Assembly: GCA_035499005.1 (NCBI GenBank)
Contig: DATJZQ010000013.1
Location: forward strand, 12,504-76,503
DNA from: Burkholderiales bacterium
GTDB taxonomy: Bacteria > Pseudomonadota > Gammaproteobacteria > Burkholderiales > SHXO01
Length of the DNA: 64,000 nucleotides
Direction: 5' to 3'
Part shown: positions 1 to 64,000 of the stretch, piece by piece
Numbering within the stretch: the first letter of the stretch is position 1
How the letters are laid out: every line of letters begins with the position of its first letter
The notes under the pieces: generated by a model
Told to the model about the DNA's origin: nothing
Database searches by the model: none
Seen by the model: the letters and a program-made list of their open reading frames with translations, nothing else
Made by a program: the position numbers and the translations under genes

Positions 1-169
<169 letters not shown>

Positions 170-191
170 GGCCGCTCGCCTACCCGCAGAA

Positions 192-1406
192 TCAGGCAGG
201 CAGCACGTTCAATATCTCGTAGCACGCGCCCATGGTGTGATAGTCGGTCTTGCCGGCCGGGCTCTTCTCGTCGCTGTACTTGCGGTTGTCTCGGCTGAGC
301 ACCCGATACCAGGCGCCATACTCGTGGTCAACGAAGTGAATCCACGAGTGGCGCCAGATCCGCTCGTACCAATCCCAATATTTTGGCGCCCCGCTGCGCT
401 GTGCGAGCAAAGCCGCCGCGGCCAGCGATTCCGCCTGGACCCAGAAGTATTTGTCGCCGTCGCAGATGCTGCCGTCGGGCGCGAAGCCGTAGCAGATGCC
501 GCCGAACTGTGCGTCCCAGGCGCGCGCCAGAGCGGCATCGAACAGGTCGAGCGCACGCGGCAACAGCCAGCCGCTGTCCGCCGCGAGCCGAGCACTGTGT
601 CGCTCGAGGATCAACAGCAGCTTGGCCCATTCGGTCAGATGTCCAGGCTGATAGCCCCACGGACGGAAGATGTTGGTCTTGTCCCCCCGGTTGTAGTCCC
701 AGTCGACCGACCAATCGTCGTGGTAGTGCTCCCACACGAGGCCATTCGCTAACGCGGCCTGACGCACAACGACGTTGTGTGCGACGGTTGCCGCGCGATC
801 GAGATAGCGCCGTTCATCCGTCACCTCGAACGCCGCCAGCAGCGCTTCACAGGCGTGCATGTTGGCATTTTGCCCGCGGTAGGGTGCGAGCTGCGCCCAG
901 TTCGCGCTCGCCTCATCGGCGTACAGGCCGTGGGGAGGACTCCAGAATCGGTGCTCCATCAGATCGAACGTCTCGGCCAGATGCTCGCGGGTTTCGCTCA
1001 CACCGGCCTGAAGGGCGTGTGCATATGCGAGCAGCACGAAGGCGAGCCCGTAGCAATGATTCGTGCCGTCGATCACAGCGCCATCGCTCAGCAGCCACGC
1101 GTAGCCGCCGGTGTCCGGATTGCGGTGAGCCTCGCGCAGGTAGGTCACGCCGTGATTCACCGCATCGAGATAGTCCGGCTGGCGGAAGTGGCGGTACGCC
1201 ATCGCGTAGTTGAATACGAAGCGCGTGCTGCTGACAAGATGGCGAATGCGCGCATCGTAGATCGTTCCGTCGTCCTTGAAGAAGTGATAGAAGCCGCCGC
1301 GCGGGTCGATGGCGCGCGGGTGATAGAAGGCCATCGTGCGCTGGACGTGATCGAGCAGGAACGCGCGGCTGCGAAAGTCCGGAAAGGACTCGCCGCCAGT
1401 GCTCAT
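192..1406 (-). CDS. AGE-family epimerase/isomerase (N-acylglucosamine 2-epimerase-like)
   Basis: Track ORF 192-1529 trimmed to the internal ATG at 1404-1406, which forms an ATGA overlap with the upstream kinase stop. Family-like segments: GGFYHFFKDDG, HCYGLAFVLLAYA, NANMHACEALLAAFE, PGHLTEWAKLL. Confidence 0.7.
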   Translation of the reverse strand: MSTGGESFPDFRSRAFLLDHVQRTMAFYHPRAIDPRGGFYHFFKDDGTIYDARIRHLVSSTRFVFNYAMAYRHFRQPDYLDAVNHGVTYLREAHRNPDTGGYAWLLSDGAVIDGTNHCYGLAFVLLAYAHALQAGVSETREHLAETFDLMEHRFWSPPHGLYADEASANWAQLAPYRGQNANMHACEALLAAFEVTDERRYLDRAATVAHNVVVRQAALANGLVWEHYHDDWSVDWDYNRGDKTNIFRPWGYQPGHLTEWAKLLLILERHSARLAADSGWLLPRALDLFDAALARAWDAQFGGICYGFAPDGSICDGDKYFWVQAESLAAAALLAQRSGAPKYWDWYERIWRHSWIHFVDHEYGAWYRVLSRDNRKYSDEKSPAGKTDYHTMGACYEILNVLPA

Positions 1407-2326
1407 CGGCGCGCTGGCTCCATAGTCGCCAGCACGCGCTCGACCAGCGCGAGCGGCGGCGGAGCTGCTCCCGCCTGCAGGCACGCGGCCGCGCCGGTGG
1501 CCACCGAGAAGCGCAGATGCTCCGCCCATCCAGAACCGGGGGCGCTCATCAGGCTGTACAGGAATCCACCGATGCTCGCGTCGCCGGCACCAACCGTGTC
1601 CACCACCTCGATCACCGGGGGTTGTTGTGCCAACCTGCAGTCGGGGAGATGGAGTTCGGCGCCATCGGCGCCGCGCGTGAGCAGAATCGGCACAATTGGA
1701 TTGATGGCACGCAGGCTTGCCAACCCCCGTGCTGGATCCGCTGTGCGAAACAGGCCGACCAGATCTTCGTCCGACACTTTGATGACATCCGCCTGCTGCG
1801 CGAGGTGACGCAGCGTCTCGTCATACGCTTCACTCATGACGTTGCGGAAGTTGGGATCGTAGCTCACGCGCTTGCCCGCGGCCTTCACGTCGTTGAGCAT
1901 GCGCAGCAGCCGGTTTCGCAATGGCTCCCGCGTCAGACTGATGCTGCCGAAGTGTACCCATTCGACGTGTTCGATCCAGCCGCCGGGCAACCGCCCGGGA
2001 TCGAACGCGAGGTCGGCGCTGTCCTCTCCGATGAAAAAATATTGCGGCGGCGACGCCTCGTGCACGATGGCGAGCAGCGGCGGCTTCGCGGAGCGCTGAG
2101 TGAAACGCAGATCCAACCCGGCCGCATCGCTCAGCGCTGTCAGCTCGTCGCCGAAGCGGTCGAGGCTCACGCTTCCGGCAAAGGCGCTGGGAAGGCCCAG
2201 GGTCGCAACGACGCGTGCCACATTCCAATCGGCCCCCCCGGCACGCGACAGCCAGCGGTCCGGACCCGTGCGGATGAAGTCGGTCAGCGCCTCACCGGCG
2301 CTGACGAAGCGGGGCCATCGGTCCAC
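1403..2326 (-). CDS. PfkB-family carbohydrate kinase (fructokinase-like)
   Basis: 307 aa with GTG start. PfkB signature DTVGAGDASIGGF near the C-terminus and N-terminal GEALTDFI. Overlaps the downstream epimerase by 4 nt. Confidence 0.8.
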   Translation of the reverse strand: MDRWPRFVSAGEALTDFIRTGPDRWLSRAGGADWNVARVVATLGLPSAFAGSVSLDRFGDELTALSDAAGLDLRFTQRSAKPPLLAIVHEASPPQYFFIGEDSADLAFDPGRLPGGWIEHVEWVHFGSISLTREPLRNRLLRMLNDVKAAGKRVSYDPNFRNVMSEAYDETLRHLAQQADVIKVSDEDLVGLFRTADPARGLASLRAINPIVPILLTRGADGAELHLPDCRLAQQPPVIEVVDTVGAGDASIGGFLYSLMSAPGSGWAEHLRFSVATGAAACLQAGAAPPPLALVERVLATMEPARR

Positions 2327-2369
2327 TCATGCACCTCGTGAAGCCATGCTTTCAGTACGATCTCGACTG

Positions 2370-3077
2370 CTACTCGCCCAGGTAGGCCTGCCGCACCTGC
2401 GGGTCGTCCAGCAGGGTGGCGGACGCGGCAGCGAGAGTGATCAGCCCGCTTTCCATGACGTAGCCGCGGCTGCTCACCTCCAGCGCCAACTTCGCATTTT
2501 GCTCCACCAGGAGGACGGTGACGCCCTCCGCAGCGACCTTCCGGATCGTCTCGAAAATTCGCTGCACCATGAGCGGCGCGAGGCCCATGCTCGGCTCGTC
2601 GAGAAGCAGCAGCCGGGGTGCGCTCATCAGCGCACGGCCGATCGCGAGCATTTGCTGCTCGCCGCCCGACAGTGTCCCCGCGGTCTGGCGCCGCCGTTCG
2701 TGCAAGCGCGGGAACAGCCGGTAGATGCGCTGCAGGTCGGGCTTGATGCCTTGATCCCGCCGCGCGTAGGCGCCCATTTCAAGATTTTCCTCGGTGGTCA
2801 AACGGCCGAACACCTGACGCCCCTCCGGCACCAGGGCCAGGCCGCGCTCGACCAGCGCGTAGGAGGGTGCGCGCGTCACATCCTCGCCGCGGTAGTGGAC
2901 GCGCCCGGCCGCCGGAGCGAGCAGACCGCAGATGGCCTTGAGCGTTGTCGTCTTGCCTGCGCCGTTGGCACCGATCAAGGCGACCATCTCACCCTCCTGC
3001 ACGGCGAGGTCGATGCCCTTCACGGCATTGATGCCGCCATAGGAAATCTTCAGCCCCTTGAGCTCGAGGAGGCTCAT
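2370..3077 (-). CDS. livF: Branched-chain amino acid ABC transporter ATP-binding protein LivF
   Basis: Trimmed to MSLLELKGLKISYGG (ATG 3075-3077, ATGA overlap with livG stop). Walker A GANGAGKTT, signature LSGGEQQ, Walker B LLLLDEPS. Confidence 0.9.
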   Translation of the reverse strand: MSLLELKGLKISYGGINAVKGIDLAVQEGEMVALIGANGAGKTTTLKAICGLLAPAAGRVHYRGEDVTRAPSYALVERGLALVPEGRQVFGRLTTEENLEMGAYARRDQGIKPDLQRIYRLFPRLHERRRQTAGTLSGGEQQMLAIGRALMSAPRLLLLDEPSMGLAPLMVQRIFETIRKVAAEGVTVLLVEQNAKLALEVSSRGYVMESGLITLAAASATLLDDPQVRQAYLGE

Positions 3078-3838
3078 GGCAGCGCTCCGCCCAGATACGC
3101 TTCGATGACCGCAGGATCGCGCTGCACGGCGCCCGGCGCGCCCTCGGCAATCTTCTTGCCATAGTCCAGTACCGCGACACGGTCGCACAGCCCCATCACG
3201 AGCCTGACGTCATGCTCGATCAGCAGAATGGTGATGCCGTCGCCACGGATGCGCTCGAGCAACCCGCGCAGCGCTCGCGTTTCCGTGGCGTTCATCCCCG
3301 CCGCCGGCTCGTCGAGCGCGAGCAGCTTGGGATCCGTGGCGAGCGCGCGCGCGATCTCGAGGCGGCGCTGGTCGCCGTAGGCGAGATTCTTCGCGAGCGC
3401 GTGCGCGTGGCGCACGACGCCGACATAGTCCAGCAGCTCGTGCGACCGCTTCTGGATCGCCGCCTCTTCTGCAAGCGTTGCTCGATCTCGCAGCACGGCA
3501 CCCAGAGCGCCCGCGCGACCACGCAGATGCCGTCCCACCATCACGTTCTCGACCGCCGTCATGTTGGCGAACAGCCGGATGTTCTGAAACGTGCGGGCCA
3601 TCCCCGCCTCGACCACGTGGTTCGCCTTCTTTCCGGTCACGTTGATGCTGTTGAACAACACCGCGCCTGCGTCCGGCTTATAGAGGCCGGTGAGCACGTT
3701 GAAGAGCGTCGTCTTGCCCGCGCCGTTTGGCCCGATCAACCCGAAGATCTCGCCTGGCTCGATGGCGAGCGATACAGCGTTCAGGGCCTGCAGGCCGCCG
3801 AACGACTTGCTGATTTTGCGCGCTTCCAGCAGCGGCAT
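3074..3838 (-). CDS. livG: Branched-chain amino acid ABC transporter ATP-binding protein LivG
   Basis: 254 aa. Walker A GPNGAGKTT, LAYGDQRRLEIARAL, LLALDEPAAGM. Confidence 0.9.
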   Translation of the reverse strand: MPLLEARKISKSFGGLQALNAVSLAIEPGEIFGLIGPNGAGKTTLFNVLTGLYKPDAGAVLFNSINVTGKKANHVVEAGMARTFQNIRLFANMTAVENVMVGRHLRGRAGALGAVLRDRATLAEEAAIQKRSHELLDYVGVVRHAHALAKNLAYGDQRRLEIARALATDPKLLALDEPAAGMNATETRALRGLLERIRGDGITILLIEHDVRLVMGLCDRVAVLDYGKKIAEGAPGAVQRDPAVIEAYLGGALP

Positions 3839-3850
3839 GCGGTGGACGCG

Positions 3851-4957
3851 TCAAACCGCGCCGGGCGCGTGCGCCGAGGTGAGCTCGCGGCGGCGCGTGG
3901 GCGAAGGCCACAGCCCGGCGGGCCGCAGCAGCATCACCAGGATCAGAGCCAGACCGAACAGCAGCATGCGCAGGCTCTCTGGGTCGAGGATCACTTTTCC
4001 GAACAGCTGCTGCTGCATCGGGGCGGCGGTGTGTCGCAGCAGCTCGGGCAGTGTCGCCAACGTCAGGGCTCCGAGCACGACTCCGGCCACGTGCCCCATC
4101 CCGCCGAGCACCACCATGCAAAGGACTGTAATCGACTCCCACACGACGAAGCTCTCCGGGCTCACGAAGCCCTGCAGGCTGGAGAACAAACCGCCGGCCA
4201 CGCCACCGAAAGTGGCGCCCATGGCGAAGGCGAGCAGCTTGACGTTGCGGGTGTTGATCCCCATCGCCAGCGCCGCGATTTCGTCCTCGCGGATCGCGAC
4301 CCAGGCGCGCCCGAGGCGCGAATCCTCCAGACGGATGCAGACGAACATCACCAGCACAGTGAGTACCAAGAATAGATAGTAGTGCAGATGCGTCCCGGGA
4401 AAGGAGATGCCGAGCAGAGAGTTGGTGCGCCCGAAAGATACGCCCGCGATGTCGATCGGGTCGATCAGGTTGACCCCCTGCGGGCCGTTGGTGATGTTGA
4501 TCGGCGCGTTGAGGTTGTTCAAAAAAATGCGGATGATCTCGCCGAAGCCCAAGGTCACGATGGCGAGATAGTCGCCGCGCAACCGCAGCGTCGGCGCGCC
4601 CAGCACCACGCCGAAGAAAGCGGCCAGCACGGCACCCGCCGGCAGCAGCACCCACCAGGGTAGATGCAGGCCGAAGTGCGGCGAGGCGAGCAGCGCGTAC
4701 GTGTAGGCGCCCACGGCGTAAAACGCGATGTAGCCCAAATCGAGCAGCCCGGCAAAGCCGACCACGATGTTGAGGCCCAGCGCGAGCATGGTGTACAGCA
4801 GCGCGAGGTCGATGACGCGCACCCAGGTGCGCCCGACCGACGCATCCAGCACAAACGGCAGCACGGCGAGCGCTACGCCACTCGACAGCAGACCGAGCCA
4901 CTTTGCGCGGCGGTCGTGCCGCAACCAATGTGCAAGCTCACGCCATCTCGCGCTCAT
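3851..4957 (-). CDS. livM: Branched-chain amino acid ABC transporter permease LivM
   Basis: Track ORF 3851-5644 trimmed to MSARWREL (ATG 4955-4957, ATGA overlap with livH stop at 4954). Polytopic membrane protein with LivM-like LDLGYIAFYAVGAY. Confidence 0.85.
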   Translation of the reverse strand: MSARWRELAHWLRHDRRAKWLGLLSSGVALAVLPFVLDASVGRTWVRVIDLALLYTMLALGLNIVVGFAGLLDLGYIAFYAVGAYTYALLASPHFGLHLPWWVLLPAGAVLAAFFGVVLGAPTLRLRGDYLAIVTLGFGEIIRIFLNNLNAPINITNGPQGVNLIDPIDIAGVSFGRTNSLLGISFPGTHLHYYLFLVLTVLVMFVCIRLEDSRLGRAWVAIREDEIAALAMGINTRNVKLLAFAMGATFGGVAGGLFSSLQGFVSPESFVVWESITVLCMVVLGGMGHVAGVVLGALTLATLPELLRHTAAPMQQQLFGKVILDPESLRMLLFGLALILVMLLRPAGLWPSPTRRRELTSAHAPGAV

Positions 4958-5883
4958 GCGCGCTCCGATAGCCGCTCGCCCAGCAGACCGGTGGGGCGAA
5001 ACACGAGGACCATGATCAGCACGAGAAAGGCGAACACGTCCTGGTAGTGGCTGCCGAGGAAGCCGCCGGTGAGATCGCCGATGTAGCCAGCGCCCAGGCT
5101 TTCGATCAAACCCAACAGCAGACCCCCGACCATCGCGCCCGGCAGATTGCCGATGCCGCCCAGCACCGCGGCAGTGAACGCTTTCAATCCGAGCACGAAC
5201 CCCATGTAATAGTGAGCGACGCCGTAATTGCTGCTCACCAGCACCCCGGCCACCGCGGCCAGCGCCGAGCCAATCATGAACGTGGCCGAGATGATGCGGT
5301 TGATGTTCACACCCATGAGACCCGCCACCACCGGATTCTCGGCGGTGGCTCGCATCGCGCGGCCCAGTCGAGTGAAGTGCACCAGCCCCATGAGTCCGGC
5401 CATGATCAGCGCCGACACCACGATGATGAGAATCTGCACGTTCGTGATGGTGGCGCCGGCCACAGCGTGCGGTGTGGGCGGGATGAGCGCCGGCACCGTG
5501 TGGTAGCGCCGCCCCCAGATCAGCATGGCGAGAGTCTGCAGCAGGATCGACACCCCGATGGCCGTGATCAGAGGTGCGAGGCGTGGGGCGCGCCGCAGCG
5601 GGCGGTAAGCGATGCGCTCGATGGAGAAGCCCAGCGCCATGCACACGCCGATGGCCACCACCAGCGCGACCACACCCAGCAGCGGCGCCGGCAGACCGAG
5701 GTTGGTGCCCAGCAGCAGCTCCACCACCGACAGCGACACCAGCGCGCCCACCATCACCACCTCGCCGTGGGCGAAATTGATCAAGCCGAGAATGCCGTAA
5801 ACCATCGTGTAGCCCAACGCCACCAGGGCGTACACGCTGCCCAGCACCAGCCCGTTCAGGATCTGCTGGAGAAAGATGTCCAT
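4954..5883 (-). CDS. livH: Branched-chain amino acid ABC transporter permease LivH
   Basis: 309 aa. N-terminus MDIFLQQILNGLVLGSVYALVALGYTMVYG is the classic LivH start. Confidence 0.9.
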   Translation of the reverse strand: MDIFLQQILNGLVLGSVYALVALGYTMVYGILGLINFAHGEVVMVGALVSLSVVELLLGTNLGLPAPLLGVVALVVAIGVCMALGFSIERIAYRPLRRAPRLAPLITAIGVSILLQTLAMLIWGRRYHTVPALIPPTPHAVAGATITNVQILIIVVSALIMAGLMGLVHFTRLGRAMRATAENPVVAGLMGVNINRIISATFMIGSALAAVAGVLVSSNYGVAHYYMGFVLGLKAFTAAVLGGIGNLPGAMVGGLLLGLIESLGAGYIGDLTGGFLGSHYQDVFAFLVLIMVLVFRPTGLLGERLSERA

Positions 5884-5952
5884 GAAAAACGGCGCCGGAG
5901 GCGCCGTTCGTGACTCGACCCGCGCGGGTAGGCGGTGTTCAACGCCGGCCGC

Positions 5953-7110
5953 TCAGCCGCCGACGGTGTCGAGATACTCCCACTTCCCGCCCTTCGCTTG
6001 ATAGAGGCTGATGCTGCCGCCCTTGATGTCGCCGTTCTCATCAAATGCAACGTTGCCGGTGACGCCCTGGTAGCTGATGCCGGCAAGGATCGGCAGATAC
6101 TTGGCGGGATCGGTCGAATCGGCCTTCTTCATCGCTTCGAGCAGGACGTTGGCAGCGTCGTACGCGTACGGAGCGTATAGCTGGATCTCGATGTTGAACT
6201 TGGCCTTGTACTTTTCAGCAAACGCTTTGCCGCCCGGCATCTTGTCCAGCGGCACGCCAGGCGAAGACGCGTAGGCGCCTTCGGCGGCATCACCAGCGAG
6301 CTTCAGGAACTCGGCCGTCTGCCCGCCGTCGCCGGTGAGGAACTTCGCGCCAATCCCGAGATTCTTGATCTGCTTCATCATCGGCCCGGACTGCGAGTCC
6401 ATCCCGCCATAGAAGATCAGATCAGGATTCTTGCCCTTGATGCTGGTGAGAATGGCGTTGAAGTCGGTCTTGTCGGTGCCGGTGAACTCCCGCGTCACAA
6501 CCTGGCCGCCGGCAGCCTTCGCCGCTTTCTCGAATTCGTCCGCCAGACCCTGACCGTAAGCGCTGCGGTCGTCGATGATGGCGATATTCTTCGCACCGAG
6601 CTTGTGTACGGCGTAATCGCCCAGCACCTTGCCTTGCTGCGCGTCGTTCGCCATCACGCGAAACGCGGTCTTGAATCCCTGGTGCGTGTACGTGACGTTG
6701 GTCGCGGAGGGTGAAATCTGCGCGATGCCGGCATCGTGATAGATCTTCGAAGCCGGAATGGTGGTGCCCGAATTGAGGTGCCCGATCACGCCGGCCACCT
6801 TGGCGTCCACCAGCTTCTGCGCGACGATCGGGCCCTGCTTGGGATCGGCCTGGTCGTCTTCGCTTTGCATCGCGAACGTGGCCTTCTTGCCGCCGAGCAT
6901 GATGTTGGCGGCGTTGGCCTCGTCCAGCGCCAGGCGCACGCCGTTCTCGTTGTCCTTGCCCAGGTGAGCGACCGGGCCAGTCAGCGGCCCGGCATGACCG
7001 ATCTTGATCGCCTCGTCCTTCTTGCCGCAGCCCGAAAGCACGAGAGCCAGCGCCGCTGCCGCGCCTACAACCGCCGTCTTCAGATGGACTGACAGATCCC
7101 CCTCTTTCAT
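5953..7110 (-). CDS. Branched-chain amino acid ABC transporter substrate-binding lipoprotein (LivJ/K-like)
   Basis: 385 aa. Signal peptide with lipobox LSGC, type-I periplasmic binding fold segments (IKIGHAGPLTGP..., VAGVIGHLNSG). Sits at the head of the liv operon. GAGGA precedes the ATG. Confidence 0.85.
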   Translation of the reverse strand: MKEGDLSVHLKTAVVGAAAALALVLSGCGKKDEAIKIGHAGPLTGPVAHLGKDNENGVRLALDEANAANIMLGGKKATFAMQSEDDQADPKQGPIVAQKLVDAKVAGVIGHLNSGTTIPASKIYHDAGIAQISPSATNVTYTHQGFKTAFRVMANDAQQGKVLGDYAVHKLGAKNIAIIDDRSAYGQGLADEFEKAAKAAGGQVVTREFTGTDKTDFNAILTSIKGKNPDLIFYGGMDSQSGPMMKQIKNLGIGAKFLTGDGGQTAEFLKLAGDAAEGAYASSPGVPLDKMPGGKAFAEKYKAKFNIEIQLYAPYAYDAANVLLEAMKKADSTDPAKYLPILAGISYQGVTGNVAFDENGDIKGGSISLYQAKGGKWEYLDTVGG

Positions 7111-7224
7111 GGTGTTGTCCTCGAGAAAAAATGCGGGTCGGTCAAACGGGCGGATTATTCCGCCTCGTCAACGAGTTGTCAAACCGAGCCGGGCGTCTTC
7201 GCCAAGTGGAGCCTGGGCGCTCGC

Positions 7225-7257
7225 CAAAAGAAAAGAGCCGGCGCTCGGCCGGCTCTC
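7225..7257 (-). terminator. Rho-independent terminator downstream of the cytochrome c gene
   Basis: Plus strand AGAGCCGGC (7234-7242) / GCCGGCTCT (7248-7256), 9-bp GC-rich stem with a 5-nt loop. On the minus strand the stem is followed by TTTTCTTTT (A-run 7225-7233 on plus). Confidence 0.65.
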
Positions 7258-7278
7258 TTCACAACTTGTCTCTGGCGA

Positions 7279-7605
7279 CTACTGCAGCGACAGAACCCAC
7301 TCCACGATGGTCTGGGCATCGGCATCGGGGATGTTGTTGGGCGGCATGGGAATCGGGCCCCATACGCCGCTGCCGCCGGCCTTGACCTTGGCGACGAGCT
7401 TCGCTTCTGCACCCTTGTCGCCCTTGTACTTCTTGGCGACTTCGTCGTAGGCGGGGCCCACGAGCTTCTTGTCCACGGCGTGGCACGTCAGACAGTTGTA
7501 CTTCTGGGCCAGCTGTTTGGCTTTCGCAGCGTCCGGGGCGGCATTTGCACCGCCGAAGACCACCGCACAACCCAAGGCGACGCCAGCGATCAAAATCCGT
7601 CTCAT
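7279..7605 (-). CDS. Cytochrome c551/c8-family monohaem cytochrome
   Basis: 108 aa with signal peptide and haem motif CLTCH. VGPAYDEVAKKY and GVWGPIPMPPN closely resemble Pseudomonas cytochrome c-551. Confidence 0.85.
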   Translation of the reverse strand: MRRILIAGVALGCAVVFGGANAAPDAAKAKQLAQKYNCLTCHAVDKKLVGPAYDEVAKKYKGDKGAEAKLVAKVKAGGSGVWGPIPMPPNNIPDADAQTIVEWVLSLQ

Positions 7606-7693
7606 CGGGAAATCCCCTTCATTAGTTCGGGTTTAGCGAAGCGAGCGCAATTCTAAAGGCTTTTGCTGGCCTTGGAAACTCGCACCAACCGGC

Positions 7694-9739
7694 TCATGTG
7701 GCGCGCAGCGCCTGCTCCAGCGCGGCCACCTGCTGTATCGGCGGCAGACATTCAACGCCCCGGCATACCCAGGCGTTGACGCCCGCCCGCGCGGGCTTGT
7801 CCATTGCAGCGGGTAGACCGGCGATACCATCGGGCAACGCGATCAACAGGGTCGAAGGTGCGTAGCGCTGCGCCAACCCCGCTTGCTCCTGCCAACGCGC
7901 AAGCTCGCGGGCTTCTCCGCGAAGAATGACGGTAGTCGGCGGCGCAACATGCTCCGCTAGCGCCACGCACAAGGTTGCGAACGCGCTGGGCTGTTCTCGC
8001 ATCTGCCCGGCAAACAAGCGCAGCGTGCGTTCGGCTGCCGTGAGATAGCGCGGCTCCCCAACCAGGTGAGCGAGCCGCTGCAGAGCGAGCGCGGCCATGC
8101 CGTTGCCCGAAGGCGCTGCGCCGTCCGGCCCGGGTTTGGGGCGCAGAATAAGCGCCTCGTGGTCGCGGCTGGTGAAAAAGAAGCCGCCGTCCGCGCGATC
8201 CTCGAAACCCTCGACTAACGCGTCCGCCACCGCGAGCGCGAAGCGCAGATCCTCGGCGCGGAATTCGGCTTGCATCAACTCCAGCGTCGCCGCGAGAAGG
8301 AAGGCGTGATCGTCGAGGTAAGCGTTGAGGTGCGCGCGGTCATCCTTGTAGGTCGCCAGCAGGCGTCCGTCACGCCACAGCGTCGCGCGAAGAAAATCCA
8401 GCGCACGGCGGGCCGACGCGACCCAGTCTTCGCGTCCGAACACACGACCGGCGTGGGCCATCCCCTCGATCATGAGCGCGTTCCACGACGTCAGGATCTT
8501 CTCGTCGCGCCCCGGGCGCACCCGCCGTTCGCGCCCTGCGAACAGCTTTGCTCGAGCCCGCGCAAGCAGGCTCTCGGCCGCATTCAACGACAGTCCGAGC
8601 GACGCTGCAGTCTGCTCCAGCGGCTGTGCGATATACAGATGCCAGTGCTCGCCTTCGAAGTTGGGAGCGCGCGTCAAGCCGAAATGCGCGCTCGCCACTA
8701 CGTACTCGTCCTCGTCGAGCACGCGTGCCGCCTCTTCCCGGCTCCACACGTAGTATTTGCCTTCCACGTGCTCCGAGTCGGCGTCGAGCGACGAGTAGTA
8801 GCCGCCTTCCGGCGACTGCATCTCGCGCATCACCCACGCAGCAGTCTGCCCGGTCACACGATGGAACAACTCATCCCGGGTCACGAGCCAGGCATCGGTG
8901 TACAACCGCAGCAGCGGCCCGTTGTCGTACAGCATCTTCTCGAAGTGCGGGATCATCCAGCGCTCGTCCACGCTGTAGCGGCAGAATCCGCCGCCGAGCT
9001 GGTCGTAGATGCCGCCCTCGGCCATCTTGCGCAACGTGACGAGTGCGACCTGGCGTGCGGCCTCATCGGCGTCCAGCACGCCGCGCCTCAAGGCCAAATC
9101 CAGCTCGGCGGGATGCGGAAATTTTGGCGCGCCGCCCAAACCTCCGTGCACCGGATCGAACATGCGCTTGAGCTCGGCCAGCGCAGCTGACATTGGTGCG
9201 CTGTCGAGCACCGCTTGTGTCGAGGGTGCCTGCGGAACCGTTTTCCCCAGCAGAGAAACGAGCTCCGCATTCTGCGCGGCAATCGCCTCGCCCTGTTCTC
9301 GGTAGATCGCGGCCACTCGCTCGAGCAGGTCGCCGAAGCCGGGCAGGTTGTAGCGCGCGGTCTTGGGAAAGTAGGTGCCGCCGAAGAACGGCCGCTGATC
9401 GGGCGTGAGGAACATCGTCAGCGGCCAGCCGCCGCCGCGCCGAGTAAGCATCTGATGAGCGGTCTGGTAGATCTGATCGATGTCGGGCCGCTCCTCCCGA
9501 TCGACCTTGATGCTGACGAACAGGCGATTCATCGTCGCCGCGATGGTCGAGTCTTCGAAGGACTCGTGCGCCATCACGTGACACCAGTGGCACGCGGAGT
9601 AACCGATCGACAACAAGATAGGCTTGTCTTGCTCGCGCGCAAGCCGTAGCGCTTCCTCGCCCCATGGATACCAATCCACGGGGTTGTCCGCATGCTGCTG
9701 CAGATAAGGGCTGGTCTGCTGCGCGAGTCGGTTGGGCAT
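7694..9739 (-). CDS. Thioredoxin-domain protein, YyaL/DUF255 family (N-terminal thioredoxin fold plus six-hairpin domain)
   Basis: Trimmed to [27 protein letters not shown] (ATG 9737-9739). Contains [13 protein letters not shown], typical of the DUF255/SPATA20-like family. Confidence 0.8.
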
Positions 9740-9761
9740 AGTCGACGCAGGTGCTGCCGTG

Positions 9762-11225
9762 TTACAAACCCAATTTGCCCCAGAGCTCATCCACCCGCGC
9801 TTTTACGTGGGGGGCCATCGCGATGACGGTGCCCCACTTGCGCGTAGTCTCTCCCGGCCACTTATTAGTAGCGTCGATGCCCAGCTTCGAGCCCAGGCCC
9901 GACACCGGGCTGGCGAAGTCGAGATAGTCGATCGGCGTGTTGTTCGCGATGATCGTGTCACGCTCGGGGTCGACGCGCGTGCTGAGCGCCCAGATCACTT
10001 CCTTCCAATCGCGCACGTCGACGTCGTCGTCCACCACGACGATGAACTTGGTGTACATGAACTGGCGCAGAAACGACCAGATGCCGAACATGACGCGCTT
10101 GGCGTGCCCGGGATATTGCTTGCGCATGCTCGCGACCGCCAGGCGATAGCTGCAAGCCTCGGGCGGCAGATAGAAGTCCACGATCTCTGGAAATTGCCGG
10201 GTGAGGAGCGGCACGAACACCTCGTTCAGCGCCACACCCAGCACTGCAGGCTCGTCCGGCGGTTTGCCCGTGTACGTGCTGTGATAGATCGGATCGCGCC
10301 GCATGCTGATGCGGTCGATGGTGAAGACCGGAAACTCCTCCTGCTCATTGTAGTAACCGGTGTGATCGCCGAACGGCCCTTCCAGTGCGACCTCGCCGGG
10401 CTGGATGTGCCCTTCCAGTACGATCTCGGCGCTCGCCGGCACCTGCAGCTCGGAACTCAGGCATTTCACCAGCTCGGTGCGCGCGCCGCGCAGAAGTCCC
10501 GCGAACTGGTATTCGCTCAACGTATCGGGTATCGGCGTGACTGCGGCGAGCATTGTCGCGGGATCGGCGCCGAGCGCCGCAGCGACCGCGAACGGCTGGT
10601 CTGGATGAGCGAGGCAATGGTCGCGGAAATCGAGCGCGCCGCCGCGCTGCGGCAGCCAGCGCATGATCACCTTGTTGCGCCCGAGCACCTGCTGGCGATA
10701 GATGCCCAGGTTCTGGCGCGCCTTGTTCGGCCCGCGCGTCACAGTCAGCGCCCAAGTGATGAGCGGGCCTGCGTCGCCTGGCCAGCAGGTCTGGATCGGC
10801 AGCCGCGACAGATCGACGTCGGCGCCTTCCCACACGATCTCCTGGCACGGCGCGCTGGAGCGCTCCTTCGGTGCCATGTCCAGCACCTTCTTCAGCACCG
10901 GCAGCTTGTCCCACGCGTCCTTGAGGCCACGCGGCGGCTCCGGTTCTTTCAGATACGCGAGCAGTTTGCCCACTTCGCGCAGGGCCTCGGCCGATTCCTC
11001 GCCCATGCCCATCGCGACGCGCCTGGGCGTCCCGAACAGATTGGCGAGCACGGGGATGCTGTAGCCCTTGGGCCTTTCGAACAGGATCGCAGGGCCGCCC
11101 TGCTTGAGACATCGATCGCAGATCTCGGTCATCTCGAGATTGGGCGAAACCTCGACCGCTGTGCGCTTGAGCTCGCCGCGCTGCTCGAGCAGACCGATGA
11201 AGGCGCGCAGGTCGTCGTAGCGCAT
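9762..11225 (-). CDS. ubiD: 4-hydroxy-3-polyprenylbenzoate decarboxylase UbiD
   Basis: 487 aa. N-terminus [21 protein letters not shown] and overall length are typical of UbiD. The start shares 1 nt with the SDR stop (TGATG). Confidence 0.9.
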
Positions 11226-11998
11226 CAGATGACCGGATTGGAGCCGCCGTCCATCGGGATGATCGCTCCGGTCACGTAACTCGCTCGATCCGAGGCGAGA
11301 AAAGCGACGACACTAGCGATCTCGTCTGCGCTCGCGTAACGCTGCAGCGGCACGCGGGACTGACCCTGCGTGAGCACCTCGTCTTCCGTCATCTTGCGAG
11401 CGGTTGCTTCGAGGCGCAGCGCTTCCTTGACGCGGTCGGTGAGCGTCGCGCCGGGGTTGACGGCGTTGATACGAATCCCTTTCGGTGCGTACACTTGAGC
11501 GAGGCCCACCGTCGCCAGCATCAGCGCCGAGTTGGCGGCGCCGCCCGGCAGGTGGATCGGGCTGGCGACTTTGCCGCCCATGCCGATCACGTTGACCACG
11601 CAGCCCGCGGCGCGTGATGCCATGTCGGGCAGCACAGCGTCCATCGCGTGGATGTAGGTGAAGTATTTCGCATCCATGGCCGCGTGCCAGGCGCTCGCGT
11701 CGAGATCGTCCGGAAGATAGCGCTTCGCTGCGCCGGCCGAGTTCACCAGGATGTCGATGCCGCCGAGCTTGTCCGTAACCTGGCGCGCCATGTCGCGTGC
11801 AGGCTCAGGGCGCGTCAGGTCGGCTGCAACCCAGAGTGTTGCGCCCGACGCGCCAGCCGCGCGCTCCAGATTCTCGCGGCTGCGCGAGGCGATGGCCACC
11901 TTGGCCCCCTCGGCGAGAAATGCCCGCGCGCAGGCGAGGCCGATGCCCTTGCTGCCGCCGGTGACCAGAACCACTTTGCCTTCCAGTTCGAGCTTCAC
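11225..11998 (-). CDS. SDR-family oxidoreductase
   Basis: 257 aa. Rossmann motif [12 protein letters not shown] motif. Lies between ubiA and ubiD. Confidence 0.8.
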
Positions 11999-12050
11999 TG
12001 TTCTCTCCCGTTGCGTGGACTATAGGTGGCGCCCCTGCGAGTGGCAACCA

Positions 12051-12932
12051 TCAACGCGGCGCAGCAACCAGATACGCCAGCGCGATCCCCCCAAACACCG
12101 CGGCGCCGACCCAATTGTTGTCGTTGAAGGCGCGGAAACAACTACGCGGATCGCGCCCACGGATCAGCGTGTATTGATACAGCACCAGCACGAGCGCGCA
12201 CAACAGCCCGGCGTAGTACGGCCAGCCCAACCCAAGCCACCACCCGATGCTGCACATGAGCCCTAAGAACGCGGCGTGGCACAGCATCACCGCGGCGACA
12301 TCGTAGCGGCCGAACAGGATCGCCGAAGTCCTGATCCCGATCTTGCGGTCGTCCGCGCGATCGACCATCGCGTACTCGGTGTCGTAGGCGATGGTCCAGA
12401 ATATGTTGGCGAGGAGCAGCACCCAGGCGATGACAGGCAGGCTGTTGGTCTGAGCCGCATACGCCATAGGAATGCCGAATCCGAAAGCTACGCCGAGGTA
12501 GGCCTGAGGCAGCGCAAGAAAGCGCTTGGTGAACGGGTAGCTGACAGCGAGAAACAGCCCACAGAAAGACAGCAGCACCACCAGCCGGCCAAGCGGCAGG
12601 ATCAGAACGAATGCAACGAGGGCGAGCAGCGCGGCGAGAATCCACGCCTCTTTCACGCTCACCAGGCCCGCCGCGAGCGGCCGGTTGCGCGTGCGCTCGA
12701 CATGCGGGTCGAAGTTGCGGTCGGCGAAATCGTTCACCGCCACGCCGGCCGAGCGCATGAGCAGCGTGCCCAGCGCAAAGATCCAGACGATGCGCCAGTT
12801 CGGCCGTCCGTCGGCGCTGAGCCACAGCGCCCATAGCGTCGGCCACAGCAGCAGCAGCGTGCCGATGGGCTTGTCCAGGCGCAGCAGCTTTTCGTACAAG
12901 TCCAGCCGCCGCAGGATCGCCGAAACGTTCAT
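12051..12932 (-). CDS. ubiA: 4-hydroxybenzoate polyprenyltransferase UbiA
   Basis: Trimmed to MNVSAILRRLDLYEKLLRLDKPIGTLLLLWPTLWAL (ATG at 12932). UbiA motifs NDFADRNFD and YDTEYAMVDRADD. Confidence 0.85.
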   Translation of the reverse strand: MNVSAILRRLDLYEKLLRLDKPIGTLLLLWPTLWALWLSADGRPNWRIVWIFALGTLLMRSAGVAVNDFADRNFDPHVERTRNRPLAAGLVSVKEAWILAALLALVAFVLILPLGRLVVLLSFCGLFLAVSYPFTKRFLALPQAYLGVAFGFGIPMAYAAQTNSLPVIAWVLLLANIFWTIAYDTEYAMVDRADDRKIGIRTSAILFGRYDVAAVMLCHAAFLGLMCSIGWWLGLGWPYYAGLLCALVLVLYQYTLIRGRDPRSCFRAFNDNNWVGAAVFGGIALAYLVAAPR

Positions 12933-13116
12933 GACTACACCACGAGCCGCCAATGTGCTACGACGCTCAGAAAGCATTGAGTCACATCGTGCGGTAATCC
13001 GCGAACCGAATCTGAAAACGAGTCATCCCGCTTGTCGCAAACAAGTTGGCTACCAAGCGAAAGCTCCTTATCAAGGATTCGGTTTCCCTTGGCGTCGTGG
13101 CGGCTCATTCGAGTGC

Positions 13117-13635
13117 TCAGAGCTTGGCGCGAAGCTGGATGGCAGTCAGGATCCCCTGCAGGATTGCCCTCGGCGTCGGAGGGCAGCCGGGCACTGCGAC
13201 GTCCACCGGAATGACATTCGAGACTCGTCCGCAGCTCGCGTAGCTCTCGCCGAAGATGCCTCCGGTACAGCCGCAGTCGCCAATCGCGACGACGAGCTTG
13301 GGCTCGGGCGTCGCATCGTAGGTACGCTTGAGCGCCGTTTCCATATTCCGCGACACGGGCCCTGTCACGAGCAGCATATCGGCGTGGCGCGGGCTCGCCA
13401 CAAAACGGATGCCGAGGCCCTCGAGATTGTGGTACGGATTGTTGGCCGCGTGTATCTCCAGCTCGCATCCGTTGCACGAGCCCGCATCGACGTGGCGGAT
13501 GGTGAGTGCGCCGGCAAATGAGCGCAGCACGCTGTCTTCCAGCTGCTGCTGCAGCACGCGCAAGCTCTCATCGGCCTCCGGGGGCGACTCGCTCACGATG
13601 CCGCTCTGCGCGATCTTCTTCAGGATCTGATACAC
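13117..13635 (-). CDS. Ehr/hydrogenase-4-like complex, NuoB/HycG/HyfI-type small subunit
   Basis: 172 aa. The [4Fe-4S]-type cysteines are retained in GSCNGCE, GDCGCTGG and PGCPP. Last gene of the six-gene operon. Confidence 0.85.
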   Translation of the reverse strand: MYQILKKIAQSGIVSESPPEADESLRVLQQQLEDSVLRSFAGALTIRHVDAGSCNGCELEIHAANNPYHNLEGLGIRFVASPRHADMLLVTGPVSRNMETALKRTYDATPEPKLVVAIGDCGCTGGIFGESYASCGRVSNVIPVDVAVPGCPPTPRAILQGILTAIQLRAKL

Positions 13636-13648
13636 GTCTGGACCACGC

Positions 13649-15190
13649 TCACAGGTCTACCCCGCTGTAGCTCAGATTGAACGACTTGTTGATGAGCGGA
13701 AAGTCGGGAACGATGTTGTCGATTACCGCGTGTTCGAGCAGCGGCCAGTTCTGCCATGAGGGATCGTGCGGGTGGACGCGCGCCAGCGATCCTCCCGGCC
13801 CCGCTTCCAGCGCAACCAGCACTTCACCGCGCCAGCCTTCGACCCAGCCCAGCCCCACGCTGCCCTCGGCCGGAAGGGGCAGGCTTCCGCGAATCTCGCT
13901 GTGCGGCAGCCGGTCCAGGATCACCCAGCACAGATCGAGCGACTCCAGAATCTCGTCGAAACGCACCGTCACGCGCGCGGCGACGTCGCCGGTGCGATGC
14001 GTCGCCATGCGCACGTCGAGGCTGTCGTACGGTGTGGGCGGGAACTGAGTACGGAGGTCCCAGGACATGCCGCTCGCGCGGCCGGCGAGGCCGCACAAGC
14101 CGAGCCGGTCAGCGAGGTCCGGCGCGACCCGCCCGGCACCGATGAAACGGTCCTGCAGCCCGGGATGCTCGTCGTAGATGACTCTGAGGGAACGGATCGC
14201 CGTGCGCAGCGCGCCGATCTCGGCGCGCATGGCCTGCGCCCCCGCACTGTCGATGTCGCGCGCAACGCCGCCCGGAACGATCGCGTCCATCAGGTAGCGA
14301 TGCCCGAACACCGTGTGGTTGAGCCGCAGCACGTCCTCCTTGAGACGGGAGAACTGCGCGAGTCCGAAGGCGAGACCCGCGTCGTTGCCGAGGAACCCGA
14401 GGTCACCGAGATGGTTGGCGATGCGCTCGCGCTCCAGCAGCAGCGCGCGCAGCCACTGGGCGCGCTCGGGCGGCGTGGCGAACGCCGCGCCTTCGGCCGC
14501 CATGCAGTAGGCCCAGCCGTACGCGACCGTCGAATCTCCGCTCACGCGGCCAGCCAGCCGCGCCGCATCCACGATGCTCATCGACTCGAACAGCTTTTCG
14601 ACGCCCTTGTGCTTGTAGCCGAGGCGTTCTTCGAGGCGCAGCACGCGCTCGCCGACGATCGAGAAACGGAAGTGGCCCGGCTCGATCGTGCCCGCGTGCA
14701 CAGGCCCCACCGGAATCTCGTGCACGCCGTCGCCGCGCACCGCGACAAAGGGGTAGTGCTCCGCCGAGGCCTGATGCATCGCCTTCACGTCAAAGCCCTT
14801 GCGCAACGGAAATTCGTGCTCAGCCCACGCCCCGTGCCGCAGCCATTGCCGAGCATCGCCGCCCTCGGCACGCACACCGAGCAGGTCGAAGGCCGCGCGC
14901 TGCATGCGGTTGGCGGCGGGAAACACGTCGGCGATGCCGGGAAACTCGGGCCGCTGCGCGGAGACAGGCAGCGTCAGCCACACGAGCCCGGAACGGACCG
15001 TAAGCGCCATGTGCACCTCGAAGGCATGACGACCGACGATCTCCGAGGCCCACAACGCGACCAGCCGTCCACCCTTCCCGCGCACCTGTTCGGCGAGCGA
15101 GCGCCATTGAGCGGCATCGACACCACCGCGCCAGACCGGCATGGCGCCGGGCACAGGGCTCAGCTCGACCGGAAAGTCTTCGATCTGCAT
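13649..15190 (-). CDS. Ehr/hydrogenase-4-like complex, NuoC-NuoD fused large subunit (HycE/HyfG-like) lacking Ni-Fe ligands
   Basis: 513 aa. Group-4 large-subunit hallmarks GPVHAGTIEPGHFRF and ERLGYKHKGVEKL are present. The RxCGxC position reads GRVSGDS and the DPCxxC position reads NLSYSG, followed directly by the stop. Confidence 0.85.
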   Translation of the reverse strand: MQIEDFPVELSPVPGAMPVWRGGVDAAQWRSLAEQVRGKGGRLVALWASEIVGRHAFEVHMALTVRSGLVWLTLPVSAQRPEFPGIADVFPAANRMQRAAFDLLGVRAEGGDARQWLRHGAWAEHEFPLRKGFDVKAMHQASAEHYPFVAVRGDGVHEIPVGPVHAGTIEPGHFRFSIVGERVLRLEERLGYKHKGVEKLFESMSIVDAARLAGRVSGDSTVAYGWAYCMAAEGAAFATPPERAQWLRALLLERERIANHLGDLGFLGNDAGLAFGLAQFSRLKEDVLRLNHTVFGHRYLMDAIVPGGVARDIDSAGAQAMRAEIGALRTAIRSLRVIYDEHPGLQDRFIGAGRVAPDLADRLGLCGLAGRASGMSWDLRTQFPPTPYDSLDVRMATHRTGDVAARVTVRFDEILESLDLCWVILDRLPHSEIRGSLPLPAEGSVGLGWVEGWRGEVLVALEAGPGGSLARVHPHDPSWQNWPLLEHAVIDNIVPDFPLINKSFNLSYSGVDL

Positions 15191-15200
15191 ATGGGTGCGG

Positions 15201-16652
15201 TCAGCCGATCATCCGCGCCGCGGCCCGGTACCACTGCGCGAGGTAAGGCGGGATGTAAAGGCCGAGCAGCAAGACCAGCAAGAGGTGCACGAACACCGGC
15301 AACAGCGCCGGCGGATGTGGCAGCCGCTGCGCCGTGCTGTCGCCGAATACCATCGCCTGCACTTTGCTGAAGATCGCTGCGAATCCGACGCCGAGCGCCG
15401 CCAGCAACAGCGGCGTCGCCCACGGCTGTTCTCGCATGGCGGTGGTGAGGATCAGGAACTCGCTGGCGAACACACCGAAGGGCGGAATGCCGAGGATGGC
15501 GATGCTCCCGAGCATCAGGCCCCAGCCGACCGCGGGGCTCACCTGGATCAGCCCGCGGATCTGCGCGATGACCTGCGTCCCGGTCTTCTGCGCTGCATGC
15601 CCGACGGCGAAGAAGATGGCCGATTTGGTCAGCGAGTGCGCGGTCATGTGCAGCAGTCCAGCGAACGACGCGACCGGCCCGCCCATGCCGAAAGCAAACG
15701 TGATGATGCCCATGTGCTCGATCGACGAGTAGGCAAACAGCCGCTTGACGTCGGTCTGGCGAGACAGGAAAAAAGCGGCGACCAGTGCGGACAGCAGGCC
15801 GAAACCCATCATGAGGTTGCCGGCAAGGTGAGAGCCGAGCGCGCCGTCCACCAGCACTTTGTTGCGCACCACCGCGTACAGCGCCACGTTCAGCAGCAGC
15901 CCCGACAACACCGCCGAGATTGGCGTCGGGCCCTCGGCGTGCGCATCCGGCAGCCAGTTGTGCAGCGGCACCAGGCCGACTTTCGTCCCGTAGCCGACGA
16001 GCAGGAAAACGAAGGCGATGGACAACACGTTCGGCTCGAGCTGGTCGCGCACCGCCTGCAGGTGGGTCCACAGCAGCGCGCCGCCCCCCGCACCCAGCAC
16101 TTTCTCGGCCGCCAGGTAGAGCAGGATGGTGCCGAACAGCGCCTGTGCGATGCCCACACCGCACAGGATGAAATACTTCCACGCGGCCTCGATCCCAGCC
16201 GCGGTGCGATACAGGCTCACCAGCAGAACAGTCGTAAGCGTGGCCGCCTCCATCGCCACCCACAGGATCCCCACATTGTTGGTGGTGAGCGCCAGCAGCA
16301 TGGTGAACATGAACATCTGGTACATGCTGTGGTAGAGGCGGAGCCGGCCCGCAGTGAGCTTGCCCCGCTCCTGCTCGACGCGCATGTAGACGCGACCGAA
16401 CAGCGCCGTGGTGAAGCCGACGAAGGCGGTGAGCGCGACCAGAAAAACGTTGAAGGCGTCGACGAAGAACAGCTCGCGCCCGGCTGTCTGCGGTCCCAGG
16501 GAGACGATGCGTGCCGTGAGCGCGAGCGCGGCGAGCAGTGTGAGCAGGCTCACCGAGGCATTCAGCTCCGCCGCCCATGGTCGATGCCCCCGGAGCGCCA
16601 GCAGCAGCGCTCCAGTCAGCGGCAACCCCAGGACCAGCACGATCTCCGTCAC
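15201..16652 (-). CDS. Ehr/hydrogenase-4-like complex, HyfF-like (NuoM/N-type antiporter-like) membrane subunit
   Basis: 483 aa polytopic protein. Proton-antiporter-family segments: WVAMEAATLTTVLLV, VPLHNWLPDAHAEGPTPISAVLSG. GTG start with GTGA overlap on the hyfE-like stop. Confidence 0.85.
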   Translation of the reverse strand: MTEIVLVLGLPLTGALLLALRGHRPWAAELNASVSLLTLLAALALTARIVSLGPQTAGRELFFVDAFNVFLVALTAFVGFTTALFGRVYMRVEQERGKLTAGRLRLYHSMYQMFMFTMLLALTTNNVGILWVAMEAATLTTVLLVSLYRTAAGIEAAWKYFILCGVGIAQALFGTILLYLAAEKVLGAGGGALLWTHLQAVRDQLEPNVLSIAFVFLLVGYGTKVGLVPLHNWLPDAHAEGPTPISAVLSGLLLNVALYAVVRNKVLVDGALGSHLAGNLMMGFGLLSALVAAFFLSRQTDVKRLFAYSSIEHMGIITFAFGMGGPVASFAGLLHMTAHSLTKSAIFFAVGHAAQKTGTQVIAQIRGLIQVSPAVGWGLMLGSIAILGIPPFGVFASEFLILTTAMREQPWATPLLLAALGVGFAAIFSKVQAMVFGDSTAQRLPHPPALLPVFVHLLLVLLLGLYIPPYLAQWYRAAARMIG

Positions 16653-17314
16653 GTCTTTTCCTTCAGCTTCTCGAGGTGATGAATATCCAGGCTGTCGAAC
16701 GTCTCTCGGATCTGGAAGAAGAAGATGCCGAAGATAAAGGCCCCGACCAGCACGTCCAGCGCGATGCCCAGCTCAACCACCATCGGCATGCCGTAAGTGG
16801 CGCTGGTGGCGGCGAAGAACAGGCCATTCTCCATGGCGAGAAAGCCGATCACCTGCGGCACGGCCTTGCGCCGCGTGATCATCATGAGGAACGACAGCAG
16901 CACGCTGGCCATCGCCATCCCGAGTGAGCTGCGCGTGATCGTGCCGGCCAGCTGTGAGATGGGCAGCGCCAGATTGAACGCCACGATCACCAGCAGGATG
17001 CCCACCAGCATGGTGGTCGGGATGTTGATCAAGGTCTCCACGTCCCAGCGGATGTTCAGACGGTCGATTAGGCGGTGCAGCAGCCACGGCAGCGCGAGCA
17101 CCTTGATGCCGAGCGTCAGCGCGGCAGAGAAGTACAAGTGAGGCTGGTGGGTAGCGAAGGCCACCACGGCCGTGTTGACCGACAGCACCAGTCCCTGCAG
17201 CGCGAACAGGTAGATCAGCCGCAGGATGCGTCGCTGCGAGACCATCGCGAAGGCGATCAACAACAGCAGGCACGCCATGAGATTGATGAGCTGGTGCGTC
17301 AAGGGCAGCGTCAT
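16649..17314 (-). CDS. Ehr/hydrogenase-4-like complex, HyfE-like (NuoK-related) membrane subunit
   Basis: Track ORF 16649-18178 trimmed to MTLPLTHQLINLMACLLLL (ATG 17312-17314, ATGA overlap). 221 aa hydrophobic protein with FLAMENGLFF, typical of HyfE. Confidence 0.8.
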   Translation of the reverse strand: MTLPLTHQLINLMACLLLLIAFAMVSQRRILRLIYLFALQGLVLSVNTAVVAFATHQPHLYFSAALTLGIKVLALPWLLHRLIDRLNIRWDVETLINIPTTMLVGILLVIVAFNLALPISQLAGTITRSSLGMAMASVLLSFLMMITRRKAVPQVIGFLAMENGLFFAATSATYGMPMVVELGIALDVLVGAFIFGIFFFQIRETFDSLDIHHLEKLKEKT

Positions 17315-18264
17315 CCCGCGCTCCCGAGCAGCAGCCGCGTCAGCATCCCCAGCACAGCGAGCAGGAACGCCATGCCCAGGAATTCGGGCACGCGGAAGAT
17401 CCGCATCTTCGCCGATACCGTCTCCAGCGCCGCGAGCGCGGCGCCGCCCAGCAGCAGCTTGGCGAGCAGCGCCACCACCGACAGCGGCATCACGCCCCAT
17501 TGTCCCGCGGCGGCGATGCCCCAGGGCAGAAACAGCGCGATCCCGATGCCGGCATAAGTCATCAGTTTGAGCGCATGCGCCCACTCGAGCAGGGCGAGAT
17601 GGCGCGCGGAATACTCCAGGATCAGCGCCTCGTGGATCATGGTGAGCTCCAGATGCGTGGCCGGATTGTCCACCGGGATGCGCGCGTTCTCCGCCAGCAG
17701 GAGCATGACAAAGGCGACTCCCGCAAAGGCAAGGCTCGGGTAGAGGGTAAGCTCGCGATGAGCCAGCGTCTCGACGATGGTGGTGAGCGCGGTGGACTGG
17801 CTGATCAGCGCCGGCGTGAAGAACACCATCAGGAGCGCCGGCTCCGCGAGGCTCGCCACGAACATCTCCCGGCGCGCGCCGAGCGAGCCGAACGCGGTGC
17901 CGACGTCCATGGCCGCCAGCGACATCCACACGCGCGCCAGCGCCAGCAGGCCGACCAGCGCGATGACGTCCGCAGCAGGAGAGAAGGGGAGGTCGGTCGC
18001 CAGCAGCGGAACGATGCTCACCGCCAGCACCATGCAGCCAAACACTGCGTAAGGCGCGAAACGGAACAGCCACGAGGCGTTGTGCGCCACGACCGCGTCC
18101 TTGCGGAACAGCTTCGCGATCACGCGATAGGGCTGCAGCAGACCCGGGCCCGACCTGTTCTGCAGCCATGCACGGCACTGATTGACCCAGCCCACCACGA
18201 GCGGCGCCAGCAGCACCGCCAGCAGCGTCTGGAACAGCTGGGAAGCGAGGAAACCCGGGTTCAT
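17311..18264 (-). CDS. Ehr/hydrogenase-4-like complex, HyfC/HycD-like (NuoH-type) membrane subunit
   Basis: Track ORF 17311-18816 trimmed to MNPGFLASQLFQTLLAVLLAP (ATG 18262-18264, ATGA overlap). 317 aa, NuoH/HycD-like (AENARIPVDNPATHLELTMIHEA). Confidence 0.85.
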   Translation of the reverse strand: MNPGFLASQLFQTLLAVLLAPLVVGWVNQCRAWLQNRSGPGLLQPYRVIAKLFRKDAVVAHNASWLFRFAPYAVFGCMVLAVSIVPLLATDLPFSPAADVIALVGLLALARVWMSLAAMDVGTAFGSLGARREMFVASLAEPALLMVFFTPALISQSTALTTIVETLAHRELTLYPSLAFAGVAFVMLLLAENARIPVDNPATHLELTMIHEALILEYSARHLALLEWAHALKLMTYAGIGIALFLPWGIAAAGQWGVMPLSVVALLAKLLLGGAALAALETVSAKMRIFRVPEFLGMAFLLAVLGMLTRLLLGSAG

Positions 18265-20261
18265 TGGATGAGGAGCAGCAGCACGAGCAGCGTGGCGAAG
18301 CTGTAGATCAGGTACAGGTGGATGCGGCCGTGGTGCACGACGGCGACCAGCGAGGAGACGAATTCCGCAAGCCTGGTCACGGGCACGTAAATCCAGTACC
18401 AGAACCGGTCCTCTATCCTTGATCGGTACAGCGGTTGAGCGTCGAACGGGCTCGGCTGCAGGCGCTCCACCTTGAAGAATGCCTCGAAGATCTGCTTGAC
18501 GGGCTGGCTGAAGCCCTCGGCCGAATCCTGCATGCGGGGCTCGAGCGGACCGAATCCGCAATCCCACGGAGCGGAACGTCGCACGCGCCCGTGATAGAAG
18601 CGCCGCACGAGGACAAACGTAGCGAGCACGGTCAGCACGATGCCGAGCAGGAACAGCGGCGCACTGTAGCTGGCACGTTCGGGCTGCAGCGCGGTCAGGA
18701 ACAACCAGCTCGACCCCTGCGTGGCATCGTGCAGCGTCGCCCCGACCAGCACGCGCGCAATCGGGTCCACCGCGGCGAGCACCAGCGCCGGCAACAGGCC
18801 CAGCACGACGCACCACCCCGCCAGCCAGGCGAGGCCCGCGCGCTCCCAGCGATCGGCGTCATGCGCCTGCGCCAGTTCCTCGCGCGGCAGCCCGAGAAAT
18901 ACCACCCCGTAGAACTTGACCATGACGTAGCCCGCCATCGCCACTGCCAGCGCCAGCGCAGCCGTGGCAACCGGAACCAGCATGCTGAGGTAGCTGCTGG
19001 GCAGGCTGGGCGAGAACAAGAACGCCTGGAACAGCATCCACTCCGAGGCGAAACCATTGAGCGGCGGCAGGCCGGCGATGGCGAGCGCACCGATCAGCCC
19101 CGCTGCCGCAACCCACGGCATGCGGCGAATCAAGCCGCCGAGCTTGCCCAGGCTGCGGTGGCTGGTGGCGTGCATGACCGAACCGGTCACCAGGAACAGC
19201 AGGCTCTTGAACAGCGCGTGGTTGAGGCAGTGATACAGCGTGGCTGCGAGCGCCAGGCCAGCCAACACGTTCATGTCGTAGCTGTGGAACAGGGTTGTCA
19301 GACCGAAGCCGGCCAGGATGACGCCGAGGTTTTCGATGGATGAGTAAGCGAGCAGGCGCTTCATATCGGTCTGCACGGCCGCGAACAGCGCGCCGAACAG
19401 CGCCGTCGCGAGCCCCAGCGACAGCGCTGCGACGCCCCACCACCAGACGCGCGTGTGCAACAGATCGAAGCTCACCCGCAGCAGGCCGTAGATGGCTGTC
19501 TTGAGCATCACGCCGCTCAGGAGCCCGGACACTGGAGAGGGCGCCGCGGGATGCGCCTCGGGCAGCCAGACGTGAACGGGCAGAAACCCGGCCTTGGCGC
19601 CGAAGCCGAACAGGGCCAAAACAAAAGCGATCGAAGCCCATGGCGGCGACAGGGTGTTGCCGCGCATGGCGTCGAATGTGTAGCTCCACTGGCCGAGCTG
19701 CAGCGTCCCGAAGCAGAGCAGGATCGACAGCGCGCCGATGTGCGCGACAATCAAGTAAAGCAGCCCGGCGCTGCGGATCTGCGCGACCCGATGGTCGGTC
19801 GTAACTAGAAAATAGGACGCAACCGCCATCGTTTCCCACGCGACCATGAACAGATACGCGTCGTCGGCGAGCAGCACCACCGCCATGCTGGCGAGGAAGA
19901 CGTGGTACTGCAGACAGATCAGCCGGATGTCGCCGTCGCCGCTCTTCTCGAAGTAGCCCGCGGAGTACAGGGAGACGCCGGTGCTGACCGCGCCGAGCAG
20001 CACCAGGAAGAAGGCCGACAGCGAGTCGAGGCGCACATGAAACGGAAGGTCCGGGAGGCCGAACGGCAAGATGAGAGACTGCGGGTCGGCGCCGAGCGTG
20101 GTGCAGGCAGCCACGGCGAGCACCAGGCCGCCGAGCGCGCCGAGCGGAAAGAATGCGCGTGCGTGCGCACGCCGGCTCGCCTTGGAGGAAAGCCCGAACA
20201 GGCCGACCGCGATCCAGTAGAGCGGCACGGCGAGGACGGCAGCGGCGCTCCAACTAGACAC
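18261..20261 (-). CDS. Ehr/hydrogenase-4-like complex, HyfB/HycC-like (NuoL-type antiporter-like) membrane subunit
   Basis: 666 aa. N-terminal architecture and segments (RLDSLSAFFLVLL, MVAWETMAVASYFLV, LPEAHPAAPSPVSGLLSGVM) match HyfB/HycC. The start at 20261 lies 8 nt inside the recG 3' end. Confidence 0.85.
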   Translation of the reverse strand: MSSWSAAAVLAVPLYWIAVGLFGLSSKASRRAHARAFFPLGALGGLVLAVAACTTLGADPQSLILPFGLPDLPFHVRLDSLSAFFLVLLGAVSTGVSLYSAGYFEKSGDGDIRLICLQYHVFLASMAVVLLADDAYLFMVAWETMAVASYFLVTTDHRVAQIRSAGLLYLIVAHIGALSILLCFGTLQLGQWSYTFDAMRGNTLSPPWASIAFVLALFGFGAKAGFLPVHVWLPEAHPAAPSPVSGLLSGVMLKTAIYGLLRVSFDLLHTRVWWWGVAALSLGLATALFGALFAAVQTDMKRLLAYSSIENLGVILAGFGLTTLFHSYDMNVLAGLALAATLYHCLNHALFKSLLFLVTGSVMHATSHRSLGKLGGLIRRMPWVAAAGLIGALAIAGLPPLNGFASEWMLFQAFLFSPSLPSSYLSMLVPVATAALALAVAMAGYVMVKFYGVVFLGLPREELAQAHDADRWERAGLAWLAGWCVVLGLLPALVLAAVDPIARVLVGATLHDATQGSSWLFLTALQPERASYSAPLFLLGIVLTVLATFVLVRRFYHGRVRRSAPWDCGFGPLEPRMQDSAEGFSQPVKQIFEAFFKVERLQPSPFDAQPLYRSRIEDRFWYWIYVPVTRLAEFVSSLVAVVHHGRIHLYLIYSFATLLVLLLLIQ

Positions 20262-22386
20262 GCAGGTACTCTTGCTTCCCGCCGAGCCAGCGCTGCACGT
20301 GCAGATGCGCCCGCTCCGGCCATTTGCGCAGCATCAAGTCCGCGGCGTCGCGCGCTGCTTCGAGCAGATCCAGGTCACGCTCGAGGTCGGCGAAGCGCAG
20401 CATGGGCAGGCCGCTCTGTCGAGCGCCGAGCAGCTCGCCGGGACCGCGCATGCGCAGATCGTGACGCGCGACCTCGAAGCCGTCCGAGCTTTCGTAGATG
20501 ATGCGCAGCCTCTCGCGCGCCGTGTTCGATAAGGAGTTCTGGTAAAGCAGGATGCATGCGCTGCTGTCTGCGCCCCGGCCCACCCGTCCGCGCAGCTGGT
20601 GCAGCTGTGCGAGGCCCATGCGTTCGGCATTCTCGATCACCATCAGCGACGCGTTGGGCACATCCACGCCGACCTCGATTACTGTCGTGGCCACCAGCAG
20701 CTGTACGGCACCGGATTGGAAAGCCTGCATTACCGCGGCCTTATCGGCGCTGCCGAGCCGACCATGCGCGAGGCCTACGGACAGCTCGGGGAACGTGCGC
20801 TTGATCCGATCGAAAGTGTCGAGAGCGGTCTGCAACAGCAAGGCCTCCGACTGTCTGCGGCCGGACCGGGGCCGCCTTGCCCCGGCCGGATCCACAGAGG
20901 AGATCCCCGCCTCCCCCTCCTCGATGAGCGGGCACACCCAATAGGCCTGGCGTCCCTCGGAACACGCATCGCGCACGCGCGCGATCACTTCGTCGCGGCG
21001 CTTGTCTGACACCAGCTTGGTGATCACCGGGGTGCGCCCCGGCGGCAGCTCGTCGATGACCGACACGTCGAGGTCGGCGTAAAAGCTCATCGCCAGCGTG
21101 CGTGGGATGGGCGTGGCGCTCATCATCAGCTGGTGCGGCTGCCCCGCGTCAGCCGCGCCTTTGCGCCGCAGCGCGAGGCGTTGCAACACGCCGAAGCGAT
21201 GCTGCTCGTCGACGACGGCGAGACCCAGGCGCTTGAAGCGCACCTCGTCCTGGAACAGGGCGTGGGTACCCACCACGATTTTGGTCTCGCCGCGCGCCAG
21301 GCTCTCGAGCTGCGCGCGCTTGTTCCCGCGCCGGACACCTCCAGCCAGCCTGGCGACGTCCAGGCCGAGGGGCGACAACCACTGGGAGAATTTCGCATAG
21401 TGCTGCTCGGCCAGGATTTCGGTGGGCGCCATGACCGCAACCTGGTAGCCGCTTTCGATCGCCTGCAGCGCCGCGAGCGCGGCGACAATGGTCTTGCCGC
21501 TGCCGACGTCGCCTTGCAGCAGCCTCTGCATCGGGTGCGGGCGGGCGAGGTCGGAGCGGATCTCGGCGAGCGTGCGCTGCTGGGCCTTGGTGAGCTTGAA
21601 CGGCAGTTGCGCGAGCAGTTGCCCGGACAGCCGGGCATGCCGGGTAAGGCGCGGTGCGGCAACGGTCTGACGCTTGCGGTAGTGCATCCGCATGGACAGC
21701 TGCTGCGCCAGCAACTCGTCGAACTTGACGCGCTGCCAAGCCGGATGGGTGCGCTCCTCCAGCGCGTCCAGGCGCGCATCCGGCGGCGGGTTGTGCAGGT
21801 ACGCGACGCTCTGCTTTACCGATGGCAGCCGCAGCGGCGCCATGATCTCCGGCGGAAGCGTGTCGGCGAGATCCGCCGCATGCAGCGCGCGTTGCACCAG
21901 ACGGCGCAGAACCGCTTGCGACAGGCCGGCAGTCGTGGGGTAAACCGGCGTCAGCGATTGGGGCAGCGTCTCGTCCGCCCGCAGCACACGCACGCGGGGA
22001 TGAATCATCTCAGCCCCGAAGAAGCCCTTGCGCAGCTCGCCCAGCAACCGCAGCCGCGCGCCCGGAGTGAGCTGCTTGAGGTAACTCGGGTAGAAGTGGA
22101 AGAAGCGCAGCTGTACCGGATCCTCGCCGTCGCGCACCCGGCACACGAGCGTACGCTTCGGCCGATACTGGATCAGGGCCTCCTCCACCTCTGCTTCGAT
22201 CTGCACCGTCTCGCCGGCCGGCGCATCGTGCACACGCACGACCTTGGTTTCATCCTCGTAGCGCAAGGGCAGATGGAAGACGAGATCGAGCTCGCGCCTC
22301 ACCCCGAGGCGGGTCAGCTTCTGCCGGGCGGCCGCCGACGTACCGGCTATTGCCGACGCCGACGTTGCGTCAAGTGCGGCTTTCAC
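20254..22386 (-). CDS. recG: ATP-dependent DNA helicase RecG
   Basis: Wedge-domain motif HLPLRYED, Walker [30 protein letters not shown] chose the GTG start at 22384-22386 because it gives an N-terminal length like E. coli RecG. The track ATG at 22476 would run deep into ridA. Confidence 0.85.
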
Positions 22387-22762
22387 CGACAACGAGTATC
22401 GCGTCGATCTCCACCAGAGCGCCGCGCGGCAGCGCCGCAACCGCGACCGCAGCGCGTGCTGGATAGGGCTGCGCAAAATACTGAGCCATCGCTTCGTTCA
22501 CGCGAGCAAAGTGTCCCATGTCGGTGAGGAACACCGTCACTTTCACGGCGTCATCGAGCGAGGCGCCTGCGGCGGCCGCCACCGCACGCAGATTGCGCAG
22601 CACCTGGTGGATCTGTGCGTCCACGCCTTCGGCGAGCGTCATCGTCGCAGGCTGCAACCCGACCTGGCCGGACAGGTAGACGGCGTCGCCGACGCGCACA
22701 GCCTGCGAATACGTTCCGATCGCCGGCGGAGCGTCGCTGGTGTGGATGGCTTGCCTGGTCAT
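22370..22762 (-). CDS. ridA: RidA/YjgF-family reactive intermediate deaminase
   Basis: Trimmed to [22 protein letters not shown] (ATG at 22762). 130 aa. C-terminal [19 protein letters not shown] is typical of RidA. Confidence 0.85.
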
Positions 22763-22818
22763 GAGGAGTCGGCGCGCAACGGTGAAGGGACGGTGGCTGC
22801 GCGCCCACACCGAATGGT

Positions 22819-24840
22819 ATGCGCAAACCGCGCCGCCCGCCACTGCCGCTGACGGCCTTTGGAGGCGTGGTAAGATGCGCCGCCGCATTCGTCACGAGAC
22901 CAGTGCAACCTAATCAAGCTCCCGCGGCACGCGACGCCGCCGCCGAGACGGCCAACGGGAATCACGGCGACATCCACGCCCGCAAGGGAGTGCTCGGACT
23001 CGCGGTAGGGGCGGTGGGCGTTGTGTATGGCGATATCGGCACCAGCCCCCTGTACGCCTTCAAGGAATCCTTCGGCGGCGCCCACCACGTGCCGCTGAAC
23101 CACGACAACGTCCTCGGTATTCTCTCGCTCATTTTCTGGGCGCTGACGGCGATCGTGACGGTGAAGTACGTCGTGTTCATCATGCGCGCGGACAATCGAG
23201 GCGAAGGCGGCATCATGGCGCTCATGGCCTTGGTGCGTCGCACCCTGCCGCTTCGCGGCCGCGGCGCCTGGGCGCTGCTGACGCTGGGCATGTTCGGGGC
23301 CGCGCTGTTCTATGGCGACGGCATGATCACTCCGGCCATCTCCGTGCTGTCTGCGGTCGAGGGGCTGGAGGTGGCTACTCCGCTGTTCCGTCCCTACATC
23401 ATCCCAATCACGATCGTCGTTCTCACCGCGCTATTCCTGTTTCAGCAACTCGGAAGCGGCCACGTCGGCAACTTCTTCGGGCCGGTGATGGTGGCCTGGT
23501 TCGTCGTTCTTGCTCTGCTCGGCATCACCAACATAGCGCACCAGCCCAGCGTGCTTGCCGCGCTCTATCCAGGCTATGCCGTGCAGTTCTTCAAAGAGGA
23601 CGGCTGGATGGGCTTCCTGACGCTGGGGGCGGTGTTCCTCGCCGTCACGGGCGCCGAAGCCCTGTATGCGGACATGGGACACTTCGGGAAACGGCCGATC
23701 CGGATCGCCTGGCTGTATCTCGTGTTTCCGTCCCTGATCCTCAACTACTTCGGGCAGGGTGCGCTGGTCCTCAACCAGCCCTCGGCCGTCGCCAACCCGT
23801 TCTTTCACCTCGCGCCGGACTGGGCCCTGTACCCGATGGTGGCGCTGGCCACCGTAGCTACGGTAATCGCTTCCCAGGCGGTAATCTCGGGCGCGTATTC
23901 CCTCACCCGGCAGGCTATCCAGCTCGGCTATTGCCCGCGCCTGATGATCGAGCACACCTCCGAGCGGGAGATCGGACAGGTGTATCTGCCGTGGATCAAC
24001 TGGAGCCTGTACTTCGCCGTCGTGGGGTTGGTCCTGGGCTTTGGTTCGTCGAGCAACCTTGCCGCCGCCTATGGGATCGCTGTCACAGGGACGATGATCG
24101 TCACGACGGTGCTCGCCTACTTCGTGGTGCGGCGCGTGTGGGGCTGGGGCTTGGTCGGCGCGACATCGGTCATCGGCGCGTTCCTGCTGGTGGATATTTC
24201 GTTCTTTGCTGCCAACGCGGTGAAGGTGCTGGACGGCGGCTGGTTCCCGCTGGTCGTCGGCGTGGTCGTCTACACGCTCCTGTCCACCTGGAAGCGCGGG
24301 AGGGAAGTCCTGTTCGAGCGGCTGCGGCCGGGCGCCATCGCGCTGGAGCCCTTCATACGCAGCATCACGGACCATCCGCCCCTGCGTGTACCCGGCACGG
24401 CTGTGTTCCTCACCGCTACGCGCGAGGGCGTGCCGCACGCGCTGCTGCACAATCTAAACCACAACAAGGTGCTGCACGAGCGCGTCGTACTGCTGACGGT
24501 ACGCGCGGAAGATATTCCGCACGTACCCGACGGCCAGCGCGTGGAGGTCGACCCGCTGGGCCACGAGTTCTACCGGGTTACCGTCCACTACGGATTCAAG
24601 GACGAACCGGATCTCCCGCGCGCGTTGGAGCTGAGCCGCGCCAGGGGGCTCGAGTTCAATCTGATGGAGACGTCGTTTTTCCTGAGCCGTCAGACCCTCG
24701 TGCCGACCCAGGCTCAGGGCATGGCGCTGTGGCGCGAGAAATTGTTCGCGGCGATGTCGCGCAATTCCGCCAGCGCCACCGCTTTCTTCAAGATTCCGAC
24801 CAACCGGGTGGTCGAGCTCGGCACCCGCATCGAGCTCTAG
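22819..24840 (+). CDS. kup: Potassium uptake transporter Kup (KUP/HAK/KT family)
   Basis: [14 protein letters not shown] motif, about 12 TM segments and a cytoplasmic C-terminal domain. Start uncertain: ATG 22819 gives an unusually long N-terminus, and the in-frame GTG at 22903 is an alternative. Confidence 0.85.
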
Positions 24841-24927
24841 AGCACGCTTGATCGTGGGAGACGCACGTCCGCTATGGCCTGATCAGGCACCGAACGCGAC
24901 GCCCGCTGCAATCGGGACAGCCCGGTG

Positions 24928-25296
24928 TCAGTAGTCGTCGCGGTCTTCGTCGGCGCCGCGGCGCTCCTCGAATTCCTCTTCGTAGTCCTCGTCGTAGCTG
25001 TCGAGGTCCTCGGTGGCCCACTCGCGCTCCTCGATCACGTCGTTGGCGATCTCGTGCACGCGCGATTCGACGTCGGACTTGGCTTCCTGCTCGGCCTTGG
25101 CGGTAGGATAGTCACCGTCGACGATCTCGACTTCGACGCCAGCGTGCTCGCCATCGTCGACCGCGATCGCCGCCTTGGGCCACTCCTTGTGGAGTTGCTC
25201 GAGCAGGATGTCCTTGAAGGCTTCGTAGTCCTCGTCGGATACCAGGCCAAGCATGTCCCGGTCAGCGTAATAGGTGATGACGAGTTGTCTGCTCAT
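24928..25296 (-). CDS. Hypothetical hyper-acidic small protein (122 aa)
   Basis: Trimmed to MSRQLVITYY (ATG 25294-25296), preceded by GGGAGTGAGG 4 nt upstream. 19 Asp + 22 Glu versus 12 Lys/Arg. The opposite-strand ORF 24925-25419 is the Val/Leu-rich mirror typical of an antisense shadow. Confidence 0.6.
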   Translation of the reverse strand: MSRQLVITYYADRDMLGLVSDEDYEAFKDILLEQLHKEWPKAAIAVDDGEHAGVEVEIVDGDYPTAKAEQEAKSDVESRVHEIANDVIEEREWATEDLDSYDEDYEEEFEERRGADEDRDDY

Positions 25297-25568
25297 CGAC
25301 CTCACTCCCTGAGCCTCTGCGCCAACTGGCACCGAGCGCGATCAGCCGTGCAATTCACACCCCAGCCAAGTACCGGCAAAAAGCATAGCACGACGCCATT
25401 GCCGCGTCCCTTGTGGTGAACATTTGGCCGCGCGGAGAACGACCCTTCCTGCGTTCTGGCACGATCGATGCGAGGGGTTTCAATACAGGTCGGCCGAGCG
25501 CGCCGTCTCAGCTCGGTGAAATGGTCCCTCGGGACCGGGGAGGCTGCAGAATGACCAGAGGAAGCGCG

Positions 25569-25644
<76 letters not shown>

Positions 25645-25788
25645 ACGCTTTCCGGGCGACCGGGTCGCCCCAAGAATTTGATTACCTTGGCACTCTTGGA
25701 TAGCGCCACGGGCCGCGAGCGGTCGCATATTATACTCAAACGCTGCGCGCGGTAAATCGAGCTTGAGCGCACCAAAACGAGAGCACGC

Positions 25789-26577
25789 GTGAACCTGAGC
25801 GACAAGCCGTACGGCTACAAACGCATCGTCCCCCTGGACCGCGGCGCACGGCTGCGTCTGCCCGAATCGGGCGAGGCGCCGGCCTTCTGCCACCGCCTTC
25901 ACGCCGTTCCTATCAGCGCCGCCGAGTTCACGGCCGCGGTGCGCGACTATCCGATCGTGTTCGTGCGCCGGAGCGGCCAGAGCGGCCTCGCCTCCGCCTT
26001 CACGTCGATGGTCATCCTCGGCATGCACGAGGGCCAGAACCTGTTTGTCATGGCGGACGGGAAGTGGGACCGCCGCACGTACATGCCGGCCTATGTGCGC
26101 CGCTACCCGTTTTGCCTCGTGGCGGCGCAAGAGGTGGCTGCGGTCGGCCAGAGCGAACGTCTGATCTGCATCGATCCTGAAGCTGTGGACGAAGCCCAGG
26201 GGCGCCCGATGTTCGACGAGCTGGGCGAGCCGCTGCCGCATTGGACGATGATCGAACGCATGCTGCACGAATACGAGGACGACCTCACCCTGACGCGCGA
26301 CATGTGCAACGCGTTCGCACGCCTGAATCTGCTCGAGCCGTTCACCCTGCGCGCCGAGCTGGTCGGTGGGTTCTCGCTGTCGATGGAGGATCTGTTCCGC
26401 GTGAATCGTGAAGCCCTGCTCGAGCTCGGGCACGGAGAACTGCACGACCTCGTGTCCAAGGGCTGGCTGGATCACATCTACGCGCACCTGTTCTCGCAGG
26501 ACAACTTCCAGCGCCTGTTGAGCCGCCGCAGCTTCTTCGCCGCAGACCCACCCACCAATCCCAAACACTACAACTAG
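25789..26577 (+). CDS. SapC-family protein
   Basis: 262 aa with GTG start. Contains YMPAYVRRYPF and YPIVFV, which I recognise as SapC-family (PF07277-type) signatures. Confidence 0.7.
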   Translation: MNLSDKPYGYKRIVPLDRGARLRLPESGEAPAFCHRLHAVPISAAEFTAAVRDYPIVFVRRSGQSGLASAFTSMVILGMHEGQNLFVMADGKWDRRTYMPAYVRRYPFCLVAAQEVAAVGQSERLICIDPEAVDEAQGRPMFDELGEPLPHWTMIERMLHEYEDDLTLTRDMCNAFARLNLLEPFTLRAELVGGFSLSMEDLFRVNREALLELGHGELHDLVSKGWLDHIYAHLFSQDNFQRLLSRRSFFAADPPTNPKHYN

Positions 26578-26591
26578 GGACGTTCGAGTTC

Positions 26592-27389
26592 CTAGAGCCG
26601 GACACGGGCGCGGTGCGGGCGATAAGCCCAGACCAGCAGGACGATCCCGCCGATGATCATCGGCACGCTGAGCCACTGTCCCATCGACAGCCCCATCGGA
26701 AGCGGCCCAAGGAAGCGATCGGGCTCGCGGGTAAACTCGACCAGGAAGCGCAGCACGCCGTAGCCGAGCAGGAAGACGGCCGATACGGCGCCGAGCGGTC
26801 GCGGCTTGCTCGAGTAGACCCACACAATCACGAACAGCAGCGCGCCTTCCAATCCCGCCTCGTACAGCTGCGAGGGATGCCTCGGCAGCGAATCCAAGCT
26901 CGGAAAGATCATCGCCCACGGCACTTCGGTCGGACGGCCCCAGAGCTCGGCATTGATGAAGTTGCCGATGCGGCCCGCGCCGAGCCCGAGAGGCGCGAGC
27001 GGCGCGAGGAAATCGGTCACCGCAAACCAGTGGCGTCCGGTGCGGTGAGCGAACCACCACATCGCGAGAATGACGCCGAGGAAGCCGCCGTGAAAGGACA
27101 TGCCGCCCTCCCAGACGTACAGGATGCGGATGGGCTCGTGCATGTACTCTGCGAAGTTGTAGAAGAACACGTAACCCAGCCGCCCGCCCAGCACCACGCC
27201 GAGAACACAGTAGAAAAGCAGATCATCCAGGTCGCGCGTGGTCCAGCCCAAGTCGGGACGGGAACGTATGCGCAGCCGCCCGAGCAGCAACCCCGCCACG
27301 AAGCCGACCAGGTACATGAGGCCGTACCACCGGACGGAAACCGGACCCAGCTGCAGCGCCACGGGATCGAACTGAGGATGGACCAACAT
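26592..27389 (-). CDS. lgt: Prolipoprotein diacylglyceryl transferase Lgt
   Basis: 265 aa. [64 protein letters not shown]. Confidence 0.95.
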
Positions 27390-27576
27390 CGGTTTGCCAG
27401 ATCATCGCGCGGCCTGTCGTCCTTGCCGCAACGGCGGCATTATAAGGGAGGCGGTTCCCGCCGCCCGCGGACCCCGCCCGGAGCGGACCGATGGTCGGTT
27501 TGCAGCCACTGGCGCATGCGGGCGCAATAGCGTCACAATCCATCGCTAATTTGCGGTTTAAGGGCAGGAGCACGAC

Positions 27577-29121
27577 ATGCTGAGCTGGATCAGAGGGAGG
27601 AGATCGGATCATCTCCTCGACGACAAGCAGGGCGCCAACACTCTGCTCGACGAGCTCGCGGGGAAGGACCCGATACCGGCGCTCGAGCTGGTCTCCTCTT
27701 ATCTCGATGCGGTGAAGACCGCGGAGAACCTCAGGCCTGGACGTGCCTTCGATATCGTCGACCTGCTCGATCGCAGCGGCCGTCCGTTCGAGCGGCGGCT
27801 GAACCAGGCCCTGATCGCCGAAGGCCAGCGCCTGACCAAGTTCCAGCAGACGCGGCTTTGGACCACAGTTCACGGCTACTGGACGCAGCTCGCCGAGGGG
27901 TACCGCTTCTGCCTGGCCAAGTACGAGGTTGGCGCGGTGGGCGCTTCCGCGCTCAAGCCGCAACTGCCCCGCATCACCTGCCGGGGCATGCGGGCCTGCA
28001 GTGCACAGCTGAAATGGACGCTGCTGCGTTACGGCCCGGTCGATCCGCAGGTGTGGCAGGACCTGGGCGGCATGTACCTGCTCGCCGAGTCGTTCGGATT
28101 CGCACAGGCGACTCTTGGCATCTACCGCGGCGCGCGTGGCGAGTCCAGCCCCGAGCGCGAGCTGCTGCGCGCTCTCATGCTGGCGGTGTCTTCGCCCGAC
28201 GGCCTGCTCCCGGCGCAGATCGAAATAGCGGAGCGCGTCATCGCGCAGCTGGCAGGCCTGTTTCGCCTTGCACCGCGGCCCGCGCGCGGTGTGCACTACA
28301 TCTTCGAGCTGTCGGGTGAGCGCGCGCCCGGGCGGCTGCCCGCCAACTCGCGCCTGACCGCGGGCATGCGCGGCTTCGGCGCGGGCGAGGCCGCTGGCGA
28401 AGTCGAGCGGATCATGCAATCCATCGACCGGAATCGCGCGCTACCCGACGATCTGACGCTCGGGGGCGACTATGATCCGACGCTGGTGCAAACTACCCTG
28501 CGTCATCTTCTGCGCTATTGGGCGCCAACGTTGCCGCAACGCAAGGAGCGCCGCCGCCGCCACGTCGAGCGCGTAAGCGTCGTGCACGACTACGACGAGG
28601 TCGTAGCCAACGTGGGCGGGTTATTTCTCGAATCGCCGTTCGTCAGCAACGACGAGGAGTGGGTGATCGAGAATGAGAGCGTGGGCGGGCTCGGGGCTTT
28701 TGTCTCGCAGCCGCACGGCGCCTGGCTCAAGGTGGGCAACCTGATCGGCATCCGGCGCGAGGAGGGCGTGTGCTGGGGCGCTGGAATCGTTAGGCGCGTC
28801 ACCACCGACGAGCAGACCCACCGTCATATCGGCATCGAAATCCTGGCGCATGGCGGCGCGGCGGTGACTATCCTGCCGGCGTCGACCGGCCCAAAGGATA
28901 GCCAGCTCCCGCCGCAGGGCGAGCTGTGCATTCTGCTGCCCTCGGCCGCCGTCCGGACCGGCGAGGCGACGCTGCTCATGCGCGCCGGTCTGTTCTCTCC
29001 GTCGCGCAACCTGATCATGCGCGCTTACGATCGTCAGTATCTGCTGCTTCCGCTCGGCCTGCTGGAGGGGAGCGGCGAGTTCGACCTCGCCCACTACCGG
29101 ATCTTCGAGCAAACGCGTTAG
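27577..29121 (+). CDS. Hypothetical protein with C-terminal PilZ-like domain
   Basis: 514 aa with coding-like GC3. GCAGGAG precedes the ATG. Motif pair RKERRRRHVER ... NESVGG (RxxxR and D/NxSxxG), followed by a beta-rich segment. I recognise no family for the N-terminal ~330 aa. Confidence 0.6.
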   Translation: MLSWIRGRRSDHLLDDKQGANTLLDELAGKDPIPALELVSSYLDAVKTAENLRPGRAFDIVDLLDRSGRPFERRLNQALIAEGQRLTKFQQTRLWTTVHGYWTQLAEGYRFCLAKYEVGAVGASALKPQLPRITCRGMRACSAQLKWTLLRYGPVDPQVWQDLGGMYLLAESFGFAQATLGIYRGARGESSPERELLRALMLAVSSPDGLLPAQIEIAERVIAQLAGLFRLAPRPARGVHYIFELSGERAPGRLPANSRLTAGMRGFGAGEAAGEVERIMQSIDRNRALPDDLTLGGDYDPTLVQTTLRHLLRYWAPTLPQRKERRRRHVERVSVVHDYDEVVANVGGLFLESPFVSNDEEWVIENESVGGLGAFVSQPHGAWLKVGNLIGIRREEGVCWGAGIVRRVTTDEQTHRHIGIEILAHGGAAVTILPASTGPKDSQLPPQGELCILLPSAAVRTGEATLLMRAGLFSPSRNLIMRAYDRQYLLLPLGLLEGSGEFDLAHYRIFEQTR

Positions 29122-29133
29122 ATCCGGCGCTCG

Positions 29134-30018
29134 TCAGTCCAGCTCGTCGATGTCGCGCGGCCAGCTCTTTTTCAGGAGGCGCGACAGGGTACGGTCGGCG
29201 AGCACGCGCCCGCCGGTCTGGCAGCGCGCGCAGTAGTTGGTCTCGTTGTCGGCATAGACGATGCGCTGCACGGGCGCGCCGCACACCGGACACGGCTGGC
29301 GATAGCGCCCATGCACGGCCATCCCGTCGCGAAACGCGGTGACCTTCGCCGGAAAAGCGTCCCCGGTTTCCTGCCGCAGCCGCTGTGTCCATTCGGTCAG
29401 GGTCTGCTGCGTCGCCTGATACAGGCGCGCCATCTCCTCCTGCGAGAGGCGCGACGTCAGCGCGACCGGCGACAGCTTCGCGCAGTGCAGGATTTCGTCC
29501 GAGTAAGCGTTGCCGATCCCGCTCAGGATGTGTGGATCCGTGAGCGCACGCTTGAGCGTATGGTTGTCCGCCGTGAGCCGTGCAGAAAACGCCGCGAGGT
29601 CTGCCTGCAGAACATCGAGGCCGCCGGGGTCGAGGCGTTTGAGATTCGCCTCGCCGTGCACGATATGCAGCGACGCTCGACGCCTGGTGCCGGCCTCGGT
29701 GAGAACCAGCTGTCCGCTGCTGAATTCGAAGACAGCCAGACGCCGGCGCGGCGGAACCTTGGCCCCGGGCGCAACCCACAGCAGCCGGCCCGCCACCATC
29801 AAGTGCAGGACCGCGAACAGCTCGCCTTCGAGCTCGAGCACGATGCGCTTGCCAATGCGGCGCAGCGCGAGGACTCGCTTACCCGGTGCCGCGCTGACGG
29901 GCGGATCGACCGAGCGCAGGACGAAGGGGTCGAGGAGCTGCACGCGCTCCAGCCGCTGCCCGACGATTCTCGCTTCCAGCGCCTCGATATAGAGGGTGAT
30001 GTCGGGCAATTCGGGCAT
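29134..30018 (-). CDS. Fpg/Nei-family DNA glycosylase / AP lyase
   Basis: 294 aa. Catalytic N-terminus MPELPD, H2TH segment LTDPHILSGIGNAYSDEILH, C-terminal zinc finger CPVCG...CARCQ. Confidence 0.85.
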   Translation of the reverse strand: MPELPDITLYIEALEARIVGQRLERVQLLDPFVLRSVDPPVSAAPGKRVLALRRIGKRIVLELEGELFAVLHLMVAGRLLWVAPGAKVPPRRRLAVFEFSSGQLVLTEAGTRRRASLHIVHGEANLKRLDPGGLDVLQADLAAFSARLTADNHTLKRALTDPHILSGIGNAYSDEILHCAKLSPVALTSRLSQEEMARLYQATQQTLTEWTQRLRQETGDAFPAKVTAFRDGMAVHGRYRQPCPVCGAPVQRIVYADNETNYCARCQTGGRVLADRTLSRLLKKSWPRDIDELD

Positions 30019-30031
30019 CAGTCAGATCAAA

Positions 30032-30186
30032 CCGCGGAGGCGCAGAGAGCGCAGAGAAGAACAAAACAAGAACGGCAAGATTTGAAGTATGAGCGAGCCG
30101 ACACGATCGGGGGCAGCTACCCAGGCCATTCCCTGATGGTATTTGAACCGCTGTTGCCGTTCTCCGCGCTCTCTGCGTCTCCGCAG
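30032..30186. repeat. MITE-like intergenic element, copy 1 (26-nt terminal inverted repeats around an AT-richer core)
   Basis: Left arm CCGCGGAGGCGCAGAGAGCGCAGAGA (30032-30057). The reverse complement of the right arm (30161-30186) is CTGCGGAGACGCAGAGAGCGCGGAGA, matching 23/26. A second, gapped match GAACGGCAA/TTGCCGTTC extends the stem. Fills the fpg-mtgA spacer. Confidence 0.75.
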
Positions 30187-30200
30187 TGCAATGTCTCCTT

Positions 30201-30899
30201 CTACGGGACTTGCGCGGCGGGCATACGCTGCAGAATGAGATTGGTCTTGGTGTCGAGCCACGGCGTGTCGCGGTTGCGATCGTAGTAGCGCGGCTTCGGC
30301 ACCATCGCCGCCAGGCGCGCGGCCTCCCACGCATCCAGGTTTGAGGCGCTGCGATTGAAGTAGTAGCGCGCCGCAGCCTCCGCACCGAACACCGCGTTGC
30401 CCCATTCGATGCTGTTCAGATAGATCTCGAAGATGCGCTGCTTGCTCATCACCGTCTCGATCATCACCGTGATGATCGCCTCCTGCACTTTGCGCAACGG
30501 CGTGCGCCGCCCGGACAGGAAAAGGTTCTTGGCCAGCTGCTGGCTGATGGTGGAGCCGCCGGCCACGATCTTGCCCTTCTTCAGGTTCTTCTCGTAGGCC
30601 TTCTGTATGGCGTCCCAGTCGAAGCCTTCGTGCTCCATGAAATTGGCGTCTTCGGCCGCGACCAAGGCGCGCTTGAGGTTGAGCGAGATCTTGTCGTATG
30701 TGACCCACTGATGGCGCAGCTTCGCCTCCGGATTGCGTTCCTGCAGCACTTCGAGACGCTCCTCCATGAACGCGCTGGTGGACGGGTTGAACCAGTTCCA
30801 CCACAGCACGTGCGAGAAGATCCACAACTCGTACAGGAGCACGAGCCCGATGCCCAGCACGAGCGCGCGCCCGAGCCAGCGTCTGAGCCTCCTCTTCAT
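30201..30899 (-). CDS. mtgA: Monofunctional biosynthetic peptidoglycan transglycosylase MtgA
   Basis: Track ORF 30201-31502 trimmed to MKRRLRRWLGR (ATG 30897-30899, ATGA overlap with aroE stop). GT51 motifs AAEDANFMEHEGFD, GGSTISQQLAKNLFL, RKVQEA. Confidence 0.9.
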   Translation of the reverse strand: MKRRLRRWLGRALVLGIGLVLLYELWIFSHVLWWNWFNPSTSAFMEERLEVLQERNPEAKLRHQWVTYDKISLNLKRALVAAEDANFMEHEGFDWDAIQKAYEKNLKKGKIVAGGSTISQQLAKNLFLSGRRTPLRKVQEAIITVMIETVMSKQRIFEIYLNSIEWGNAVFGAEAAARYYFNRSASNLDAWEAARLAAMVPKPRYYDRNRDTPWLDTKTNLILQRMPAAQVP

Positions 30900-31726
30900 C
30901 GCGCCTTGAGCGCTTCGATGACCGGTCGCGTCTGCGGGCGCACACCGCGCCAGACCAGAAAGGATTCGGCCGCCTGCTCCACCAGCATGCCGATCCCGTC
31001 CGCCAGCCGCCCGGCACCCTGGCTCAACGCCAGCTCCAGGAACGGCGTCATCCCCTTGCCGTACACCATGTCGTAGGCGAGGCAGTCGCGCGCGAACATG
31101 CCCTGCGGCAGGTCGGGCGCGGTGTCGCTCAAACTCGCTGCCGTGCAGTTGACGATCAGGTCGAACTGCTGGGCGGCCAGCTCGGCATAACCACTCGCCC
31201 GTATGATCTCGGCCGAGAGGCTGCGTCCGGCGCGCCAGCGTTCCGCCAGCACCTCCGCCTTTTCGACGGTCCGGTTGGCGACGACCAGCCGCGCCGGCTT
31301 CTCGTCCAGCAGCGCGCCGAGCGCACCCTGCGCCGCGCCACCCGCCCCCATCACCAGCACATCGCGGCCTTCGATGTGAAAGCCGAGATTCAACTGGATA
31401 TCGCGCACCAGCCCGACCCCGTCGGTGTTGTCGCCGTAGACCGCGCTGCCCTCGAACTTGAGCGTGTTCACCGCTTGCGCCTCCTGCGCGCGCGCGGAGC
31501 ACTCGCTCGCGAGCCGGAACGCCTCGAGCTTGAACGGCAGCGTGACATTGAGCCCGATGCCGCCCTCGGCACGAAAGTCTTCGACCGCCGAGGCAAACCG
31601 GTCCAGCGGGGCCAGGATCCGCTCGTACACGAGGTCCTGCGCGGTCTGGCGCGCAAACTCCGTGTGTATGAAGGGCGATTTGCTGTGCGCCACCGGGTTG
31701 CCGATGACGGCGTAGCGGTCGGTCAC
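30896..31726 (-). CDS. aroE: Shikimate dehydrogenase AroE
   Basis: 276 aa. YAVIGNPVAHSKSPFIH, NVTLPFK, GDNTDGVG, GAGGAA. Confidence 0.9.
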   Translation of the reverse strand: MTDRYAVIGNPVAHSKSPFIHTEFARQTAQDLVYERILAPLDRFASAVEDFRAEGGIGLNVTLPFKLEAFRLASECSARAQEAQAVNTLKFEGSAVYGDNTDGVGLVRDIQLNLGFHIEGRDVLVMGAGGAAQGALGALLDEKPARLVVANRTVEKAEVLAERWRAGRSLSAEIIRASGYAELAAQQFDLIVNCTAASLSDTAPDLPQGMFARDCLAYDMVYGKGMTPFLELALSQGAGRLADGIGMLVEQAAESFLVWRGVRPQTRPVIEALKAR

Positions 31727-31728
31727 AA

Positions 31729-32595
31729 CTAGTTGTCGCTGCTGAGCAGCAGGTCGCTGCGGGTGAAAGCCCAGTTGCGGGTGACGTGCAGAATATCAGC
31801 TTCCTTCTTCAGCTCGGCAGGAAAAGGCCGGAACGGACCGGCCAATTGAACGATTCTCTCCACGGCCAGGTCGAGGACAGGCGAACCCGACGAGCGTTCG
31901 ATCTCGACCTTCTCTACCGTGCCGTCCGCTCTGATCCCTACCGTCACCATCACGACTCCGAACACCCCGTGCCGCTTGGCCTCGCCCGGGAAATTGGCGG
32001 TGCCGACGCGCTCGATGCGCTGACGCCACCAGTCCAGATACTCTGCTTCCAGCGCGCTCTGCGTGCGCGCACCCAGGAACTTGCGCCGGGGCAGTCTCTG
32101 GTATGCATCCCATTCGCGTGCGATCTGAGCCTCGAGGCGGGCGATCGCCAGCTGCTGGTTGGGCAGATCCGCGACCTGGGGCGCGCGGTTTGGCAAGACC
32201 TGCTGGACCGGACGCGTGTTCGGGTGCGCAGCGTTGCTGCCGGCCTCGAGGCGCGTCAGGAGACGATGGGCTTCCATCTCCAGTTGCTGCACGCGCCGGG
32301 CAGCCAAAGCCAGCTGCGCGTCGCTCGGCATTTCCGGCAATGCGGGCAAGTTGGTTTTCGCCCGCCGGTTGGCCTCGGTATTGCCGCCGCCATCCAGATT
32401 CGCCTGCGCCAGCGCATCGGCCCGCACCGGGCGCGATGCCGTCTTGCTGTTAACCAGCACGACCTCCAAAGGAGCAGCCGTGGTAGCGCGCAACGCGTCC
32501 GGAAACTGAAACGTAATCAGCAGCAGAACCGAGTGGAACACCACGGACAGCGCCAGCGCAACGCTGAACGGCCCATGATTGGATAGCGGAAACAT
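31729..32595 (-). CDS. TonB-family protein (C-terminal TonB domain)
   Basis: N-terminal TM helix (FSVALALSVVFHSVLLLI), central coiled region, C-terminal GVFGVVMVTVGIRADGTVEKVEIERSSGSPVLDLAVERIV. Start uncertain: ATG 32595 (chosen) or TTG 32676 as in the track. Confidence 0.6.
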   Translation of the reverse strand: MFPLSNHGPFSVALALSVVFHSVLLLITFQFPDALRATTAAPLEVVLVNSKTASRPVRADALAQANLDGGGNTEANRRAKTNLPALPEMPSDAQLALAARRVQQLEMEAHRLLTRLEAGSNAAHPNTRPVQQVLPNRAPQVADLPNQQLAIARLEAQIAREWDAYQRLPRRKFLGARTQSALEAEYLDWWRQRIERVGTANFPGEAKRHGVFGVVMVTVGIRADGTVEKVEIERSSGSPVLDLAVERIVQLAGPFRPFPAELKKEADILHVTRNWAFTRSDLLLSSDN

Positions 32596-32748
32596 CGGGT
32601 CCGCGACCGCTTCGGACCGATCGGCCCGGCGGGCAGCCGCGCTGGAAACCGGCAGTGCTGACGAGGCGACAGTCAAGATGATCTATTCTAGGTTGAGAGG
32701 GCGGAGTCTGTCCCAGTACACCTTGGGCCGAGCCCCGGGAGCGGCTAT

Positions 32749-34581
32749 CTAACCCGCGCCGACGTACTCGGTGTGGAACGTGAGCTCCAGAAGATCGATA
32801 TCGGAGATTCTCACTTGGACCTTTACACCGGGCTCCAGCGTCGGCAGCGACATGACCCTTGCCAGGAGCGGGATACGTTCGATCTTGACCAGATTATCCC
32901 GAACCACCTCGGCGGTGATGGTCACGTTGGCTTCCTGCAGCAGCCAGCGCAAGCACCAGTAGCGTTCCATGGTGTCCTGGAACTGGGAATAGATGTCGGA
33001 CGCGATCTCGAAATCGCGCATCACCGACAGCAACTGCTCGCTGCCGGCGGAATAAGGCGCAGGTTCGCCGCGGTGCCAGGCGATGAGCTGGCGCTGGTTC
33101 ACGAGATCGACGTAGCGCCGGATCGGGGAGCTCGCCCAGATGTACTGGGACACCCCCAGGCCGTGATGCCCTGATGGCACGGTGGACATGCGTACCTTGC
33201 CGTCGCTCTGCACGCGGTAGATGCCGGCTACCCCGGCCTGCGCGAGCGCGCGGCCCCACTCGGAGTTGACCAGGATCATGAGCTCCGACACCAGCTTGTC
33301 CACCGGTGAGCCGCGCCGCCGCTCGACGATGCGCACGCGCTCGCCGTCGACGTAGAAGTTGTAGTCGAGATTGATCGCCCTCACCGGCTCCGGCCGCCCT
33401 CGTCCGGCCTCAAGCACCGTGGCGAGCTCCCAGAGCAGCTTGAGCTCTCGAGCAAATGGAAAATCCGGCAACGCAGTGCTCAGGCTTTCCTCGTTGAACT
33501 GCGCCTCGAGCTCCGCATGCCGCAGGTTGGCTGCAATACGCACGCGCTCGAGCACGGTGTGGTTGCCGCGCACGGCGAGGTCGGAGGACATTTCCAGATA
33601 CAGGGACAAAGCCGGGCAGGTCTGTGCTTCCGCCAGGGAATAGCCCGCGATGACCTCATCCGGCAGCATGGTGATCTTCGCGCCCGGTGTGTAAACGGTT
33701 GACAGCCGCGCCGCGGCTTCCTGGTCCAAAGACGATCCGGGCGCCACGCCGAGCGACGGAGCCGCGATGTGGATCCCTATGCGCCAGCCGCCAGGAACGC
33801 GGGTGACGGAGAACGCGTCATCGATCTCGGTGGTGGTGCTGTCGTCGATGCTGAAGGCCACCGCGGCCGCGAGCGGCAGCTCGATCGACGGCACGGCGTC
33901 CGCGGGCGCGCTGAATCCGGTCCCGTGCGGGAAATGCTCGAACAGGAAGCGATCGAAATGATAGTCCCGGGTCGAGGCGATGGCACCGCACTTTTCGAGC
34001 AGCCGCAGCGGCGAAAGTTTGAGTTTGGCAGATGCTTCTTCGAGCGCCTTGACCTCGACGGTGCTGCGGTCGGGTTTGTACAGCAACTGCGGCAGCCGCG
34101 TTCGAAGCGCTTCGGGCAGCTCGAAGCGCTGCAATTGCTCGACGTACTGCGCCTGCAGCAGCGCCTGCTGGCGTTTGCGCTCGACGCTGGCGAGCGCGGC
34201 CTTGAGCGCGTCGGGCGGCGCCGGCCGGTAGCGCCCCTTGCCTTTCTTGTAGAAGTACATCGGCGCGCCATGCAGGCGCAGCAGAACAGCCGCTGCCTCG
34301 CGCGCATTCGGCTGACGGCCGAAGTACTCGCGCGCCAGAGTCTCGTAGGAAAACTCTTCCTGTGCGCAGCATTCCCACAGAAAATCGAGGTCGATGCCGA
34401 CCGCGGCCTCCTGCGCGCCCTCCATGAAGCCGGACAGGGGTTCGACGAAGCGGAACACAACGTTCGAGGTCTTGACCTTGCTGCGCTTGCCATGCGGCGC
34501 CTCGACCTGAAGGGAGGTGTCGTGGTCGGCGAGGATGGCGCCGATCTTGAAGGCGCCCTCCTCCTCGTAGAAGACATTCAT
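32749..34581 (-). CDS. RNB-domain exoribonuclease (RNase II/R family)
   Basis: Trimmed to MNVFYEEEGAFK (ATG 34579-34581). RNB catalytic segment IDDSTTTEIDDAFS, later SSPIRRYVDLVNQRQL. Confidence 0.8.
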   Translation of the reverse strand: MNVFYEEEGAFKIGAILADHDTSLQVEAPHGKRSKVKTSNVVFRFVEPLSGFMEGAQEAAVGIDLDFLWECCAQEEFSYETLAREYFGRQPNAREAAAVLLRLHGAPMYFYKKGKGRYRPAPPDALKAALASVERKRQQALLQAQYVEQLQRFELPEALRTRLPQLLYKPDRSTVEVKALEEASAKLKLSPLRLLEKCGAIASTRDYHFDRFLFEHFPHGTGFSAPADAVPSIELPLAAAVAFSIDDSTTTEIDDAFSVTRVPGGWRIGIHIAAPSLGVAPGSSLDQEAAARLSTVYTPGAKITMLPDEVIAGYSLAEAQTCPALSLYLEMSSDLAVRGNHTVLERVRIAANLRHAELEAQFNEESLSTALPDFPFARELKLLWELATVLEAGRGRPEPVRAINLDYNFYVDGERVRIVERRRGSPVDKLVSELMILVNSEWGRALAQAGVAGIYRVQSDGKVRMSTVPSGHHGLGVSQYIWASSPIRRYVDLVNQRQLIAWHRGEPAPYSAGSEQLLSVMRDFEIASDIYSQFQDTMERYWCLRWLLQEANVTITAEVVRDNLVKIERIPLLARVMSLPTLEPGVKVQVRISDIDLLELTFHTEYVGAG

Positions 34582-34600
34582 AGCCCCGACAACCCAGCTC

Positions 34601-35170
34601 TCAACGCATCCCGGCAAAGTCCAGCACGCTGTCCATGTAGCCGGCGAACGTGCTGAATCCGTGGTCGCCACCGGGTACGACCAGCTGCTTCGCGCCGGCG
34701 TATTTGCGTTCAGCCACGCGATAGTCGAGCACCTCGTCACCGGTTGTCACCATGAGGTAATAGCGCTCCGCGCGGGTGGGCTGGTCCACCTCCAGCGCCC
34801 GCAGCTCGTCGAGGTGTTGCTCGGTCAGCTCGTAGGCCGCGCCGGTGTAAAGGTTGCGCTGCGGACCCAGATAGGCGCGCAACCCCTCGTATGGCTTCAC
34901 CGCCGGGTTGACCAGCACCGCGCGCACGCCAAACCGCTCAGCCAGATAAGTCGCGTAGTAGCCGCCGAGCGAGCTGCCCACGAGCGTCACCCGCTTGGGC
35001 TCCGCCACGCGCAGAGTGTCCTCGACCAGCGCGATGGCCCGGGCCGGGCGGTCTGGCAACGCCGGGCAGGAGAATTCGCCCGCCTTTCCTAATTCTTCCA
35101 GCCGGCGCTCGAGGAGCTGCGCCTTGTGTGACGCGGGTGAGCTGTTGAAGCCGTGCAGGTAAACGAGCAT
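34601..35170 (-). CDS. YqiA/YcfP-family alpha/beta hydrolase (esterase)
   Basis: Track ORF 34601-36508 trimmed to MLVYLHGFNSSPASHKA (ATG 35168-35170, TGATG overlap with the MFS stop). Nucleophile elbow GSSLGG. 189 aa. Confidence 0.8.
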   Translation of the reverse strand: MLVYLHGFNSSPASHKAQLLERRLEELGKAGEFSCPALPDRPARAIALVEDTLRVAEPKRVTLVGSSLGGYYATYLAERFGVRAVLVNPAVKPYEGLRAYLGPQRNLYTGAAYELTEQHLDELRALEVDQPTRAERYYLMVTTGDEVLDYRVAERKYAGAKQLVVPGGDHGFSTFAGYMDSVLDFAGMR

Positions 35171-36465
35171 CACGCGATCTCCTTCGCGTGCTGCGCGAGA
35201 TAGCGCCTGCGCACCGGCTTCAACACCGACAGCGCCAGAGCAGCGGTGGCAAAGTTCATCGCGATGACAACGGCAAATACGCCGGTCCAGCTGCCCGTGC
35301 GCTGATACAGGAGCGCTGCCAGCGGACCCCCGAGGATCGAACCCACGCCCTGCGCCATGTAAAGAAGCCCGTAGTTCGTGGTGGCGTGGCGCGAGCCGAA
35401 CGTGTCGGTCAGAGTGGAGGGGAACAGCGAGAAGATCTCGCCCCACCCGAAGAAGACGAGGCCCGACAGCAGCACGAACAACACGGCGTTGTCCCTCGTG
35501 ACAAGCCACGCCGTCATGGCTACGCCTTCGAGCGCAAAAGCGATGAACATCGTGTTCTCGCGCCCGATCCGGTCGGATACCCAGCCGAAGAACGGCCGCG
35601 TCAGGCCATTCGTGACGCGGTCGAGGGTCAGGGCAAGCGGCAGCGCGCTGAGTCCGAAAACCGCCACCTCGGCCACCCCGAAATCGCGCGCGAAAGCACC
35701 CATCTGCGAGATCACCATCAGCCCGGAGGTAGACATCATGGTCATCATCGCGAACAGGAGCCAGAAGATCGGCGACCGGAGCACGGCTCCCGGCGTCGTG
35801 TCCGCCCCGAGCCCTTGTTTCTGAAACGAGGCCAGGGTCCGGCCGTATGCGGGCGGCGGGCTCCGCAGCGCCAGCGCCGCCAGGAGTCCGACGGCGCCGA
35901 ACACGATCCCATAGACGACCAGGGTGTGCTGATAGCCGGATTGTGCGATCCCGGTCGAGATGGGAAAGGTGGTGAATACCGCACCCATGCCATAACCCGC
36001 GGCGACTGCGCCCGCGGCGAGACCGCGCCTGTCGGGAAACCACTTCACCATGAGGCCGATCACCCCGATGTAGATGATTCCGGTGCCGACGCCCCCGAAC
36101 AAACCGTAGGTCAGGTACAGCGACACGACGTCGGTCGCGCGCGCAGCCAGCACCCAGCTCGCTCCTGTCAAGAGTGCGCCGAGCGACAGCAGACGCTTGG
36201 GGCCGAATCTCTCGATCAGGAACCCCTGCAGCGGGGCAAGAAAAGTCTGCAGCACGATGAGGATGGAGAAAGTGACCTGCAGCTGTGCCAGGGTCGCACC
36301 CAGCGCGTGCGCCAGCGGCTTGGTGAACAGCGCCCACACGTACTGCGGGCTCGAGATCGACATCATGCACACCACGCCGAGCGCGAGCTGGACCCAGCGC
36401 GTTCCCGCGCGCGGCGAGACGGCAGTGTGTGTCGCCAAACTTGGCGACGTGGCTTCCGGTTGCAT
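35170..36465 (-). CDS. MFS transporter, oxalate/formate antiporter (OFA)-like
   Basis: Track ORF 35170-37011 trimmed to MQPEATSPS (ATG 36463-36465, 8 nt after the mpl stop). 431 aa, 12 TM-like segments, OFA-like WFPDRRGLAAG. Confidence 0.75.
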   Translation of the reverse strand: MQPEATSPSLATHTAVSPRAGTRWVQLALGVVCMMSISSPQYVWALFTKPLAHALGATLAQLQVTFSILIVLQTFLAPLQGFLIERFGPKRLLSLGALLTGASWVLAARATDVVSLYLTYGLFGGVGTGIIYIGVIGLMVKWFPDRRGLAAGAVAAGYGMGAVFTTFPISTGIAQSGYQHTLVVYGIVFGAVGLLAALALRSPPPAYGRTLASFQKQGLGADTTPGAVLRSPIFWLLFAMMTMMSTSGLMVISQMGAFARDFGVAEVAVFGLSALPLALTLDRVTNGLTRPFFGWVSDRIGRENTMFIAFALEGVAMTAWLVTRDNAVLFVLLSGLVFFGWGEIFSLFPSTLTDTFGSRHATTNYGLLYMAQGVGSILGGPLAALLYQRTGSWTGVFAVVIAMNFATAALALSVLKPVRRRYLAQHAKEIA

Positions 36466-36473
36466 CGCGCCGC

Positions 36474-37823
36474 CTACGCGCCAGCCAGCGCCTGCAGCAG
36501 CTTGGCATGAAGGCCGCCGAAGCCGCCGTTGCTCATCACCAGCACGTGATCTCCGGGGCCCGAGGCCGCCACGATGGCGTCGACCAGCGCGTTTATGTCG
36601 TCGTAGCAGGCTGCCTTGGCGCCCAGTGGCGCCAGTGCGCCCTGCGCGTCCCAGCCGATGCCGCCGGTATAGCAAAACACGAGTTGAGCGTCCGCCAGGC
36701 TGGGCGCAAGGCTGTCCTTCATCACCCCGAGCTTCATCGTAGCGGAGCGCGGCTCGAGCACGGCAAGGATCCTCGCCTTTCCGACTTGGGCGCGCAGGCC
36801 CGCCAGCGTGAGGTGGATCGCCGTCGGGTGGTGGGCGAAATCGTCGTACACCGTCACATCCTTGACGACGCCCCGCACCTCCATGCGGCGCTTGACGTTC
36901 TTGAAGCGCCCCAGGGCCTCGATCCCTTGCGTGACGGGAACGCCGGCGTGGCGCGCGGCGGCCAGGGCGGCGAGCGCATTGAGCCGATTGTGCTCGCCCA
37001 GCAGTTCCCAACGAACCGTCCCCTGCGGCACACCACGGAGGCGCACCTCGAATTCACCGCCAGCGGCCGGATCGCTCGCCGACCAGCCCTCATCCACGCC
37101 CAGCCGTTCGACCGGTGTCCAGCACCCCCGCTCCAGCACCCGCTGCATGCTCTGCTCCCGACCATTGGCGGCGATGAGCCCGTTGCGCGCAATGGTGCGC
37201 ACGAGGTGATGGAACTGCGTTTCGATGGCGGCGAGATCCGGGAAGATGTCGGCGTGGTCGTACTCCAGGTTGTTGAGCACGGCCGTGCGTGGGTGGTAGT
37301 GGACAAACTTGGAGCGCTTATCGAAAAACGCGGTGTCATATTCGTCGGCTTCGATGACGAAGAACGGCGTTTCGGTCAAGCGTGCCGAGACACCGAAATT
37401 CTCTGGCACGCCGCCGATCAGGAACCCGGGCGCGAGCCCGGCATCCTCGAGGACCCATGCCAGCATCGCGCTGGTGGTGGTCTTGCCGTGAGTGCCGGCA
37501 ACGGCCAGCACCCATCGGTCGTGCAGCACCTGCTCGTAGAGCCACTGCGGCCCCGAGATGTAAGACAGGTTGCGCTCGAGGATCTCTTCGACCAGCGGAT
37601 TGCCGCGCGAAACCACGTTGCCGATCACGAACAGATCCGGCTCGAGCTCGACCTGCCTGGGATCCCAGCCTTCCGTCAATCGAATGCCCTGCGACTCGAG
37701 TTGCGTGCTCATCGGCGGATAGACGTTGGCGTCGCAGCCGGTGACTTCGTGCCCGGCATGCTTCGCGATCACCGCGATGCCGCCCATGAACGTGCCGCAG
37801 ATGCCTAGGATGTGGATGTGCAT
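36474..37823 (-). CDS. mpl: UDP-N-acetylmuramate:L-alanyl-gamma-D-glutamyl-meso-diaminopimelate ligase Mpl
   Basis: 449 aa. MHIHILGICGTFMGGIAVIA, GTHGKTTTS, Mur-ligase architecture. Confidence 0.9.
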   Translation of the reverse strand: MHIHILGICGTFMGGIAVIAKHAGHEVTGCDANVYPPMSTQLESQGIRLTEGWDPRQVELEPDLFVIGNVVSRGNPLVEEILERNLSYISGPQWLYEQVLHDRWVLAVAGTHGKTTTSAMLAWVLEDAGLAPGFLIGGVPENFGVSARLTETPFFVIEADEYDTAFFDKRSKFVHYHPRTAVLNNLEYDHADIFPDLAAIETQFHHLVRTIARNGLIAANGREQSMQRVLERGCWTPVERLGVDEGWSASDPAAGGEFEVRLRGVPQGTVRWELLGEHNRLNALAALAAARHAGVPVTQGIEALGRFKNVKRRMEVRGVVKDVTVYDDFAHHPTAIHLTLAGLRAQVGKARILAVLEPRSATMKLGVMKDSLAPSLADAQLVFCYTGGIGWDAQGALAPLGAKAACYDDINALVDAIVAASGPGDHVLVMSNGGFGGLHAKLLQALAGA

Positions 37824-37839
37824 ATCAAATCGTTCTTAA

Positions 37840-37986
37840 CCGCAGAGGCGCAGAGAGCGCGGAGAAAGACTATTTCCGAAATAAATCTCGCATCGCCCAA
37901 ATAAGAACAAAACCGCGAGCACCTTTGCATGGTGATGCTCTTGGCTTCTTGCGTTTCGCCCTTCTCTGCGCCCTCTGCGCCTCCGG
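37840..37986. repeat. MITE-like intergenic element, copy 2
   Basis: Left arm CCGCAGAGGCGCAGAGAGCGCGGAGAAAG (37840-37868). The reverse complement of the right arm (37961-37986) is CCGGAGGCGCAGAGGGCGCAGAGAAG. Both arms match the arms of copy 1 with only a few mismatches or a single gap (left arms 25/29). Fills the mpl-dehalogenase spacer. Confidence 0.75.
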
Positions 37987-37988
37987 GG

Positions 37989-38894
37989 TTAGTCAGCAGT
38001 AAAGAAGTGGGCGAGAGCCGCGGTGGCGATGCTCTCTCCCCATTCCTGCGCGAAATGCCCGGCCTCGGGCACTTCCATCGGCGCGGGACAACCGCGGATC
38101 TGGCCGTGCAGCGCACGCATGACCGGAGGACCGAGCACGGGGTCGCGCATGCCGATGGCCATGAAGCTCTGGCCGCTCCAGCGCGTGCGCAGCCATTCGC
38201 GCGCCTCGCGAGAAGTCGCCGCGCCGGGCGCATCCGGACGATCCGGGACCAGGTTCGGAAAGCGCCTCACCCCAGCCTTGTAGCGCGCGTCCGGGTAGGG
38301 CGCGTCGTAAGCAGCGCATTCGGCCGGCGTGAGTTGCGGACAGGCCCGCCCGAGCAGCTTGCCCACCGCCATGTCGGGGTTCTTGTTAGACCAGTCTCGC
38401 CAGGCGAGAAAGCCCTCCGGCAAGGGTTGATCTCCGGTGCCGAGCGCCGTGTTCATCACGAGCAGCCGCGTGATGCGCTCGGGCAGCGCCATCGGCAGCG
38501 TCAATCCAAGCAGCCCGCCCCAGTCCTGCACCACGAGGCAGGCGTTGCGCACATCGAGGGCCTCGAAGAACGCGAGCAGCGCGTCGCGGTGGAAGTCGAA
38601 CGTGTAAAGCGACTCGTCCACCGGTTTGTCGGAGCGGCCGAAACCGAACAGGTCGGGGGCCAGAATCCGATGGCCCGCCCGCTCGAACACCGGGATCATC
38701 CGGCGGAACAGATAGCTCCACGTCGGCTGGCCGTGCAGACACACGAACACCGATTCCGCGGCAGGGTCTCCCGCGTCGACGTAGTGCATGCGCAGCCCCT
38801 CGAAACCGCGCAGCGGCGCGAGGTAGTGCGCGGGATAGGGAAATCCCGGAAGGATCGCGAATCGATCGTCCGCGGTGCGCAGGGCAGAGATCAT
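37989..38894 (-). CDS. Haloalkane dehalogenase (HLD-I, DhlA-like)
   Basis: 301 aa, collinear with my recollection of Xanthobacter DhlA from the N-terminus: MISALRTADDRF / HGQPTWSYLFRRMIPVF / FGFGRSDKPVDE / nucleophile VVQDWGG / FMAIGMRDPVLG / AGHF. Confidence 0.8.
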   Translation of the reverse strand: MISALRTADDRFAILPGFPYPAHYLAPLRGFEGLRMHYVDAGDPAAESVFVCLHGQPTWSYLFRRMIPVFERAGHRILAPDLFGFGRSDKPVDESLYTFDFHRDALLAFFEALDVRNACLVVQDWGGLLGLTLPMALPERITRLLVMNTALGTGDQPLPEGFLAWRDWSNKNPDMAVGKLLGRACPQLTPAECAAYDAPYPDARYKAGVRRFPNLVPDRPDAPGAATSREAREWLRTRWSGQSFMAIGMRDPVLGPPVMRALHGQIRGCPAPMEVPEAGHFAQEWGESIATAALAHFFTAD

Positions 38895-38921
38895 CGGCTC
38901 AATCGCAGGGGAGGCGGCATT

Positions 38922-40100
38922 CTACAGCAGCCGGCTCAGGTCCCCGCCACGGAAGCCTTCGAGGGGACGATCGATGCCGCGTCCCAGTGCGACCACCTTG
39001 AACAGCTCTCCCATTTCGGCTGGGCTCAGCAGTTTTTGCGCCTGTGCTGCAAGCGGCAAATACGCGGCTGCGTCCTCTGCGGAGGTCAGCGTCATCAGGT
39101 CGGTGATGCCGAGGTTCACGAGAAAATGCGACTGCGTCGTATAGCCGAATAGCTCGAGCCCGGCGCCGGTCGCGGCCCGGGTCACCGCGGTGAAATCGAC
39201 GTGACTGGTGATGTCCTGCAGTCCAGGCAGGAAAAACGGATCGTCGTGGGCGCGATGCCGGAAGTGGCACATGAGCGTGCCGCGGTTGCGCTGCGGGTGG
39301 TAGTACTCGCGCTCGCCGAAGCCGTAGTCGATCACGAGCAGGATGCCGCATTCGAGCATGCCGCCGATCGCTGCGACCAGCGCCGGTCCGGCTGTAGCCA
39401 GTTCGCTGAGGTAGGGCGCGGGTGGATCGAGGCGGCGCGCTTCCGCAAGCAGCCCGCGGTCGTTTGCCGTCCGTTCGTCCCACACGAATCGACCGCCAGA
39501 CCAGACGACGCCGCGCTCGTGAATGCCGTTTTCGCTCCACGATACGAGGTGCACGGGCAGCGCATCGAGCACTTCATTGCACACGACAGCGCCGCGGAAA
39601 GTCTGCGGCAGCCGATCGATCCAGCTCACGCGCGATGCCAGTCGCTCGGGTAGGCTCCGCAGGCGCTGCCTTTGCCGCTCGGCGAGCTCGGCGCTCACCT
39701 CGAGGATCAGATAGCGGTCAGGCAACGCTCCCGCCATGTCCAGCGCTCGCAGGACCTCTTCAGCCAAGCGCCCCGAACCGGCGCCCAGCTCGAGCACGTT
39801 GCCGGCGCTGAGCGAGACGATATCGCCGATCTGCCGGGCAAGCGTGCGGCCGTAGAGAGGCGAGAGCTCGGGGGCGGTGACGAAGTCGCCGGCTGCGCCG
39901 AGCTTGGTGGCGCCACCGCTGTAGTAGCCCAGCCCCGGGGCATACAGCGCGAGCTGCATGAAACTGTCGAAGCCGATCCAGCCTTGCGAGCGCGCGATCT
40001 CCGCGCAGATCAGCTCGACCAGCCTGCGGCTGTGAGCGAGCGCAGCCGCGTCTAGGCGGGGTAGTTCAAGCTCGGGAAGCTGGTCGGGCGGGAGAGACAA
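38922..40100 (-). CDS. Class I SAM-dependent methyltransferase, DUF185 / NDUFAF7 (MidA)-like
   Basis: 392 aa. GDFVTAPELSPLYG and LELGAGSG are typical of the family. Confidence 0.7.
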   Translation of the reverse strand: MSLPPDQLPELELPRLDAAALAHSRRLVELICAEIARSQGWIGFDSFMQLALYAPGLGYYSGGATKLGAAGDFVTAPELSPLYGRTLARQIGDIVSLSAGNVLELGAGSGRLAEEVLRALDMAGALPDRYLILEVSAELAERQRQRLRSLPERLASRVSWIDRLPQTFRGAVVCNEVLDALPVHLVSWSENGIHERGVVWSGGRFVWDERTANDRGLLAEARRLDPPAPYLSELATAGPALVAAIGGMLECGILLVIDYGFGEREYYHPQRNRGTLMCHFRHRAHDDPFFLPGLQDITSHVDFTAVTRAATGAGLELFGYTTQSHFLVNLGITDLMTLTSAEDAAAYLPLAAQAQKLLSPAEMGELFKVVALGRGIDRPLEGFRGGDLSRLL

Positions 40101-40150
40101 TTCGGCTAGAATTCTACTGGACTCGCGGGATCGGGGACTCGCTCACGGGC

Positions 40151-40891
40151 ATGGATGACAAAGTCGTACTGATCACCGGAGGCGCGCGCCGCGTCGGCGC
40201 TGCGACCTGCCGCCTGCTGCACGCAGCCGGCGCCCGTCTGATGCTGCACTATCGCACCTCTGCAAACGAAGCGCGCGCGCTGCAGGCCGAGCTGAACGGC
40301 GCTCGACCGGATTCGGTTGCGCTGGTGCAGGCGGACCTGCTCAACCTGTCGCTGCTGCCAAGCACGGTCAACGAGACGGTCAACCGCTTCGGGCGGCTGG
40401 ACGCCCTCGTCAACAACGCCTCCAGTTTCCATCCGACGCCAATCGGGGAGATCACCGAGCAGGCCTGGGATGACCTGGTGGGGACCAATCTCAAGAGCCC
40501 GCTGTTTCTGTCGCAGGCCGCCGCGCCGCATCTCAAGCGCACGCATGGCTGCATCGTGAACATCGTCGACATCCACGCCGACCGCCCGATGCGCAACTAC
40601 GCAGTCTACAGCGTGGCCAAAGGCGGGCTGCTCGCGCTGACCCGCGCACTCGCGTCCGACCTTGGACCCGACGTGCGAGTGAACGGGGTCTCCCCGGGAC
40701 CCATCCTGTGGCCCGAGGACGAGCGCTGGTCGGATGATCTCGCGCGCCAGCGGATCATCCACACCACGCTGCTCAAGCGCATGGGCGAACCCGAGGACGT
40801 CGCGCGCGCCGTGCGCTTCTTGATCTACGACTCACCCTACATCACTGGCCAGGTCATCGCCGTGGACGGCGGCCGCAGCATCCATTTGTGA
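40151..40891 (+). CDS. SDR-family pteridine reductase-like oxidoreductase
   Basis: 246 aa. TGGARRVG Rossmann motif, NNAS, catalytic YSVAK. Overall resembles FolM/PTR1-type reductases. Confidence 0.65.
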
Positions 40892-40898
40892 GCAGAGC

Positions 40899-41777
40899 AT
40901 GGGAACGCAGAAAGACAAGTACGAAACGAACAAGCTCAAGAAGAGGCTGCGCCGCCAGGTCGGCGCGGCAATCGCCGACTACGACATGATCGGCCCCGGC
41001 GACCGCGTGATGGTTTGCGTCTCCGGCGGCAAGGACAGCTACGCCTTGCTCGATATCCTGCTCGGTCTGCGCGGACACGCCCGGGTGGATTTCGAGGTCG
41101 TCGCTTTCCATCTGGACCAACGGCATCCGGGTTATCCGCGGGAAGTGCTGCCTGACTACCTGAGCGCACTTGGCATCCCGTTTCGGGTCGCGCAGCAGGA
41201 CACGTACAGCGTCGTCAAGCGCGTGATCCCCGAGGGGAAAACGATGTGCGGCCTGTGTTCACGCCTGCGGCGCGGTGTGATCTACCGCGTGGCCAAGGAA
41301 ATGGGCGCAACGCGTATCGCGCTGGGCCACCACCGCAACGACATCCTGGAAACCTTTTTCCTCAACCTGTTCTTCGCCGGCAAGCTGAAGGCGATGCCGC
41401 CTAAGCTCACGAGCGACAGCGGGGAGCACATCGTGATCCGGCCGCTGGCCTATGTCGCCGAGGAGGATCTGACCGCGTACGCCGAGGTGCAGCGCTTTCC
41501 CATCATTCCCTGTGACTTGTGCGGGTCTCAGGAAACACTTCAGCGCCAGCAGGTCAAGGCGATGCTGCACGAATGGGCTCGCAGGTATCCCGGGCGCATC
41601 GAGACCATGTTCAACAGCCTGGCTCACGTGAACCCGTCCCACCTGCTCGACCCCAGCCTGTTCAACTTCTTCGGCCTGGAGGCAGTGGGCCGCCCGGTGC
41701 TGGAGGGCGACGCCGCGTTCTATGAGGAACCGATGACCGACACAGTCATTCCCGTACGCCGGGTGGACGCCGTCTGA
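40899..41777 (+). CDS. ttcA: tRNA 2-thiocytidine(32) synthetase TtcA
   Basis: 292 aa. PP-loop CVSGGKDS, cysteine motifs [10 protein letters not shown] and CDLCGSQ. Confidence 0.9.
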
Positions 41778-41789
41778 CGGGAGGCAGAG

Positions 41790-42215
41790 ATGCACATCGT
41801 GAACTTCACTCCGTTTTCCGCGCTCATCGGCGGTGCCCTCATCGGGCTGGCTGCCGCCCTGTTGTGGTGGACGCTGGGGCGCATCGCCGGTGTCAGCACC
41901 ATCCTGGGGAACGCGCTGACCGAACGCGGATCCGACAGCGGCTGGCGCTTCGCGTTTCTGGCCGGTCTGCTGGCAGCGGGTCTCGGCGCTGTTCTCTTCT
42001 TCCCCGGGGCGGTTCATCTCGATCTCGCGGCTGGTGGCGGACAGCTGGTGGTCGCGGGCTTGCTGGTGGGAGTCGGTACGCAGATGGGCAGCGGATGCAC
42101 GAGTGGACACGGCGTATGCGGCATCGGACGGCTCTCCGCGCGCTCGATCGTGGCGACGCTGTCCTTCATGGTGAGCGGCATGCTCACTGTATCCGTCGTG
42201 AAGCATCTGCTATGA
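41790..42215 (+). CDS. YeeE/YedE-family membrane protein, half-size (N-terminal-type unit)
   Basis: 141 aa, 4 TM-like segments, conserved GSGCTSGHGVCG motif. Confidence 0.8.
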   Translation: MHIVNFTPFSALIGGALIGLAAALLWWTLGRIAGVSTILGNALTERGSDSGWRFAFLAGLLAAGLGAVLFFPGAVHLDLAAGGGQLVVAGLLVGVGTQMGSGCTSGHGVCGIGRLSARSIVATLSFMVSGMLTVSVVKHLL

Positions 42216-42655
42216 AACGCTGCGTCATCGCGTTTCTGAGCGGCCTCGTGTTCGGCATCGGACTGATCGTGTCGCAGATGTCCAACCCGGCCAAAGTGAT
42301 CGGGTTCCTCGACATCACGGGGAGCTGGGACCCAAGTCTGGCGCTGGTGATGGCGGGAGCCCTGGCGGTGTTCGGTACCGTCTACTGGTCGATCAGGGGG
42401 GCCGGAGCCCCGCTGATGGCGGAGCGGTTCGTAGCGCCGACCGAGACCAGGATCGACCGGCCTTTGCTCGCGGGGTCGCTGATGTTCGGAGTGGGCTGGG
42501 GACTGTCGGGCTTCTGCCCGGGGCCCGCGATCGTCAGCACCACCTTCGGTAACCCGCTTGTCTGGCTGTTCGTGGCGGGGATGATCGCGGGCATGCTCCT
42601 GTATCGCTTCCTCTCCGGACGGCGGGTGATGACCGGCGCGCCTCGCTCCGTGTGA
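42212..42655 (+). CDS. YeeE/YedE-family membrane protein, half-size (second unit)
   Basis: Starts MKRCVIAFLSGLVFG (ATG 42212, ATGA overlap with the preceding stop). 147 aa with the GWGLSGFCPGP motif. Confidence 0.8.
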   Translation: MKRCVIAFLSGLVFGIGLIVSQMSNPAKVIGFLDITGSWDPSLALVMAGALAVFGTVYWSIRGAGAPLMAERFVAPTETRIDRPLLAGSLMFGVGWGLSGFCPGPAIVSTTFGNPLVWLFVAGMIAGMLLYRFLSGRRVMTGAPRSV

Positions 42656-42772
42656 GCGCTTGCGTCCAGTCTAAGTCAGGCTACTTCTCGACTCTCTGAA
42701 TGTAAGCGCAGGTGGCAGAGAGAAGGGGCAGGTCCGTCCGGCCTCCTCTCGGTGGATTGTTTCAAGCTCGTC

Positions 42773-42793
42773 TTGTCAAACTCAATTTGATAA
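42773..42793. promoter_or_regulatory. Operator-like imperfect palindrome TTGTCAAA-N5-TTTGATAA upstream of the HTH-aminotransferase ORF
   Basis: The reverse complement of TTGTCAAA (42773-42780) is TTTGACAA, matching TTTGATAA (42786-42793) at 7/8. A third related half-site TTGTTTCAA sits at 42758-42766. All lie in a locally AT-rich 172-bp spacer, 35-70 nt before the ATG at 42828. Confidence 0.35.
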
Positions 42794-42827
42794 GGCAGAC
42801 TTTCATTTCTTCACCACCGAGTACCTC

Positions 42828-44342
42828 ATGAACTGCGCTGAGCGGCTCGTCACCCTGTTTGGGAGCCAGGCGGAGGTCGCCCGACGCTTTCGCGTCGATC
42901 GCGCGCTCGTCAGCAACTGGGTCAAGTCGGGCTACGTTCCCTCGCGCTGGGCCGTGGAGGTCGAGCGTCTCACCGATGGAGCGGTCGCAGCGGTGGAGGT
43001 CTTGAACGAAGCCAACGCGCGCAAGCCGATCAGACTCAAGTCGCGCGGCGAAGAAGACAGCCTTTTTGGACCCTCGCTAACGGGAAACGACACGATGAAC
43101 CCCTTTGTTCCAGCCCGAAGAATTCATTCTTTCCACCCGCCACAGCGCACTCTGATGGGTCCGGGCCCGTCCGAGATCAACCCGCGAGTCATGGCGGCGA
43201 TGAGCCTGCCCGCGATCGGTTACCTCGACCCGGTGTTCGTCGAGATGATGGAGGAGTTGAAAGCGCTGCTGCGCTACGCGTTCCAGACCAGGAACGCGCT
43301 CACCTTCCCGGTGTCGGGACCTGGCTCGGTGGGGATGGAGTACTGCTTCGTGAACCTCGTCGCGCCGGGCGACAAGGTCGTCGTCTGCCGCAACGGCGTA
43401 TTCGGCGGGCGCATGATCGAGAACGTCGAGCGCTGCGGCGCCGTGCCCGTGGTCGTGGAGGACGCGTGGGGCGAGCCCGTTGATCCGAACAAGCTCGAAG
43501 ACACGCTGAAGAAGAATCCGGATGTGCGCCTGGTCGCATTCGTCCACGCGGAAACATCGACCGGCGTGCAATCCGATGCCAAGACCCTGGTCGACACCGC
43601 GCACCGGCACAACGCGCTCACCATTGTGGACGCGGTCACCTCACTGGCCGGCACGCCGGTGCTGGTCGATGAGTGGAACGTGGACGCGATCTACTCGGCG
43701 AGCCAGAAATGCCTGTCGTGCACGCCGGGCCTGTCGCCGGTGTCGTTCAGCGATCGCGTGGTCGAATACGTGAAGTCGCGCAAGGACAAGATCCATAGCT
43801 GGTTCATGGACATGAATCTGCTGCTCGGCTACTGGGGCGCAACCACGCGCACCTATCATCACACCGCGCCGACGAACAGCTTGTACGCGCTGCACGAAGC
43901 GCTGCTGATCCTGAAAGAGGAGGGCATCGAGAACGCGTGGGCGCGCCACCAGCGCCATCACCTGGCGCTCAAGGCCGGCCTCGAGGCGATGGGGCTCAAG
44001 TACCTGGTCAAGGAGGGCGCACGCCTGCCGCAGATGAATGCCGTGCACGTGCCCGACGCCATCCAGGAGCGCGAGGCCGAGGTGCGCCGCACCCTGCTGA
44101 GCGAGTTCAATCTCGAAGTGGGCGCCGGTCTGGGCCCGCTCGCCGGAAAGATCTGGCGCGTGGGGATCATGGGCTATTCGTGCAAACCGGAAAACGTGAT
44201 GCTGTTTCTGTCGGCGCTGGGCTCAGTGCTGTCCGATATGGGCCTCCCGATCCACGTCGGCGAAGCGGAGGCAGCGGCCCATCAGGCTTACGCGCAGCTG
44301 CACACCAGAGCCGCGCAGCAGAAGAAGCGCATGGTGGCCTAG
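42828..44342 (+). CDS. Class-V aminotransferase (alanine-glyoxylate / serine-pyruvate type) with in-frame N-terminal Cro/YdaS-like HTH extension
   Basis: 504-aa uninterrupted ORF. Residues 1-60 (LFGSQAEVARRFRVDRALVSNWVKSGYVPSRWAVEVERLTDGAV) look like a YdaS/Cro HTH. Residues 90-504 (MNPFVPAR...LMGPGPSE...SASQKCLS) form a full-length class-V aminotransferase that could also initiate at ATG 43095. Confidence 0.75.
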   Translation: MNCAERLVTLFGSQAEVARRFRVDRALVSNWVKSGYVPSRWAVEVERLTDGAVAAVEVLNEANARKPIRLKSRGEEDSLFGPSLTGNDTMNPFVPARRIHSFHPPQRTLMGPGPSEINPRVMAAMSLPAIGYLDPVFVEMMEELKALLRYAFQTRNALTFPVSGPGSVGMEYCFVNLVAPGDKVVVCRNGVFGGRMIENVERCGAVPVVVEDAWGEPVDPNKLEDTLKKNPDVRLVAFVHAETSTGVQSDAKTLVDTAHRHNALTIVDAVTSLAGTPVLVDEWNVDAIYSASQKCLSCTPGLSPVSFSDRVVEYVKSRKDKIHSWFMDMNLLLGYWGATTRTYHHTAPTNSLYALHEALLILKEEGIENAWARHQRHHLALKAGLEAMGLKYLVKEGARLPQMNAVHVPDAIQEREAEVRRTLLSEFNLEVGAGLGPLAGKIWRVGIMGYSCKPENVMLFLSALGSVLSDMGLPIHVGEAEAAAHQAYAQLHTRAAQQKKRMVA

Positions 44343-45193
44343 GACAAGCCGAGCCGCTGCCAGATCGTGCTGGTTGGACCAGCCCGGTTGAGCGTGTAGA
44401 AATGCAATCCCGGCGCGCCGCCGCGGAGCAGCTGATCGCAGAGCTGTGTCAGCACATCGAGGCCGAATGAGCGAATCGACGCGCTGTCGTCGCCGAGCCC
44501 CTCGAGCTTGCGGCGGATCCAGCGCGGGATCTCCGCACCGCAGGCGTCGGAGAACCGGCACAGCTGCGAAAAGCGGTTGATGGGCATCACGCCGGGGACG
44601 ATCGGGACCGCGACACCGGCCGCCTGGCATTCGTCCACGAAGGCGAAATAGGCGTCAGGGTTGTAGAAGTACTGCGTGATCGCCGAGTCGGCGCCGGCCT
44701 CGACCTTGCGCTTGAAGTTGGCCAGATCCTCCTGCGCCGAGCGCGCCTGCGGATGGTACTCGGGATAGGCGGCCACCTCGATGTGGAACGCAGTCCCGAA
44801 TTCCTGGCGGATGAACGCGACCAGCTCGCTGGCGAAGCGAAACTCGCCCGCCTCGACCATCCCGGACGGCATGTCCCCGCGCAATGCGACAACGCGTTTG
44901 ATGCCGGCCTCACGGTAGCGCTGCAGCATCTCGCGCACCGACGCCCGCGTGGAGGCGATGCACGACACATGCGGCGCGGCCTCGTGCCCTTCGGCCTGAA
45001 TCTCCAGCACCGCGTCCATGGTGCGCTCGCGCGTGGAGCCGCCGGCGCCGAACGTCACCGAAAAAAACGCAGGCCTGAGCTGCGCCAGCTGGCGGCGCGT
45101 GACGCGCAGGTTCTCGACCCCTTCAGCGGTTTGCGGGGGAAAGAACTCGAACGAGAACGTCCGCGCCGGGCGTGGCGCGCGACTGGCTGACAC
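44339..45193 (-). CDS. metF: 5,10-methylenetetrahydrofolate reductase MetF
   Basis: Track ORF 44339-45751 trimmed to the GTG at 45191-45193, 5 nt after the ahcY stop. FSFEFFPP, SVTFGAGGS, APHVSCI, HFYTLNRA. Confidence 0.85.
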   Translation of the reverse strand: MSASRAPRPARTFSFEFFPPQTAEGVENLRVTRRQLAQLRPAFFSVTFGAGGSTRERTMDAVLEIQAEGHEAAPHVSCIASTRASVREMLQRYREAGIKRVVALRGDMPSGMVEAGEFRFASELVAFIRQEFGTAFHIEVAAYPEYHPQARSAQEDLANFKRKVEAGADSAITQYFYNPDAYFAFVDECQAAGVAVPIVPGVMPINRFSQLCRFSDACGAEIPRWIRRKLEGLGDDSASIRSFGLDVLTQLCDQLLRGGAPGLHFYTLNRAGPTSTIWQRLGLS

Positions 45194-45198
45194 CGGGC

Positions 45199-46617
<1,419 letters not shown>

Positions 46618-46648
46618 CACGCCCTCCTTTCGGTTCCGAAAAAAGTTC

Positions 46649-46728
46649 GTGAGCGCCGTTGCAGGGAGAACCCCTGAGCCTGGCGGGGGCACTGGCATTC
46701 AGCCGCCCGTTGCAACGCTCCTCAGGGA
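46649..46728 (-). promoter_or_regulatory. SAH riboswitch (S-adenosylhomocysteine-responsive) in the ahcY leader
   Basis: Minus-strand RNA: CCUGAGGAGCGUUGCAACGGGCGG...CCCCGCCAGGCUCAGGGG...CAACGGCGCUCAC. Contains the conserved GAGGAGCGUUGCAAC / GCCAGGCUC / CAACGGCGCUCAC blocks and the P1, P2 and P4 pairings of the SAH element (Rfam RF01057), in the canonical position before ahcY. Confidence 0.8.
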
Positions 46729-46734
46729 ACAGAA

Positions 46735-46763
46735 ATTATAGGCGATGGGGCCGCCAGCGCCAA
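46735..46763 (-). promoter_or_regulatory. Sigma-70-type promoter for the riboswitch-ahcY-metF unit
   Basis: Minus strand TTGGCG (46763-46758), 17-nt spacer, perfect TATAAT (46740-35), a few nt upstream of the riboswitch. Confidence 0.5.
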
Positions 46764-46788
46764 CCCCTGGGCCGAGTTGACTTGAGTG

Positions 46789-47967
46789 CTACGCGTGGAC
46801 CACGCCCGCGCCGGCGTCGGCGCGCAGTGCTTCGACCTTGTCCATGTTCTCCCAGCTGAACTCAGGCTCGTCGCGGCCGAAGTGACCGTAAGCGGCCGTC
46901 TTGCCGTAGATGGGGCGCAGCAGGTCGAGCATCTGTACGATGCCGCGCGGCCGCAGATCGAAATGCTTCTGGATGAGCTGCGCCAGCTTCTCGTCGGGAA
47001 TTTTCCCGGTGCCGAAGGTCGTGGCCATGATGCTGGTCGGGCGTGCAACACCGATGGCATACGAGATCTGGATCTCGCATTTGCTTGCCAGTCCAGCGGC
47101 GACCACGTTCTTGGCAACGTAGCGCGCGGCGTAGGCGCCCGAGCGATCGACCTTGGAGGGATCTTTCCCGGAAAAGGCACCGCCGCCGTGGTGAGCTGCG
47201 CCGCCGTACGTGTCTACGATGATCTTGCGCCCGGTCAACCCGCAGTCGCCCTGCGGCCCGCCGACGACGAAGCGTCCGGTCGGATTCACGAGATAGTTGA
47301 TCTTGCCCTTGACCAGATTCCTGGGCAGCACCGGGGTGATGATGTTCTCGATGACCGCCTCGCGGATGCGCTCGAGCGGGACATCCGGTGCATGTTGAGT
47401 GGACAGCACCACCGTGTCGATGGCGGCCGGCTTGCCGTCGACGTAGCGGATAGTCACCTGCGATTTGGCGTCGGGCCGCAGCCACGGCAGCCGGCCATCG
47501 CGGCGCAGCTCGGATTGCCGCTCGACGAGCCGGTGCGCGAGATAGATCGGCAGCGGCATGAACTGCGGCGTCTCGTCGCACGCATAGCCGAACATGAGGC
47601 CCTGGTCGCCCGCTCCCTGATTGAGCGGGTCATCCTGCGCCTTGTCCACGCCCTGCTTGATGTCGGGGCTTTGCTTGTCATAGGCCACGAGCACGGCGCA
47701 GCCTTTGTAATCGATGCCGTACTCGGTGTTGTCGTAGCCGATACGCTTGATGGTCTCGCGCGCCACCTGCTGGAAATCCACCACGGCATTGGTCGTGATT
47801 TCCCCCGCCATCAGCACGAGGCCTGTGTTCACCAGGGTCTCTGCCGCGACTCTGGACGACTTGTCCTGGGCCAGGATGGCGTCCAGCACTGCGTCCGATA
47901 TCTGATCTGCAACCTTGTCGGGATGTCCTTCCGACACCGACTCGGAAGTAAAAAGGTATTCGCTCAT
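46789..47967 (-). CDS. metK: S-adenosylmethionine synthetase MetK
   Basis: Track ORF 46789-48180 trimmed to [26 protein letters not shown] (ATG 47965-47967). 392 aa, [16 protein letters not shown] motif. Confidence 0.95.
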
Positions 47968-48109
47968 TCGTAAACAACCATGAAATTGTGCGCGATGGGA
48001 AGGATTACAGCATAGCAGATAAGCTCGCCCCGAAACCGTTCGCTGCGGCATTCTCCGCCATGAAGGGCGACCCCGCGTTACCGTCCACACCGGTATCATT
48101 GAGCGCTGC

Positions 48110-48652
48110 ATGGAGGATCGCATGGCCGCTCCCGCCCCCGCCGACGACGTGCGCGTAGCACCGCTGCTCGAGGCGGACATTCCAGAGCTCGTCCGGCTCG
48201 CGCGCGCGATCTGGTACGCGCACTACCCGAGCATCATCACAGTCGAGCAGATAGAATACATGCTCGAGCAGCGCTACGGCAGCGACGTGATTCGCGAGCA
48301 GTTGGCGGGCGGCAGCGCATGGTGGGACAAGCTGCTGCTGGACGGTAACATGGTGGCGTTCGCCAGCTCCGAGCCGGGGCAGCACCCGAAGGAGATGAAG
48401 GTCGACAAGCTGTACGTGCGCTACGATCTGCGCGGCCGCGGCTACGGCGGGCGGCTGATACGGCACATCGAGCAGCGAGCCCTCTCTCTCGGGTACAACC
48501 GTCTCTATCTCCAGGTGAACAGAAACAACCGCAGCGCGATCGATGCCTACATGCGCAGCGGGTTCGTCGTGAGCGAGTCCGCGAAATTCGACATCGGCGG
48601 CGGCTTTGTCATGGATGATTACATCATGTCCAAGGCGCTCGGCCCGTCATGA
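48110..48652 (+). CDS. GNAT-family N-acetyltransferase
   Basis: 180 aa. Acetyl-CoA motif region [21 protein letters not shown]. Stop overlaps the dapF start (ATGA). Confidence 0.75.
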
Positions 48653-49503
48653 GCAGCGCGCGGGCCGCTGCCCGGCGAGTGAGGTTCACCAAAATGCAGG
48701 GCGCGGGCAACGATTTCATCGTGATCGATGCCGTTAACCAACAGGTGGAGCTGGACGCCGATCGCATCAGACGGATCGCGGACCGCCACTTCGGCGTGGG
48801 CTGTGACCAGCTCCTGCTGATCGAGCGCCCGCGCACGCCCGGCACGGATTTCTACTACCGCATCTTCAACGCCGACGGCGGCGAGGTTCAGAACTGCGGC
48901 AATGGCGCGCGCTGCTTCCTGCGCTACGTGCGCGACCAGGGTCTCGCCGACAAGACCCGGATCAGGGTCGAGACCTTGTCGGGCGTCATCGCGCCGAAGC
49001 TGGAAGCCGACGGCCAGGTCACGGTGGACATGGGCGCTCCGGAGTTCGAGCCGGGCAGGATTCCTTTCCTCGCGCAGCAGCAGGCCTTGACCTATCGCAT
49101 CGAGGTCGGCGGGGAAAGCGTGGAGATCAGCGCACTGTCCATGGGCAACCCGCACGCCGTGCAGGTCGTGGCCGACGTGGAGCAAGCGCCCGTGTCCACA
49201 CAAGGGCCGTTGATCGAGCACCATTCTCGCTTTCCGCAGCGGACAAACGCCGGCTACATGGAGGTGGTATCGCGGCGTCACGTCAAGCTGAGGGTGTGGG
49301 AGCGCGGAGCGGGTGAAACCCTCGCCTGCGGCACCGGGGCCTGCGCGGCTGTCGTGGCCGGCATCGCGCGCGGTCTGCTGGACACCCCGGTGGAGGTGGT
49401 CACCCACGGCGGCAACTTGACCATCGCGTGGGGCGGTCCAGGGCAGCCCGTGATGATGACCGGCCCCGCGGAGCCCGTATTCGAAGGGACGATTGAAATC
49501 TAG
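48649..49503 (+). CDS. dapF: Diaminopimelate epimerase DapF
   Basis: [16 protein letters not shown], catalytic cysteines in [16 protein letters not shown] and [12 protein letters not shown]. Confidence 0.9.
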
Positions 49504-49509
49504 AACGCC

Positions 49510-50160
49510 ATGGAGCCAAGAGCAGAAGAGGTCGCGCGCTACCTGAAAGACCATCCAGAGTTCTTCGAGCACTACGCCGAGCTGCTCGCCTCGCTGCACA
49601 TTCCGCACCCTCACGGGGGACGGGCGATCCCACTGTCGGAGCGTCAGATGCTCACGCTGCGCGAGAAAGGGCGGGCGCTCGAAGGCAAGCTGCGCGAGCT
49701 GGTCCGCGTCGGCGAGGAGAACGAGACCATCGGCGAGCGTCTGCACCGCTTTACGCTGGCGATGATGAGCGCGCGAGACCTGGTCGCCCTGCTCGATTGC
49801 GTGGAGCACAATCTGCGCGAGGAATTCGCCGTGCCCGCTGTCGCGTTGCGGCTGTGGTCGGTCACGCCGGAGGACGCTGAGCTCGGCGCCATCAGCGAGG
49901 AGGCCAGGGAGTTTGCGGACGGCCTGGCCGCTCCCTATTTCGCGGAGCAACCGATGGCCGACACCGCGGCCTGGTTCGACGCGCCTAAGGAAGCGTTGCG
50001 CTCGCTGGTCTACATCCCGCTGCGCGCGGAGCGCTCGATCGGAGTGTTGGTGCTGGCCAGCGACGATCCCCAGCGCTTCTCGACCGATCTCGGCACGCTT
50101 TATCTGGCCCGCCTGGGCGAGCTGGTCGGCGCCGCGCTGCATCGCTACGCCCGTCGCTGA
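49510..50160 (+). CDS. DUF484-family protein
   Basis: 216 aa. YLKDHPEFFEHYAELL N-terminus and the conserved dapF-DUF484-xerC position. Confidence 0.8.
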   Translation: MEPRAEEVARYLKDHPEFFEHYAELLASLHIPHPHGGRAIPLSERQMLTLREKGRALEGKLRELVRVGEENETIGERLHRFTLAMMSARDLVALLDCVEHNLREEFAVPAVALRLWSVTPEDAELGAISEEAREFADGLAAPYFAEQPMADTAAWFDAPKEALRSLVYIPLRAERSIGVLVLASDDPQRFSTDLGTLYLARLGELVGAALHRYARR

Positions 50161-50165
50161 AGTCT

Positions 50166-51074
50166 GTGGCCGGCACGCTGTCGCGCGTCAACCGAAGCTA
50201 TCTGGATGGATTCCTGTCCCATCTGCGGCACGAGCGCGCCCTGAGCCAGAACACCGCGCAGAACTACGCGCGCGACGTTCGACAGCTGTTCGATCTGGCG
50301 GCTGACACTGCGCTGGCGGACGTGACCTCGCAGCAGGCGCGCCGTTTCATCGCCACCCTGCACGCGCGCGGTCTCGAGGGCAGGACGTTGGCCCGCATGC
50401 TATCGGCGTGGCGCCACTTGTATCGCTATCTTGCACGCGATCACGCCTTCGGCCATAACCCATTCCTGGGTATCCGTGCCCCCAAAGCGCGCAAGCTCCT
50501 GCCCAAATCGCTGTCGCCGGACGAAGCGGCGCAGCTGGTGGATCTGCGTGGCGACGAAGCGATGACCGTGCGCGACCGCGCGATGTTCGAGTTGTTCTAC
50601 TCCTCCGGCTTGCGCCTGTCGGAGCTTACTGGAGTCAGACTCACCGACCTCGATCTGCGCGACGGCAGCGTGCGCGTGACTGGAAAGGGCAACAAGACAC
50701 GCGTGGTTCCGGTCGGACAGCTCGCACAGCGCGCGCTGGGCGCTTGGCTCACGGCGCGCAGCACGTTGGCAGCGGCCGATCAGCCGGCGCTGTTCGTGAA
50801 CCGTTCCGGCCGGCCCGTCACACCCCGTACAGTGCAGCGGCGGCTCGCTGACTGGGCCGTGCGGCAAGGTATCACCCAACACGTGCACCCCCACATGCTG
50901 CGCCACTCGTTCGCGTCGCACGTTCTGCAGTCGAGTGGTGATCTGCGCGCGGTGCAGGAAATGCTCGGGCACGCGAGCATCTCCACCACCCAGGTCTACA
51001 CGCACCTCGACTACCAGTATCTCGCCAAGATCTACGACGCAGCCCATCCGCGCGCGAAGAAAAAAAGGGCTTGA
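50166..51074 (+). CDS. xerC: Tyrosine recombinase XerC
   Basis: 302 aa with GTG start. SGLRLSEL, HMLRHSFASHVL, LGHASISTTQVYTH (catalytic Tyr). Confidence 0.9.
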   Translation: MAGTLSRVNRSYLDGFLSHLRHERALSQNTAQNYARDVRQLFDLAADTALADVTSQQARRFIATLHARGLEGRTLARMLSAWRHLYRYLARDHAFGHNPFLGIRAPKARKLLPKSLSPDEAAQLVDLRGDEAMTVRDRAMFELFYSSGLRLSELTGVRLTDLDLRDGSVRVTGKGNKTRVVPVGQLAQRALGAWLTARSTLAAADQPALFVNRSGRPVTPRTVQRRLADWAVRQGITQHVHPHMLRHSFASHVLQSSGDLRAVQEMLGHASISTTQVYTHLDYQYLAKIYDAAHPRAKKKRA

Positions 51075-51077
51075 TCG

Positions 51078-51764
51078 ATGCGCTCAGCACAGCGCCCCAA
51101 GAGCGCCGCTCGCCAGCGGTCGTCCCTCGGACGCGGCACCCAGCTCATCGTCGTGCGTCATGGCGAAACCGCGTGGAATGCAGAGGGGCGGATTCAGGGT
51201 CATCTGGACAGTCCGCTCAACGAGGAGGGGTTGGGGCAGGCTGTGCTGCTCGCCGACCGTCTCGCACGCCAGCGCTTTTCGCGGCTGTACAGCAGCGATC
51301 TCGGCCGCGCGCTGCAGACCGCGCAGCCGGTCTCCGATCACAGCGGACGCGCGGTGCATGCCGACATGCGGCTGCGCGAACGGAACCTGGGCATCTTTCA
51401 AGGGCACACCGGCGCGCAGTGCGAGCGGCGCTGGCCCAAGCACTACGCGGGCTTCCGTTCGCGCGATCCGGAGCACGTGATCCCCGCCGGCGAGAGCGGC
51501 AGGGAGCTCTACGAGAGGGTCGTCGACATCTTCACTACTCTGGCGCACGAGCACCCCGGCGAACGGTTGGTCGTCGTGACCCACGGAGGGGTGCTCGACG
51601 CTCTTTATCGCTTTGTGCGCGGCCTGCCGCTCGACCTGGCGCGCGACTTTCCGATCTACAACGCGAGCGTCAACGTGGTGCACTTCGACGGTGCAGGCTG
51701 GTCGATCGAGCGCTGGGGCGACATTTCGCACCTCACGCGCGACGCGGCGCTGGACGATTTCTGA
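51078..51764 (+). CDS. Histidine phosphatase family protein (GpmB/cobC-like)
   Basis: 228 aa. RHGETAWN catalytic motif, later VVTHGGV. Confidence 0.8.
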   Translation: MRSAQRPKSAARQRSSLGRGTQLIVVRHGETAWNAEGRIQGHLDSPLNEEGLGQAVLLADRLARQRFSRLYSSDLGRALQTAQPVSDHSGRAVHADMRLRERNLGIFQGHTGAQCERRWPKHYAGFRSRDPEHVIPAGESGRELYERVVDIFTTLAHEHPGERLVVVTHGGVLDALYRFVRGLPLDLARDFPIYNASVNVVHFDGAGWSIERWGDISHLTRDAALDDF

Positions 51765-52029
51765 GCGAGCCTAGGCCGGGCGCGGCTTTGAAAGCTTGTG
51801 GTCGGCCCAGTTCTCTGGCGCGTTACCGGGCAAGCTGCTATCGATGGAGGTGCCGCGCGACGCGGCCGTCCTGGCGCCGCAGCACCAGCAGCCGCTCTGC
51901 AGTTCGACTCCCCTCGCATTCCGTTCCCGGGCTCCGCCCGTCTCTCCCTAGAGCGTTCGTGCAGTCGTCGCGCCCGCCCGATCCGGCGGGCGGCTATGGC
52001 TTTTCAACGCATCGTGGAGAGACGATCCC

Positions 52030-52575
52030 ATGTTCAGATCGAATGTCGTCACGTGCGCCATTGCAGCCGCGCTTGCGGCTGCGTTGCCCGCGGCAGCGCA
52101 GACACCAAGCAACCAGGACCTCGAGGAAATCCGCCGGCAGATCCAGGAGCTGAAAGAGAGTTACGAATCACGCATCCAGGCTCTCGAAAAGCGGCTCAAA
52201 GAGGTCGATAGCAGACAGATCATCGCGGTCGCGATCCTGACCGCGGTCGTGCTTGTGGCCTGGTTCGGCTGGTCGAACAAGCTCGCGCACATCGGCTTCT
52301 ACCTGGTGTTCGGCCTGAGCGTGACGGCTTCGGGCCAGCTGGTGGGTGTGTATCTGGTCTTCGCCACTTTGATCATCCCGGCGCTCGCGACGCGCAACAC
52401 GAAACACTGGCGTCTGCCGAAAGCCTATGCCGTAGCGGCACTCGGATACGCGGTCGGGCTGGCGGCTTCGGTCTGGCTCGACCTGCCCTCCGGCGCCGTG
52501 GTCGTGTGGACGCTCGCCGCCGCCGGCATTGCCTTCTTCGCGCTCGAGGGCAGGCGTCCTGCCGCTCGCCTCTAG
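52030..52575 (+). CDS. Chimeric ORF: signal peptide + coiled coil joined to the C-terminal part of a ZnuB-like (ABC-3) metal permease; possible gene remnant
   Basis: Residues 1-60: signal peptide (AAALPAAAQ) and heptad-like DLEEIRRQIQELKESYESRIQALEKRLKE. Residues about 62-181 resemble the last 3-4 TM helices of ABC-3 permeases (VGVYLVFATLIIPALATR, SVWLDLPSGAVVV). No cognate ATPase or binding-protein gene nearby. Confidence 0.45.
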   Translation: MFRSNVVTCAIAAALAAALPAAAQTPSNQDLEEIRRQIQELKESYESRIQALEKRLKEVDSRQIIAVAILTAVVLVAWFGWSNKLAHIGFYLVFGLSVTASGQLVGVYLVFATLIIPALATRNTKHWRLPKAYAVAALGYAVGLAASVWLDLPSGAVVVWTLAAAGIAFFALEGRRPAARL

Positions 52576-52644
52576 AGCGCGCTCAAGCTCGTCGCGCGCA
52601 GGGCCGTTAAAGCTTGCTATGCCTGCCTCCCTGGGCTCGTTCGC

Positions 52645-53688
52645 ATGACACGCACCAGCGTTGCCTCGGCGCATCTGCTCTCGAACGCCTTGCCCCCCTC
52701 TCAGGAAGCCGCGGTTCTGTACGCGATCGGACGCGAAACCGACGCGGCTCAGTTCCTGCGCAGCATGCTCGATGCCGACGAGGCAGACGCGAGCAGCCCC
52801 GAGCTGTGGTACATGCTGTTCGACCTGCTGCGTGGGCGCGGAGAGTGGCGGCAGTTCGAGACGCTGGCGCCGCGCTTCGAGGCTAAGTTCGGAGTGCCGG
52901 CGCCAAAATGGCTGAACGACGAGGAGATGGCGCGTCTTCCAGCGGAAGCGCGTCCCGGGGGGCCTGGCTACTTCGAGCTGGCCGGCACGCTGGACGCGAG
53001 CTGCACGCCCGAGCTGCGGCGAGTACGCGCGGCCGCACGCGGTGTTGCCTGGGCGCACCTCGACGTGAGTCGACTCGGCGCGCTCGACGCCGCGGGCTGT
53101 CAAGAGCTGCTGGAGCTGGTGCAATTCCTGCCCAACAACGGCAGCGCAGTCGTGCTGACCGGCGCCGAGCATCTCGTCGATCTGCTGCGCGCGGCTGCCG
53201 CAAACAAGCCCCGAGTCCGGGTGTACTGGTCGCTGTTGTTCGAGATCTACCGCCTGCGCGGGCAGCAGCGGGACTTCGAGCGCGCAGCGCTGGAATTCGC
53301 GCTCGCGGCGGGCGTCTCGCCGCCGGTGTGGCAACCGATCATGATGCCGGTAGCGCCGACCAGCCCGCAGGAGAAGCGCGATGAACCGCGCTATCAGCCC
53401 GGTCCCGAAGCGTTCAATCTCACCGGTGTGCTTCGCGGCAGCGCCGATCCCCAGCTCGCGGAGCTGCAGGCCTTCGGCTCCCAGCGCCAGTATGTCAACA
53501 TCAACCTGGCTCAACTGCGCCGTATGGACTTCAGCGCAGGGACCGCGGCCGCGAACCTGCTCAACGCGATGGCGTGGAGCGACAAGACCGTGCGCTTGAT
53601 CCGGCCCAACAGTCTGGTGGCGGCGTTCCTGTCGACCCTCAGCCTCGACCCGGGCATCGAGCTCGTTTCGGTGCGGCGGCCTGGTTGA
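52645..53688 (+). CDS. Hypothetical protein, possible tandem STAS-like (anti-sigma antagonist fold) domains
   Basis: 347 aa with coding-like composition. Two segments resemble STAS-type units: GYFELAGTLDASCTPELRRV...LDVSRLGALDAAGCQELL and FNLTGVLRGSADPQLAEL...INLAQLRRMDFSAG. Product assignment is tentative. Confidence 0.55.
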   Translation: MTRTSVASAHLLSNALPPSQEAAVLYAIGRETDAAQFLRSMLDADEADASSPELWYMLFDLLRGRGEWRQFETLAPRFEAKFGVPAPKWLNDEEMARLPAEARPGGPGYFELAGTLDASCTPELRRVRAAARGVAWAHLDVSRLGALDAAGCQELLELVQFLPNNGSAVVLTGAEHLVDLLRAAAANKPRVRVYWSLLFEIYRLRGQQRDFERAALEFALAAGVSPPVWQPIMMPVAPTSPQEKRDEPRYQPGPEAFNLTGVLRGSADPQLAELQAFGSQRQYVNINLAQLRRMDFSAGTAAANLLNAMAWSDKTVRLIRPNSLVAAFLSTLSLDPGIELVSVRRPG

Positions 53689-53793
53689 GCCGTCAGCCGC
53701 CGGGCCAGAGCGGGTACTATTCGGGGCCTGGCCGCTTGAACCGGCCTCGATGGGCCCCATCTGCGCCTTAAAGAAGCTCTGGGCAAGTCTCGT

Positions 53794-54330
53794 ATGGACA
53801 CCTACCACGGCACGACCATCCTGAGCGTTCGCCGCGGACCGAACGTCGCCATCGGCGGCGACGGCCAGGTCACTCTCGGCAGTGTGGTGATCAAGCAGAG
53901 CGCGCGCAAGGTGCGGCGTCTCTACCACGACAAGATCCTGGCCGGCTTTGCCGGCGGCACCGCCGACGCGTTTACCCTGTTCGAGCGCTTCGAAGCAAAG
54001 CTCGAAAAACACCAGGGTCATCTGCTGCGTTCTGCGGTCGAGCTCGCAAAAGACTGGCGTACCGACCGCATCCTGCGCCGCCTGGAAGCGATGTTGGCGG
54101 TGGCCGATCACGAAACCTCCCTCGTGCTCACCGGCAACGGCGACGTGCTGGAGCCTGAGCAGGGACTTGTCGCCATCGGCAGCGGCGGACCCTATGCGCA
54201 GGCGGCCGCCAAGGCTTTACTGGAAAATACCGAGCTCGCGCCGGCCCAGATCGTGAAGAAGGCGCTCGCGATCGCCGGCGATCTGTGCATCTATACCAAC
54301 CAGCAGCACGTGATCGAAGTGCTGGAGTGA
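53794..54330 (+). CDS. hslV: ATP-dependent protease subunit HslV
   Basis: 178 aa. [31 protein letters not shown]. Confidence 0.95.
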
Positions 54331-54340
54331 GCTCGCCTCC

Positions 54341-55669
54341 ATGTACATGACCCCGCAAGAGATCGTCCACGAGCTCGACAAGCACATCGTAGGGCAGGAC
54401 CGGGCCAAGCGCGCTGTTGCCATCGCGCTGCGCAATCGCTGGCGCAGGCAGCAGGTGGCCGAGCCGCTGCGCCAGGAGATCACCCCCAAGAACATCCTCA
54501 TGATCGGACCCACGGGCGTTGGCAAGACCGAGATCGCGCGGCGCCTCTCCAGGCTGGCCGACGCTCCGTTCATCAAAGTCGAGGCCACCAAGTTCACCGA
54601 GGTGGGTTACGTCGGCCGGGATGTAGACACCATCGTGCGCGACCTGGTGGAGAGCGCCATCAAACAAGTGCGCGAGCAGGAGACGCGCAAGGTGCAATCG
54701 CGCGCCGTCGATCTGGCGGAAGAGCGCGTTCTCGACGCGCTGCTGCCGCCGGCGCGCAGCGTCGGCTTCGGCTCGCCGGGCGAGGAGCAGGAGAGCAGCA
54801 CGCGCCAGAAGTTCCGCAAGAAACTGCGCGAGAGCGAGCTCGACGACAAAGAAATCGAAATCGAGGTCGCGGCGGCGCAGCCGCACATGGAGATCCTCGC
54901 CCCGCCCGGGATGGAAGAGCTCACGACCCAGATCCAAGGCATGTTCCAGAACCTGGGTGGGGGGCGCCGTCGGGTACGCAAGCTCAAAGTGGCGGACGCC
55001 ATGAAGCTGCTCACCGACGAAGAGGCGGCCAAACTCATCAACGACGAGGACTTGAAGTCGCGCGCACTGCGCAACGTGGAGCAGAACGGCATCGTGTTCA
55101 TCGATGAGATGGACAAGATCGCGAGCCGCTCCGAGGTGGCCGGCGCCGACGTGTCGCGCCAGGGCGTGCAACGCGATCTGTTGCCGCTGGTGGAGGGCAC
55201 GACGGTGTCCACGAAGTATGGAATGGTGAAGACCGACCACATCCTGTTCATCGGCAGCGGCGCCTTTCACTTCGCCAAGCCTTCCGACCTGATCCCGGAA
55301 CTGCAGGGTCGCTTCCCCATTCGCGTCGAGCTCGATTCTCTGTCGGTCTCGGACTTCGAGCAGATTCTCACGAGCACGCACGCGTGCCTCACGGCGCAGT
55401 ACCAGGCATTGCTCGCCACCGAAGGCGTCATGCTCGAATTCCGGGCTGATGCGATCAAACGACTGGCGGAGATCGCCTGGCAGGTGAACGAGAAGACGGA
55501 GAACATCGGAGCGCGCCGCCTGTACACGGTGATGGAGAAGCTGCTGGAGGACGTATCCTTCGAAGCGGGCAGGTCGAGCGGCCAAACGGTCGTGATCGAC
55601 GCCGCTTACGTGGACGGGCGCCTCAAGGACCTGTCGCAAAGCGAGGACCTCGCTCGCTACGTGCTGTGA
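54341..55669 (+). CDS. hslU: ATP-dependent protease ATPase subunit HslU
   Basis: 442 aa. [33 protein letters not shown], Walker [25 protein letters not shown]. Confidence 0.95.
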
Positions 55670-55739
55670 AGCGCGTTGCAGCGCTACAATCGCGTGCGGT
55701 CGGCGCGGCCAAATAACAATACCAATACTTCTGCCCAGC

Positions 55740-58298
55740 ATGGAAAGCCGCACGACGTTCAGCCTGGAGGTGAATCCCCGCATCCCGCGCCGCCTGGCGC
55801 GCCTCGAGGAGCTCGCTTCCAACCTGTGGTATAGCTGGGACCGTCCTGCTCGCACGCTGTTCTCGCGTCTGCACACTGGGCTGTGGGACGCGGTCGGGCA
55901 CAATCCCAAAGCGTTCCTCAAACGCGTCGACGAACAAAAGCTGCTCGACGCGGCCGACGACCCGGTGTTCCTCGGCAACTTCAACCGCGTCCTGTCGAAC
56001 TACGACACCTATCACAACGAGCCGCTGCGCCGCAACGGCTCGGAATGGCTGCGCTCCTCGGACCTGGTGGCGTACTTCTGCGCCGAGTTCGGCTTCCATG
56101 AGAGCTTTCCGATCTATTCCGGCGGCCTCGGCATCCTCGCCGGGGACCACTGCAAGGCCGCGAGCGACATGCGCCTGCCATTCATCGGCGTGGGGCTGCT
56201 CTACCGCCAGGGCTACTTCTCCCAGAGCATCGACGCCGAGGGCAACCAGCACGCCGAATACACTGACTCTGAATTCGAGAGCCTTCCAGTCACGCCGGTG
56301 CTGCGGCCCGACGGCAGCGAGCTGCACGTGCGCGTCGACCTGCCTGGCCGGCAGGTGAGCTGCAAGGTGTGGCACGCGCGCTGCGGGCACGTCGGCCTGT
56401 ATCTGCTCGACACCGATCTGCCGGAGAACGACGAGCACGCACGCGACATCACGCATCAGCTGTACGGGGGCGACCGGCTCACGCGCATCGAGCAGGAGAT
56501 CGTGCTCGGGGTGGGCGGAGTGCGAGCGCTCGAGGCGCTGGAGCTCAAGCCTACCGTGTGGCACATCAACGAGGGGCACGCCGCCTTCCAGGTGCTCGAG
56601 CGCATGCGCGCGCTGGTCAGGCAGGGGCTGGACTATGCAGCGGCGCTCGAGGCGGTGGCTGCCAACACGGTCTTCACCACGCACACGCCGGTCCCGGCGG
56701 GTCACGACCACTTCGGCGAAGACCTGATGTGGAGCCACTTCGAATCGTTTTGCCAGGAGTTGAAGCTCGGCCGCGAAGAGTTCCTCCGCTTGGGCCAGGT
56801 CAACGACAGCCGCGAGTTCAACATGACGGCACTCGCCATCCGCGGATCCCGCTTCCAGAACGGCGTGAGCCGCATCCACGGCGAAGTGTCGTCGCACATC
56901 TGCGCACCTTTGTGGCCGCAGGTCGATCCGCCCGAAAACGGCATCGGCTACATCACCAACGGTGTGCACGTGCCGACCTTTCTGGCGCAGGAGTGGGTCG
57001 AGCTGTTCGAGAAGTATCTCGGCTTCGACTGGTCGCAGCGGCTGACCGACGCCGGTTTCTGGCAGCGCATCGACGAGGTCCCCGACCATCTGTTCTGGAG
57101 CGTGCGCCAGTCGCTCAAGTCGCAGATGCTGCACCTCGTGCGCCACCGCTTTGCGCGCCAGCACTTCCGCAACGGCGGCTCGCAGGCGCACCTGGATCGG
57201 CTGCTCAAGTACGCCGATCCGGTGAACCCGAACGTGCTCACGATCGGTTTCGCGCGCCGCTTTGCCACGTACAAACGGGCCACGCTGCTGTTCCAGGATC
57301 TCGCCTGGCTGCGCGAGATCATCTGCGACGAGCAGCGGCCGGTGATGCTGCTGTTCGCCGGCAAGGCGCATCCGGCGGACATTCCCGGGCAACAGCTCAT
57401 CCGGCGCGTGGTAGAGGTCGCGCGCATGCCCGAGTTCGAGGGGCGCATCCTGATGGTGGAGGACTACGACCTGCGCCTCGCCCGCCGGCTCGTGTCCGGC
57501 GTCGACGTGTGGCTGAACAACCCGGTGTATCCGCTGGAAGCGAGCGGCACTTCGGGCATGAAAGCAGGCATCAACGGTGTGCTCAACCTGTCGGTGCTGG
57601 ACGGCTGGTGGGACGAGGGCTACGACGGCCGCAACGGCTGGGCCATCAAGCCGGTCGGCGAGAACATGGACGAAGCGAGGCGCGACCACGACGAAGCCAG
57701 AACCCTGTACGAGCTGCTGCAGGACCAGGTGAGCCCGCTGTTCTACAAGCGCGGCGACATGGGTTACTCGGCGGAGTGGGTAGCCGTGGCGAAGCACTCC
57801 ATCGCCAGCCTGCTGCCGCGCTTCAGCTCCTCGCGCATGGTGAGCGAATATCTGGCCAAGTTCTATCTACCCGCCTCGCGCCAGGGGCGGCGCTACGCCG
57901 AAAGCGGCTACGAGAACGCCCGCAAGCTCGCGCTGTGGAAGTCAGACGTGCGGCGCAGCTGGCCCGAGCTACGCGTGCAGCGTCTGGACGCGCCCGGCAA
58001 GAACATCGCCTTCGGCGAGGGCATGAAAGTCGAGCTTGGCGTGCATCTGAGCGGCATGAAGCCCGACGATGTCGTGGTCGAGCTGCTGATCGGACGCCAG
58101 CGGGAGCAGGCCAAGCTGCGCGACGCACGCCATTACCGCTTCGAGTGGGAAGGCGTGACCACTGACCAGGGGGAGCACCGCTTCGTGCTGCAGGTGACGC
58201 CGGAGATGTGCGGCAAGTTGCAGTACCGAATACGCGTCTATCCCTATCACGAGCTGCTCACCCATCCGTTCGAGATGGGCATGATGCGCTGGCTTTAG
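55740..58298 (+). CDS. Alpha-glucan phosphorylase family protein (GT35, GlgP-like)
   Basis: 852 aa. YFCAEFGFHESFPIYSGGLGILAGDH, PLP-lysine region EASGTSGMKAGINGVLNLSVLDGWW. Confidence 0.9.
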   Translation: MESRTTFSLEVNPRIPRRLARLEELASNLWYSWDRPARTLFSRLHTGLWDAVGHNPKAFLKRVDEQKLLDAADDPVFLGNFNRVLSNYDTYHNEPLRRNGSEWLRSSDLVAYFCAEFGFHESFPIYSGGLGILAGDHCKAASDMRLPFIGVGLLYRQGYFSQSIDAEGNQHAEYTDSEFESLPVTPVLRPDGSELHVRVDLPGRQVSCKVWHARCGHVGLYLLDTDLPENDEHARDITHQLYGGDRLTRIEQEIVLGVGGVRALEALELKPTVWHINEGHAAFQVLERMRALVRQGLDYAAALEAVAANTVFTTHTPVPAGHDHFGEDLMWSHFESFCQELKLGREEFLRLGQVNDSREFNMTALAIRGSRFQNGVSRIHGEVSSHICAPLWPQVDPPENGIGYITNGVHVPTFLAQEWVELFEKYLGFDWSQRLTDAGFWQRIDEVPDHLFWSVRQSLKSQMLHLVRHRFARQHFRNGGSQAHLDRLLKYADPVNPNVLTIGFARRFATYKRATLLFQDLAWLREIICDEQRPVMLLFAGKAHPADIPGQQLIRRVVEVARMPEFEGRILMVEDYDLRLARRLVSGVDVWLNNPVYPLEASGTSGMKAGINGVLNLSVLDGWWDEGYDGRNGWAIKPVGENMDEARRDHDEARTLYELLQDQVSPLFYKRGDMGYSAEWVAVAKHSIASLLPRFSSSRMVSEYLAKFYLPASRQGRRYAESGYENARKLALWKSDVRRSWPELRVQRLDAPGKNIAFGEGMKVELGVHLSGMKPDDVVVELLIGRQREQAKLRDARHYRFEWEGVTTDQGEHRFVLQVTPEMCGKLQYRIRVYPYHELLTHPFEMGMMRWL

Positions 58299-58396
58299 CG
58301 GTTTGCACTGCCGTTCGCGCGGTGCATTGTTTCGTTATGTATCCGACAAGTTCGGAAGCCGTAAGCTCGCGCGTGGTACAGTCGAGTTGACACGCC

Positions 58397-59593
58397 ATGG
58401 TGCGCCTGCCTGATATGGTTTGCCTCCCCGCCTCGCTTCGCTCCCTCGCTGCCTGTCTCGCGCTGTGCGTGTTGTCCGCGTGTCACGTGACGGCGCGCAC
58501 GGCGAACGCCGCCGAGGCCGGGAGTGGAGCCTGCAACGAGGGTATTCCGGAGCTGTTCAAGCGAGTGTCTCCGGCCGTCGTGATGATCACCGGGCAGTCG
58601 ATCAACCCCTACCGGCTGCAGGGGCGCGTCACGCGCGTGCTCGGCTCGGGGTTCGTGATCGACGCCAACGGCCTCATCCTCACCAATTCGCACGTGGTGT
58701 TCGGGCTGCAGTCGCTGACCGTGACGCTGGACGACGGCGCCATCGTTCCGGCCAAGCTGGTCGGCGCGGATCCGATCTTCGATCTGGCGGTCATCCAGAT
58801 CACCAAGACGCACGGCGTGCCGCTGCCGACAGCAAAGCTGGGCAACTCCGACAACCTGCGTCCGGGGGAGGAGGTGATTGCGATCGGCAACCCGCTCGGG
58901 CTCGACCAGACCGTCACGCGTGGCATCGTGAGCGGGATCAACCGCCTGCTGCCCGAGACACCGCTGTCGCTTACCGAGCCTCTGATTCAGACCGACACGC
59001 CGATCAACCCCGGCAACTCGGGCGGGCCGTTGCTCAACCGCTGCGGCGAGGTGATCGGGATCAATACCGCGATCGTCGCGGAAGCGCAGAACATCGGATT
59101 TTCCGTCCCGATCAATCTCGCCAAGGATGTCCTACCGGCGCTGCTGAAGGACGGGCGTGTGATCCGGCCCTGGATCGGCTTTCACGGTCAGCTGATCGGG
59201 TCCGACCTGCGCAAGCTGCTTCAAGTGCCCCTGGTGGACGGCCTGCTGGTGGAAGTGGTGGAGCCTGGCAGCCCGGCGGAGAAAGCGGGGATTCGCGGCG
59301 GAATGATGGAGCTGTCGATCGGCGGCGCGTCCATGCTGCTCGGCGGAGACATCGTGGTCAACTTGAACGGCGCGCCGGTGAATCAGCCCGACAAACTGAG
59401 CGGCATCATGCGCGCGCTCAAGGTCGGCAGCCAGCTCAAGGTAAAGCTGTTCCGCGACGGCAAGTACCTCGAGGTCGAATACACCCTGCCCGAGCGTCCG
59501 CTCTTGCCCGGCGACCTGCCGGAGACCGGGACGTTCGCGCCGCCCACGCCTCCCGAAGGCAGGTCCGACATCTCGCGCCGGATGCGCCGGTGA
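58397..59593 (+). CDS. S1C (DegP/HtrA-like) serine protease with PDZ domain, probable lipoprotein
   Basis: 398 aa. Lipobox LSAC, catalytic triad contexts TNSHVV / DLAV / GNSGGPL, C-terminal PDZ-like segment. Confidence 0.85.
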   Translation: MVRLPDMVCLPASLRSLAACLALCVLSACHVTARTANAAEAGSGACNEGIPELFKRVSPAVVMITGQSINPYRLQGRVTRVLGSGFVIDANGLILTNSHVVFGLQSLTVTLDDGAIVPAKLVGADPIFDLAVIQITKTHGVPLPTAKLGNSDNLRPGEEVIAIGNPLGLDQTVTRGIVSGINRLLPETPLSLTEPLIQTDTPINPGNSGGPLLNRCGEVIGINTAIVAEAQNIGFSVPINLAKDVLPALLKDGRVIRPWIGFHGQLIGSDLRKLLQVPLVDGLLVEVVEPGSPAEKAGIRGGMMELSIGGASMLLGGDIVVNLNGAPVNQPDKLSGIMRALKVGSQLKVKLFRDGKYLEVEYTLPERPLLPGDLPETGTFAPPTPPEGRSDISRRMRR

Positions 59594-60195
59594 TCTACAC
59601 CGAGTCCGTCGCCGACGCGCTTGCCGAGGGCGGCTGGGCGACGGTCACGGATTTTCTTCCCGCTTCCGTCTGGTGTGCGTTGGCGGCGGAGGTGCGTGCC
59701 GCGCACGCGGCCGGCCGCTTACGGCCCGCCGGCGTCGGCCGAGGCGAGCGCTATCGTCTCGCCGATGACGTGCGCGGAGACCAGATCCGATGGCTCGACG
59801 CGATGCCTGCGAGTACGGCGCAGCGCGAAGTGCTGTTGCGGCTGGATCAGCTCCGTGCGACGGTGAATCGCGAGCTGCAACTCGGGCTGCTCGACTTCGA
59901 GGGTCACTTTGCGCTCTACCCGCCGGGCACGGCGTATCGCAGACATTGCGACCAGCACCGCGGCTCGCAGGCTCGTGTGCTGTCCTGCGTCGTGTATCTG
60001 AACGCGGACTGGAAAACCGAGCATGGCGGTGTGCTGCGCTTGTATCTCGACCAGGAAGGCGACGGGGATCAGCGCGACGTGCTGCCCGAGGGCGGCAAGC
60101 TCGTGTGCTTTCTGAGCGGGCGCTTCTGGCACGAAGTGCTGCCGGCCGCGCGCGAGCGGCTGAGCCTGACAGGCTGGTTCCGGCGGGGCGGCTAG
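59590..60195 (+). CDS. 2OG-Fe(II) oxygenase (prolyl 4-hydroxylase-like)
   Basis: Within track ORF 58420-60195. GTG 59590-59592 overlaps the protease stop (GTGA). HxD in RRHCDQH, distal His in FWHEV, Arg in RLSLTGWF. Confidence 0.7.
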   Translation: MIYTESVADALAEGGWATVTDFLPASVWCALAAEVRAAHAAGRLRPAGVGRGERYRLADDVRGDQIRWLDAMPASTAQREVLLRLDQLRATVNRELQLGLLDFEGHFALYPPGTAYRRHCDQHRGSQARVLSCVVYLNADWKTEHGGVLRLYLDQEGDGDQRDVLPEGGKLVCFLSGRFWHEVLPAARERLSLTGWFRRGG

Positions 60196-60202
60196 GCGCG
60201 GG

Positions 60203-61201
60203 TCAGCGCCCCGCGTCGGCGCGCGGTTGACGCGTCTTATCGAGCACGCTCATCGCCGAGGCCACCAGGCCGGCGACATCGGACAGGTTGCTCGGAATGA
60301 TCAGGGTATTGTTGGTTTTGGCCAGATTGCCGAAGGCGCCGATGTAGAGCTCCGCGACCTTGAGGTTCGCCGCCGACATGCCGCCGTCCTTGCCGATCGC
60401 TTCGGCAACCATCTGAATCCCCGCTGCGGTGGCTTCAGCGACCAGCCGGATGGCGCTCGCTTCTCCCTGCGCTTTGTTGATGGCCGCCTGCTTCTCCCCC
60501 TCGGACTGCAGGATGTCGGACTGCTTCGAGCCCTCTGCCAGATTGATCTCCTTCTGCTTCTCCCCCTCCGAGGTGGCGATCACCGCGCGCTTCTCGCGTT
60601 CGGCCGTGATCTGCGCCTGCATGGCGCGCAGAATGGCATCGGGCGGCGTGAGGTTCTTGATCTCGTAGCGCAGCACTTTCACGCCCCACGAGCGACCGGC
60701 TTCGTCGAGCGCCGCCACGATCTGCTTGTTGATCTCGTCGCGGCTCTCGAGCGTGCGGTCGAGCTCCATCTTCCCGATCTCGGAGCGCAATGTCGTCTGC
60801 GACAGCTGGGTGATGGCGGTGACGTAGTCAGAGGTGCCATAGCTCGCGAGGCGCGGGTCTGTGACTTGGAAGTAGAGGATGCCGTCCACGCCGAGCTGAG
60901 TATTGTCTCGCGTGATGCAGACCTGCTCCGGAACATCCATCGGCACTTCTTTGAGCGAATGCCGGTACGCGACGCGGTCGATGAAGGGCACGATGATGTT
61001 GAGCCCCGGCTCCAGCGTGGCGTGATAGCGGCCCCAGCGCTCCACCACCCAGGCGCTCTGCTGCGGCACGACGCGCACGCCTTCGATCACGAACACCGCC
61101 GCCAGCGCGATGATGAAAAATGGAATGGCATACGCGTGAGTGGGCGGAAAGGCCCAGATCAGCGCGGCCAGAATGATCACGGCGATGACTTTCGGCAGCA
61201 T
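60203..61201 (-). CDS. SPFH/band-7 (stomatin/paraslipin-like) membrane protein
   Basis: Trimmed to MLPKVIAVIIL (ATG at 61201, AAGGAGG upstream). SPFH core plus a Glu/Lys/Ala-rich coiled tail. Confidence 0.85.
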   Translation of the reverse strand: MLPKVIAVIILAALIWAFPPTHAYAIPFFIIALAAVFVIEGVRVVPQQSAWVVERWGRYHATLEPGLNIIVPFIDRVAYRHSLKEVPMDVPEQVCITRDNTQLGVDGILYFQVTDPRLASYGTSDYVTAITQLSQTTLRSEIGKMELDRTLESRDEINKQIVAALDEAGRSWGVKVLRYEIKNLTPPDAILRAMQAQITAEREKRAVIATSEGEKQKEINLAEGSKQSDILQSEGEKQAAINKAQGEASAIRLVAEATAAGIQMVAEAIGKDGGMSAANLKVAELYIGAFGNLAKTNNTLIIPSNLSDVAGLVASAMSVLDKTRQPRADAGR

Positions 61202-61259
61202 CGAGACCTCCTTGGCAGGACGGACGGGCACCGCGTGCGGCTCGGCTTGCGCCGGCGCC

Positions 61260-61685
61260 TTAGGCAGGCCGGATCTTGGCGACTTCGAGGGTGTTGCCAT
61301 CGACCGCGCTGATGTAGAGCATTTCGCCGGGCTCGCCCGCGCATTCGCCCACCACGCGCGCATCCCACGAGGCGCCGCGGTAGCGCACGCGCGCAAGACG
61401 GTCCGGCTGATTGAGCCAGGACTCCCAGGCGACGGGCTGCCCGACGTCGGGCGAAGGCATTGGCTTCGGTTCCATCGATTTCCGGCGCTGATGGATCCAG
61501 ATTACGCCAGCCACCGCGAGCAGTGACGAGACGAGCGCCTGACCCCAAAACCCAAGCCCGAGGAAAGCGACCACGGCGCCCGCCAGCGCCGCAATCCCGA
61601 GCACCAACAGGTAGAACGTCCCGGTGACCAGCTCCGCGATCGCCAGAGCCAGCCCGGCGGCAGCCCAGAGAATGTAGTCGGCCAT
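61260..61685 (-). CDS. NfeD-family membrane protein
   Basis: 141 aa. Two or three N-terminal TM helices and a C-terminal OB-like domain (VRYRGASWDARV). Classic partner immediately upstream of an SPFH gene. Confidence 0.8.
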   Translation of the reverse strand: MADYILWAAAGLALAIAELVTGTFYLLVLGIAALAGAVVAFLGLGFWGQALVSSLLAVAGVIWIHQRRKSMEPKPMPSPDVGQPVAWESWLNQPDRLARVRYRGASWDARVVGECAGEPGEMLYISAVDGNTLEVAKIRPA

Positions 61686-61749
61686 CAGCGGCAGATGTTA
61701 CCCCAAAAAATTCCAGCCGAATGAACCGCTTCGACCGAGACAAAACACC

Positions 61750-61777
61750 TTGAACCGCGCTGCAAAATCAGTACAAT
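61750..61777 (+). promoter_or_regulatory. Candidate sigma-70 promoter for the homospermidine synthase gene
   Basis: TTGAAC (61750-61755), 16-nt spacer, TACAAT (61772-61777), about 85 nt upstream of ATG 61863. Confidence 0.4.
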
Positions 61778-61862
61778 GCCGCCCTCGCGCAGAAGCCGCC
61801 GGCGGGAAACTGCGAGGCGCGCCTGCTATCTGCAACCGCTGTTTGGCGCTCGGTAGAGAAAA

Positions 61863-63281
61863 ATGGCTGAACACAAGAAGTACGTCACCTTCGACGGCAA
61901 GATCCTGATACTGGGTTTCGGGGCAGTGGGGCAAGGGACGCTGCCGTTAATGCTGCGTCATATCGACATGCCCCGAGATAAGTTGACCATTATCACGGCC
62001 GAGGACTGGGGCCGCGAGATCGCCGAGGAGTACGGAATCGCCTTCCGCGTCGAGCCGCTGACCCGGGACAACTACGTCGGCATCCTGGATCGCGAGCTCA
62101 AGGCGGGCGATTTTCTGTTCAACGCCTCGTTCGACGTCTCCAGCCTCGCTCTGATCGAGTATTGCAGCCAGCGCGGCATCATGTATCTCGACGCCTGCAT
62201 CGAGCCCTGGGCAGGTGGTCACCGCGATACGTCGATTCCCGCTGCGCGCCGCACCAACTACGCGTTCCGCGAGGCCGCGCTCGCCATGCGCGCGAAGTAC
62301 GCAGGCGGCCCGGCTGTCGTGCTCATGCACGGCGCCAACCCGGGCCTGGTCTCGCACTTCGTCAAGCAGGCGCTGCTCAACGTGGCCAGGGACACTGGCC
62401 GCGGCGCGGGTGTCCCCGCCAGCAAGGAAGGCTGGGCCCGCCTGGCGAAGGATCTGGGTGTCAAGATCATCCAGATCGCGGAGCGCGATCGGCAGGTGGG
62501 AAGCGCCCGCAAGGCGTGGGGTGAGTTCGTCAACACCTGGTCGAGCGGCGCCTTCGTGGGCGAATCGCTGCAGCCGGCCGAGCTCGGCTGGGGCACGCAT
62601 GAGAAGCATTGGCCACGCGAGGGCATGGAGTTCGGCTTCGGCTGCGGCTCCTCGATCTACCTCAACCGCCCGGGCTGCAGCACCCGCGTGCGCTCGTGGG
62701 TGCCGAAGGAAGGAGCGTTCCACGGCTGGCTCATCTCGCATGGCGAGTCGCACTCCATCCCCGACTACTTCACCGTGCGGGAGAACGGGCGTGTAACGTA
62801 CCGGCCCACCTGCTACTACGCCTATCATCCATGCGACGACGCCGTGCTGAGCCTGCACGAGATGGTCGGCCACAACTACACCATGCAGGAGCGCACACGC
62901 CTGCTGCGCGACGATATCGCGGACGGGTTCGACGAGCTCGGCGTGCTGTTGATGGGCCACGCGCGCGGCGCGTATTGGTACGGCTCGCAGCTCACGATCC
63001 ACCAGGCACGCGAGCTGTGCCCGCACAACAACGCGACCAGCCTGCAGGTGAATGCGCCCGCGCTTGGCGCCGTGATCTGGGCCATGCGCAATCCCACCGC
63101 GGGAATCGTCGAGCCGGATGACATCGATTTCCGCACCGTGCTCGAGGTGGCCATGCCCTACCTCGGCCCGGTGGTCGGCGTGTACAGCGACTGGACGCCG
63201 CTCACCGAACGCGGCAAGCTGTATCCGGAAGACGTCGACGGGGACGACCCATGGCAGTTCAAGAATTTCCGGGTGGTGTGA
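61863..63281 (+). CDS. hss: Homospermidine synthase (bacterial Hss, saccharopine dehydrogenase-like fold)
   Basis: 472 aa, collinear with my recollection of bacterial Hss: ILILGFGAVGQGTLPLMLRH, TRDNY, HGANPGLVSHFVKQALLN. Confidence 0.8.
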   Translation: MAEHKKYVTFDGKILILGFGAVGQGTLPLMLRHIDMPRDKLTIITAEDWGREIAEEYGIAFRVEPLTRDNYVGILDRELKAGDFLFNASFDVSSLALIEYCSQRGIMYLDACIEPWAGGHRDTSIPAARRTNYAFREAALAMRAKYAGGPAVVLMHGANPGLVSHFVKQALLNVARDTGRGAGVPASKEGWARLAKDLGVKIIQIAERDRQVGSARKAWGEFVNTWSSGAFVGESLQPAELGWGTHEKHWPREGMEFGFGCGSSIYLNRPGCSTRVRSWVPKEGAFHGWLISHGESHSIPDYFTVRENGRVTYRPTCYYAYHPCDDAVLSLHEMVGHNYTMQERTRLLRDDIADGFDELGVLLMGHARGAYWYGSQLTIHQARELCPHNNATSLQVNAPALGAVIWAMRNPTAGIVEPDDIDFRTVLEVAMPYLGPVVGVYSDWTPLTERGKLYPEDVDGDDPWQFKNFRVV

Positions 63282-63315
63282 GGCTCTCGCACCAGAGCAT
63301 CAGAGGAGCGCGGTC

Positions 63316-64000
63316 GTGACCCCGCTGTTGAAGGCGATCATGCGGCATCTCGGTGCGCGCACGCGGATCCGCTTTCGCGTCACTTACACCGACGGCTCTT
63401 CGTTCCAGAACCTTCCCGGTGAGCCGCTCGTGCATTTCCGGTTCAAGACGGCGGGCGCCCAATGGAACGCCATCTTCTTCGGGCACATCGGCATACTCGA
63501 GTCGTACTTCGATCAGACGCTGGACATCGATGGCGATTTCGGGCGCGCCTTCGCGGCTGGACTCGAGAGCGGCGTCAGCCACAAGCCCGGGCCGCTGGTC
63601 TGGCTGCGCAACCAGTGGCACGAGGTGCGCCTCGGCAACCGCTCGATAGCGCAGGCCAAGGCCAATGCGCGCTTTCACTACGCGCTGGGCGCGGACTTTT
63701 ACGGCTACTGGCTGGACAATCCGCTGATGATGTATACCTGCGCGTACTGGAAACCAGGCACGCGCACCGTCGAGGAAGCACAGCGCAACAAGATCGACCA
63801 CGTGTGCAGCAAGATCCGGCTCAAGCCGGGCGAGAGCGTGGTGGACATCGGCTGCGGCTTCGGCGGCTTCATGTTCCGGGCCGCGGAGCGTCATCAGGTT
63901 CGCGTGTGCGGTGTGAACACCACCACCGAGCAGGTGGAATGGTTGCGCGGCGAGATCCAGCAGCGGGGATTGAGCGAGCGGCTCGAGGCGCGCGAAGCCG
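63316..64000 (+). CDS. Cyclopropane-fatty-acyl-phospholipid synthase-like SAM-dependent methyltransferase (partial, open at window end)
   Basis: Absent from the track because no stop lies inside the window. GTG 63316 is preceded by AGAGGAG. Hand translation gives ...NARFHYALGADFYGYWLDNPLMMYTCAYW...QRNKIDHVCSKIRLKPGESVVDIGCGFGGF, i.e. CMAS-family motifs. Confidence 0.75.
   Translation, partial: MTPLLKAIMRHLGARTRIRFRVTYTDGSSFQNLPGEPLVHFRFKTAGAQWNAIFFGHIGILESYFDQTLDIDGDFGRAFAAGLESGVSHKPGPLVWLRNQWHEVRLGNRSIAQAKANARFHYALGADFYGYWLDNPLMMYTCAYWKPGTRTVEEAQRNKIDHVCSKIRLKPGESVVDIGCGFGGFMFRAAERHQVRVCGVNTTTEQVEWLRGEIQQRGLSERLEAREA

Follow-up and report, generated by a model that had tools for sequence, protein, structure and literature searches.

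An Ehr-type six-gene operon with a Cys-less hydrogenase-like large subunit in an uncultured betaproteobacterium

Ehr complexes and the operon compared with known systems

Ehr (energy-converting or Ech-hydrogenase-related) complexes are represented by Geobacter sulfurreducens GSU0739-0745 (EhrA, EhrC, EhrL, EhrS and others) and also occur in comammox Nitrospira, ammonia-oxidising archaea and Margulisbacteria, and their function is described as unknown (PMC7894505, PMC6349859, PMC10284858, PMC10432482). The remark in a first-pass annotation that the class has no experimentally assigned role agrees with all four papers. The operon described here lies in a 64-kb stretch of DNA, the whole of which we call the window. 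With Ehr, the Geobacter complex being compared by description, it shares i) a group 4 hydrogenase-like large subunit without CxxC Ni-Fe ligands and ii) a NuoB-like small subunit together with NuoH-, NuoL/M/N- and HyfE-like membrane subunits. It almost certainly encodes an Ehr-type six-subunit complex that arose from a group 4 [NiFe] hydrogenase of the same B-C-E-F-G-(HycF)-I order by losing the Ni-Fe site and then the HycF ferredoxin domain. The Ehr assignment had already been proposed, and subunit-wise Hyf/Hyc homology, the loss of the Ni-Fe ligands and the position in a Cys-less clade all speak for it. As annotated, the six hyf/hyc-like reading frames are present and co-directional:

20254..22476, minus strand: recG, directly upstream of ehrB and co-directional (RecG wedge, DEAD, Helicase_C and RecG_dom3_C domains)
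18261..20261, minus strand: ehrB, HyfB/HycC/NuoL-type antiporter-like subunit, 666 aa (PF00361 + PF00662)
17311..18264, minus strand: ehrC, HyfC/HycD/NuoH-type subunit, 317 aa (PF00146, E = 4e-35)
16649..17314, minus strand: ehrE, HyfE-like (NuoK-related) membrane subunit, 221 aa (BLASTP to E. coli HyfE, E = 7e-11)
15201..16652, minus strand: ehrF, HyfF/NuoM-type antiporter-like subunit, 483 aa (NCBIfam NF005045)
13649..15190, minus strand: ehrG (EhrL), fused NuoC-NuoD-like large subunit without Ni-Fe site, 513 aa (PF00329 + PF00346)
13117..13635, minus strand: ehrI (EhrS), NuoB/HycG-type small subunit, 172 aa (PF01058, E = 2.5e-32)
12051-12977, minus strand: ubiA, downstream and co-directional (PF01040; likely start ~15 codons in)
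11225-11998, minus strand: SDR gene, downstream and co-directional (adh_short domain)
9762-11225, minus strand: ubiD, downstream and co-directional (UbiD domain)

The Pfam matches (PF00361/PF00662, PF00146, PF00329/PF00346, PF01058) bear out the proposed subunit identities, with ehrE resting on the BLASTP match to HyfE: it has no Pfam match, and its 87.6 bits against the NCBIfam HyfE model fall under the cutoff of 136. Hydrogenase-4 models score well above their cutoffs for ehrB (NF005086 'hydrogenase 4 subunit B', 848 bits, cutoff 667) and ehrF (NF005045 'hydrogenase 4 subunit F', 868 bits, cutoff 543). The annotated junctions were re-found, namely 4-nt ATGA or GTGA overlaps at 18261-18264 (ehrB/ehrC, ATGA), 17311-17314 and 16649-16652, and gaps of 10 nt and 13 nt at the remaining two.

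At the upstream end, the GTG start of ehrB and the recG stop codon overlap by 8 nt, which leaves no intergenic space for a promoter; no sigma-70-like promoter is predicted between the two genes, and the operon may be co-transcribed with recG. Relatives of the operon have a spacer of 120-260 nt at this position. Downstream, the Ehr-ubiA-(SDR)-ubiD adjacency is kept in 9 genome loci and in L091-L093, and the UbiA homologues are named 4-hydroxybenzoate octaprenyltransferase in the source records. The host clade makes ubiquinone. As a pointer to function the adjacency is a weak hint; it is restricted to one sub-clade and may be a historical accident. Across 80 loci no electron-donor gene is conserved near the operon; it is flanked by housekeeping genes, which are metG, apbC and dcd in some lineages and recG and ubiA in the lineage of the window.

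Each subunit has its Hyf or Hyc counterpart as best E. coli match (identities: B-HyfB 35%, C-HycD/HyfC 31-36%, E-HyfE 28%, F-HyfF 41%, G-HycE 31%, I-HycG 43%), and the relative order B-C-E-F-G-I is the same. Unlike hydrogenase-4 and hydrogenase-3 (FHL, PDB 7Z0S), the complex has no Ni-Fe ligands, its large subunit has no cleavable C-terminal tail, its small subunit is 172 aa instead of the 252-255 aa in E. coli, and HyfA/HycB, HyfD, HyfH/HycF, HyfJ/HycH, HycI, FdhF and HyfR are missing from the window. In sequence, the subunits are far less similar to complex I (T. thermophilus 4HEA, E. coli 7P61) than to Hyc/Hyf. Shared with complex I are a NuoB, a NuoC-D fusion, a NuoH, a NuoK-like and two NuoL/M/N-like subunits, the ligands of an N2-equivalent cluster, an Asp where Nqo4 has D139, the carboxylates of the NuoH loop and the Lys/Glu chain of the antiporter-like subunits. 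In contrast to complex I, the window has no NuoE/F/G input module, NuoI, NuoA or NuoJ, there are two antiporter-like subunits instead of three, and Ile and Gly replace the quinone ligands His38 and Tyr87. P. furiosus MBS (6U8Y) and MBH (6CFW) are likewise complex I-like relatives of group 4 hydrogenases, but they comprise 13-14 subunits, including an Mrp module and a two-cluster subunit of the NuoI type. MBS, whose chain 6U8Y_H matches subunit F best among solved structures, illustrates that a member without H2 chemistry can adopt another redox substrate while ion translocation is kept. Mrp antiporters (6Z16, 7QRU, 7D3U) also combine two antiporter-like subunits carrying a Glu/Lys/His chain with a NuoK-like subunit, and the solved relatives of subunit F include MrpA and MrpD; unlike the complex described here, they have neither NuoB, NuoD and NuoH homologues nor an Fe-S cluster, and the operon lacks MrpB, E, F and G.

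The absence of HycF/HyfH, HycB/HyfA, formate dehydrogenase, hyp and hycI genes, claimed in the first-pass annotation for the full 64 kb, was found by three approaches. Pfam scans of ~55 ORFs across the window gave none of these genes; tblastn with E. coli HyfA, HyfH, HyfJ, HycB, HycF, HycH and HycI, or NuoI, NuoJ, NuoK and NuoA, gave no match at E <= 0.01 in the window; and a six-frame scan for CxxCxxCxxxC gave none in a real frame.

The former Ni-Fe pocket and the membrane subunits

The best solved relative of ehrG is HycE of 7Z0S (196 bits by sequence, TM 0.61 by fold), and a residue-by-residue comparison with it revealed that other residues (S, S, S, G) occupy the positions of all four Ni-Fe cysteines, in agreement with the proposed ligand loss. 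The relevant positions are:

14519..14548, minus strand: former L1 Ni-Fe motif, ehrG residues 215-224, RVSGDSTVAY (HycE RVCGICGFAH)
14381..14383, minus strand: D270 of ehrG, equivalent of complex I Nqo4 Asp139 (phmmer alignment to Nqo4 D139)
13763..13765, minus strand: D476 of ehrG, third clade-specific aspartate (comparison across the Cys-less clade)
13652..13678, minus strand: former L2 Ni-Fe motif, ehrG residues 505-513, NLSYSGVDL (HycE DPCYSCTD)

S217 and S220 stand in place of the L1 cysteines, S507 and G510 in place of those of L2. The former L2 motif is followed by 3 residues, and the protein therefore has no C-terminal extension that a HycI-type protease could remove. The replacements are themselves conserved: NLSYSGVDL is invariant in a 17-sequence alignment and nearly invariant across the Cys-less clade, and conservation of SGD[S/T] and NLSY[S/A]G extends to 74 Cys-less representatives (50% clustering). 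Besides, three aspartates were gained. D219 in the L1 motif is found in 68 of the 74 representatives, at a position that is Val or Ala in hydrogenases. Position 270 is Asp in 64/74, Gly in 15 of 18 sister hydrogenases and Phe in HycE and HyfG; D270 also aligns with the equivalent Asp of E. coli NuoCD (MAFFT), and its counterpart Nqo4 D139 is a quinone-site residue of complex I. Position 476 is Asp in 52/74 and Ser in 16/18 sister hydrogenases. Judged by this conservation, the former Ni-Fe pocket is rebuilt rather than left decaying. The complex I quinone ligands are missing, with I169 for Nqo4 His38 and G218 for Tyr87, and the beta1-beta2 loop (HAGxIEPGHFRF) is of the hydrogenase type, as in Hyf/Hyc.

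In ehrB, E143, K223, K254, H344, H348, K352 and E407 do not vary among 61 orthologues, and neither do E135, K224, N255 and E398 of ehrF among 70; E. coli HyfF has the identical pattern (E, K, N, E) to ehrF. For ehrC, K51, K55, R132, E141, D199, E206, E212, E217, Y218, K269 and R288 are common to NuoH, HycD and HyfC, while the TM5-6 loop carries family-specific changes, for instance H204 versus a Glu conserved in these three proteins. ehrE shares K71, E162, E181 and D187 with HyfE. By alignment, the coupling and pumping residues of the NuoH-like, F and B subunits are thus intact.

The small subunit, the HycF remnant and the Ehr family

The four proximal [4Fe-4S] cysteines of ehrI, C54, C57, C121 and C151, align with NuoB C63, C64, C129 and C158 and are invariant in 74/74 orthologues. 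All six genes are under purifying selection (dN/dS = 0.05-0.17); this, together with the invariant cysteines, indicates that the cluster is under selection. The small subunit also qualifies the claimed lack of HycF. There is indeed no HycF gene, but an N-terminal piece of this protein survives, fused to ehrI:

13558..13635, minus strand: HycF/HyfH (NuoI-type) N-terminal remnant, ehrI residues 1-26, ferredoxin domain deleted

The remnant, MYQILKKIAQSGIVSESPPE, is set against MFTFIKKVIKTGTATSSYPLE of HycF, and a MAFFT alignment shows the deletion of the ferredoxin domain. A family HMM of ehrI residues 1-50, searched against 2563 proteins, had as top non-family matches the fused HycF-HycG proteins of loci L073 and L027 (E = 4e-4), followed by HycF (E = 0.097) and HyfH, all matching N-terminus to N-terminus. 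No Fe-S coding capacity was found in 74 gaps between the G and I genes.

More than 8000 homologues were found, and at least 580 of the 600 stretches listed in a genome scan encode a relative; the family is very common, which makes the operon less surprising. The six genes keep one order in 56/56 complete loci, most of which come from Gallionellaceae, Sulfuricellaceae, Nitrosomonadales and Burkholderiales. In our tree, ehrG falls into a single clade of Cys-less large subunits; this clade includes no true hydrogenase and is itself nested within the true hydrogenases. In L073 and L027 the Cys-less operon stands beside paralogues that are true hydrogenases and have intact CxxC motifs, so that the two types are distinct.

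HycF is separate or fused in the sister hydrogenases. Within the Cys-less clade, the small subunit of L088 and L089 is fused to a HycF domain that holds either two clusters or one, and L087 and L090, both cut by contig ends, have HycF-type cluster motifs adjoining or fused to it. Lack of the HycF module as an Ehr trait therefore holds for the lineage of the window and fails for these relatives. Unlike these lineages, the betaproteobacterial sub-family is a reduced one-cluster form with the HycF domain cut to a 26-residue stub. Since HycF-type motifs occur in most sampled Cys-less lineages, it can be argued that electrons already passed into or out of the former Ni-Fe pocket in the ancestral Ehr. 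At the other extreme, a large Methanoregula lineage has replaced all four proximal-cluster cysteines (120/120 clusters) and keeps the Cys-less large subunit with its SGDE and NLSYAG motifs; the scaffold can thus persist without any redox cofactor. The Fe-S loss is graded across the clade, from two clusters beyond the proximal one to one, to none and finally to none at all, and, going by these sequences, electron transfer could be dispensable.

Proposed mechanism and competing readings

We tentatively favour, at a probability of about 0.4, a single-cofactor proton-coupled carrier:ubiquinone oxidoreductase that is redox-driven or, in reverse, pmf-driven. Its donor, its use of quinone as acceptor, the direction in which electrons flow and the pumping of protons are inferred. 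A soluble one-electron carrier, such as a ferredoxin or flavodoxin encoded elsewhere, would dock on the small subunit at the former place of HycF and exchange electrons with the proximal [4Fe-4S] cluster, which in turn would exchange them with ubiquinone in the remodelled pocket between the large, small and NuoH-like subunits. Protons would be handled by D219, D270 and D476, and charge changes in the pocket would travel along the TM5-6 loop of the NuoH-like subunit and through HyfE to the antiporter-like F and B subunits, which would then move protons. For such an oxidoreductase speak the selection on the cluster cysteines, the HycF wires in relatives, the rebuilt pocket, the intact pumping residues, the ubiquinone context and the self-contained six-gene module. 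Against it stand the missing His38/Tyr87 equivalents, the hydrogenase-type loop, the lack of a conserved donor gene in 80 loci, the Methanoregula cluster loss, the stepwise Fe-S loss and the confinement of the ubiA/ubiD adjacency to one sub-clade.

The chief competitor is a redox-independent ion translocator, a hydrogenase-derived, capped, Mrp-like proton/cation transporter or antiporter, which we regard as possible but doubtful. Here the acidic pocket would load or gate ions or protons on the cytoplasmic side, and the remaining cluster would be only structural or a redox/O2 sensor. The cluster-free Methanoregula lineage, the progressive cluster loss, the three gained acidic residues, the fully kept antiporter-type charges, the lack of a conserved electron-input partner and the housekeeping context with possible recG co-transcription are in line with it. 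However, the cluster cysteines are invariant in the family of the window, the extra HycF clusters of most sampled Cys-less lineages are hard to square with an absence of electron flow, MrpB, E, F and G are lacking, and the methanogen lineage may simply have switched function; moreover, we know of no transporter capped by NuoB and NuoD homologues.

A redox enzyme acting on a non-quinone soluble or membrane substrate at or near the proximal cluster is unlikely. The parallel would be Pyrococcus MBS (formerly MBX), a polysulfide-reducing relative without Ni-Fe. Its chain 6U8Y_L is one of the solved relatives of the large subunit, and 6U8Y_H is the best one for F; many hosts are sulfur or iron lithotrophs (Sulfuricella, Sulfuriferula, Gallionellaceae), and the pocket is polar and not quinone-like. 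But no sulfur or other substrate-handling gene is conserved beside the operon, many Burkholderiales MAGs of unknown lifestyle carry the family as well, and the large subunit is far nearer to HycE than to MbsL (196 versus 71 bits).

That the complex is still a hydrogenase of the hydrogenase-4 or FHL-like type, with unconventional metal ligands and with partners and maturases elsewhere in the genome, is suggested by the NCBIfam models for B and F and by the JGI name 'Ni,Fe-hydrogenase III large subunit'; the conserved replacement of the four cysteines effectively refutes this very improbable reading, against which also stand the missing maturation extension, the lack of hyp, hycI, FDH, HycB and HycF genes within 64 kb and the separate intact-CxxC paralogues of two loci. 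A decaying, non-functional relic, for which the lost catalytic ligands and ferredoxin domain might be taken, is refuted by the selection on six of six genes, the intact frames with overlaps as in a coupled operon, the constant gene order and the invariant replacement motifs, and hardly deserves consideration.

Returning to the proposed oxidoreductase, hosts whose electron donors are of high potential may benefit from running it in the pmf-driven direction, from quinol to a low-potential carrier. The operon of this uncultured betaproteobacterium joins the widespread, already named Ehr class, and our analysis adds to the first-pass annotation the HycF remnant, the HycF states in relatives and the three aspartates gained in a single Cys-less clade.

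The operon and its genomic setting

Six ORFs spanning 13117-20261, all on the minus strand of the window (G+C ~65%), make up the operon. They had been annotated on a first pass as homologues of Hyf/Hyc subunits, an assignment that was confirmed by Pfam, NCBIfam models and BLASTP.

Genes of the Ehr operon in the window
18261-20261, minus strand: ehrB (subunit B), 666 aa; PF00361 and PF00662; model "hydrogenase 4 subunit B" at 848 bits (cutoff 667)
17311-18264, minus strand: ehrC (subunit C), 317 aa; PF00146
16649-17314, minus strand: ehrE (subunit E), 221 aa; no Pfam match; HyfE model at 87.6 bits, below the cutoff of 136
15201-16652, minus strand: ehrF (subunit F), 483 aa; model "hydrogenase 4 subunit F" at 868 bits (cutoff 543)
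13649-15190, minus strand: ehrG (large subunit G), 513 aa; PF00329 and PF00346
13117-13635, minus strand: ehrI (small subunit I), 172 aa; PF01058

For each subunit, the top E. coli match is the Hyf/Hyc counterpart, well above the Nuo homologue; subunit E matches E. coli HyfE with E = 7e-11 (BLASTP). The tight junctions described earlier are likewise present, with three ATGA/GTGA overlaps of 4 nt and other gaps of 10 and 13 nt. Compared with three relatives, dN/dS ranges from 0.05 to 0.17 in each of the six genes, and we therefore regard all of them as functional. Upstream, the recG stop codon and the GTG start of ehrB overlap by 8 nt (20254-20261), no promoter-like site was predicted between the two genes, and the recG-ehrB spacer measures 120-260 nt in relatives. 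From the gene arrangement, recG and the operon may share a transcript in the window organism.

The first-pass annotation had also stressed what is missing, and within the 64 kb these absences held in Pfam scans, tblastn searches and a six-frame motif scan. Among ~55 window ORFs, Pfam detected housekeeping genes only, including recG, kup, lgt, aroE, mpl, metK, ahcY, metF, dapF, xerC, hslVU and genes for a glucan phosphorylase and a Liv-type ABC transporter. The E. coli proteins HyfA, HyfH, HyfJ, HycB, HycF, HycH and HycI as well as NuoI, NuoJ, NuoK and NuoA had no tblastn match in the 64 kb, a CxxCxxCxxxC motif occurs in no real frame of the window, and neither hyp maturation genes nor a hycI-type endopeptidase are encoded within the 64 kb.

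Elsewhere in the window, a 504-aa ORF (42828-44342, plus strand) combines a Cro/YdaS-like helix-turn-helix (residues 6-58) with a class-V aminotransferase domain (139-410) and represents either an unusual fusion or a start codon called too far upstream. In the methyl-cycle cluster of metF (MTHFR), ahcY and metK (44339-48180, minus strand), the longest MTHFR ORF overlaps ahcY by ~550 nt, so that the true start lies further in. In a 635-aa ORF (34601-36508, minus strand), the match to Pfam UPF0227 is confined to the final 190 residues, and here either the start is placed too far upstream or the N-terminal region is unannotated.

A protein search yielded at least 8000 homologues, the best 120 of which are all at least 66% identical, and a genome scan that sampled one genome per species found at least 600 matching stretches, at least 580 of them encoding a relative. 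The 80 loci kept for comparison stem mostly from Burkholderiales MAGs, Gallionellaceae, Sulfuricellaceae, Sulfuriferula, Sideroxyarcus, Nitrosomonadales and Usitatibacter, and the operon is also present in the cultured strains Sulfuriferula multivorans TTN and Sulfuricella sp. T08. Gene order is B-C-E-F-G-I in all loci long enough for the whole block (56/56). The gap between G and I (n = 74) varies from 0 to 404 nt and encodes an Fe-S motif in no case; a NuoI/HycF-type 2x[4Fe-4S] subunit was found neither in the window nor in these gaps. Betaproteobacterial-type operons, 63-83% identical to that of the window, are also filed under unrelated phyla, in a Gemmatimonadota MAG (L001) and in Streptomycetaceae/Streptomyces MAGs (L013, L037, L058); for these contigs, mis-binning is more likely than horizontal transfer.

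To find a shared partner gene, we clustered the flanking ORFs of the 80 loci. No universal partner emerged among these loci, and the neighbours are lineage-specific housekeeping genes (metG in 24, apbC in 15, dcd in 14, acylphosphatase in 13, recG in 9 and a SulP transporter in 6). Within the clade of the window there is a stable block, RidA-RecG-Ehr-UbiA-(SDR)-UbiD-DUF255-cytochrome c-Liv ABC, and UbiA homologues of 74-76% identity lie in the same RidA-RecG-Ehr-UbiA-UbiD block. Since the ubiA link is stable in this clade and absent from the Nitrosomonadales relatives, it provides weak evidence only. In the window, the stretch directly downstream of the operon (7279-12977) holds, all co-directional, ubiA, SDR and ubiD together with genes for a small cytochrome c (7279-7605) and a thioredoxin-like DUF255 protein (7694-9790), an arrangement conserved in the clade (L091-L093).

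The former Ni-Fe pocket and membership of the Ehr class

By sequence and by fold, the best match of subunit G is HycE of 7Z0S, the large subunit of formate hydrogenlyase (196 bits). In the alignment, RVCGICGFAH of HycE faces RVSGDSTVAY of G and DPCYSCTD faces NLSYSGVD, so that all four Ni-Fe cysteines are replaced (S217, S220, S507, G510), just as the initial reading of the DNA had it. As G ends three residues past the second motif, it offers a maturation protease no C-terminal extension to cleave. The four cysteines are also replaced in 17 close homologues, which are 67-96% identical to the window protein and in which the replacement motifs are invariant, and in 74 Cys-less representatives, a group defined by at most one Cys at the four ligand positions. 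A fold search with G recovered HycE and NuoCD only and no Ehr structure in the PDB. The AlphaFold2 monomer of G has a mean pLDDT of 64.5, with confidence below 50 in the beta1-beta2 loop, at residues 343-405 and at the C-terminus, and is unsuited to pocket analysis.

With respect to complex I, His38 and Tyr87 of T. thermophilus Nqo4 correspond to I169 and G218 of G, which thus lacks the canonical quinone site of complex I. Asp139 of Nqo4 corresponds to D270, a correspondence confirmed when G was aligned independently with E. coli NuoCD in MAFFT. The Cys-less clade shares the motifs SGD[S/T/E/N] and NLSY[S/A]G, and three aspartates set it apart from its sister hydrogenases.

Pocket aspartates in the Cys-less representatives and in sister hydrogenases
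D219: Asp in 68/74 Cys-less representatives; Val or Ala in sister hydrogenases
D270: Asp in 64/74 Cys-less representatives; Gly in 15/18 sister hydrogenases
D476: Asp in 52/74 Cys-less representatives; Ser in 16/18 sister hydrogenases

Judged by these residue frequencies, the three aspartates were gained by the Cys-less clade relative to the sister hydrogenases. The former Ni-Fe pocket has been rebuilt and then conserved, rather than simply abandoned.

These groups come from an exhaustive search of cluster representatives: among the best 150 relatives, those covering the four ligand positions comprise 74 Cys-less proteins and 18 true hydrogenases with intact CxxC. For the representative P0156, the contig did not extend far enough to give a usable gene context. 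The phylogeny that the first-pass annotation had proposed was built as a neighbour-joining tree of 89 sequences, distance-based only and without bootstrap values; the 68 Cys-less leaves, among them the window protein, form one clade without any hydrogenase, nested among true hydrogenases, with HycE and HyfG outside and NuoCD as the outgroup.

The name Ehr reportedly goes back to work by Coppi in 2005, and Marreiros and co-workers are said to have proposed in 2013 that such complexes connect hydrogenases with complex I. Ehr is defined by a group 4 large-subunit homologue without CxxC motifs whose gene lies together with those of small and membrane subunits (PMC6349859, PMC10284858, PMC10432482) and also occurs in Geobacter (PMC7894505). 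The window complex corresponds to this definition and co-encodes a NuoB-like small subunit and complex I/Mrp-like membrane subunits; together with the placement in the tree, this upholds the class originally assigned. With group 4 [NiFe] hydrogenases it shares the PF01058 small subunit with four invariant Cys, PF00146 and PF00361, whereas the cysteines of L1 RxCGxCxxxH and L2 DPCxxC are missing and the HycF-type 2x[4Fe-4S] subunit is reduced to a 26-residue remnant. In contrast to complex I, its NuoD homologue lacks the Tyr87/His38 ligands while retaining the Asp139 equivalent, and neither NuoI nor an electron-input module (NuoEFG/ferredoxin-binding site) is encoded in the window or in related loci. 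From Mrp the operon has only the antiporter-like subunits B and F and the NuoK-related E, and unlike Mrp, which is devoid of a peripheral arm, the complex carries a NuoB/NuoCD/NuoH cap. In defining features it is neither a [NiFe] hydrogenase nor complex I nor Mrp; it belongs to the known and abundant Ehr class and is not a new kind of system.

The HycF remnant, Fe-S loss and the membrane arm

Residues 1-26 of the small subunit (MYQILKKIAQSGIVSESPPE...) align with the N-terminus of HycF/HyfH (MFTFIKKVIKTGTATSSYPLE...), the NuoI-type ferredoxin subunit of hydrogenases, and with fused proteins; thereafter ~100 alignment columns, the ferredoxin domain, are missing before the NuoB-like domain begins. 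With an HMM of family residues 1-50 (2563 proteins), the best matches outside the family were the fusions of two related loci, L073 and L027 (E = 4e-4), followed by HycF (E = 0.097) and HyfH, and every match runs N-terminus to N-terminus. Each statistic is weak alone, but in our view the homology of the remnant is convincing because the positions agree and intermediate forms exist.

Three loci carry a second, paralogous gene set beside the Cys-less operon (L073, 1200-3651; L027, about 1-4425; L080, 11146-13892). The L073 paralogue is a true [NiFe] hydrogenase (RICGVCSVAH, ELCYSCTDR), in which HycF and HycG are fused into a small subunit of 276 aa that carries one CxxCxxC plus CP motif, and the pattern of HMM matches suggests the same fusion in L027. 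In the sister hydrogenase of L086, the order B-C-E-F-G is followed by a separate 128-aa Fer4 gene.

Fe-S motifs in small subunits of Cys-less complexes
L088: small subunit fused to HycF, two cluster motifs
L089: small subunit fused to HycF, one cluster motif
L087, L090: HycF-like start and cluster motif, truncated where the contig ends
Window family: HycF reduced to the 26-residue stub; proximal cluster retained
L085, 2464-2988 (Methanoregula lineage): four proximal-cluster cysteines changed to D, T/A, D/E and N

The replacement of all four cysteines extends to 120/120 clusters of this large methanogen lineage (Methanoregula, P0271-P0390), whose Cys-less complex thus appears, by its motifs, to be without any redox cofactor. 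The Cys-less lineages show every stage of Fe-S loss: two motifs, one, the stub, and none.

In the window family, the proximal [4Fe-4S] cysteines of subunit I (C54, C57, C121, C151) are invariant in 74 orthologues. Subunit F has the exact pattern of E. coli HyfF (E135, K224, N255, E398), E143, K223, K254, H344, H348, K352 and E407 are present in B, and the NuoH-like C retains the loop and channel residues common to NuoH, HycD and HyfC. With these key residues kept, the transport and coupling hardware looks intact; the alignment of HyfE with NuoK proved unreliable and was set aside. In complex I, coupling between the quinone site and the membrane arm runs through the TM5-6 loop. In ehrC (residues 192-227), H204 replaces a Glu of this loop that is conserved in NuoH, HycD and HyfC, and H211, R221, H222 and E227 are further family-invariant changes against the same three proteins.

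Possible function and its meaning for the Ehr family

Our preferred reading, with a probability of roughly 0.4, is that the complex acts as a minimal one-cluster, proton-translocating carrier:ubiquinone oxidoreductase. In this scheme, the site vacated by HycF would receive a soluble one-electron carrier, electrons would pass between this carrier and ubiquinone via the proximal cluster, and C, E, F and B would translocate protons; it may be the reverse reaction, driven by the pmf, that serves lithotrophs. We favour a redox function because strong purifying selection has kept the cluster cysteines invariant and because a multi-cluster wire to the former Ni-Fe pocket persists in most of the Cys-less lineages sampled. 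Besides, this pocket sits exactly at the quinone-binding place of complex I and has acquired the Asp139 equivalent, and the host clade makes ubiquinone and has ubiquinone genes adjoining the operon.

The missing Tyr and His quinone ligands, the lack of a conserved donor gene near the 80 loci, the stepwise loss of clusters across the Cys-less clade and the existence of a large cluster-free lineage support a redox-independent ion translocator, the main rival, which we rate as somewhat less likely than the redox reading. The Ehr scaffold, including the window operon, would then be a new kind of ion machine and no oxidoreductase, built on a membrane arm of hydrogenase descent with the three-aspartate pocket as an acidic site for ion/proton loading or gating, a less likely arrangement in which Fe-S would be dispensable and the clusters would be leftovers lost at different rates, with one remaining in the window lineage and none in Methanoregula. 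By analogy to MBS, a redox enzyme with a non-quinone substrate could also be envisaged and seems quite improbable. An FHL/hydrogenase-4 identity is effectively excluded by the replaced Ni-Fe cysteines, and a pseudogene relic by the dN/dS of 0.05-0.17 and the invariant replacement motifs.

Our literature search found no functional study of any Ehr, and in genome papers on iron oxidisers, Gallionellaceae included, the operon goes unmentioned; to our knowledge, no substrate has ever been measured for an Ehr complex. Its function is described as unknown (PMC6349859, PMC10284858, PMC10432482, PMC7894505), and the only physiological hint is that Ehr subunits of Geobacter are more abundant on formate (PMC7894505). 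Ehr is the least understood branch of the family joining hydrogenases and complex I, and is common in environmentally important lithotrophs, namely iron and sulfur oxidisers in our data and nitrifiers, besides Geobacter, in the literature. New in this work are the remnant of HycF, the graded loss of Fe-S clusters, the grouping of the Cys-less proteins in one clade with three gained aspartates, and the occurrence of the minimal form in cultured lithotrophs. Going by its predicted composition of six subunits and one [4Fe-4S], the betaproteobacterial form is the most stripped-down Ehr still equipped with a redox cofactor, and since it also occurs in cultured strains, it is a practical minimal system. 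The series from separate HycF via fused HycF and stub to no cluster, together with the three gained aspartates, supplies mutable targets. While the existence of the complex will not surprise a specialist, its minimal form bears on the job of Ehr and on what share of the coupling apparatus of complex I can work with a single cluster, and opens a tractable way into a question of long standing.

Follow-up and report, generated by a model that had tools for sequence, protein, structure and literature searches.

The Hyq 'endo-hydrogenase' of Azorhizobium caulinodans is encoded by hyqRBCEFGI (AZC_4360-4355; Ng et al., 2009, PMC2650096; Sprecher et al., 2012, PMC3357923). Sprecher et al. (2012, PMC3357923) described Hyq as a six-subunit core of complex I, inferred that it reacts with quinone, and noted that neither CxxC motif is present in HyqG proteins, whereas HyqI keeps four cysteines. 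Ehr complexes with the same features, described by Coppi (2005) and Marreiros et al. (2013) according to the papers that cite them (PMC6349859, PMC10284858, PMC4758237), include EhrABCDLS of Geobacter sulfurreducens (GSU0739-45; Coppi, 2005), the family of Marreiros et al. (2013) and Rv0082-0087 of Mycobacterium tuberculosis; in Ehr complexes, the NiFe ligands are missing (PMC6349859, PMC10284858, PMC10432482). We compared with these systems a locus in a window of 64,000 nt, the whole stretch of DNA that was analysed. The initial annotation, which described a large subunit devoid of Ni-Fe cysteines next to a small subunit with intact cluster cysteines, implied that this combination was new. 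The same facts have been published for Azorhizobium Hyq (PMC3357923) and for Ehr complexes, and the locus adds no new phenomenon to this already described kind of complex.

Layout, family and neighbourhood of the cassette

The cassette consists of six translationally coupled genes on the minus strand of the window (13117-20261):

18261..20261 (-), EhrA, HyqB/HyfB-like antiporter-type membrane subunit (NuoL-like), 666 aa; NCBIfam NF005086 'hydrogenase 4 subunit B' (E=3.3e-255) and Pfam Proton_antipo_M
17311..18264 (-), EhrB, HyqC/HyfC-like subunit (NuoH/HycD-like), 317 aa; aligns with HyfC, HycD and NuoH
16649..17314 (-), EhrC, HyqE/HyfE-like small membrane subunit, 221 aa; NCBIfam NF008556 'hydrogenase 4 membrane subunit' (E=1.2e-23) and alignment with HyfE
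15201..16652 (-), EhrD, HyqF/HyfF-like antiporter-type membrane subunit (NuoM/N-like), 483 aa; NCBIfam NF005045 'hydrogenase 4 subunit F' (E=1.9e-261)
13649..15190 (-), EhrL, HyqG-like large subunit, NuoC-NuoD fusion, 513 aa, no Ni-Fe cysteines; Pfam Complex1_30kDa and Complex1_49kDa
13117..13635 (-), EhrS, HyqI-like small subunit (NuoB/HycG-like), 172 aa; Pfam Oxidored_q6 (E=2.5e-32)

The start of EhrA overlaps the stop codon of recG, which lies upstream of the cassette in the window. The EhrB gene overlaps each of its two neighbours by 4 nt, and it is because of such four-nucleotide overlaps that we regard the cassette as an operon; scans for promoters and terminators returned matches solely inside coding sequence, at a level near that expected by chance. 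EhrB starts at an internal ATG ('MNPGFLASQ') of the ORF 17311-18816 and EhrC starts with 'MTLPLTHQ', the NF008556 match covering residues 295-506 of the long ORF. Both the large- and the small-subunit genes occupy the minus strand, and the plus-strand reading of the same coordinates is ridden with stops.

The gene set and its order (NuoL-, NuoH-, HyfE- and NuoM/N-like, large and small subunits) are those of the published hyqBCEFGI, EhrA-B-C-D-L-S being equivalent to HyqB-C-E-F-G-I, and the pairing of a large subunit without CxxC motifs with a four-cysteine small subunit agrees with what has been stated for Hyq (PMC3357923). The complex is minimal and related both to group-4 membrane hydrogenases and to complex I; we assign it with high confidence to the Ehr/Hyq family, as something other than a NiFe hydrogenase. 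The nif-regulon signature of Hyq, comprising hyqR, NifA/sigma-54 control and HyqG Cys-258/491/497, is absent from this locus.

Ehr/Hyq complexes are widespread and stand, in evolutionary terms, between membrane hydrogenases and complex I. The database search yielded at least 8000 EhrL homologues, and at least 573 candidate stretches were confirmed in a species-level genome collection. Among 80 genome loci, mostly betaproteobacterial, the six-gene order is identical at every one whose contig spans the cassette. The hosts include sulfur or iron lithotrophs (Sulfuricella, Sulfuriferula, Thiobacillus, Gallionella) as well as Burkholderia cepacia-complex bacteria and Acetobacteraceae. A literature search found nothing on how the betaproteobacterial cassette (Gallionellaceae, Burkholderia) is expressed or what it does; the Burkholderia cepacia complex, Sulfuriferula multivorans and Sulfuricella sp. 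T08 offer culturable hosts.

The flanks of the 80 loci vary: recG with ubiA/ubiD is found only in the ~10 nearest loci and metG in ~20. Clustering of flank ORFs from ~60 loci revealed no conserved partner gene within 10 kb on each side and no sulfur-metabolism genes linked to the cassette, the neighbours being clade-specific housekeeping genes only (metG, dnaE, recG, ubiA/ubiD, apbC, SulP). The adjacency of ubiA/ubiD, limited to one clade, may merely reflect inherited synteny. The ferredoxin motif CxxCxxCxxxCP does not occur in any frame of the window and was found in the flanks of just one related locus; domains of hyp, hycI and fdh genes are lacking among the ~40 window genes scanned. Judging from these gene neighbourhoods, neither a ferredoxin subunit of the NuoI/HycF type nor a formate dehydrogenase, a hyp gene or an endopeptidase travels with the cassette, which never carries an electron-input subunit.

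Catalytic and membrane subunits

The initial annotation had aligned EhrL by eye to HycE and read all four Ni-Fe cysteines as substituted. The best sequence match of EhrL in a phmmer search of the PDB is E. coli HycE (7z0s_E, E=1.5e-56), with RVCGICGFAH paired with RVSGDSTVAY and DPCYSCTD with NLSYSGVD. The MAFFT alignment with HycE, HyfG and NuoCD from NC_000913 gives the same pairing, equating S217, S220, S507, G510 and L513 with HycE C241, C244, C531, C534 and R537, respectively. The by-eye register is thus correct: no cysteine occupies a ligand column, and the motifs quoted for the large and small subunits are all present in the sequence. The positions concerned are:

14519..14548 (-), former proximal Ni-Fe motif RxCGxCxxxH, now R215-V-S217-G-D219-S220-T-V-A-Y224 (RVSGDSTVAY, aa 215-224)
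14381..14383 (-), codon of D270, aligned with the quinone-site Asp of complex I (E. coli NuoCD D325, Thermus Nqo4 D139)
13649..13678 (-), former C-terminal Ni-Fe motif DPCxxCxxR, now N-L-S507-Y-S-G510-V-D-L513 (NLSYSGVDL, aa 505-513, nt 13652-13678; TGA stop at 13649-13651)

EhrL therefore lacks both CxxC pairs that ligate the Ni-Fe centre in group-4 [NiFe] large subunits. Hydrogenase-type blocks are retained (GPVHAGTIEPGHFRF at aa 162-176, ERLGYKHKGVEKL at aa 188-200), as are the hydrogenase-type Glu170, His173 and Arg454, and the best fold match is again 7z0s_E (TM 0.78), with E. coli NuoCD ranking next; the PDB matches include no Ehr structure. In the family alignment (18 sequences, 67-84% identical to the window protein), S217, D219, S220, S507 and G510 are invariant, and the large subunit of this clade has no conserved cysteine. 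The replacement pattern recurs in 65 cysteine-less representatives (clusters at 50% identity), which share the motifs SGD[S/T/E/N] and SY[S/A]G-x-DL. Just four conserved positions, D219, D270, S507 and G510, separate these relatives from the nearest true hydrogenases: D219 is kept in 92% of the 65 representatives, and the column of D270, the Asp of complex I quinone chemistry, holds Asp in 88% of them, whereas 76% of the nearest true hydrogenases have Gly there. On the strength of these alignments, EhrL keeps the hydrogenase/NuoD scaffold, with the metal site replaced by a conserved polar, acidic pocket of S217, D219, S220, D270, S507 and G510. An AlphaFold2 monomer model built from the 18-sequence alignment has a mean pLDDT of 68.8 and falls below 50 in residues 138-202 and 477-513, exactly the segments that form the pocket.

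The pocket had further been described as neither a Ni-Fe site nor an obvious NuoD quinone site. This holds for the canonical quinone ligands: H224 and Y273 of E. coli NuoCD (Thermus H38 and Y87) correspond to I169 and G218 in EhrL, Ile and Gly being the rule at these columns in cysteine-less relatives. It needs qualification as regards D270, the presence of which makes the pocket partly complex-I-like.

The absence of a C-terminal peptide for a HycI-type endopeptidase, noted in the initial annotation, is borne out by the alignment with HycE. EhrL terminates at the HycE R537 column, where the maturation cleavage occurs, and every aligned family member finishes at the same D-L, with no extension. 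The emphasis placed on this feature calls for correction: removal of such a peptide is a feature of Hyc/Hyf and not of every group-4 enzyme, E. coli NuoCD has its last residue in this column, as do 17/17 of the nearest cysteine-containing hydrogenase representatives (extension length 0). As these cysteine-containing relatives have no such peptide either, its absence alone is not diagnostic, and ending at the cleavage column is ordinary among the compared sequences. A frameshift or readthrough hiding a C-terminal extension was considered and rejected, as the next gene starts 13 nt after the EhrL stop and the family shares the D-L end. Likewise, TGA cannot be read as selenocysteine because at 79 related loci the codon at this position is TGA (32), TAG (30) or TAA (17).

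The small subunit contains the motifs GSCNGCE, GDCGCTGG and PGCPP, which make up the following feature:

13462-13482 (C54 and C57), 13258-13281 (C121) and 13177-13191 (C151), all (-), hydrogenase-type CxxC...C...C [4Fe-4S] motif in EhrS

Aligned with HycG and HyfI, each of the four cysteines is at least 95% conserved among 74 orthologues, as are the motifs SCNGCE, G.C...GG and GCPP. EhrS thus has the four-cysteine CxxC...GxC...GCPP pattern for the proximal [4Fe-4S] cluster of group-4 [NiFe] small subunits and, as the initial annotation anticipated, probably still binds one such cluster. Its SCNGCE (CxxC) stands against SC--CYVE in NuoB, so that the tandem-cysteine (CCxxE) motif of the N2 cluster is lacking, and the ~80-aa C-terminal tail of HycG and HyfI is absent.

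Among the membrane subunits, the EhrA columns of NuoL E144, K229, H334 and H338 are identical in 58/58 orthologues, and that of NuoL K399 is Glu in all 58, the same as in HyfB. EhrD keeps the TM5 Glu, TM7 Lys, TM8/11 His and TM12 Glu in 68/68 orthologues, and EhrB retains the acidic TM5-6 loop motif P.DNP.THLELTM.HEA..LEYS along with membrane Glu residues. Overall, the NuoH-like and both antiporter-like subunits keep all charged coupling residues, leaving the predicted proton-pump residues intact.

Proposed function and its alternatives

The most likely function, as far as it can be read from conserved residues, is that of a redox-coupled ion pump, not a NiFe hydrogenase. One-electron chemistry at the single cluster and the pocket would be coupled to translocation of H+ (or Na+). 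Since there is no NuoI, EhrS could itself serve as the docking site of a soluble low-potential carrier (ferredoxin or flavodoxin). The EhrL/EhrS/EhrB cavity would admit the partner substrate, for which the leading candidate is a membrane quinone, given the gain of the complex-I Asp (D270). Running forward, the complex would act as a pump, and running backward it would use the proton-motive force to make reduced ferredoxin. We give this explanation as a whole, family identity and coupling together, an even chance of being correct, and offer the specific donor and acceptor as a tentative proposal that is somewhat more likely to be wrong than right. Three features count against this explanation: the canonical quinone ligands are absent, with I169 in place of His and G218 in place of Tyr; EhrS carries the hydrogenase-type CxxC where the N2 cluster of complex I has a tandem CC; and the 'DPC' Asp column, proposed as a signature of quinone reactivity (PMC4758237), is Asn in EhrL.

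Alternatively, the cassette might encode a redox-independent, Mrp-like cation/proton antiporter, in which EhrL and EhrS would be structural or regulatory, for instance a redox or ligand sensor gating transport. The two antiporter-like subunits and the HyfE-like one, with their complete chains of charged residues, would fit such a role, as would the lack of both an electron-input module and a conserved partner gene and the occurrence of the cassette in housekeeping contexts such as recG and metG. However, the strong conservation of the cluster cysteines and of the pocket (D219, D270, E170, R454) is hard to square with a purely structural cap, and true Mrp antiporters, which are not known to have NuoB or NuoD homologues, also argue against this option, which we consider unlikely.

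We judge similarly unlikely the possibility that catalysis takes place at or beside the lone [4Fe-4S] cluster on a small non-quinone substrate, by analogy with the MBS (Mbx) of Pyrococcus, in which sulfane sulfur is reduced at the proximal cluster of a hydrogenase-like module that has no Ni-Fe site. In the archaeal MBS, there are a NuoI-like input subunit and a full Mrp module of many subunits, all of which are missing from the cassette. The EhrL pocket is polar and acidic, not aromatic with a His as expected for quinone, which would suit a small substrate; many hosts are the sulfur and iron lithotrophs named above, but the Burkholderia cepacia-complex and Acetobacteraceae members of the family are not sulfur lithotrophs, and the lack of linked sulfur-metabolism genes also weighs against this alternative. 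MbsL (6u8y_L) is a detectable homologue of EhrL in the phmmer search (E=7e-19), its likeness being far below that of HycE.

Clearly less probable still is a cysteine-free hydrogenase, that is, an H2:quinone oxidoreductase ('endo-hydrogenase') that would activate or evolve H2 at a non-NiFe site, as put forward for A. caulinodans HyqBCEFGI, where the six genes recur in identical order, HyqG (504 aa) is without CxxC motifs and HyqI has four cysteines (PMC3357923). Deletion of hyqRI led to ~15-fold more H2 release in N2-fixing Azorhizobium cultures and lowered H2 evolution below 1 uM O2, and a nifK hupSL mutant still evolved H2 (PMC3357923). These in vivo genetics tie Hyq to H2 turnover and are not accounted for by the pump proposal. 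A role of Hyq in supplying reduced ferredoxin to nitrogenase was set aside, given that the nifK mutant still evolves Hyq-dependent H2. EhrL is 48% identical to an alphaproteobacterial 504-aa group with cysteines that fit the HyqG numbering (Cys-491 and Cys-497) and keeps the hydrogenase-type Glu170, His173 and Arg454; orthology is inferred via the Acetobacteraceae group, the best 120 matches of the alphaproteobacterial representative all belonging to Acetobacteraceae. However, the support comes from whole-cell genetics with a deletion that also removes the regulator hyqR, a Ni-Fe site is 'uncertain, if not unlikely' in the words of the Hyq authors (PMC3357923), and Ehr complexes are regarded as non-hydrogenases in later papers (PMC10284858, PMC10432482, PMC6728331). 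Furthermore, the two extra conserved HyqG cysteines (PLCNKSFNCSYSG) are Ile and Leu in EhrL (PLINKSFNLSYSG), and the window clade has no conserved cysteine in its large subunit at all.

We hold out equally slender prospects for the Ser-Gly-Asp-Ser/Asp270/Ser-x-x-Gly pocket beside the lone [4Fe-4S] cluster being a new kind of catalytic site, coupled to proton pumping. If it were, it would be a cysteine-free, nickel-free centre that activates H2 or reduces protons, as the Azorhizobium Hyq genetics would require, or else a site for a still unrecognised small substrate. The comparison provides concrete targets for mutagenesis, namely, D219, D270 and C54.

Finally, the idea that the gene is a hydrogenase pseudogene in decay, or that an error of sequencing or assembly masks cysteines or a C-terminal extension, has nothing but the absence of cysteines in its favour and is refuted, in line with the initial annotation, by an intact, full-length ORF with at least 8000 homologues, by the same residues, invariant in the family, in 80 genome loci at 55-83% identity, by the replacement motif common to 65 diverse representatives, by different stop codons at one shared position (79 loci) and by locus L026, where a cysteine-containing paralogous cassette adjoins a cysteine-less one, which points to stable divergence.

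Comparison with related complexes

The MBS/Mbx of Pyrococcus furiosus (PDB 6U8Y) resembles the cassette in being hydrogenase-derived and in having given up the Ni-Fe site while keeping the proximal cluster and ion-translocating subunits. Closer in sequence is E. coli Hyc (Hyd-3, PDB 7Z0S), whose HycE is 30% identical to EhrL (TM 0.78), whereas the membrane subunits reach the NCBIfam curated cutoffs for HyfB and HyfF of E. coli Hyf (Hyd-4). Shared with Hyc/Hyf are the GPxHxxxxEPGHFR block, the Arg of the ExPRG motif and Glu170. By contrast, all four Ni-Fe cysteines are replaced in EhrL, which also lacks the 32-residue C-terminal peptide, EhrS lacks the C-terminal tail, and there are no HycB/HyfA or HycF/HyfH ferredoxin subunits, FdhF, HycI, HycH or Hyp genes near the cassette.

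With the Q-module of complex I (NuoCD/NuoB/NuoH; Thermus Nqo4/6/8), the complex shares a cysteine-less large subunit with its terminus at the same column, a NuoC-NuoD fusion as in E. coli, the equivalent of Asp D325/D139, and a single cluster in the NuoB homologue beside a NuoH homologue. It differs in having Ile and Gly for the quinone ligands His224 and Tyr273, CxxC in EhrS for the tandem CC of the N2 cluster, and neither the NuoI 2x[4Fe-4S] connector nor NuoA, NuoJ, NuoK and the N-module (NADH module); EhrL is just 21% identical to NuoCD.

Hyq matches the cassette in architecture, with HyfB-, HyfC-, HyfE- and HyfF-like subunits, a NuoC::D fusion without both CxxC motifs and a NuoB-like small subunit in identical order, a CxxC...C...C pattern in the small subunit (HyqI Cys55/58/152 versus EhrS Cys54/57/151), and no equivalents of HyfA, HyfD and HyfH. 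Unlike Hyq, the cassette resides in a betaproteobacterium (Burkholderiales-type), has recG upstream in place of the hyqR activator and the NifA context, and holds Ile and Leu at the HyqG Cys-491 and Cys-497 columns. The Ehr systems of Geobacter and Mycobacterium, compared by description (PMC7894505, PMC6349859, PMC10284858, PMC6728331), are alike in their NuoL/NuoH/HyfE/NuoM-like membrane subunits, a large subunit without NiFe ligands and a [4Fe-4S] small subunit.

Replacement of the Ni-Fe ligands in EhrL

The genes for the large (EhrL) and small (EhrS) subunits lie on the minus strand, the plus-strand translations being riddled with stops, and 13 nt separate the EhrL stop from the start of the small-subunit gene. 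The four membrane-subunit genes upstream of EhrL are on the same strand, with successive genes overlapping by 4 nt, and the cassette is flanked by recG upstream and by ubiA, SDR, ubiD and DUF255 thioredoxin-like genes downstream.

Genes of the cassette and its flanks (window coordinates)
20254-22476, recG, upstream flank; its stop overlaps the ehrA start
18261-20261 (-), HyfB-like membrane subunit
17311-18264 (-), HyfC/NuoH-like membrane subunit
16649-17314 (-), HyfE-like membrane subunit
15201-16652 (-), HyfF-like membrane subunit
13649-15190 (-), EhrL, large subunit, 513 aa by translation; NuoC-NuoD fusion (Pfam PF00329 and PF00346)
13117-13635 (-), EhrS, NuoB/HycG-like small subunit, 172 aa by translation
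12051-12977, ubiA, downstream flank, ubiquinone biosynthesis
11225-11998, SDR gene, downstream flank
9762-11225, ubiD, downstream flank, ubiquinone biosynthesis
7694-9790, DUF255 gene, downstream flank

The initial annotation held, from motifs aligned by eye, that EhrL has lost all four Ni-Fe cysteines and EhrS has kept its Fe-S cysteines; alignments confirm this observation, and every peptide it quoted was located at the expected position in the two translated proteins. Among all PDB chains searched with phmmer, the top match to EhrL is Escherichia coli HycE (7z0s_E; E=1.5e-56), with RVSGDSTVAY of EhrL placed under RVCGICGFAH and NLSYSGVD under DPCYSCTD. Alignment with HycE, HyfG and NuoCD of E. 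coli K-12 gives the same register, since S217, S220, S507, G510 and the last residue, L513, fall on HycE C241, C244, C531, C534 and the cleavage arginine R537, respectively. In EhrS, the cluster cysteines C54, C57, C121 and C151 are at least 95% conserved across 74 orthologues, and their motif is of the hydrogenase CxxC type rather than the tandem-Cys type of complex I.

A C-terminal extension hidden by a frameshift is excluded, and the D-L terminus occupies one common column in all aligned relatives. The stop codon at this position is TGA in 32, TAG in 30 and TAA in 17 of 79 related loci, which rules out reading the EhrL TGA as selenocysteine. The earlier placement of the end at the maturation cleavage motif was correct, but the feature is not peculiar to EhrL: E. 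coli NuoCD terminates at the same column, as do, without any extension, 17 of the 17 nearest four-cysteine hydrogenase representatives. Such a terminus is therefore the normal condition in this branch of the superfamily, and loss of the metal is not its cause.

The pocket of the cysteine-less group

HMMER, run exhaustively against 1.84 billion cluster representatives, yielded 1040 matches at E<=1e-30, and full-length members among the best 150 were aligned. This set comprises 65 cysteine-less representatives, with the common motifs R-x-[S/A/C]-G-D-[S/T/E/N] and N-x-S-Y-[S/A]-G-x-D-L, and 17 true four-cysteine hydrogenases (RxCGxC ... ELCYxCxDR), the nearest Cys-containing relatives of EhrL in the set (34-42% identity). 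Nearly all conserved positions of the cysteine-less group, including H165, E170, H173, R454 and Y508, are common to these sister hydrogenases; only D219, D270, S507 and G510 are specific to it in the comparison of 65 with 17 representatives. The large subunit of the window clade contains no conserved cysteine. D270 occupies the column of the complex I quinone-site aspartate (E. coli NuoCD D325, Thermus Nqo4 D139), and the quinone ligands H224 and Y273 of NuoCD align with I169 and G218. With the Ni-Fe cysteines and these quinone ligands all replaced, the pocket qualifies neither as a Ni-Fe site nor as a canonical quinone site, as initially proposed, and it has gained two carboxylates.

The AlphaFold2 model of EhrL (pTM 0.75, mean pLDDT 68.8) matches the fold of HycE best (TM 0.78), followed by E. 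coli NuoCD, and its pLDDT is low exactly in the loops expected to contact partner subunits. None of the PDB sequence or fold matches listed is described as an Ehr-type complex. Both antiporter-like subunits retain the TM5 Glu, TM7 Lys, TM8/11 His and TM12 Glu (58/58 and 68/68 orthologues), the same charged-residue pattern as in E. coli HyfB and HyfF, and the NuoH-like subunit retains the acidic TM5-6 loop and membrane glutamates.

Distribution and genomic context

EhrL has more than 8000 homologues in the database. The best 120 are 419-537 aa long, mostly 507-537 aa, and the few named entries among them are Betaproteobacteria/Burkholderiales assemblies. Public records name betaproteobacterial cysteine-less large subunits 'NADH-quinone oxidoreductase subunit C', and several name an alphaproteobacterial HyqG-like protein (P0135) and its relatives 'hydrogenase expression protein HypE' or 'nickel-dependent hydrogenase large subunit'; the naming of this family is inconsistent and misleads.

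Scanning one genome per species, we confirmed at least 573 relatives. In the best 80 loci, the A-B-C-D-L-S order is constant wherever the contig covers the genes, and the hosts include Sulfuricella, Sulfuriferula, Gallionella, Sideroxyarcus, Thiobacillus denitrificans, Usitatibacter and Methylotenera, among others. The flanks vary among the loci examined: the recG...ubiA/ubiD arrangement is confined to some 10 of the closest loci, is absent elsewhere in the family and probably reflects inherited gene order, not a functional quinone link; metG adjoins the cassette in about 20 loci. Given these non-conserved flanks, the cassette behaves as a self-contained module that lacks a dedicated partner for electron input. 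The remainder of the 64-kb window consists of housekeeping genes; no hyp, hycI, formate dehydrogenase or ferredoxin genes were found there, and the CxxCxxCxxxCP motif does not occur in any of the six frames of the window.

On the cassette strand, downstream of ubiD/DUF255, lies a gene for a small mono-haem cytochrome c (PF00034; 7279-7632, minus strand), and a Methyltransf_28 protein (PF02636) is encoded 24 kb from the cassette (38922-40142, minus strand). NDUFAF7/MidA, the mitochondrial Methyltransf_28 member, methylates an arginine of NDUFS2, the NuoD homologue. In about eight loci from lithoautotroph-type genomes (e.g. L017:2736-4898 and L069:3081-4766), the gene directly preceding ehrA on the same strand encodes a STAS-domain anion transporter of the SulP family, possibly hinting at an anion or bicarbonate connection. 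One betaproteobacterial MAG (L026) carries a partial paralogous cassette (L026:5-4389) directly upstream of the cysteine-less one. The large subunit of this paralogous cassette (L026:1677-3587, plus strand) has all four Ni-Fe cysteines (ERICGVCSAAH ... ELCYSCTDR, then the stop, with no C-terminal extension), so that a true hydrogenase adjoins its cysteine-less counterpart. Another locus, L075, has a second, divergent EhrA/EhrB pair downstream.

Candidate function and the Ehr/Hyq family

The sequences of the six subunits show a hydrogenase-like scaffold devoid of a metal-thiolate site, a single conserved [4Fe-4S] cluster and an intact set of proton-translocation residues; a connector or input subunit is absent. 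Most likely, such a complex is an ion pump coupled to redox chemistry. A soluble carrier of single electrons would dock on EhrS at the site otherwise filled by NuoI, the D219/D270 pocket would receive a second substrate, and the reaction might run in both directions. A quinone is the leading guess for this substrate, weakly suggested by the complex-I aspartate in the pocket.

Alternatively, but with low probability, the complex might be a cysteine-free hydrogenase, for which there is in vivo genetic support in Azorhizobium. However, the HyqG-specific cysteines are missing from the window protein: Cys-491 and Cys-497, which in the alphaproteobacterial 504-aa group (48% identical to EhrL) agree with the published HyqG numbering, are replaced by Ile and Leu. 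A redox-independent antiporter is another, less likely candidate, as is, by analogy with the hydrogenase-derived MBS complex of Pyrococcus furiosus, catalysis of a small substrate at the cluster itself. A pseudogene or artefact is refuted, in agreement with the initial annotation.

The locus by itself does not make the question of Ehr/Hyq function more tractable; it adds positions for mutagenesis and a choice of candidate culturable hosts. Ehr (Ech- or energy-converting-hydrogenase-related) complexes, with subunits EhrA, C, L and S, were named in Geobacter (PMC7894505) and are described as group-4-like complexes without Ni and Fe ligands and of unknown function (PMC6349859, PMC10284858, PMC10432482), as is the Ehr-type Rv0081-87 of Mycobacterium tuberculosis (PMC6728331); 'ehr' and 'hyq' have been classed together as group-4 subtypes without canonical Ni-Fe ligands (PMC4758237). 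The Hyq papers describe the Azorhizobium caulinodans operon hyqRBCEFGI, in which HyqG is a 504-aa NuoC::D fusion devoid of both CxxC motifs (PMC3357923) and HyqI carries Cys-55, 58, 112 and 152. The structural genes hyqBCEFGI have the same content and order as the window cassette, which joins the published Ehr/Hyq family as a new member from the Betaproteobacteria.

Follow-up and report, generated by a model that had tools for sequence, protein, structure and literature searches.

A Cro/YdaS-type DNA-binding module fused in frame to an AGXT-family aminotransferase, with a conserved internal start codon and a candidate operator, in uncultured Burkholderiales

The open reading frame at positions 42828–44342 of the forward strand of the window (the whole stretch of 64,000 nucleotides that was analysed) raised the question of whether a phage-type helix-turn-helix (HTH) domain and a metabolic aminotransferase are really encoded as one protein and, if so, how such a gene is expressed and what its N-terminal part does. 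The frame begins with ATG, encodes 504 amino acids followed by a stop codon, and was found to be open from end to end over its 504 codons. An in-frame fusion of an HTH to a class-V aminotransferase, with no stop codon between the parts, had been proposed in the original prediction, and the uninterrupted frame, together with two domains that both pass their family thresholds, bears this out. The proposal that the HTH codons are coding-like was upheld as well, the GC3 of this part being 0.83, compared with 0.86 for the aminotransferase and 0.83–0.85 for the neighbouring genes. In the literature searched, no description of a Cro/YdaS–AGXT architecture was found, only general precedents for internal starts in bacteria.

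The two domains and their catalytic and DNA-binding parts

The DNA-binding module (42828–43052, + strand; residues 1–75) was delimited by Pfam, phmmer searches of the PDB, AF2 modelling, Foldseek and dN/dS. Its homology to known HTH families, which had been left to be checked, was established by Pfam: YdaS_toxin (PF15943) matched residues 7–58, at 32.2 bits for the full-length sequence and at 36.3 bits when the N-terminus was taken by itself (gathering score 30), and P22_Cro (PF14549) scored 32.8 bits in the N-terminus alone and 28.7 bits in the full protein (gathering score 30.2). The Cro protein 3bd1 was matched at E 1e-5, and the closest relatives of the module were found to be phage Cro proteins. 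The module is predicted to adopt the all-alpha, five-helix Cro fold, with helices at residues 3–11, 14–21, 25–34, 39–48 and 55–65 modelled at a pLDDT of about 90, and the model superimposed on the Cro structures 3bd1, N15 Cro and P22 Cro with target-normalised TM scores of 0.86 (rmsd 1.4 Å), 0.77 and 0.71, respectively. The basic tail KPIRLKSR (residues 66–73) is conserved and also forms the C-terminus of stand-alone relatives, four of which (P0167, P0169, P0178 and P0183) terminate after it; by homology, residues 1–75 thus correspond to a complete stand-alone phage Cro-like protein. The linker of about 30 residues originally described was accordingly shortened: the variable part is confined to residues 76–89, and residues 61–75, with the basic tail, belong to the Cro-like module.

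The remainder of the protein (43095–44339, + strand; residues 90–504) is a class-V, fold-type I aminotransferase of the AGXT family. Aminotran_5 (PF00266) spans residues 139–410 (E 5e-21), AGXT-type NCBIfam profiles align from residue 108 to residue 497, and PDB matches over about 370–390 residues each were obtained with the AGT 1vjo (E 2e-99), PucG 3isl (E 3e-85) and human AGXT (E 9e-79). Identity to bona fide enzymes reaches 50%, and the non-fused homologues compared were distant ones, at about 51% identity (S. meliloti). A class-I assignment found no more than a marginal, overlapping match (PF00155, 21.8 bits), and the NCBIfam equivalogs for BhcA, PhnW and pyridoxamine-pyruvate transaminase all fell below their cut-offs, the best being BhcA with 212 bits against 650. 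The predicted PLP-lysine context SASQKCLS was located at Lys294 (43707–43709). Residues K294, D268, Y343/T346 and R444 align with the catalytic residues K209, D183, Y260/T263 and R360 of human AGT and are invariant in 46 family members; judged by this conservation, the aminotransferase is catalytically intact. The full-length AF2 model was confident for the HTH and poor for the enzyme part (mean pLDDT 58.8), the latter because the alignment was shallow.

Conservation of the fusion and the seam between its parts

The first explanation to be weighed was that an error in sequencing or assembly, or a stop codon lost only recently, had produced a non-functional read-through in which only the enzyme starting at the ATG at 43095 is real. 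The first ATG carries no Shine-Dalgarno (SD) sequence, and some gene callers chose internal starts (P0097 and P0119), both of which would fit such an artefact. Against this, the identical open frame recurs across different projects, in at least 80 independent species-level genomes and more than 120 protein clusters (78–100% identity, about 504 residues, nearly all with PF15943 and PF00266), and aligns as one HSP from residue 1 in 80 of the 80 genomes listed. No orthologue in these genomes was found to hold a stop codon or frameshift between the parts, an outcome that the original prediction had named as one that would refute the fusion. The junction is 99% identical in an independent metagenome-assembled contig (L001), and other assemblies contain the exact protein (P0001, 20 member sequences). 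The HTH evolves with a dN/dS of 0.09–0.13 (0.09–0.16 for the module of residues 1–75), compared with 0.08–0.13 for the enzyme, at a dS above 1 across the family, which indicates purifying selection on the HTH as strong as that on the enzyme; the N-terminal residues MNCAERLV are conserved and the amino acids encoded upstream of the first ATG are not. The artefact is also contradicted by the linker indels, which are all in frame, and by the truncated database entries, which all cross the junction and break only further on. Since the comparative data contradict it, an artefactual origin is regarded as refuted, with a probability close to nil, and the conservation argues that the fusion is real, ancient, fixed and functional.

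Candidate cases of split genes among the relatives were also inspected and set aside. Four short proteins on long contigs (P0142, P0286, P0288 and P0379) read through the junction and are frameshifted later, and P0097 and P0119 proved to be internal-start gene calls. The entries P0097 and P0119, together with those labelled as partial YdaS proteins, serve as a warning for annotation, as gene callers mis-start or split the fusion gene. Database labels for the family read "aminotransferase" only, or "YdaS family protein" for fragments.

The gene lies in the order SDR–ttcA–fusion, with ttcA upstream in 70 of the 80 loci listed, and the conserved SDR–ttcA locus is free of phage genes. No conserved partner was found downstream, where the neighbours vary (metF/ahcY, a Ser/Thr kinase, an adenylate-cyclase-like gene, metY). 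From this conserved context, the fusion is judged to be a core chromosomal gene in a large clade of uncultured Burkholderiales; no cultured representative was present among the at least 80 species retrieved.

The seam itself suggests how the fusion arose. The linker (43053–43094, + strand; residues 76–89) is marked by in-frame indels of one to three codons each, by the highest dN/dS within the gene (0.21–0.28) and by low pLDDT in the AF2 model, and GC3 falls to 0.69 over 43008–43094. It probably represents what used to be a stop codon and the spacer between two genes. The original prediction had offered the loss of a stop codon from a small regulator gene as one possible origin, and this is supported by the stand-alone relatives of 75–85 residues, which end at about residue 75; one of them, P0167, directly precedes a phage replication-initiation gene. 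A complete phage-derived Cro/YdaS gene would thus have lost its stop codon and been joined to a chromosomal AGXT-family gene downstream, the former spacer now serving as a flexible linker. Unlike the stand-alone protein of the phage immunity region, the fused module is tied to a 415-residue enzyme at a locus without phage genes.

Two start codons, a promoter and a candidate operator

The in-frame ATG predicted at 43095 was confirmed in the sequence (Met90, 43095–43097, + strand) and is the candidate start of an enzyme-only product of 415 residues. It is preceded by an internal SD sequence (43082–43086, + strand; codons Gly86–Asn87). The window has GGGAA at this site, most relatives GGGAG. The ATG is invariant in 81 of 81 sequences despite variable flanks, the sole variant, seen in fragments, being Val. 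Anti-SD pairing of −4 kcal/mol or stronger was found upstream of Met90 in 98% of the loci (median −6.8 kcal/mol); such pairing precedes only 32% of the remaining in-frame Met codons (p = 9e-31). Within the SD, glycine is encoded by GGG or GGA in all 78 sequences, compared with a share of 21% for these two codons in the rest of these genes. Homologues without the fusion begin at query residue ~99, within about nine residues of Met90, which is the ancestral start of the enzyme and is probably still used. Because an invariant ATG is combined with an SD held by non-preferred Gly codons, a short enzyme-only product is likely to be made as well, and the maintenance of both elements at the nucleotide level favours the earlier suggestion of two isoforms from two ATGs as the likely mode of expression. 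An entropy scan of codons 1–75 detected no constraint at synonymous sites and thus no signal of a hidden internal promoter.

The alternative that only the long fusion is made, as a single bifunctional polypeptide in the manner of PutA or BirA, with the internal ATG and SD as a relic or a protein-level constraint, draws on the selection acting along the whole long frame and on the possibility that Gly86 and Met90 are structural in the N-terminal arm of the aminotransferase, residues 90–107 having a dN/dS of about 0.1. The exclusive use of the rare GGG/GGA codons nevertheless goes beyond what a constraint on the protein would require, and such a constraint leaves unexplained the purine-rich next codon, which completes GGGAG or GGGAA at the distance usual for an SD. 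The residues flanking Gly86 and Met90 are otherwise variable and carry indels, and Val, the only substitution seen at Met90, would, if encoded by GTG, again provide a start codon. Exclusive production of the long form is therefore considered unlikely, and the production of both forms is preferred.

Upstream of the first ATG, a sigma-70-type promoter was recognised, with a −35 hexamer TTGTCA (42773–42778, + strand) that is invariant in 76–79 of the 79 anchored loci, a spacer of 17 nt, and a −10 hexamer (42796–42801, + strand) that shows position-specific conservation and reads CAGACT, a weak form, in the window. Most relatives carry an extended −10 element, TGnTAnnnT, in which T23, A24 and T28 are conserved, with TG at offsets 20–21. 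The promoter scan called TTGTCA-17-TAGAAT in L015, L035 and L064, where the −10 element ends 6–7 nt before the ATG, and gave no call at the fusion gene in the window itself, owing to the weak −10. A gap of 6–7 nt between the −10 element and the start was found in 36 of 79 loci (~45%), a leaderless geometry, and the spacing in these species implies an mRNA that would begin at or near the ATG. This argument does not apply to the window genome, where the ATG lies 26 nt past the −10 element and a 5' leader of about 20 nt without an SD is predicted (42808–42827, + strand), the transcription start being placed by promoter geometry only. Anti-SD pairing at the first ATG is weak (median −1.7 kcal/mol; −2.5 kcal/mol in the window), and a subclade has gained SD-like leaders at this start, so that the logic of expression differs between lineages.

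The −35 element and the spacer are overlapped by a 19-bp imperfect palindrome, TGTCAAAcTcAaTTTGATA (42774–42792), a candidate operator with the family consensus TGTCAAAnTnAnTTTGwCA, whose conservation extends to the symmetric positions of its spacer, T9 and A11. Of 81 loci, 79 carry the palindrome, and the 73 strict matches are all located in the 130 nt that precede the fusion gene. A scan of 659 kb of flanks, at about 10 kb per genome, yielded no copy away from the fusion gene, and the 64-kb window has none beyond the gene's own. Upstream of a stand-alone phage relative (L081), scattered TTGTCA, TTGACA and TGTAAA elements were seen, with no clear equivalent of the palindrome.

Taken together, these features suggest as the best model, towards which we lean by a modest amount, an enzyme/repressor that regulates its own gene and has an enzyme-only isoform nested within it; the two protein products, the binding of the palindrome by the HTH and the sign of regulation are inferred. 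Transcription from the sigma-70 promoter would begin on the first ATG or slightly ahead of it, by a few nucleotides, giving a leaderless transcript in about 45% of species and one with the short SD-less leader in the window. From this transcript, the 504-residue long form would be translated at a low level and the 415-residue form, probably the more abundant product, from the internal SD and Met90. AGXT enzymes are obligate dimers, and long-form dimers would therefore carry two Cro modules, which could bind the palindrome over their own −35 and spacer, so that the enzyme would repress its own gene. Mixed dimers of long and short forms would carry a single HTH, so that repression might be tuned by the proportion of the two forms and perhaps also by the ligand state of the enzyme.

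The module may instead leave its own gene unregulated and act elsewhere, for instance on phage operators, as a decoy or a domesticated immunity function, or on a distant regulon, or have a role away from DNA, the palindrome then being the site of another factor. Its nearest relatives are, after all, phage proteins, and the scan for further sites covered only the flanks given above. Such a role is improbable in view of the restriction of the palindrome to the position just upstream of the fusion gene and over its promoter, a layout that is classic for an autoregulated HTH protein, and of the near invariance, across the fusion family, of both the recognition helix and the palindrome half-site.

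Autoregulation thus remains the favoured reading, and a more far-reaching version of it, which we put forward tentatively and regard as rather doubtful, is that one gene encodes a metabolic enzyme nested with its own transcription factor. As the enzyme works as an obligate dimer, the short form would draw long-form subunits into heterodimers with one DNA-binding head, and the level of repression would report the balance of the two forms and perhaps the substrate or PLP state as well. If true, the gene would be a feedback circuit complete in itself, responsive to dosage and metabolites and conserved throughout a large clade of uncultured Burkholderiales.

Comparison with known enzyme–regulator systems

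PutA, BirA and MocR/GabR are the textbook cases of direct coupling of metabolism to transcription. The present fusion is an independent invention of an enzyme–regulator from different parts, namely a phage Cro protein and a catalytically intact class-V aminotransferase. Its evolutionary seam is preserved, with the former intergenic spacer, the SD and the start codon, and would provide a clear natural case of a fusion that keeps the old and the new modes of expression. If autoregulation with nested isoforms is true, the gene would represent a compact and testable circuit, as well as a documented route for the domestication of prophage regulators into host metabolism.

Membership of the MocR family was considered and rejected, there being no GntR match and the HTH being of the Cro/YdaS type in Pfam. 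Like MocR, GabR and PdxR, the fusion has an N-terminal DNA-binding domain, a flexible linker and a PLP fold-type I domain, and, by analogy with these regulators, its dimeric PLP domain may present two DNA-binding heads. It differs in having an all-alpha Cro/YdaS module in place of the GntR winged helix, a class-V PLP domain of the AGXT family with all catalytic residues kept in place of a class-I domain, and an internal SD and ATG for a candidate enzyme-only product. The chimera had been anticipated to be distinct from MocR/GabR, which the Pfam thresholds passed and the superposition of the N-terminal model on Cro structures confirmed, and the fusion arose independently of MocR, GabR and PdxR.

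PutA, BirA and NadR are bifunctional enzyme-repressors, also referred to as trigger enzymes, that act on their own or related genes, and to our knowledge none of them has a nested isoform consisting of the enzyme alone. BirA is mentioned in PMC5882156. The fusion resembles these proteins in combining a metabolic enzyme and a DNA-binding domain in one polypeptide, control of its own gene being only inferred here, and departs from them in the families to which both its DNA-binding domain and its enzyme belong.

Nested in-frame isoforms are encoded in bacteria by the genes for the Tn5 transposase and its inhibitor, ClpB, IF2 and the long and short forms of CheA; in Tn5, the short product is devoid of the DNA-binding N-terminus and enters mixed oligomers together with the long one. 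Like these genes, the fusion has a start codon inside the frame, equipped with an SD, from which a shorter protein without the N-terminal domain would be made. Unlike them, its N-terminal part is an entire former phage Cro gene and its short form would be a metabolic enzyme. Nested in-frame isoforms and internal starts have been surveyed genome-wide (bioRxiv 10.1101/520783) and reviewed (PMC13515050).

With the Cro proteins of Xfaso 1 (3bd1), N15 (6on0/2hin) and P22 (1rzs) and with YdaS of an E. coli prophage (8c7k), the module shares PF15943/PF14549 and the five-helix fold and, as in small Cro proteins, has a basic C-terminal tail and a palindromic candidate site of about 19 bp. Phage Cro proteins are stand-alone proteins of about 70 residues encoded in the immunity region, whereas the module is covalently fused to an enzyme at a core chromosomal locus. 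Lastly, the lambda cI mRNA transcribed from PRM is a leaderless regulator mRNA, and the 36 of 79 loci with the −10 element 6–7 nt before the ATG of the HTH regulator, and no SD, would be comparable to it; unlike lambda cI, the copy in the window has a predicted leader of about 20 nt, and the fusion transcript would also bear an SD-led internal start.

Architecture and conservation of the fusion gene

The gene at 42828-44342 (+) was found to be a single uninterrupted open reading frame of 504 codons with no stop between its parts, in agreement with the in-frame fusion claimed in the original prediction. The two domains expected there were both matched by Pfam, a YdaS/Cro helix-turn-helix (HTH) at aa 7-58 and Aminotran_5 at aa 139-410. 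PF15943 scored 36.3 bits with the HTH alone and 32.2 bits in the full protein (gathering score 30), PF14549 (P22_Cro) scored 32.8 bits with the HTH alone (gathering score 30.2), and AGXT-type NCBIfam profiles aligned from aa 108 to 497. The internal ATG was present at 43095, the PLP-lysine predicted in the context SASQKCLS was located at Lys294 (43707-43709, +), and the GC3 of the HTH (0.83) was indeed as high as that of the neighbours (0.83-0.85), with a value of 0.86 for the enzyme part.

Among 5.8 billion proteins searched, more than 120 clusters showed 78-100% identity to the fusion protein, nearly all with both Pfam domains and a length of about 500-512 aa. Scanning a single genome for each GTDB species gave 589 related stretches, of which 80 were kept, all from uncultured Burkholderiales/Betaproteobacteria MAGs (76-99% identity). 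Orthologues, which could have carried a separate HTH gene, had the same fusion in 80/80 kept loci, as a single HSP starting at residue 1. The N-terminus 'MNCAERLV' and the start codon were conserved (first codon ATG in 74/81), and translation upstream of the first start codon was not. Nei-Gojobori estimates of dN/dS were 0.09-0.13 for the HTH (aa 1-60), 0.08-0.16 for aa 61-75, 0.21-0.28 for aa 76-89 and 0.08-0.13 for the enzyme part. Since family-wide dS exceeds 1, the fusion is judged to be old and its HTH to be translated and under selection. Linker length varied among loci only by in-frame indels of 1-3 codons, and the fusion is regarded as no artefact. Apparently separate small 'YdaS' proteins in databases proved to be fragments at contig ends, genes frameshifted further on or gene calls from internal starts, the junction being read through in all.

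Origin of the two parts and genomic setting

An exhaustive HMMER search with aa 1-89 against 1.84 billion cluster representatives matched one full-length fusion cluster (P0129) and fragments and, below about 45% identity, stand-alone proteins of 75-90 aa. These share with the module an 'xCxERL' N-terminus, the HTH and a basic tail KPxxxKxR, and end directly after the tail, so aa 1-75 are taken to have once been an entire Cro-like protein, and the variable stretch aa 76-89 most plausibly derives from its stop codon and the intergenic spacer. Among the stand-alone relatives, P0167 sits immediately before a phage replication-initiation gene (phrog_16167, E 4e-63), the classic position of Cro, and matches in a phage collection were phage 'transcriptional regulators' only. 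Three multi-HTH repeat proteins unrelated to the aminotransferase fusion, P0208 (1133 aa), P0214 (2454 aa) and P0232 (744 aa), each matched the module 5-7 times. The nearest solved structure was the Xfaso 1 prophage Cro (3bd1, E 1e-5). An AF2 model of aa 1-65 comprised five helices (pLDDT about 90) followed by a low-confidence linker, and superposed on 3bd1 with a target-normalised TM of 0.86 (rmsd 1.4 A over 61 residues), the next best being N15 Cro, P22 Cro and YdaS.

The enzyme part was closest to Nostoc AGT 1vjo (E 2e-99), followed by B. subtilis PucG and human AGXT. Its catalytic residues, Lys, Asp, Tyr/Thr and Arg, line up with those of human AGT and do not vary across the fusion family, and it is therefore active-looking rather than a degenerate sensor. 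The scores fell below every NCBIfam equivalog cut-off and so point to no particular substrate.

The fusion gene comes at the end of a conserved gene block, methyltransferase(-) / SDR(+) - ttcA(+) - fusion(+), with ttcA upstream in 70/80 loci. No phage genes were found at the locus, and the fusion is therefore a core chromosomal gene. Between ttcA and the fusion, only the window and its 99%-identical relative L001 carry two ORFs for YeeE/YedE-like membrane proteins (41790-42655, +), which look like a lineage-specific insertion; in other loci with upstream ttcA the distance is usually about 70-200 nt. Downstream genes are variable, with methionine/SAM-cycle genes common: metF-ahcY-metK (convergent) in up to 16 loci and metY, an O-acetylhomoserine sulfhydrylase-like gene, nearby in 6, which loosely suggests a connection with C1 or glycine-serine metabolism. 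Such neighbours were seen in loci L005, L010, L034, L035, L037, L064, L066, L067, L070 and others (in L024 at +171 downstream). In the window, the fusion stop TAG (44340-44342, +) overlaps the convergent metF stop TAG (44339-44341, -) within the palindrome CTAG, leaving no gap between the genes, and a terminator-like hairpin was not detected at this junction; in other species the two genes are 16 to about 3400 nt apart. A SAH riboswitch (RF01057, 63.2 bits, gathering score 37) upstream of ahcY at 46644-46729 (-) implies that the mechanical ORF 45199-46698 reaches too far in the 5' direction, the true ahcY start probably being the 'MSAVLQ' Met.

Internal start, promoter and candidate operator

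The Met90 codon was ATG in 81/81 sequences, amid variable residues, and was preceded about eight nucleotides 5' by GGGAG, GGGAA or GGAAA. Anti-SD pairing was strongest at this internal ATG (median -6.8 kcal/mol, <= -4 in 98% of loci) compared with other in-frame Met codons (-3.0 kcal/mol, 32%; Mann-Whitney p 9e-31) and the first ATG (-1.7 kcal/mol, 12%). The Gly codon inside the SD motif was GGG or GGA in 78/78, whereas in the rest of these genes the two together account for 21% of Gly codons and GGC for 66%, a bias that protein-level selection could not explain. Non-fused homologues (S. meliloti) begin at the equivalent of residue about 99 and PDB homologues 8-27 residues ahead of the alignment start, and these start points indicate that Met90 is the natural N-terminus of the enzyme. 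The gene probably still yields an enzyme-only product of 415 aa.

An SD is absent at the first ATG, which is preceded in 79/81 loci by a conserved block (TTGTCA, 17-nt spacer, TGnTAnnnT) read as a sigma-70 promoter with extended -10; a promoter scan called it in L015, L035 and L064. The gap from -10 to start codon was 6-7 nt in 36/79 loci and 5-11 nt in 49/79, the predicted geometry of a leaderless mRNA. The promoter signals of the window's lineage are weaker: here the block begins at 42773 (+), its weak -10 CAGACT (42796-42801, +) was not called in the scan of the window, and the first ATG lies 26 nt beyond, which implies a leader of about 20 nt with no SD. Short leaders carrying SD-like GAGAA or GGAGA have evolved at the first ATG in a few lineages, and long-form expression seems to be kept up by different means in different lineages. 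In L030, L034, L041, L046, L048, L052, L061 and L075 about 17-19 nt separate -10 and first ATG, this subclade having SD-like GAGAA, GGAGA or GGGAT and not the leaderless geometry.

Overlapping the -35 and spacer is a palindrome of 19 bp (TGTCAAAnTnAnTTTGwCA, 42774-42792 in the window) whose symmetric positions are conserved, spacer T9 and A11 among them. All 73 occurrences were directly upstream of the fusion gene, with none elsewhere in 659 kb of flanks and a single one in the 64-kb window. Such a layout would be expected if the HTH protein bound there and regulated its own gene. In L033, some 90 nt ahead of the gene start (4001), the two halves of the palindrome/promoter block appear to be pushed apart by about 22 inserted nt (GCGTCAAACTCA ... 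TGTCATGCTCATGG), and this would be a naturally disrupted operator. Upstream of the -35 hexamer, at offsets -12 to -8 (42761-42765 in the window), the loci share a weakly conserved 'aTCAA' (0.4-0.8 bits per position), which may represent either a third half-site-like element or a piece of a UP element.

Proposed model and relation to known systems

The long form, enzyme plus Cro, would be made at a low level and repress its own promoter as a dimer, the internal SD would yield a more abundant enzyme-only short form, and mixed long/short dimers might tune repression. Public annotation names the fusion protein 'aminotransferase class V-fold PLP-dependent enzyme' and fragments 'YdaS family helix-turn-helix protein, partial'. 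In a collection of 72,556 plasmids and chromids from cultured bacteria, the enzyme part alone was matched and the whole fusion never, and the literature searched held no description of a Cro/YdaS-aminotransferase architecture, only general precedents for bacterial internal starts. On the sequence evidence, the protein is rated an enzyme-regulator chimera, a type already known, assembled here from new parts with the nested start preserved.
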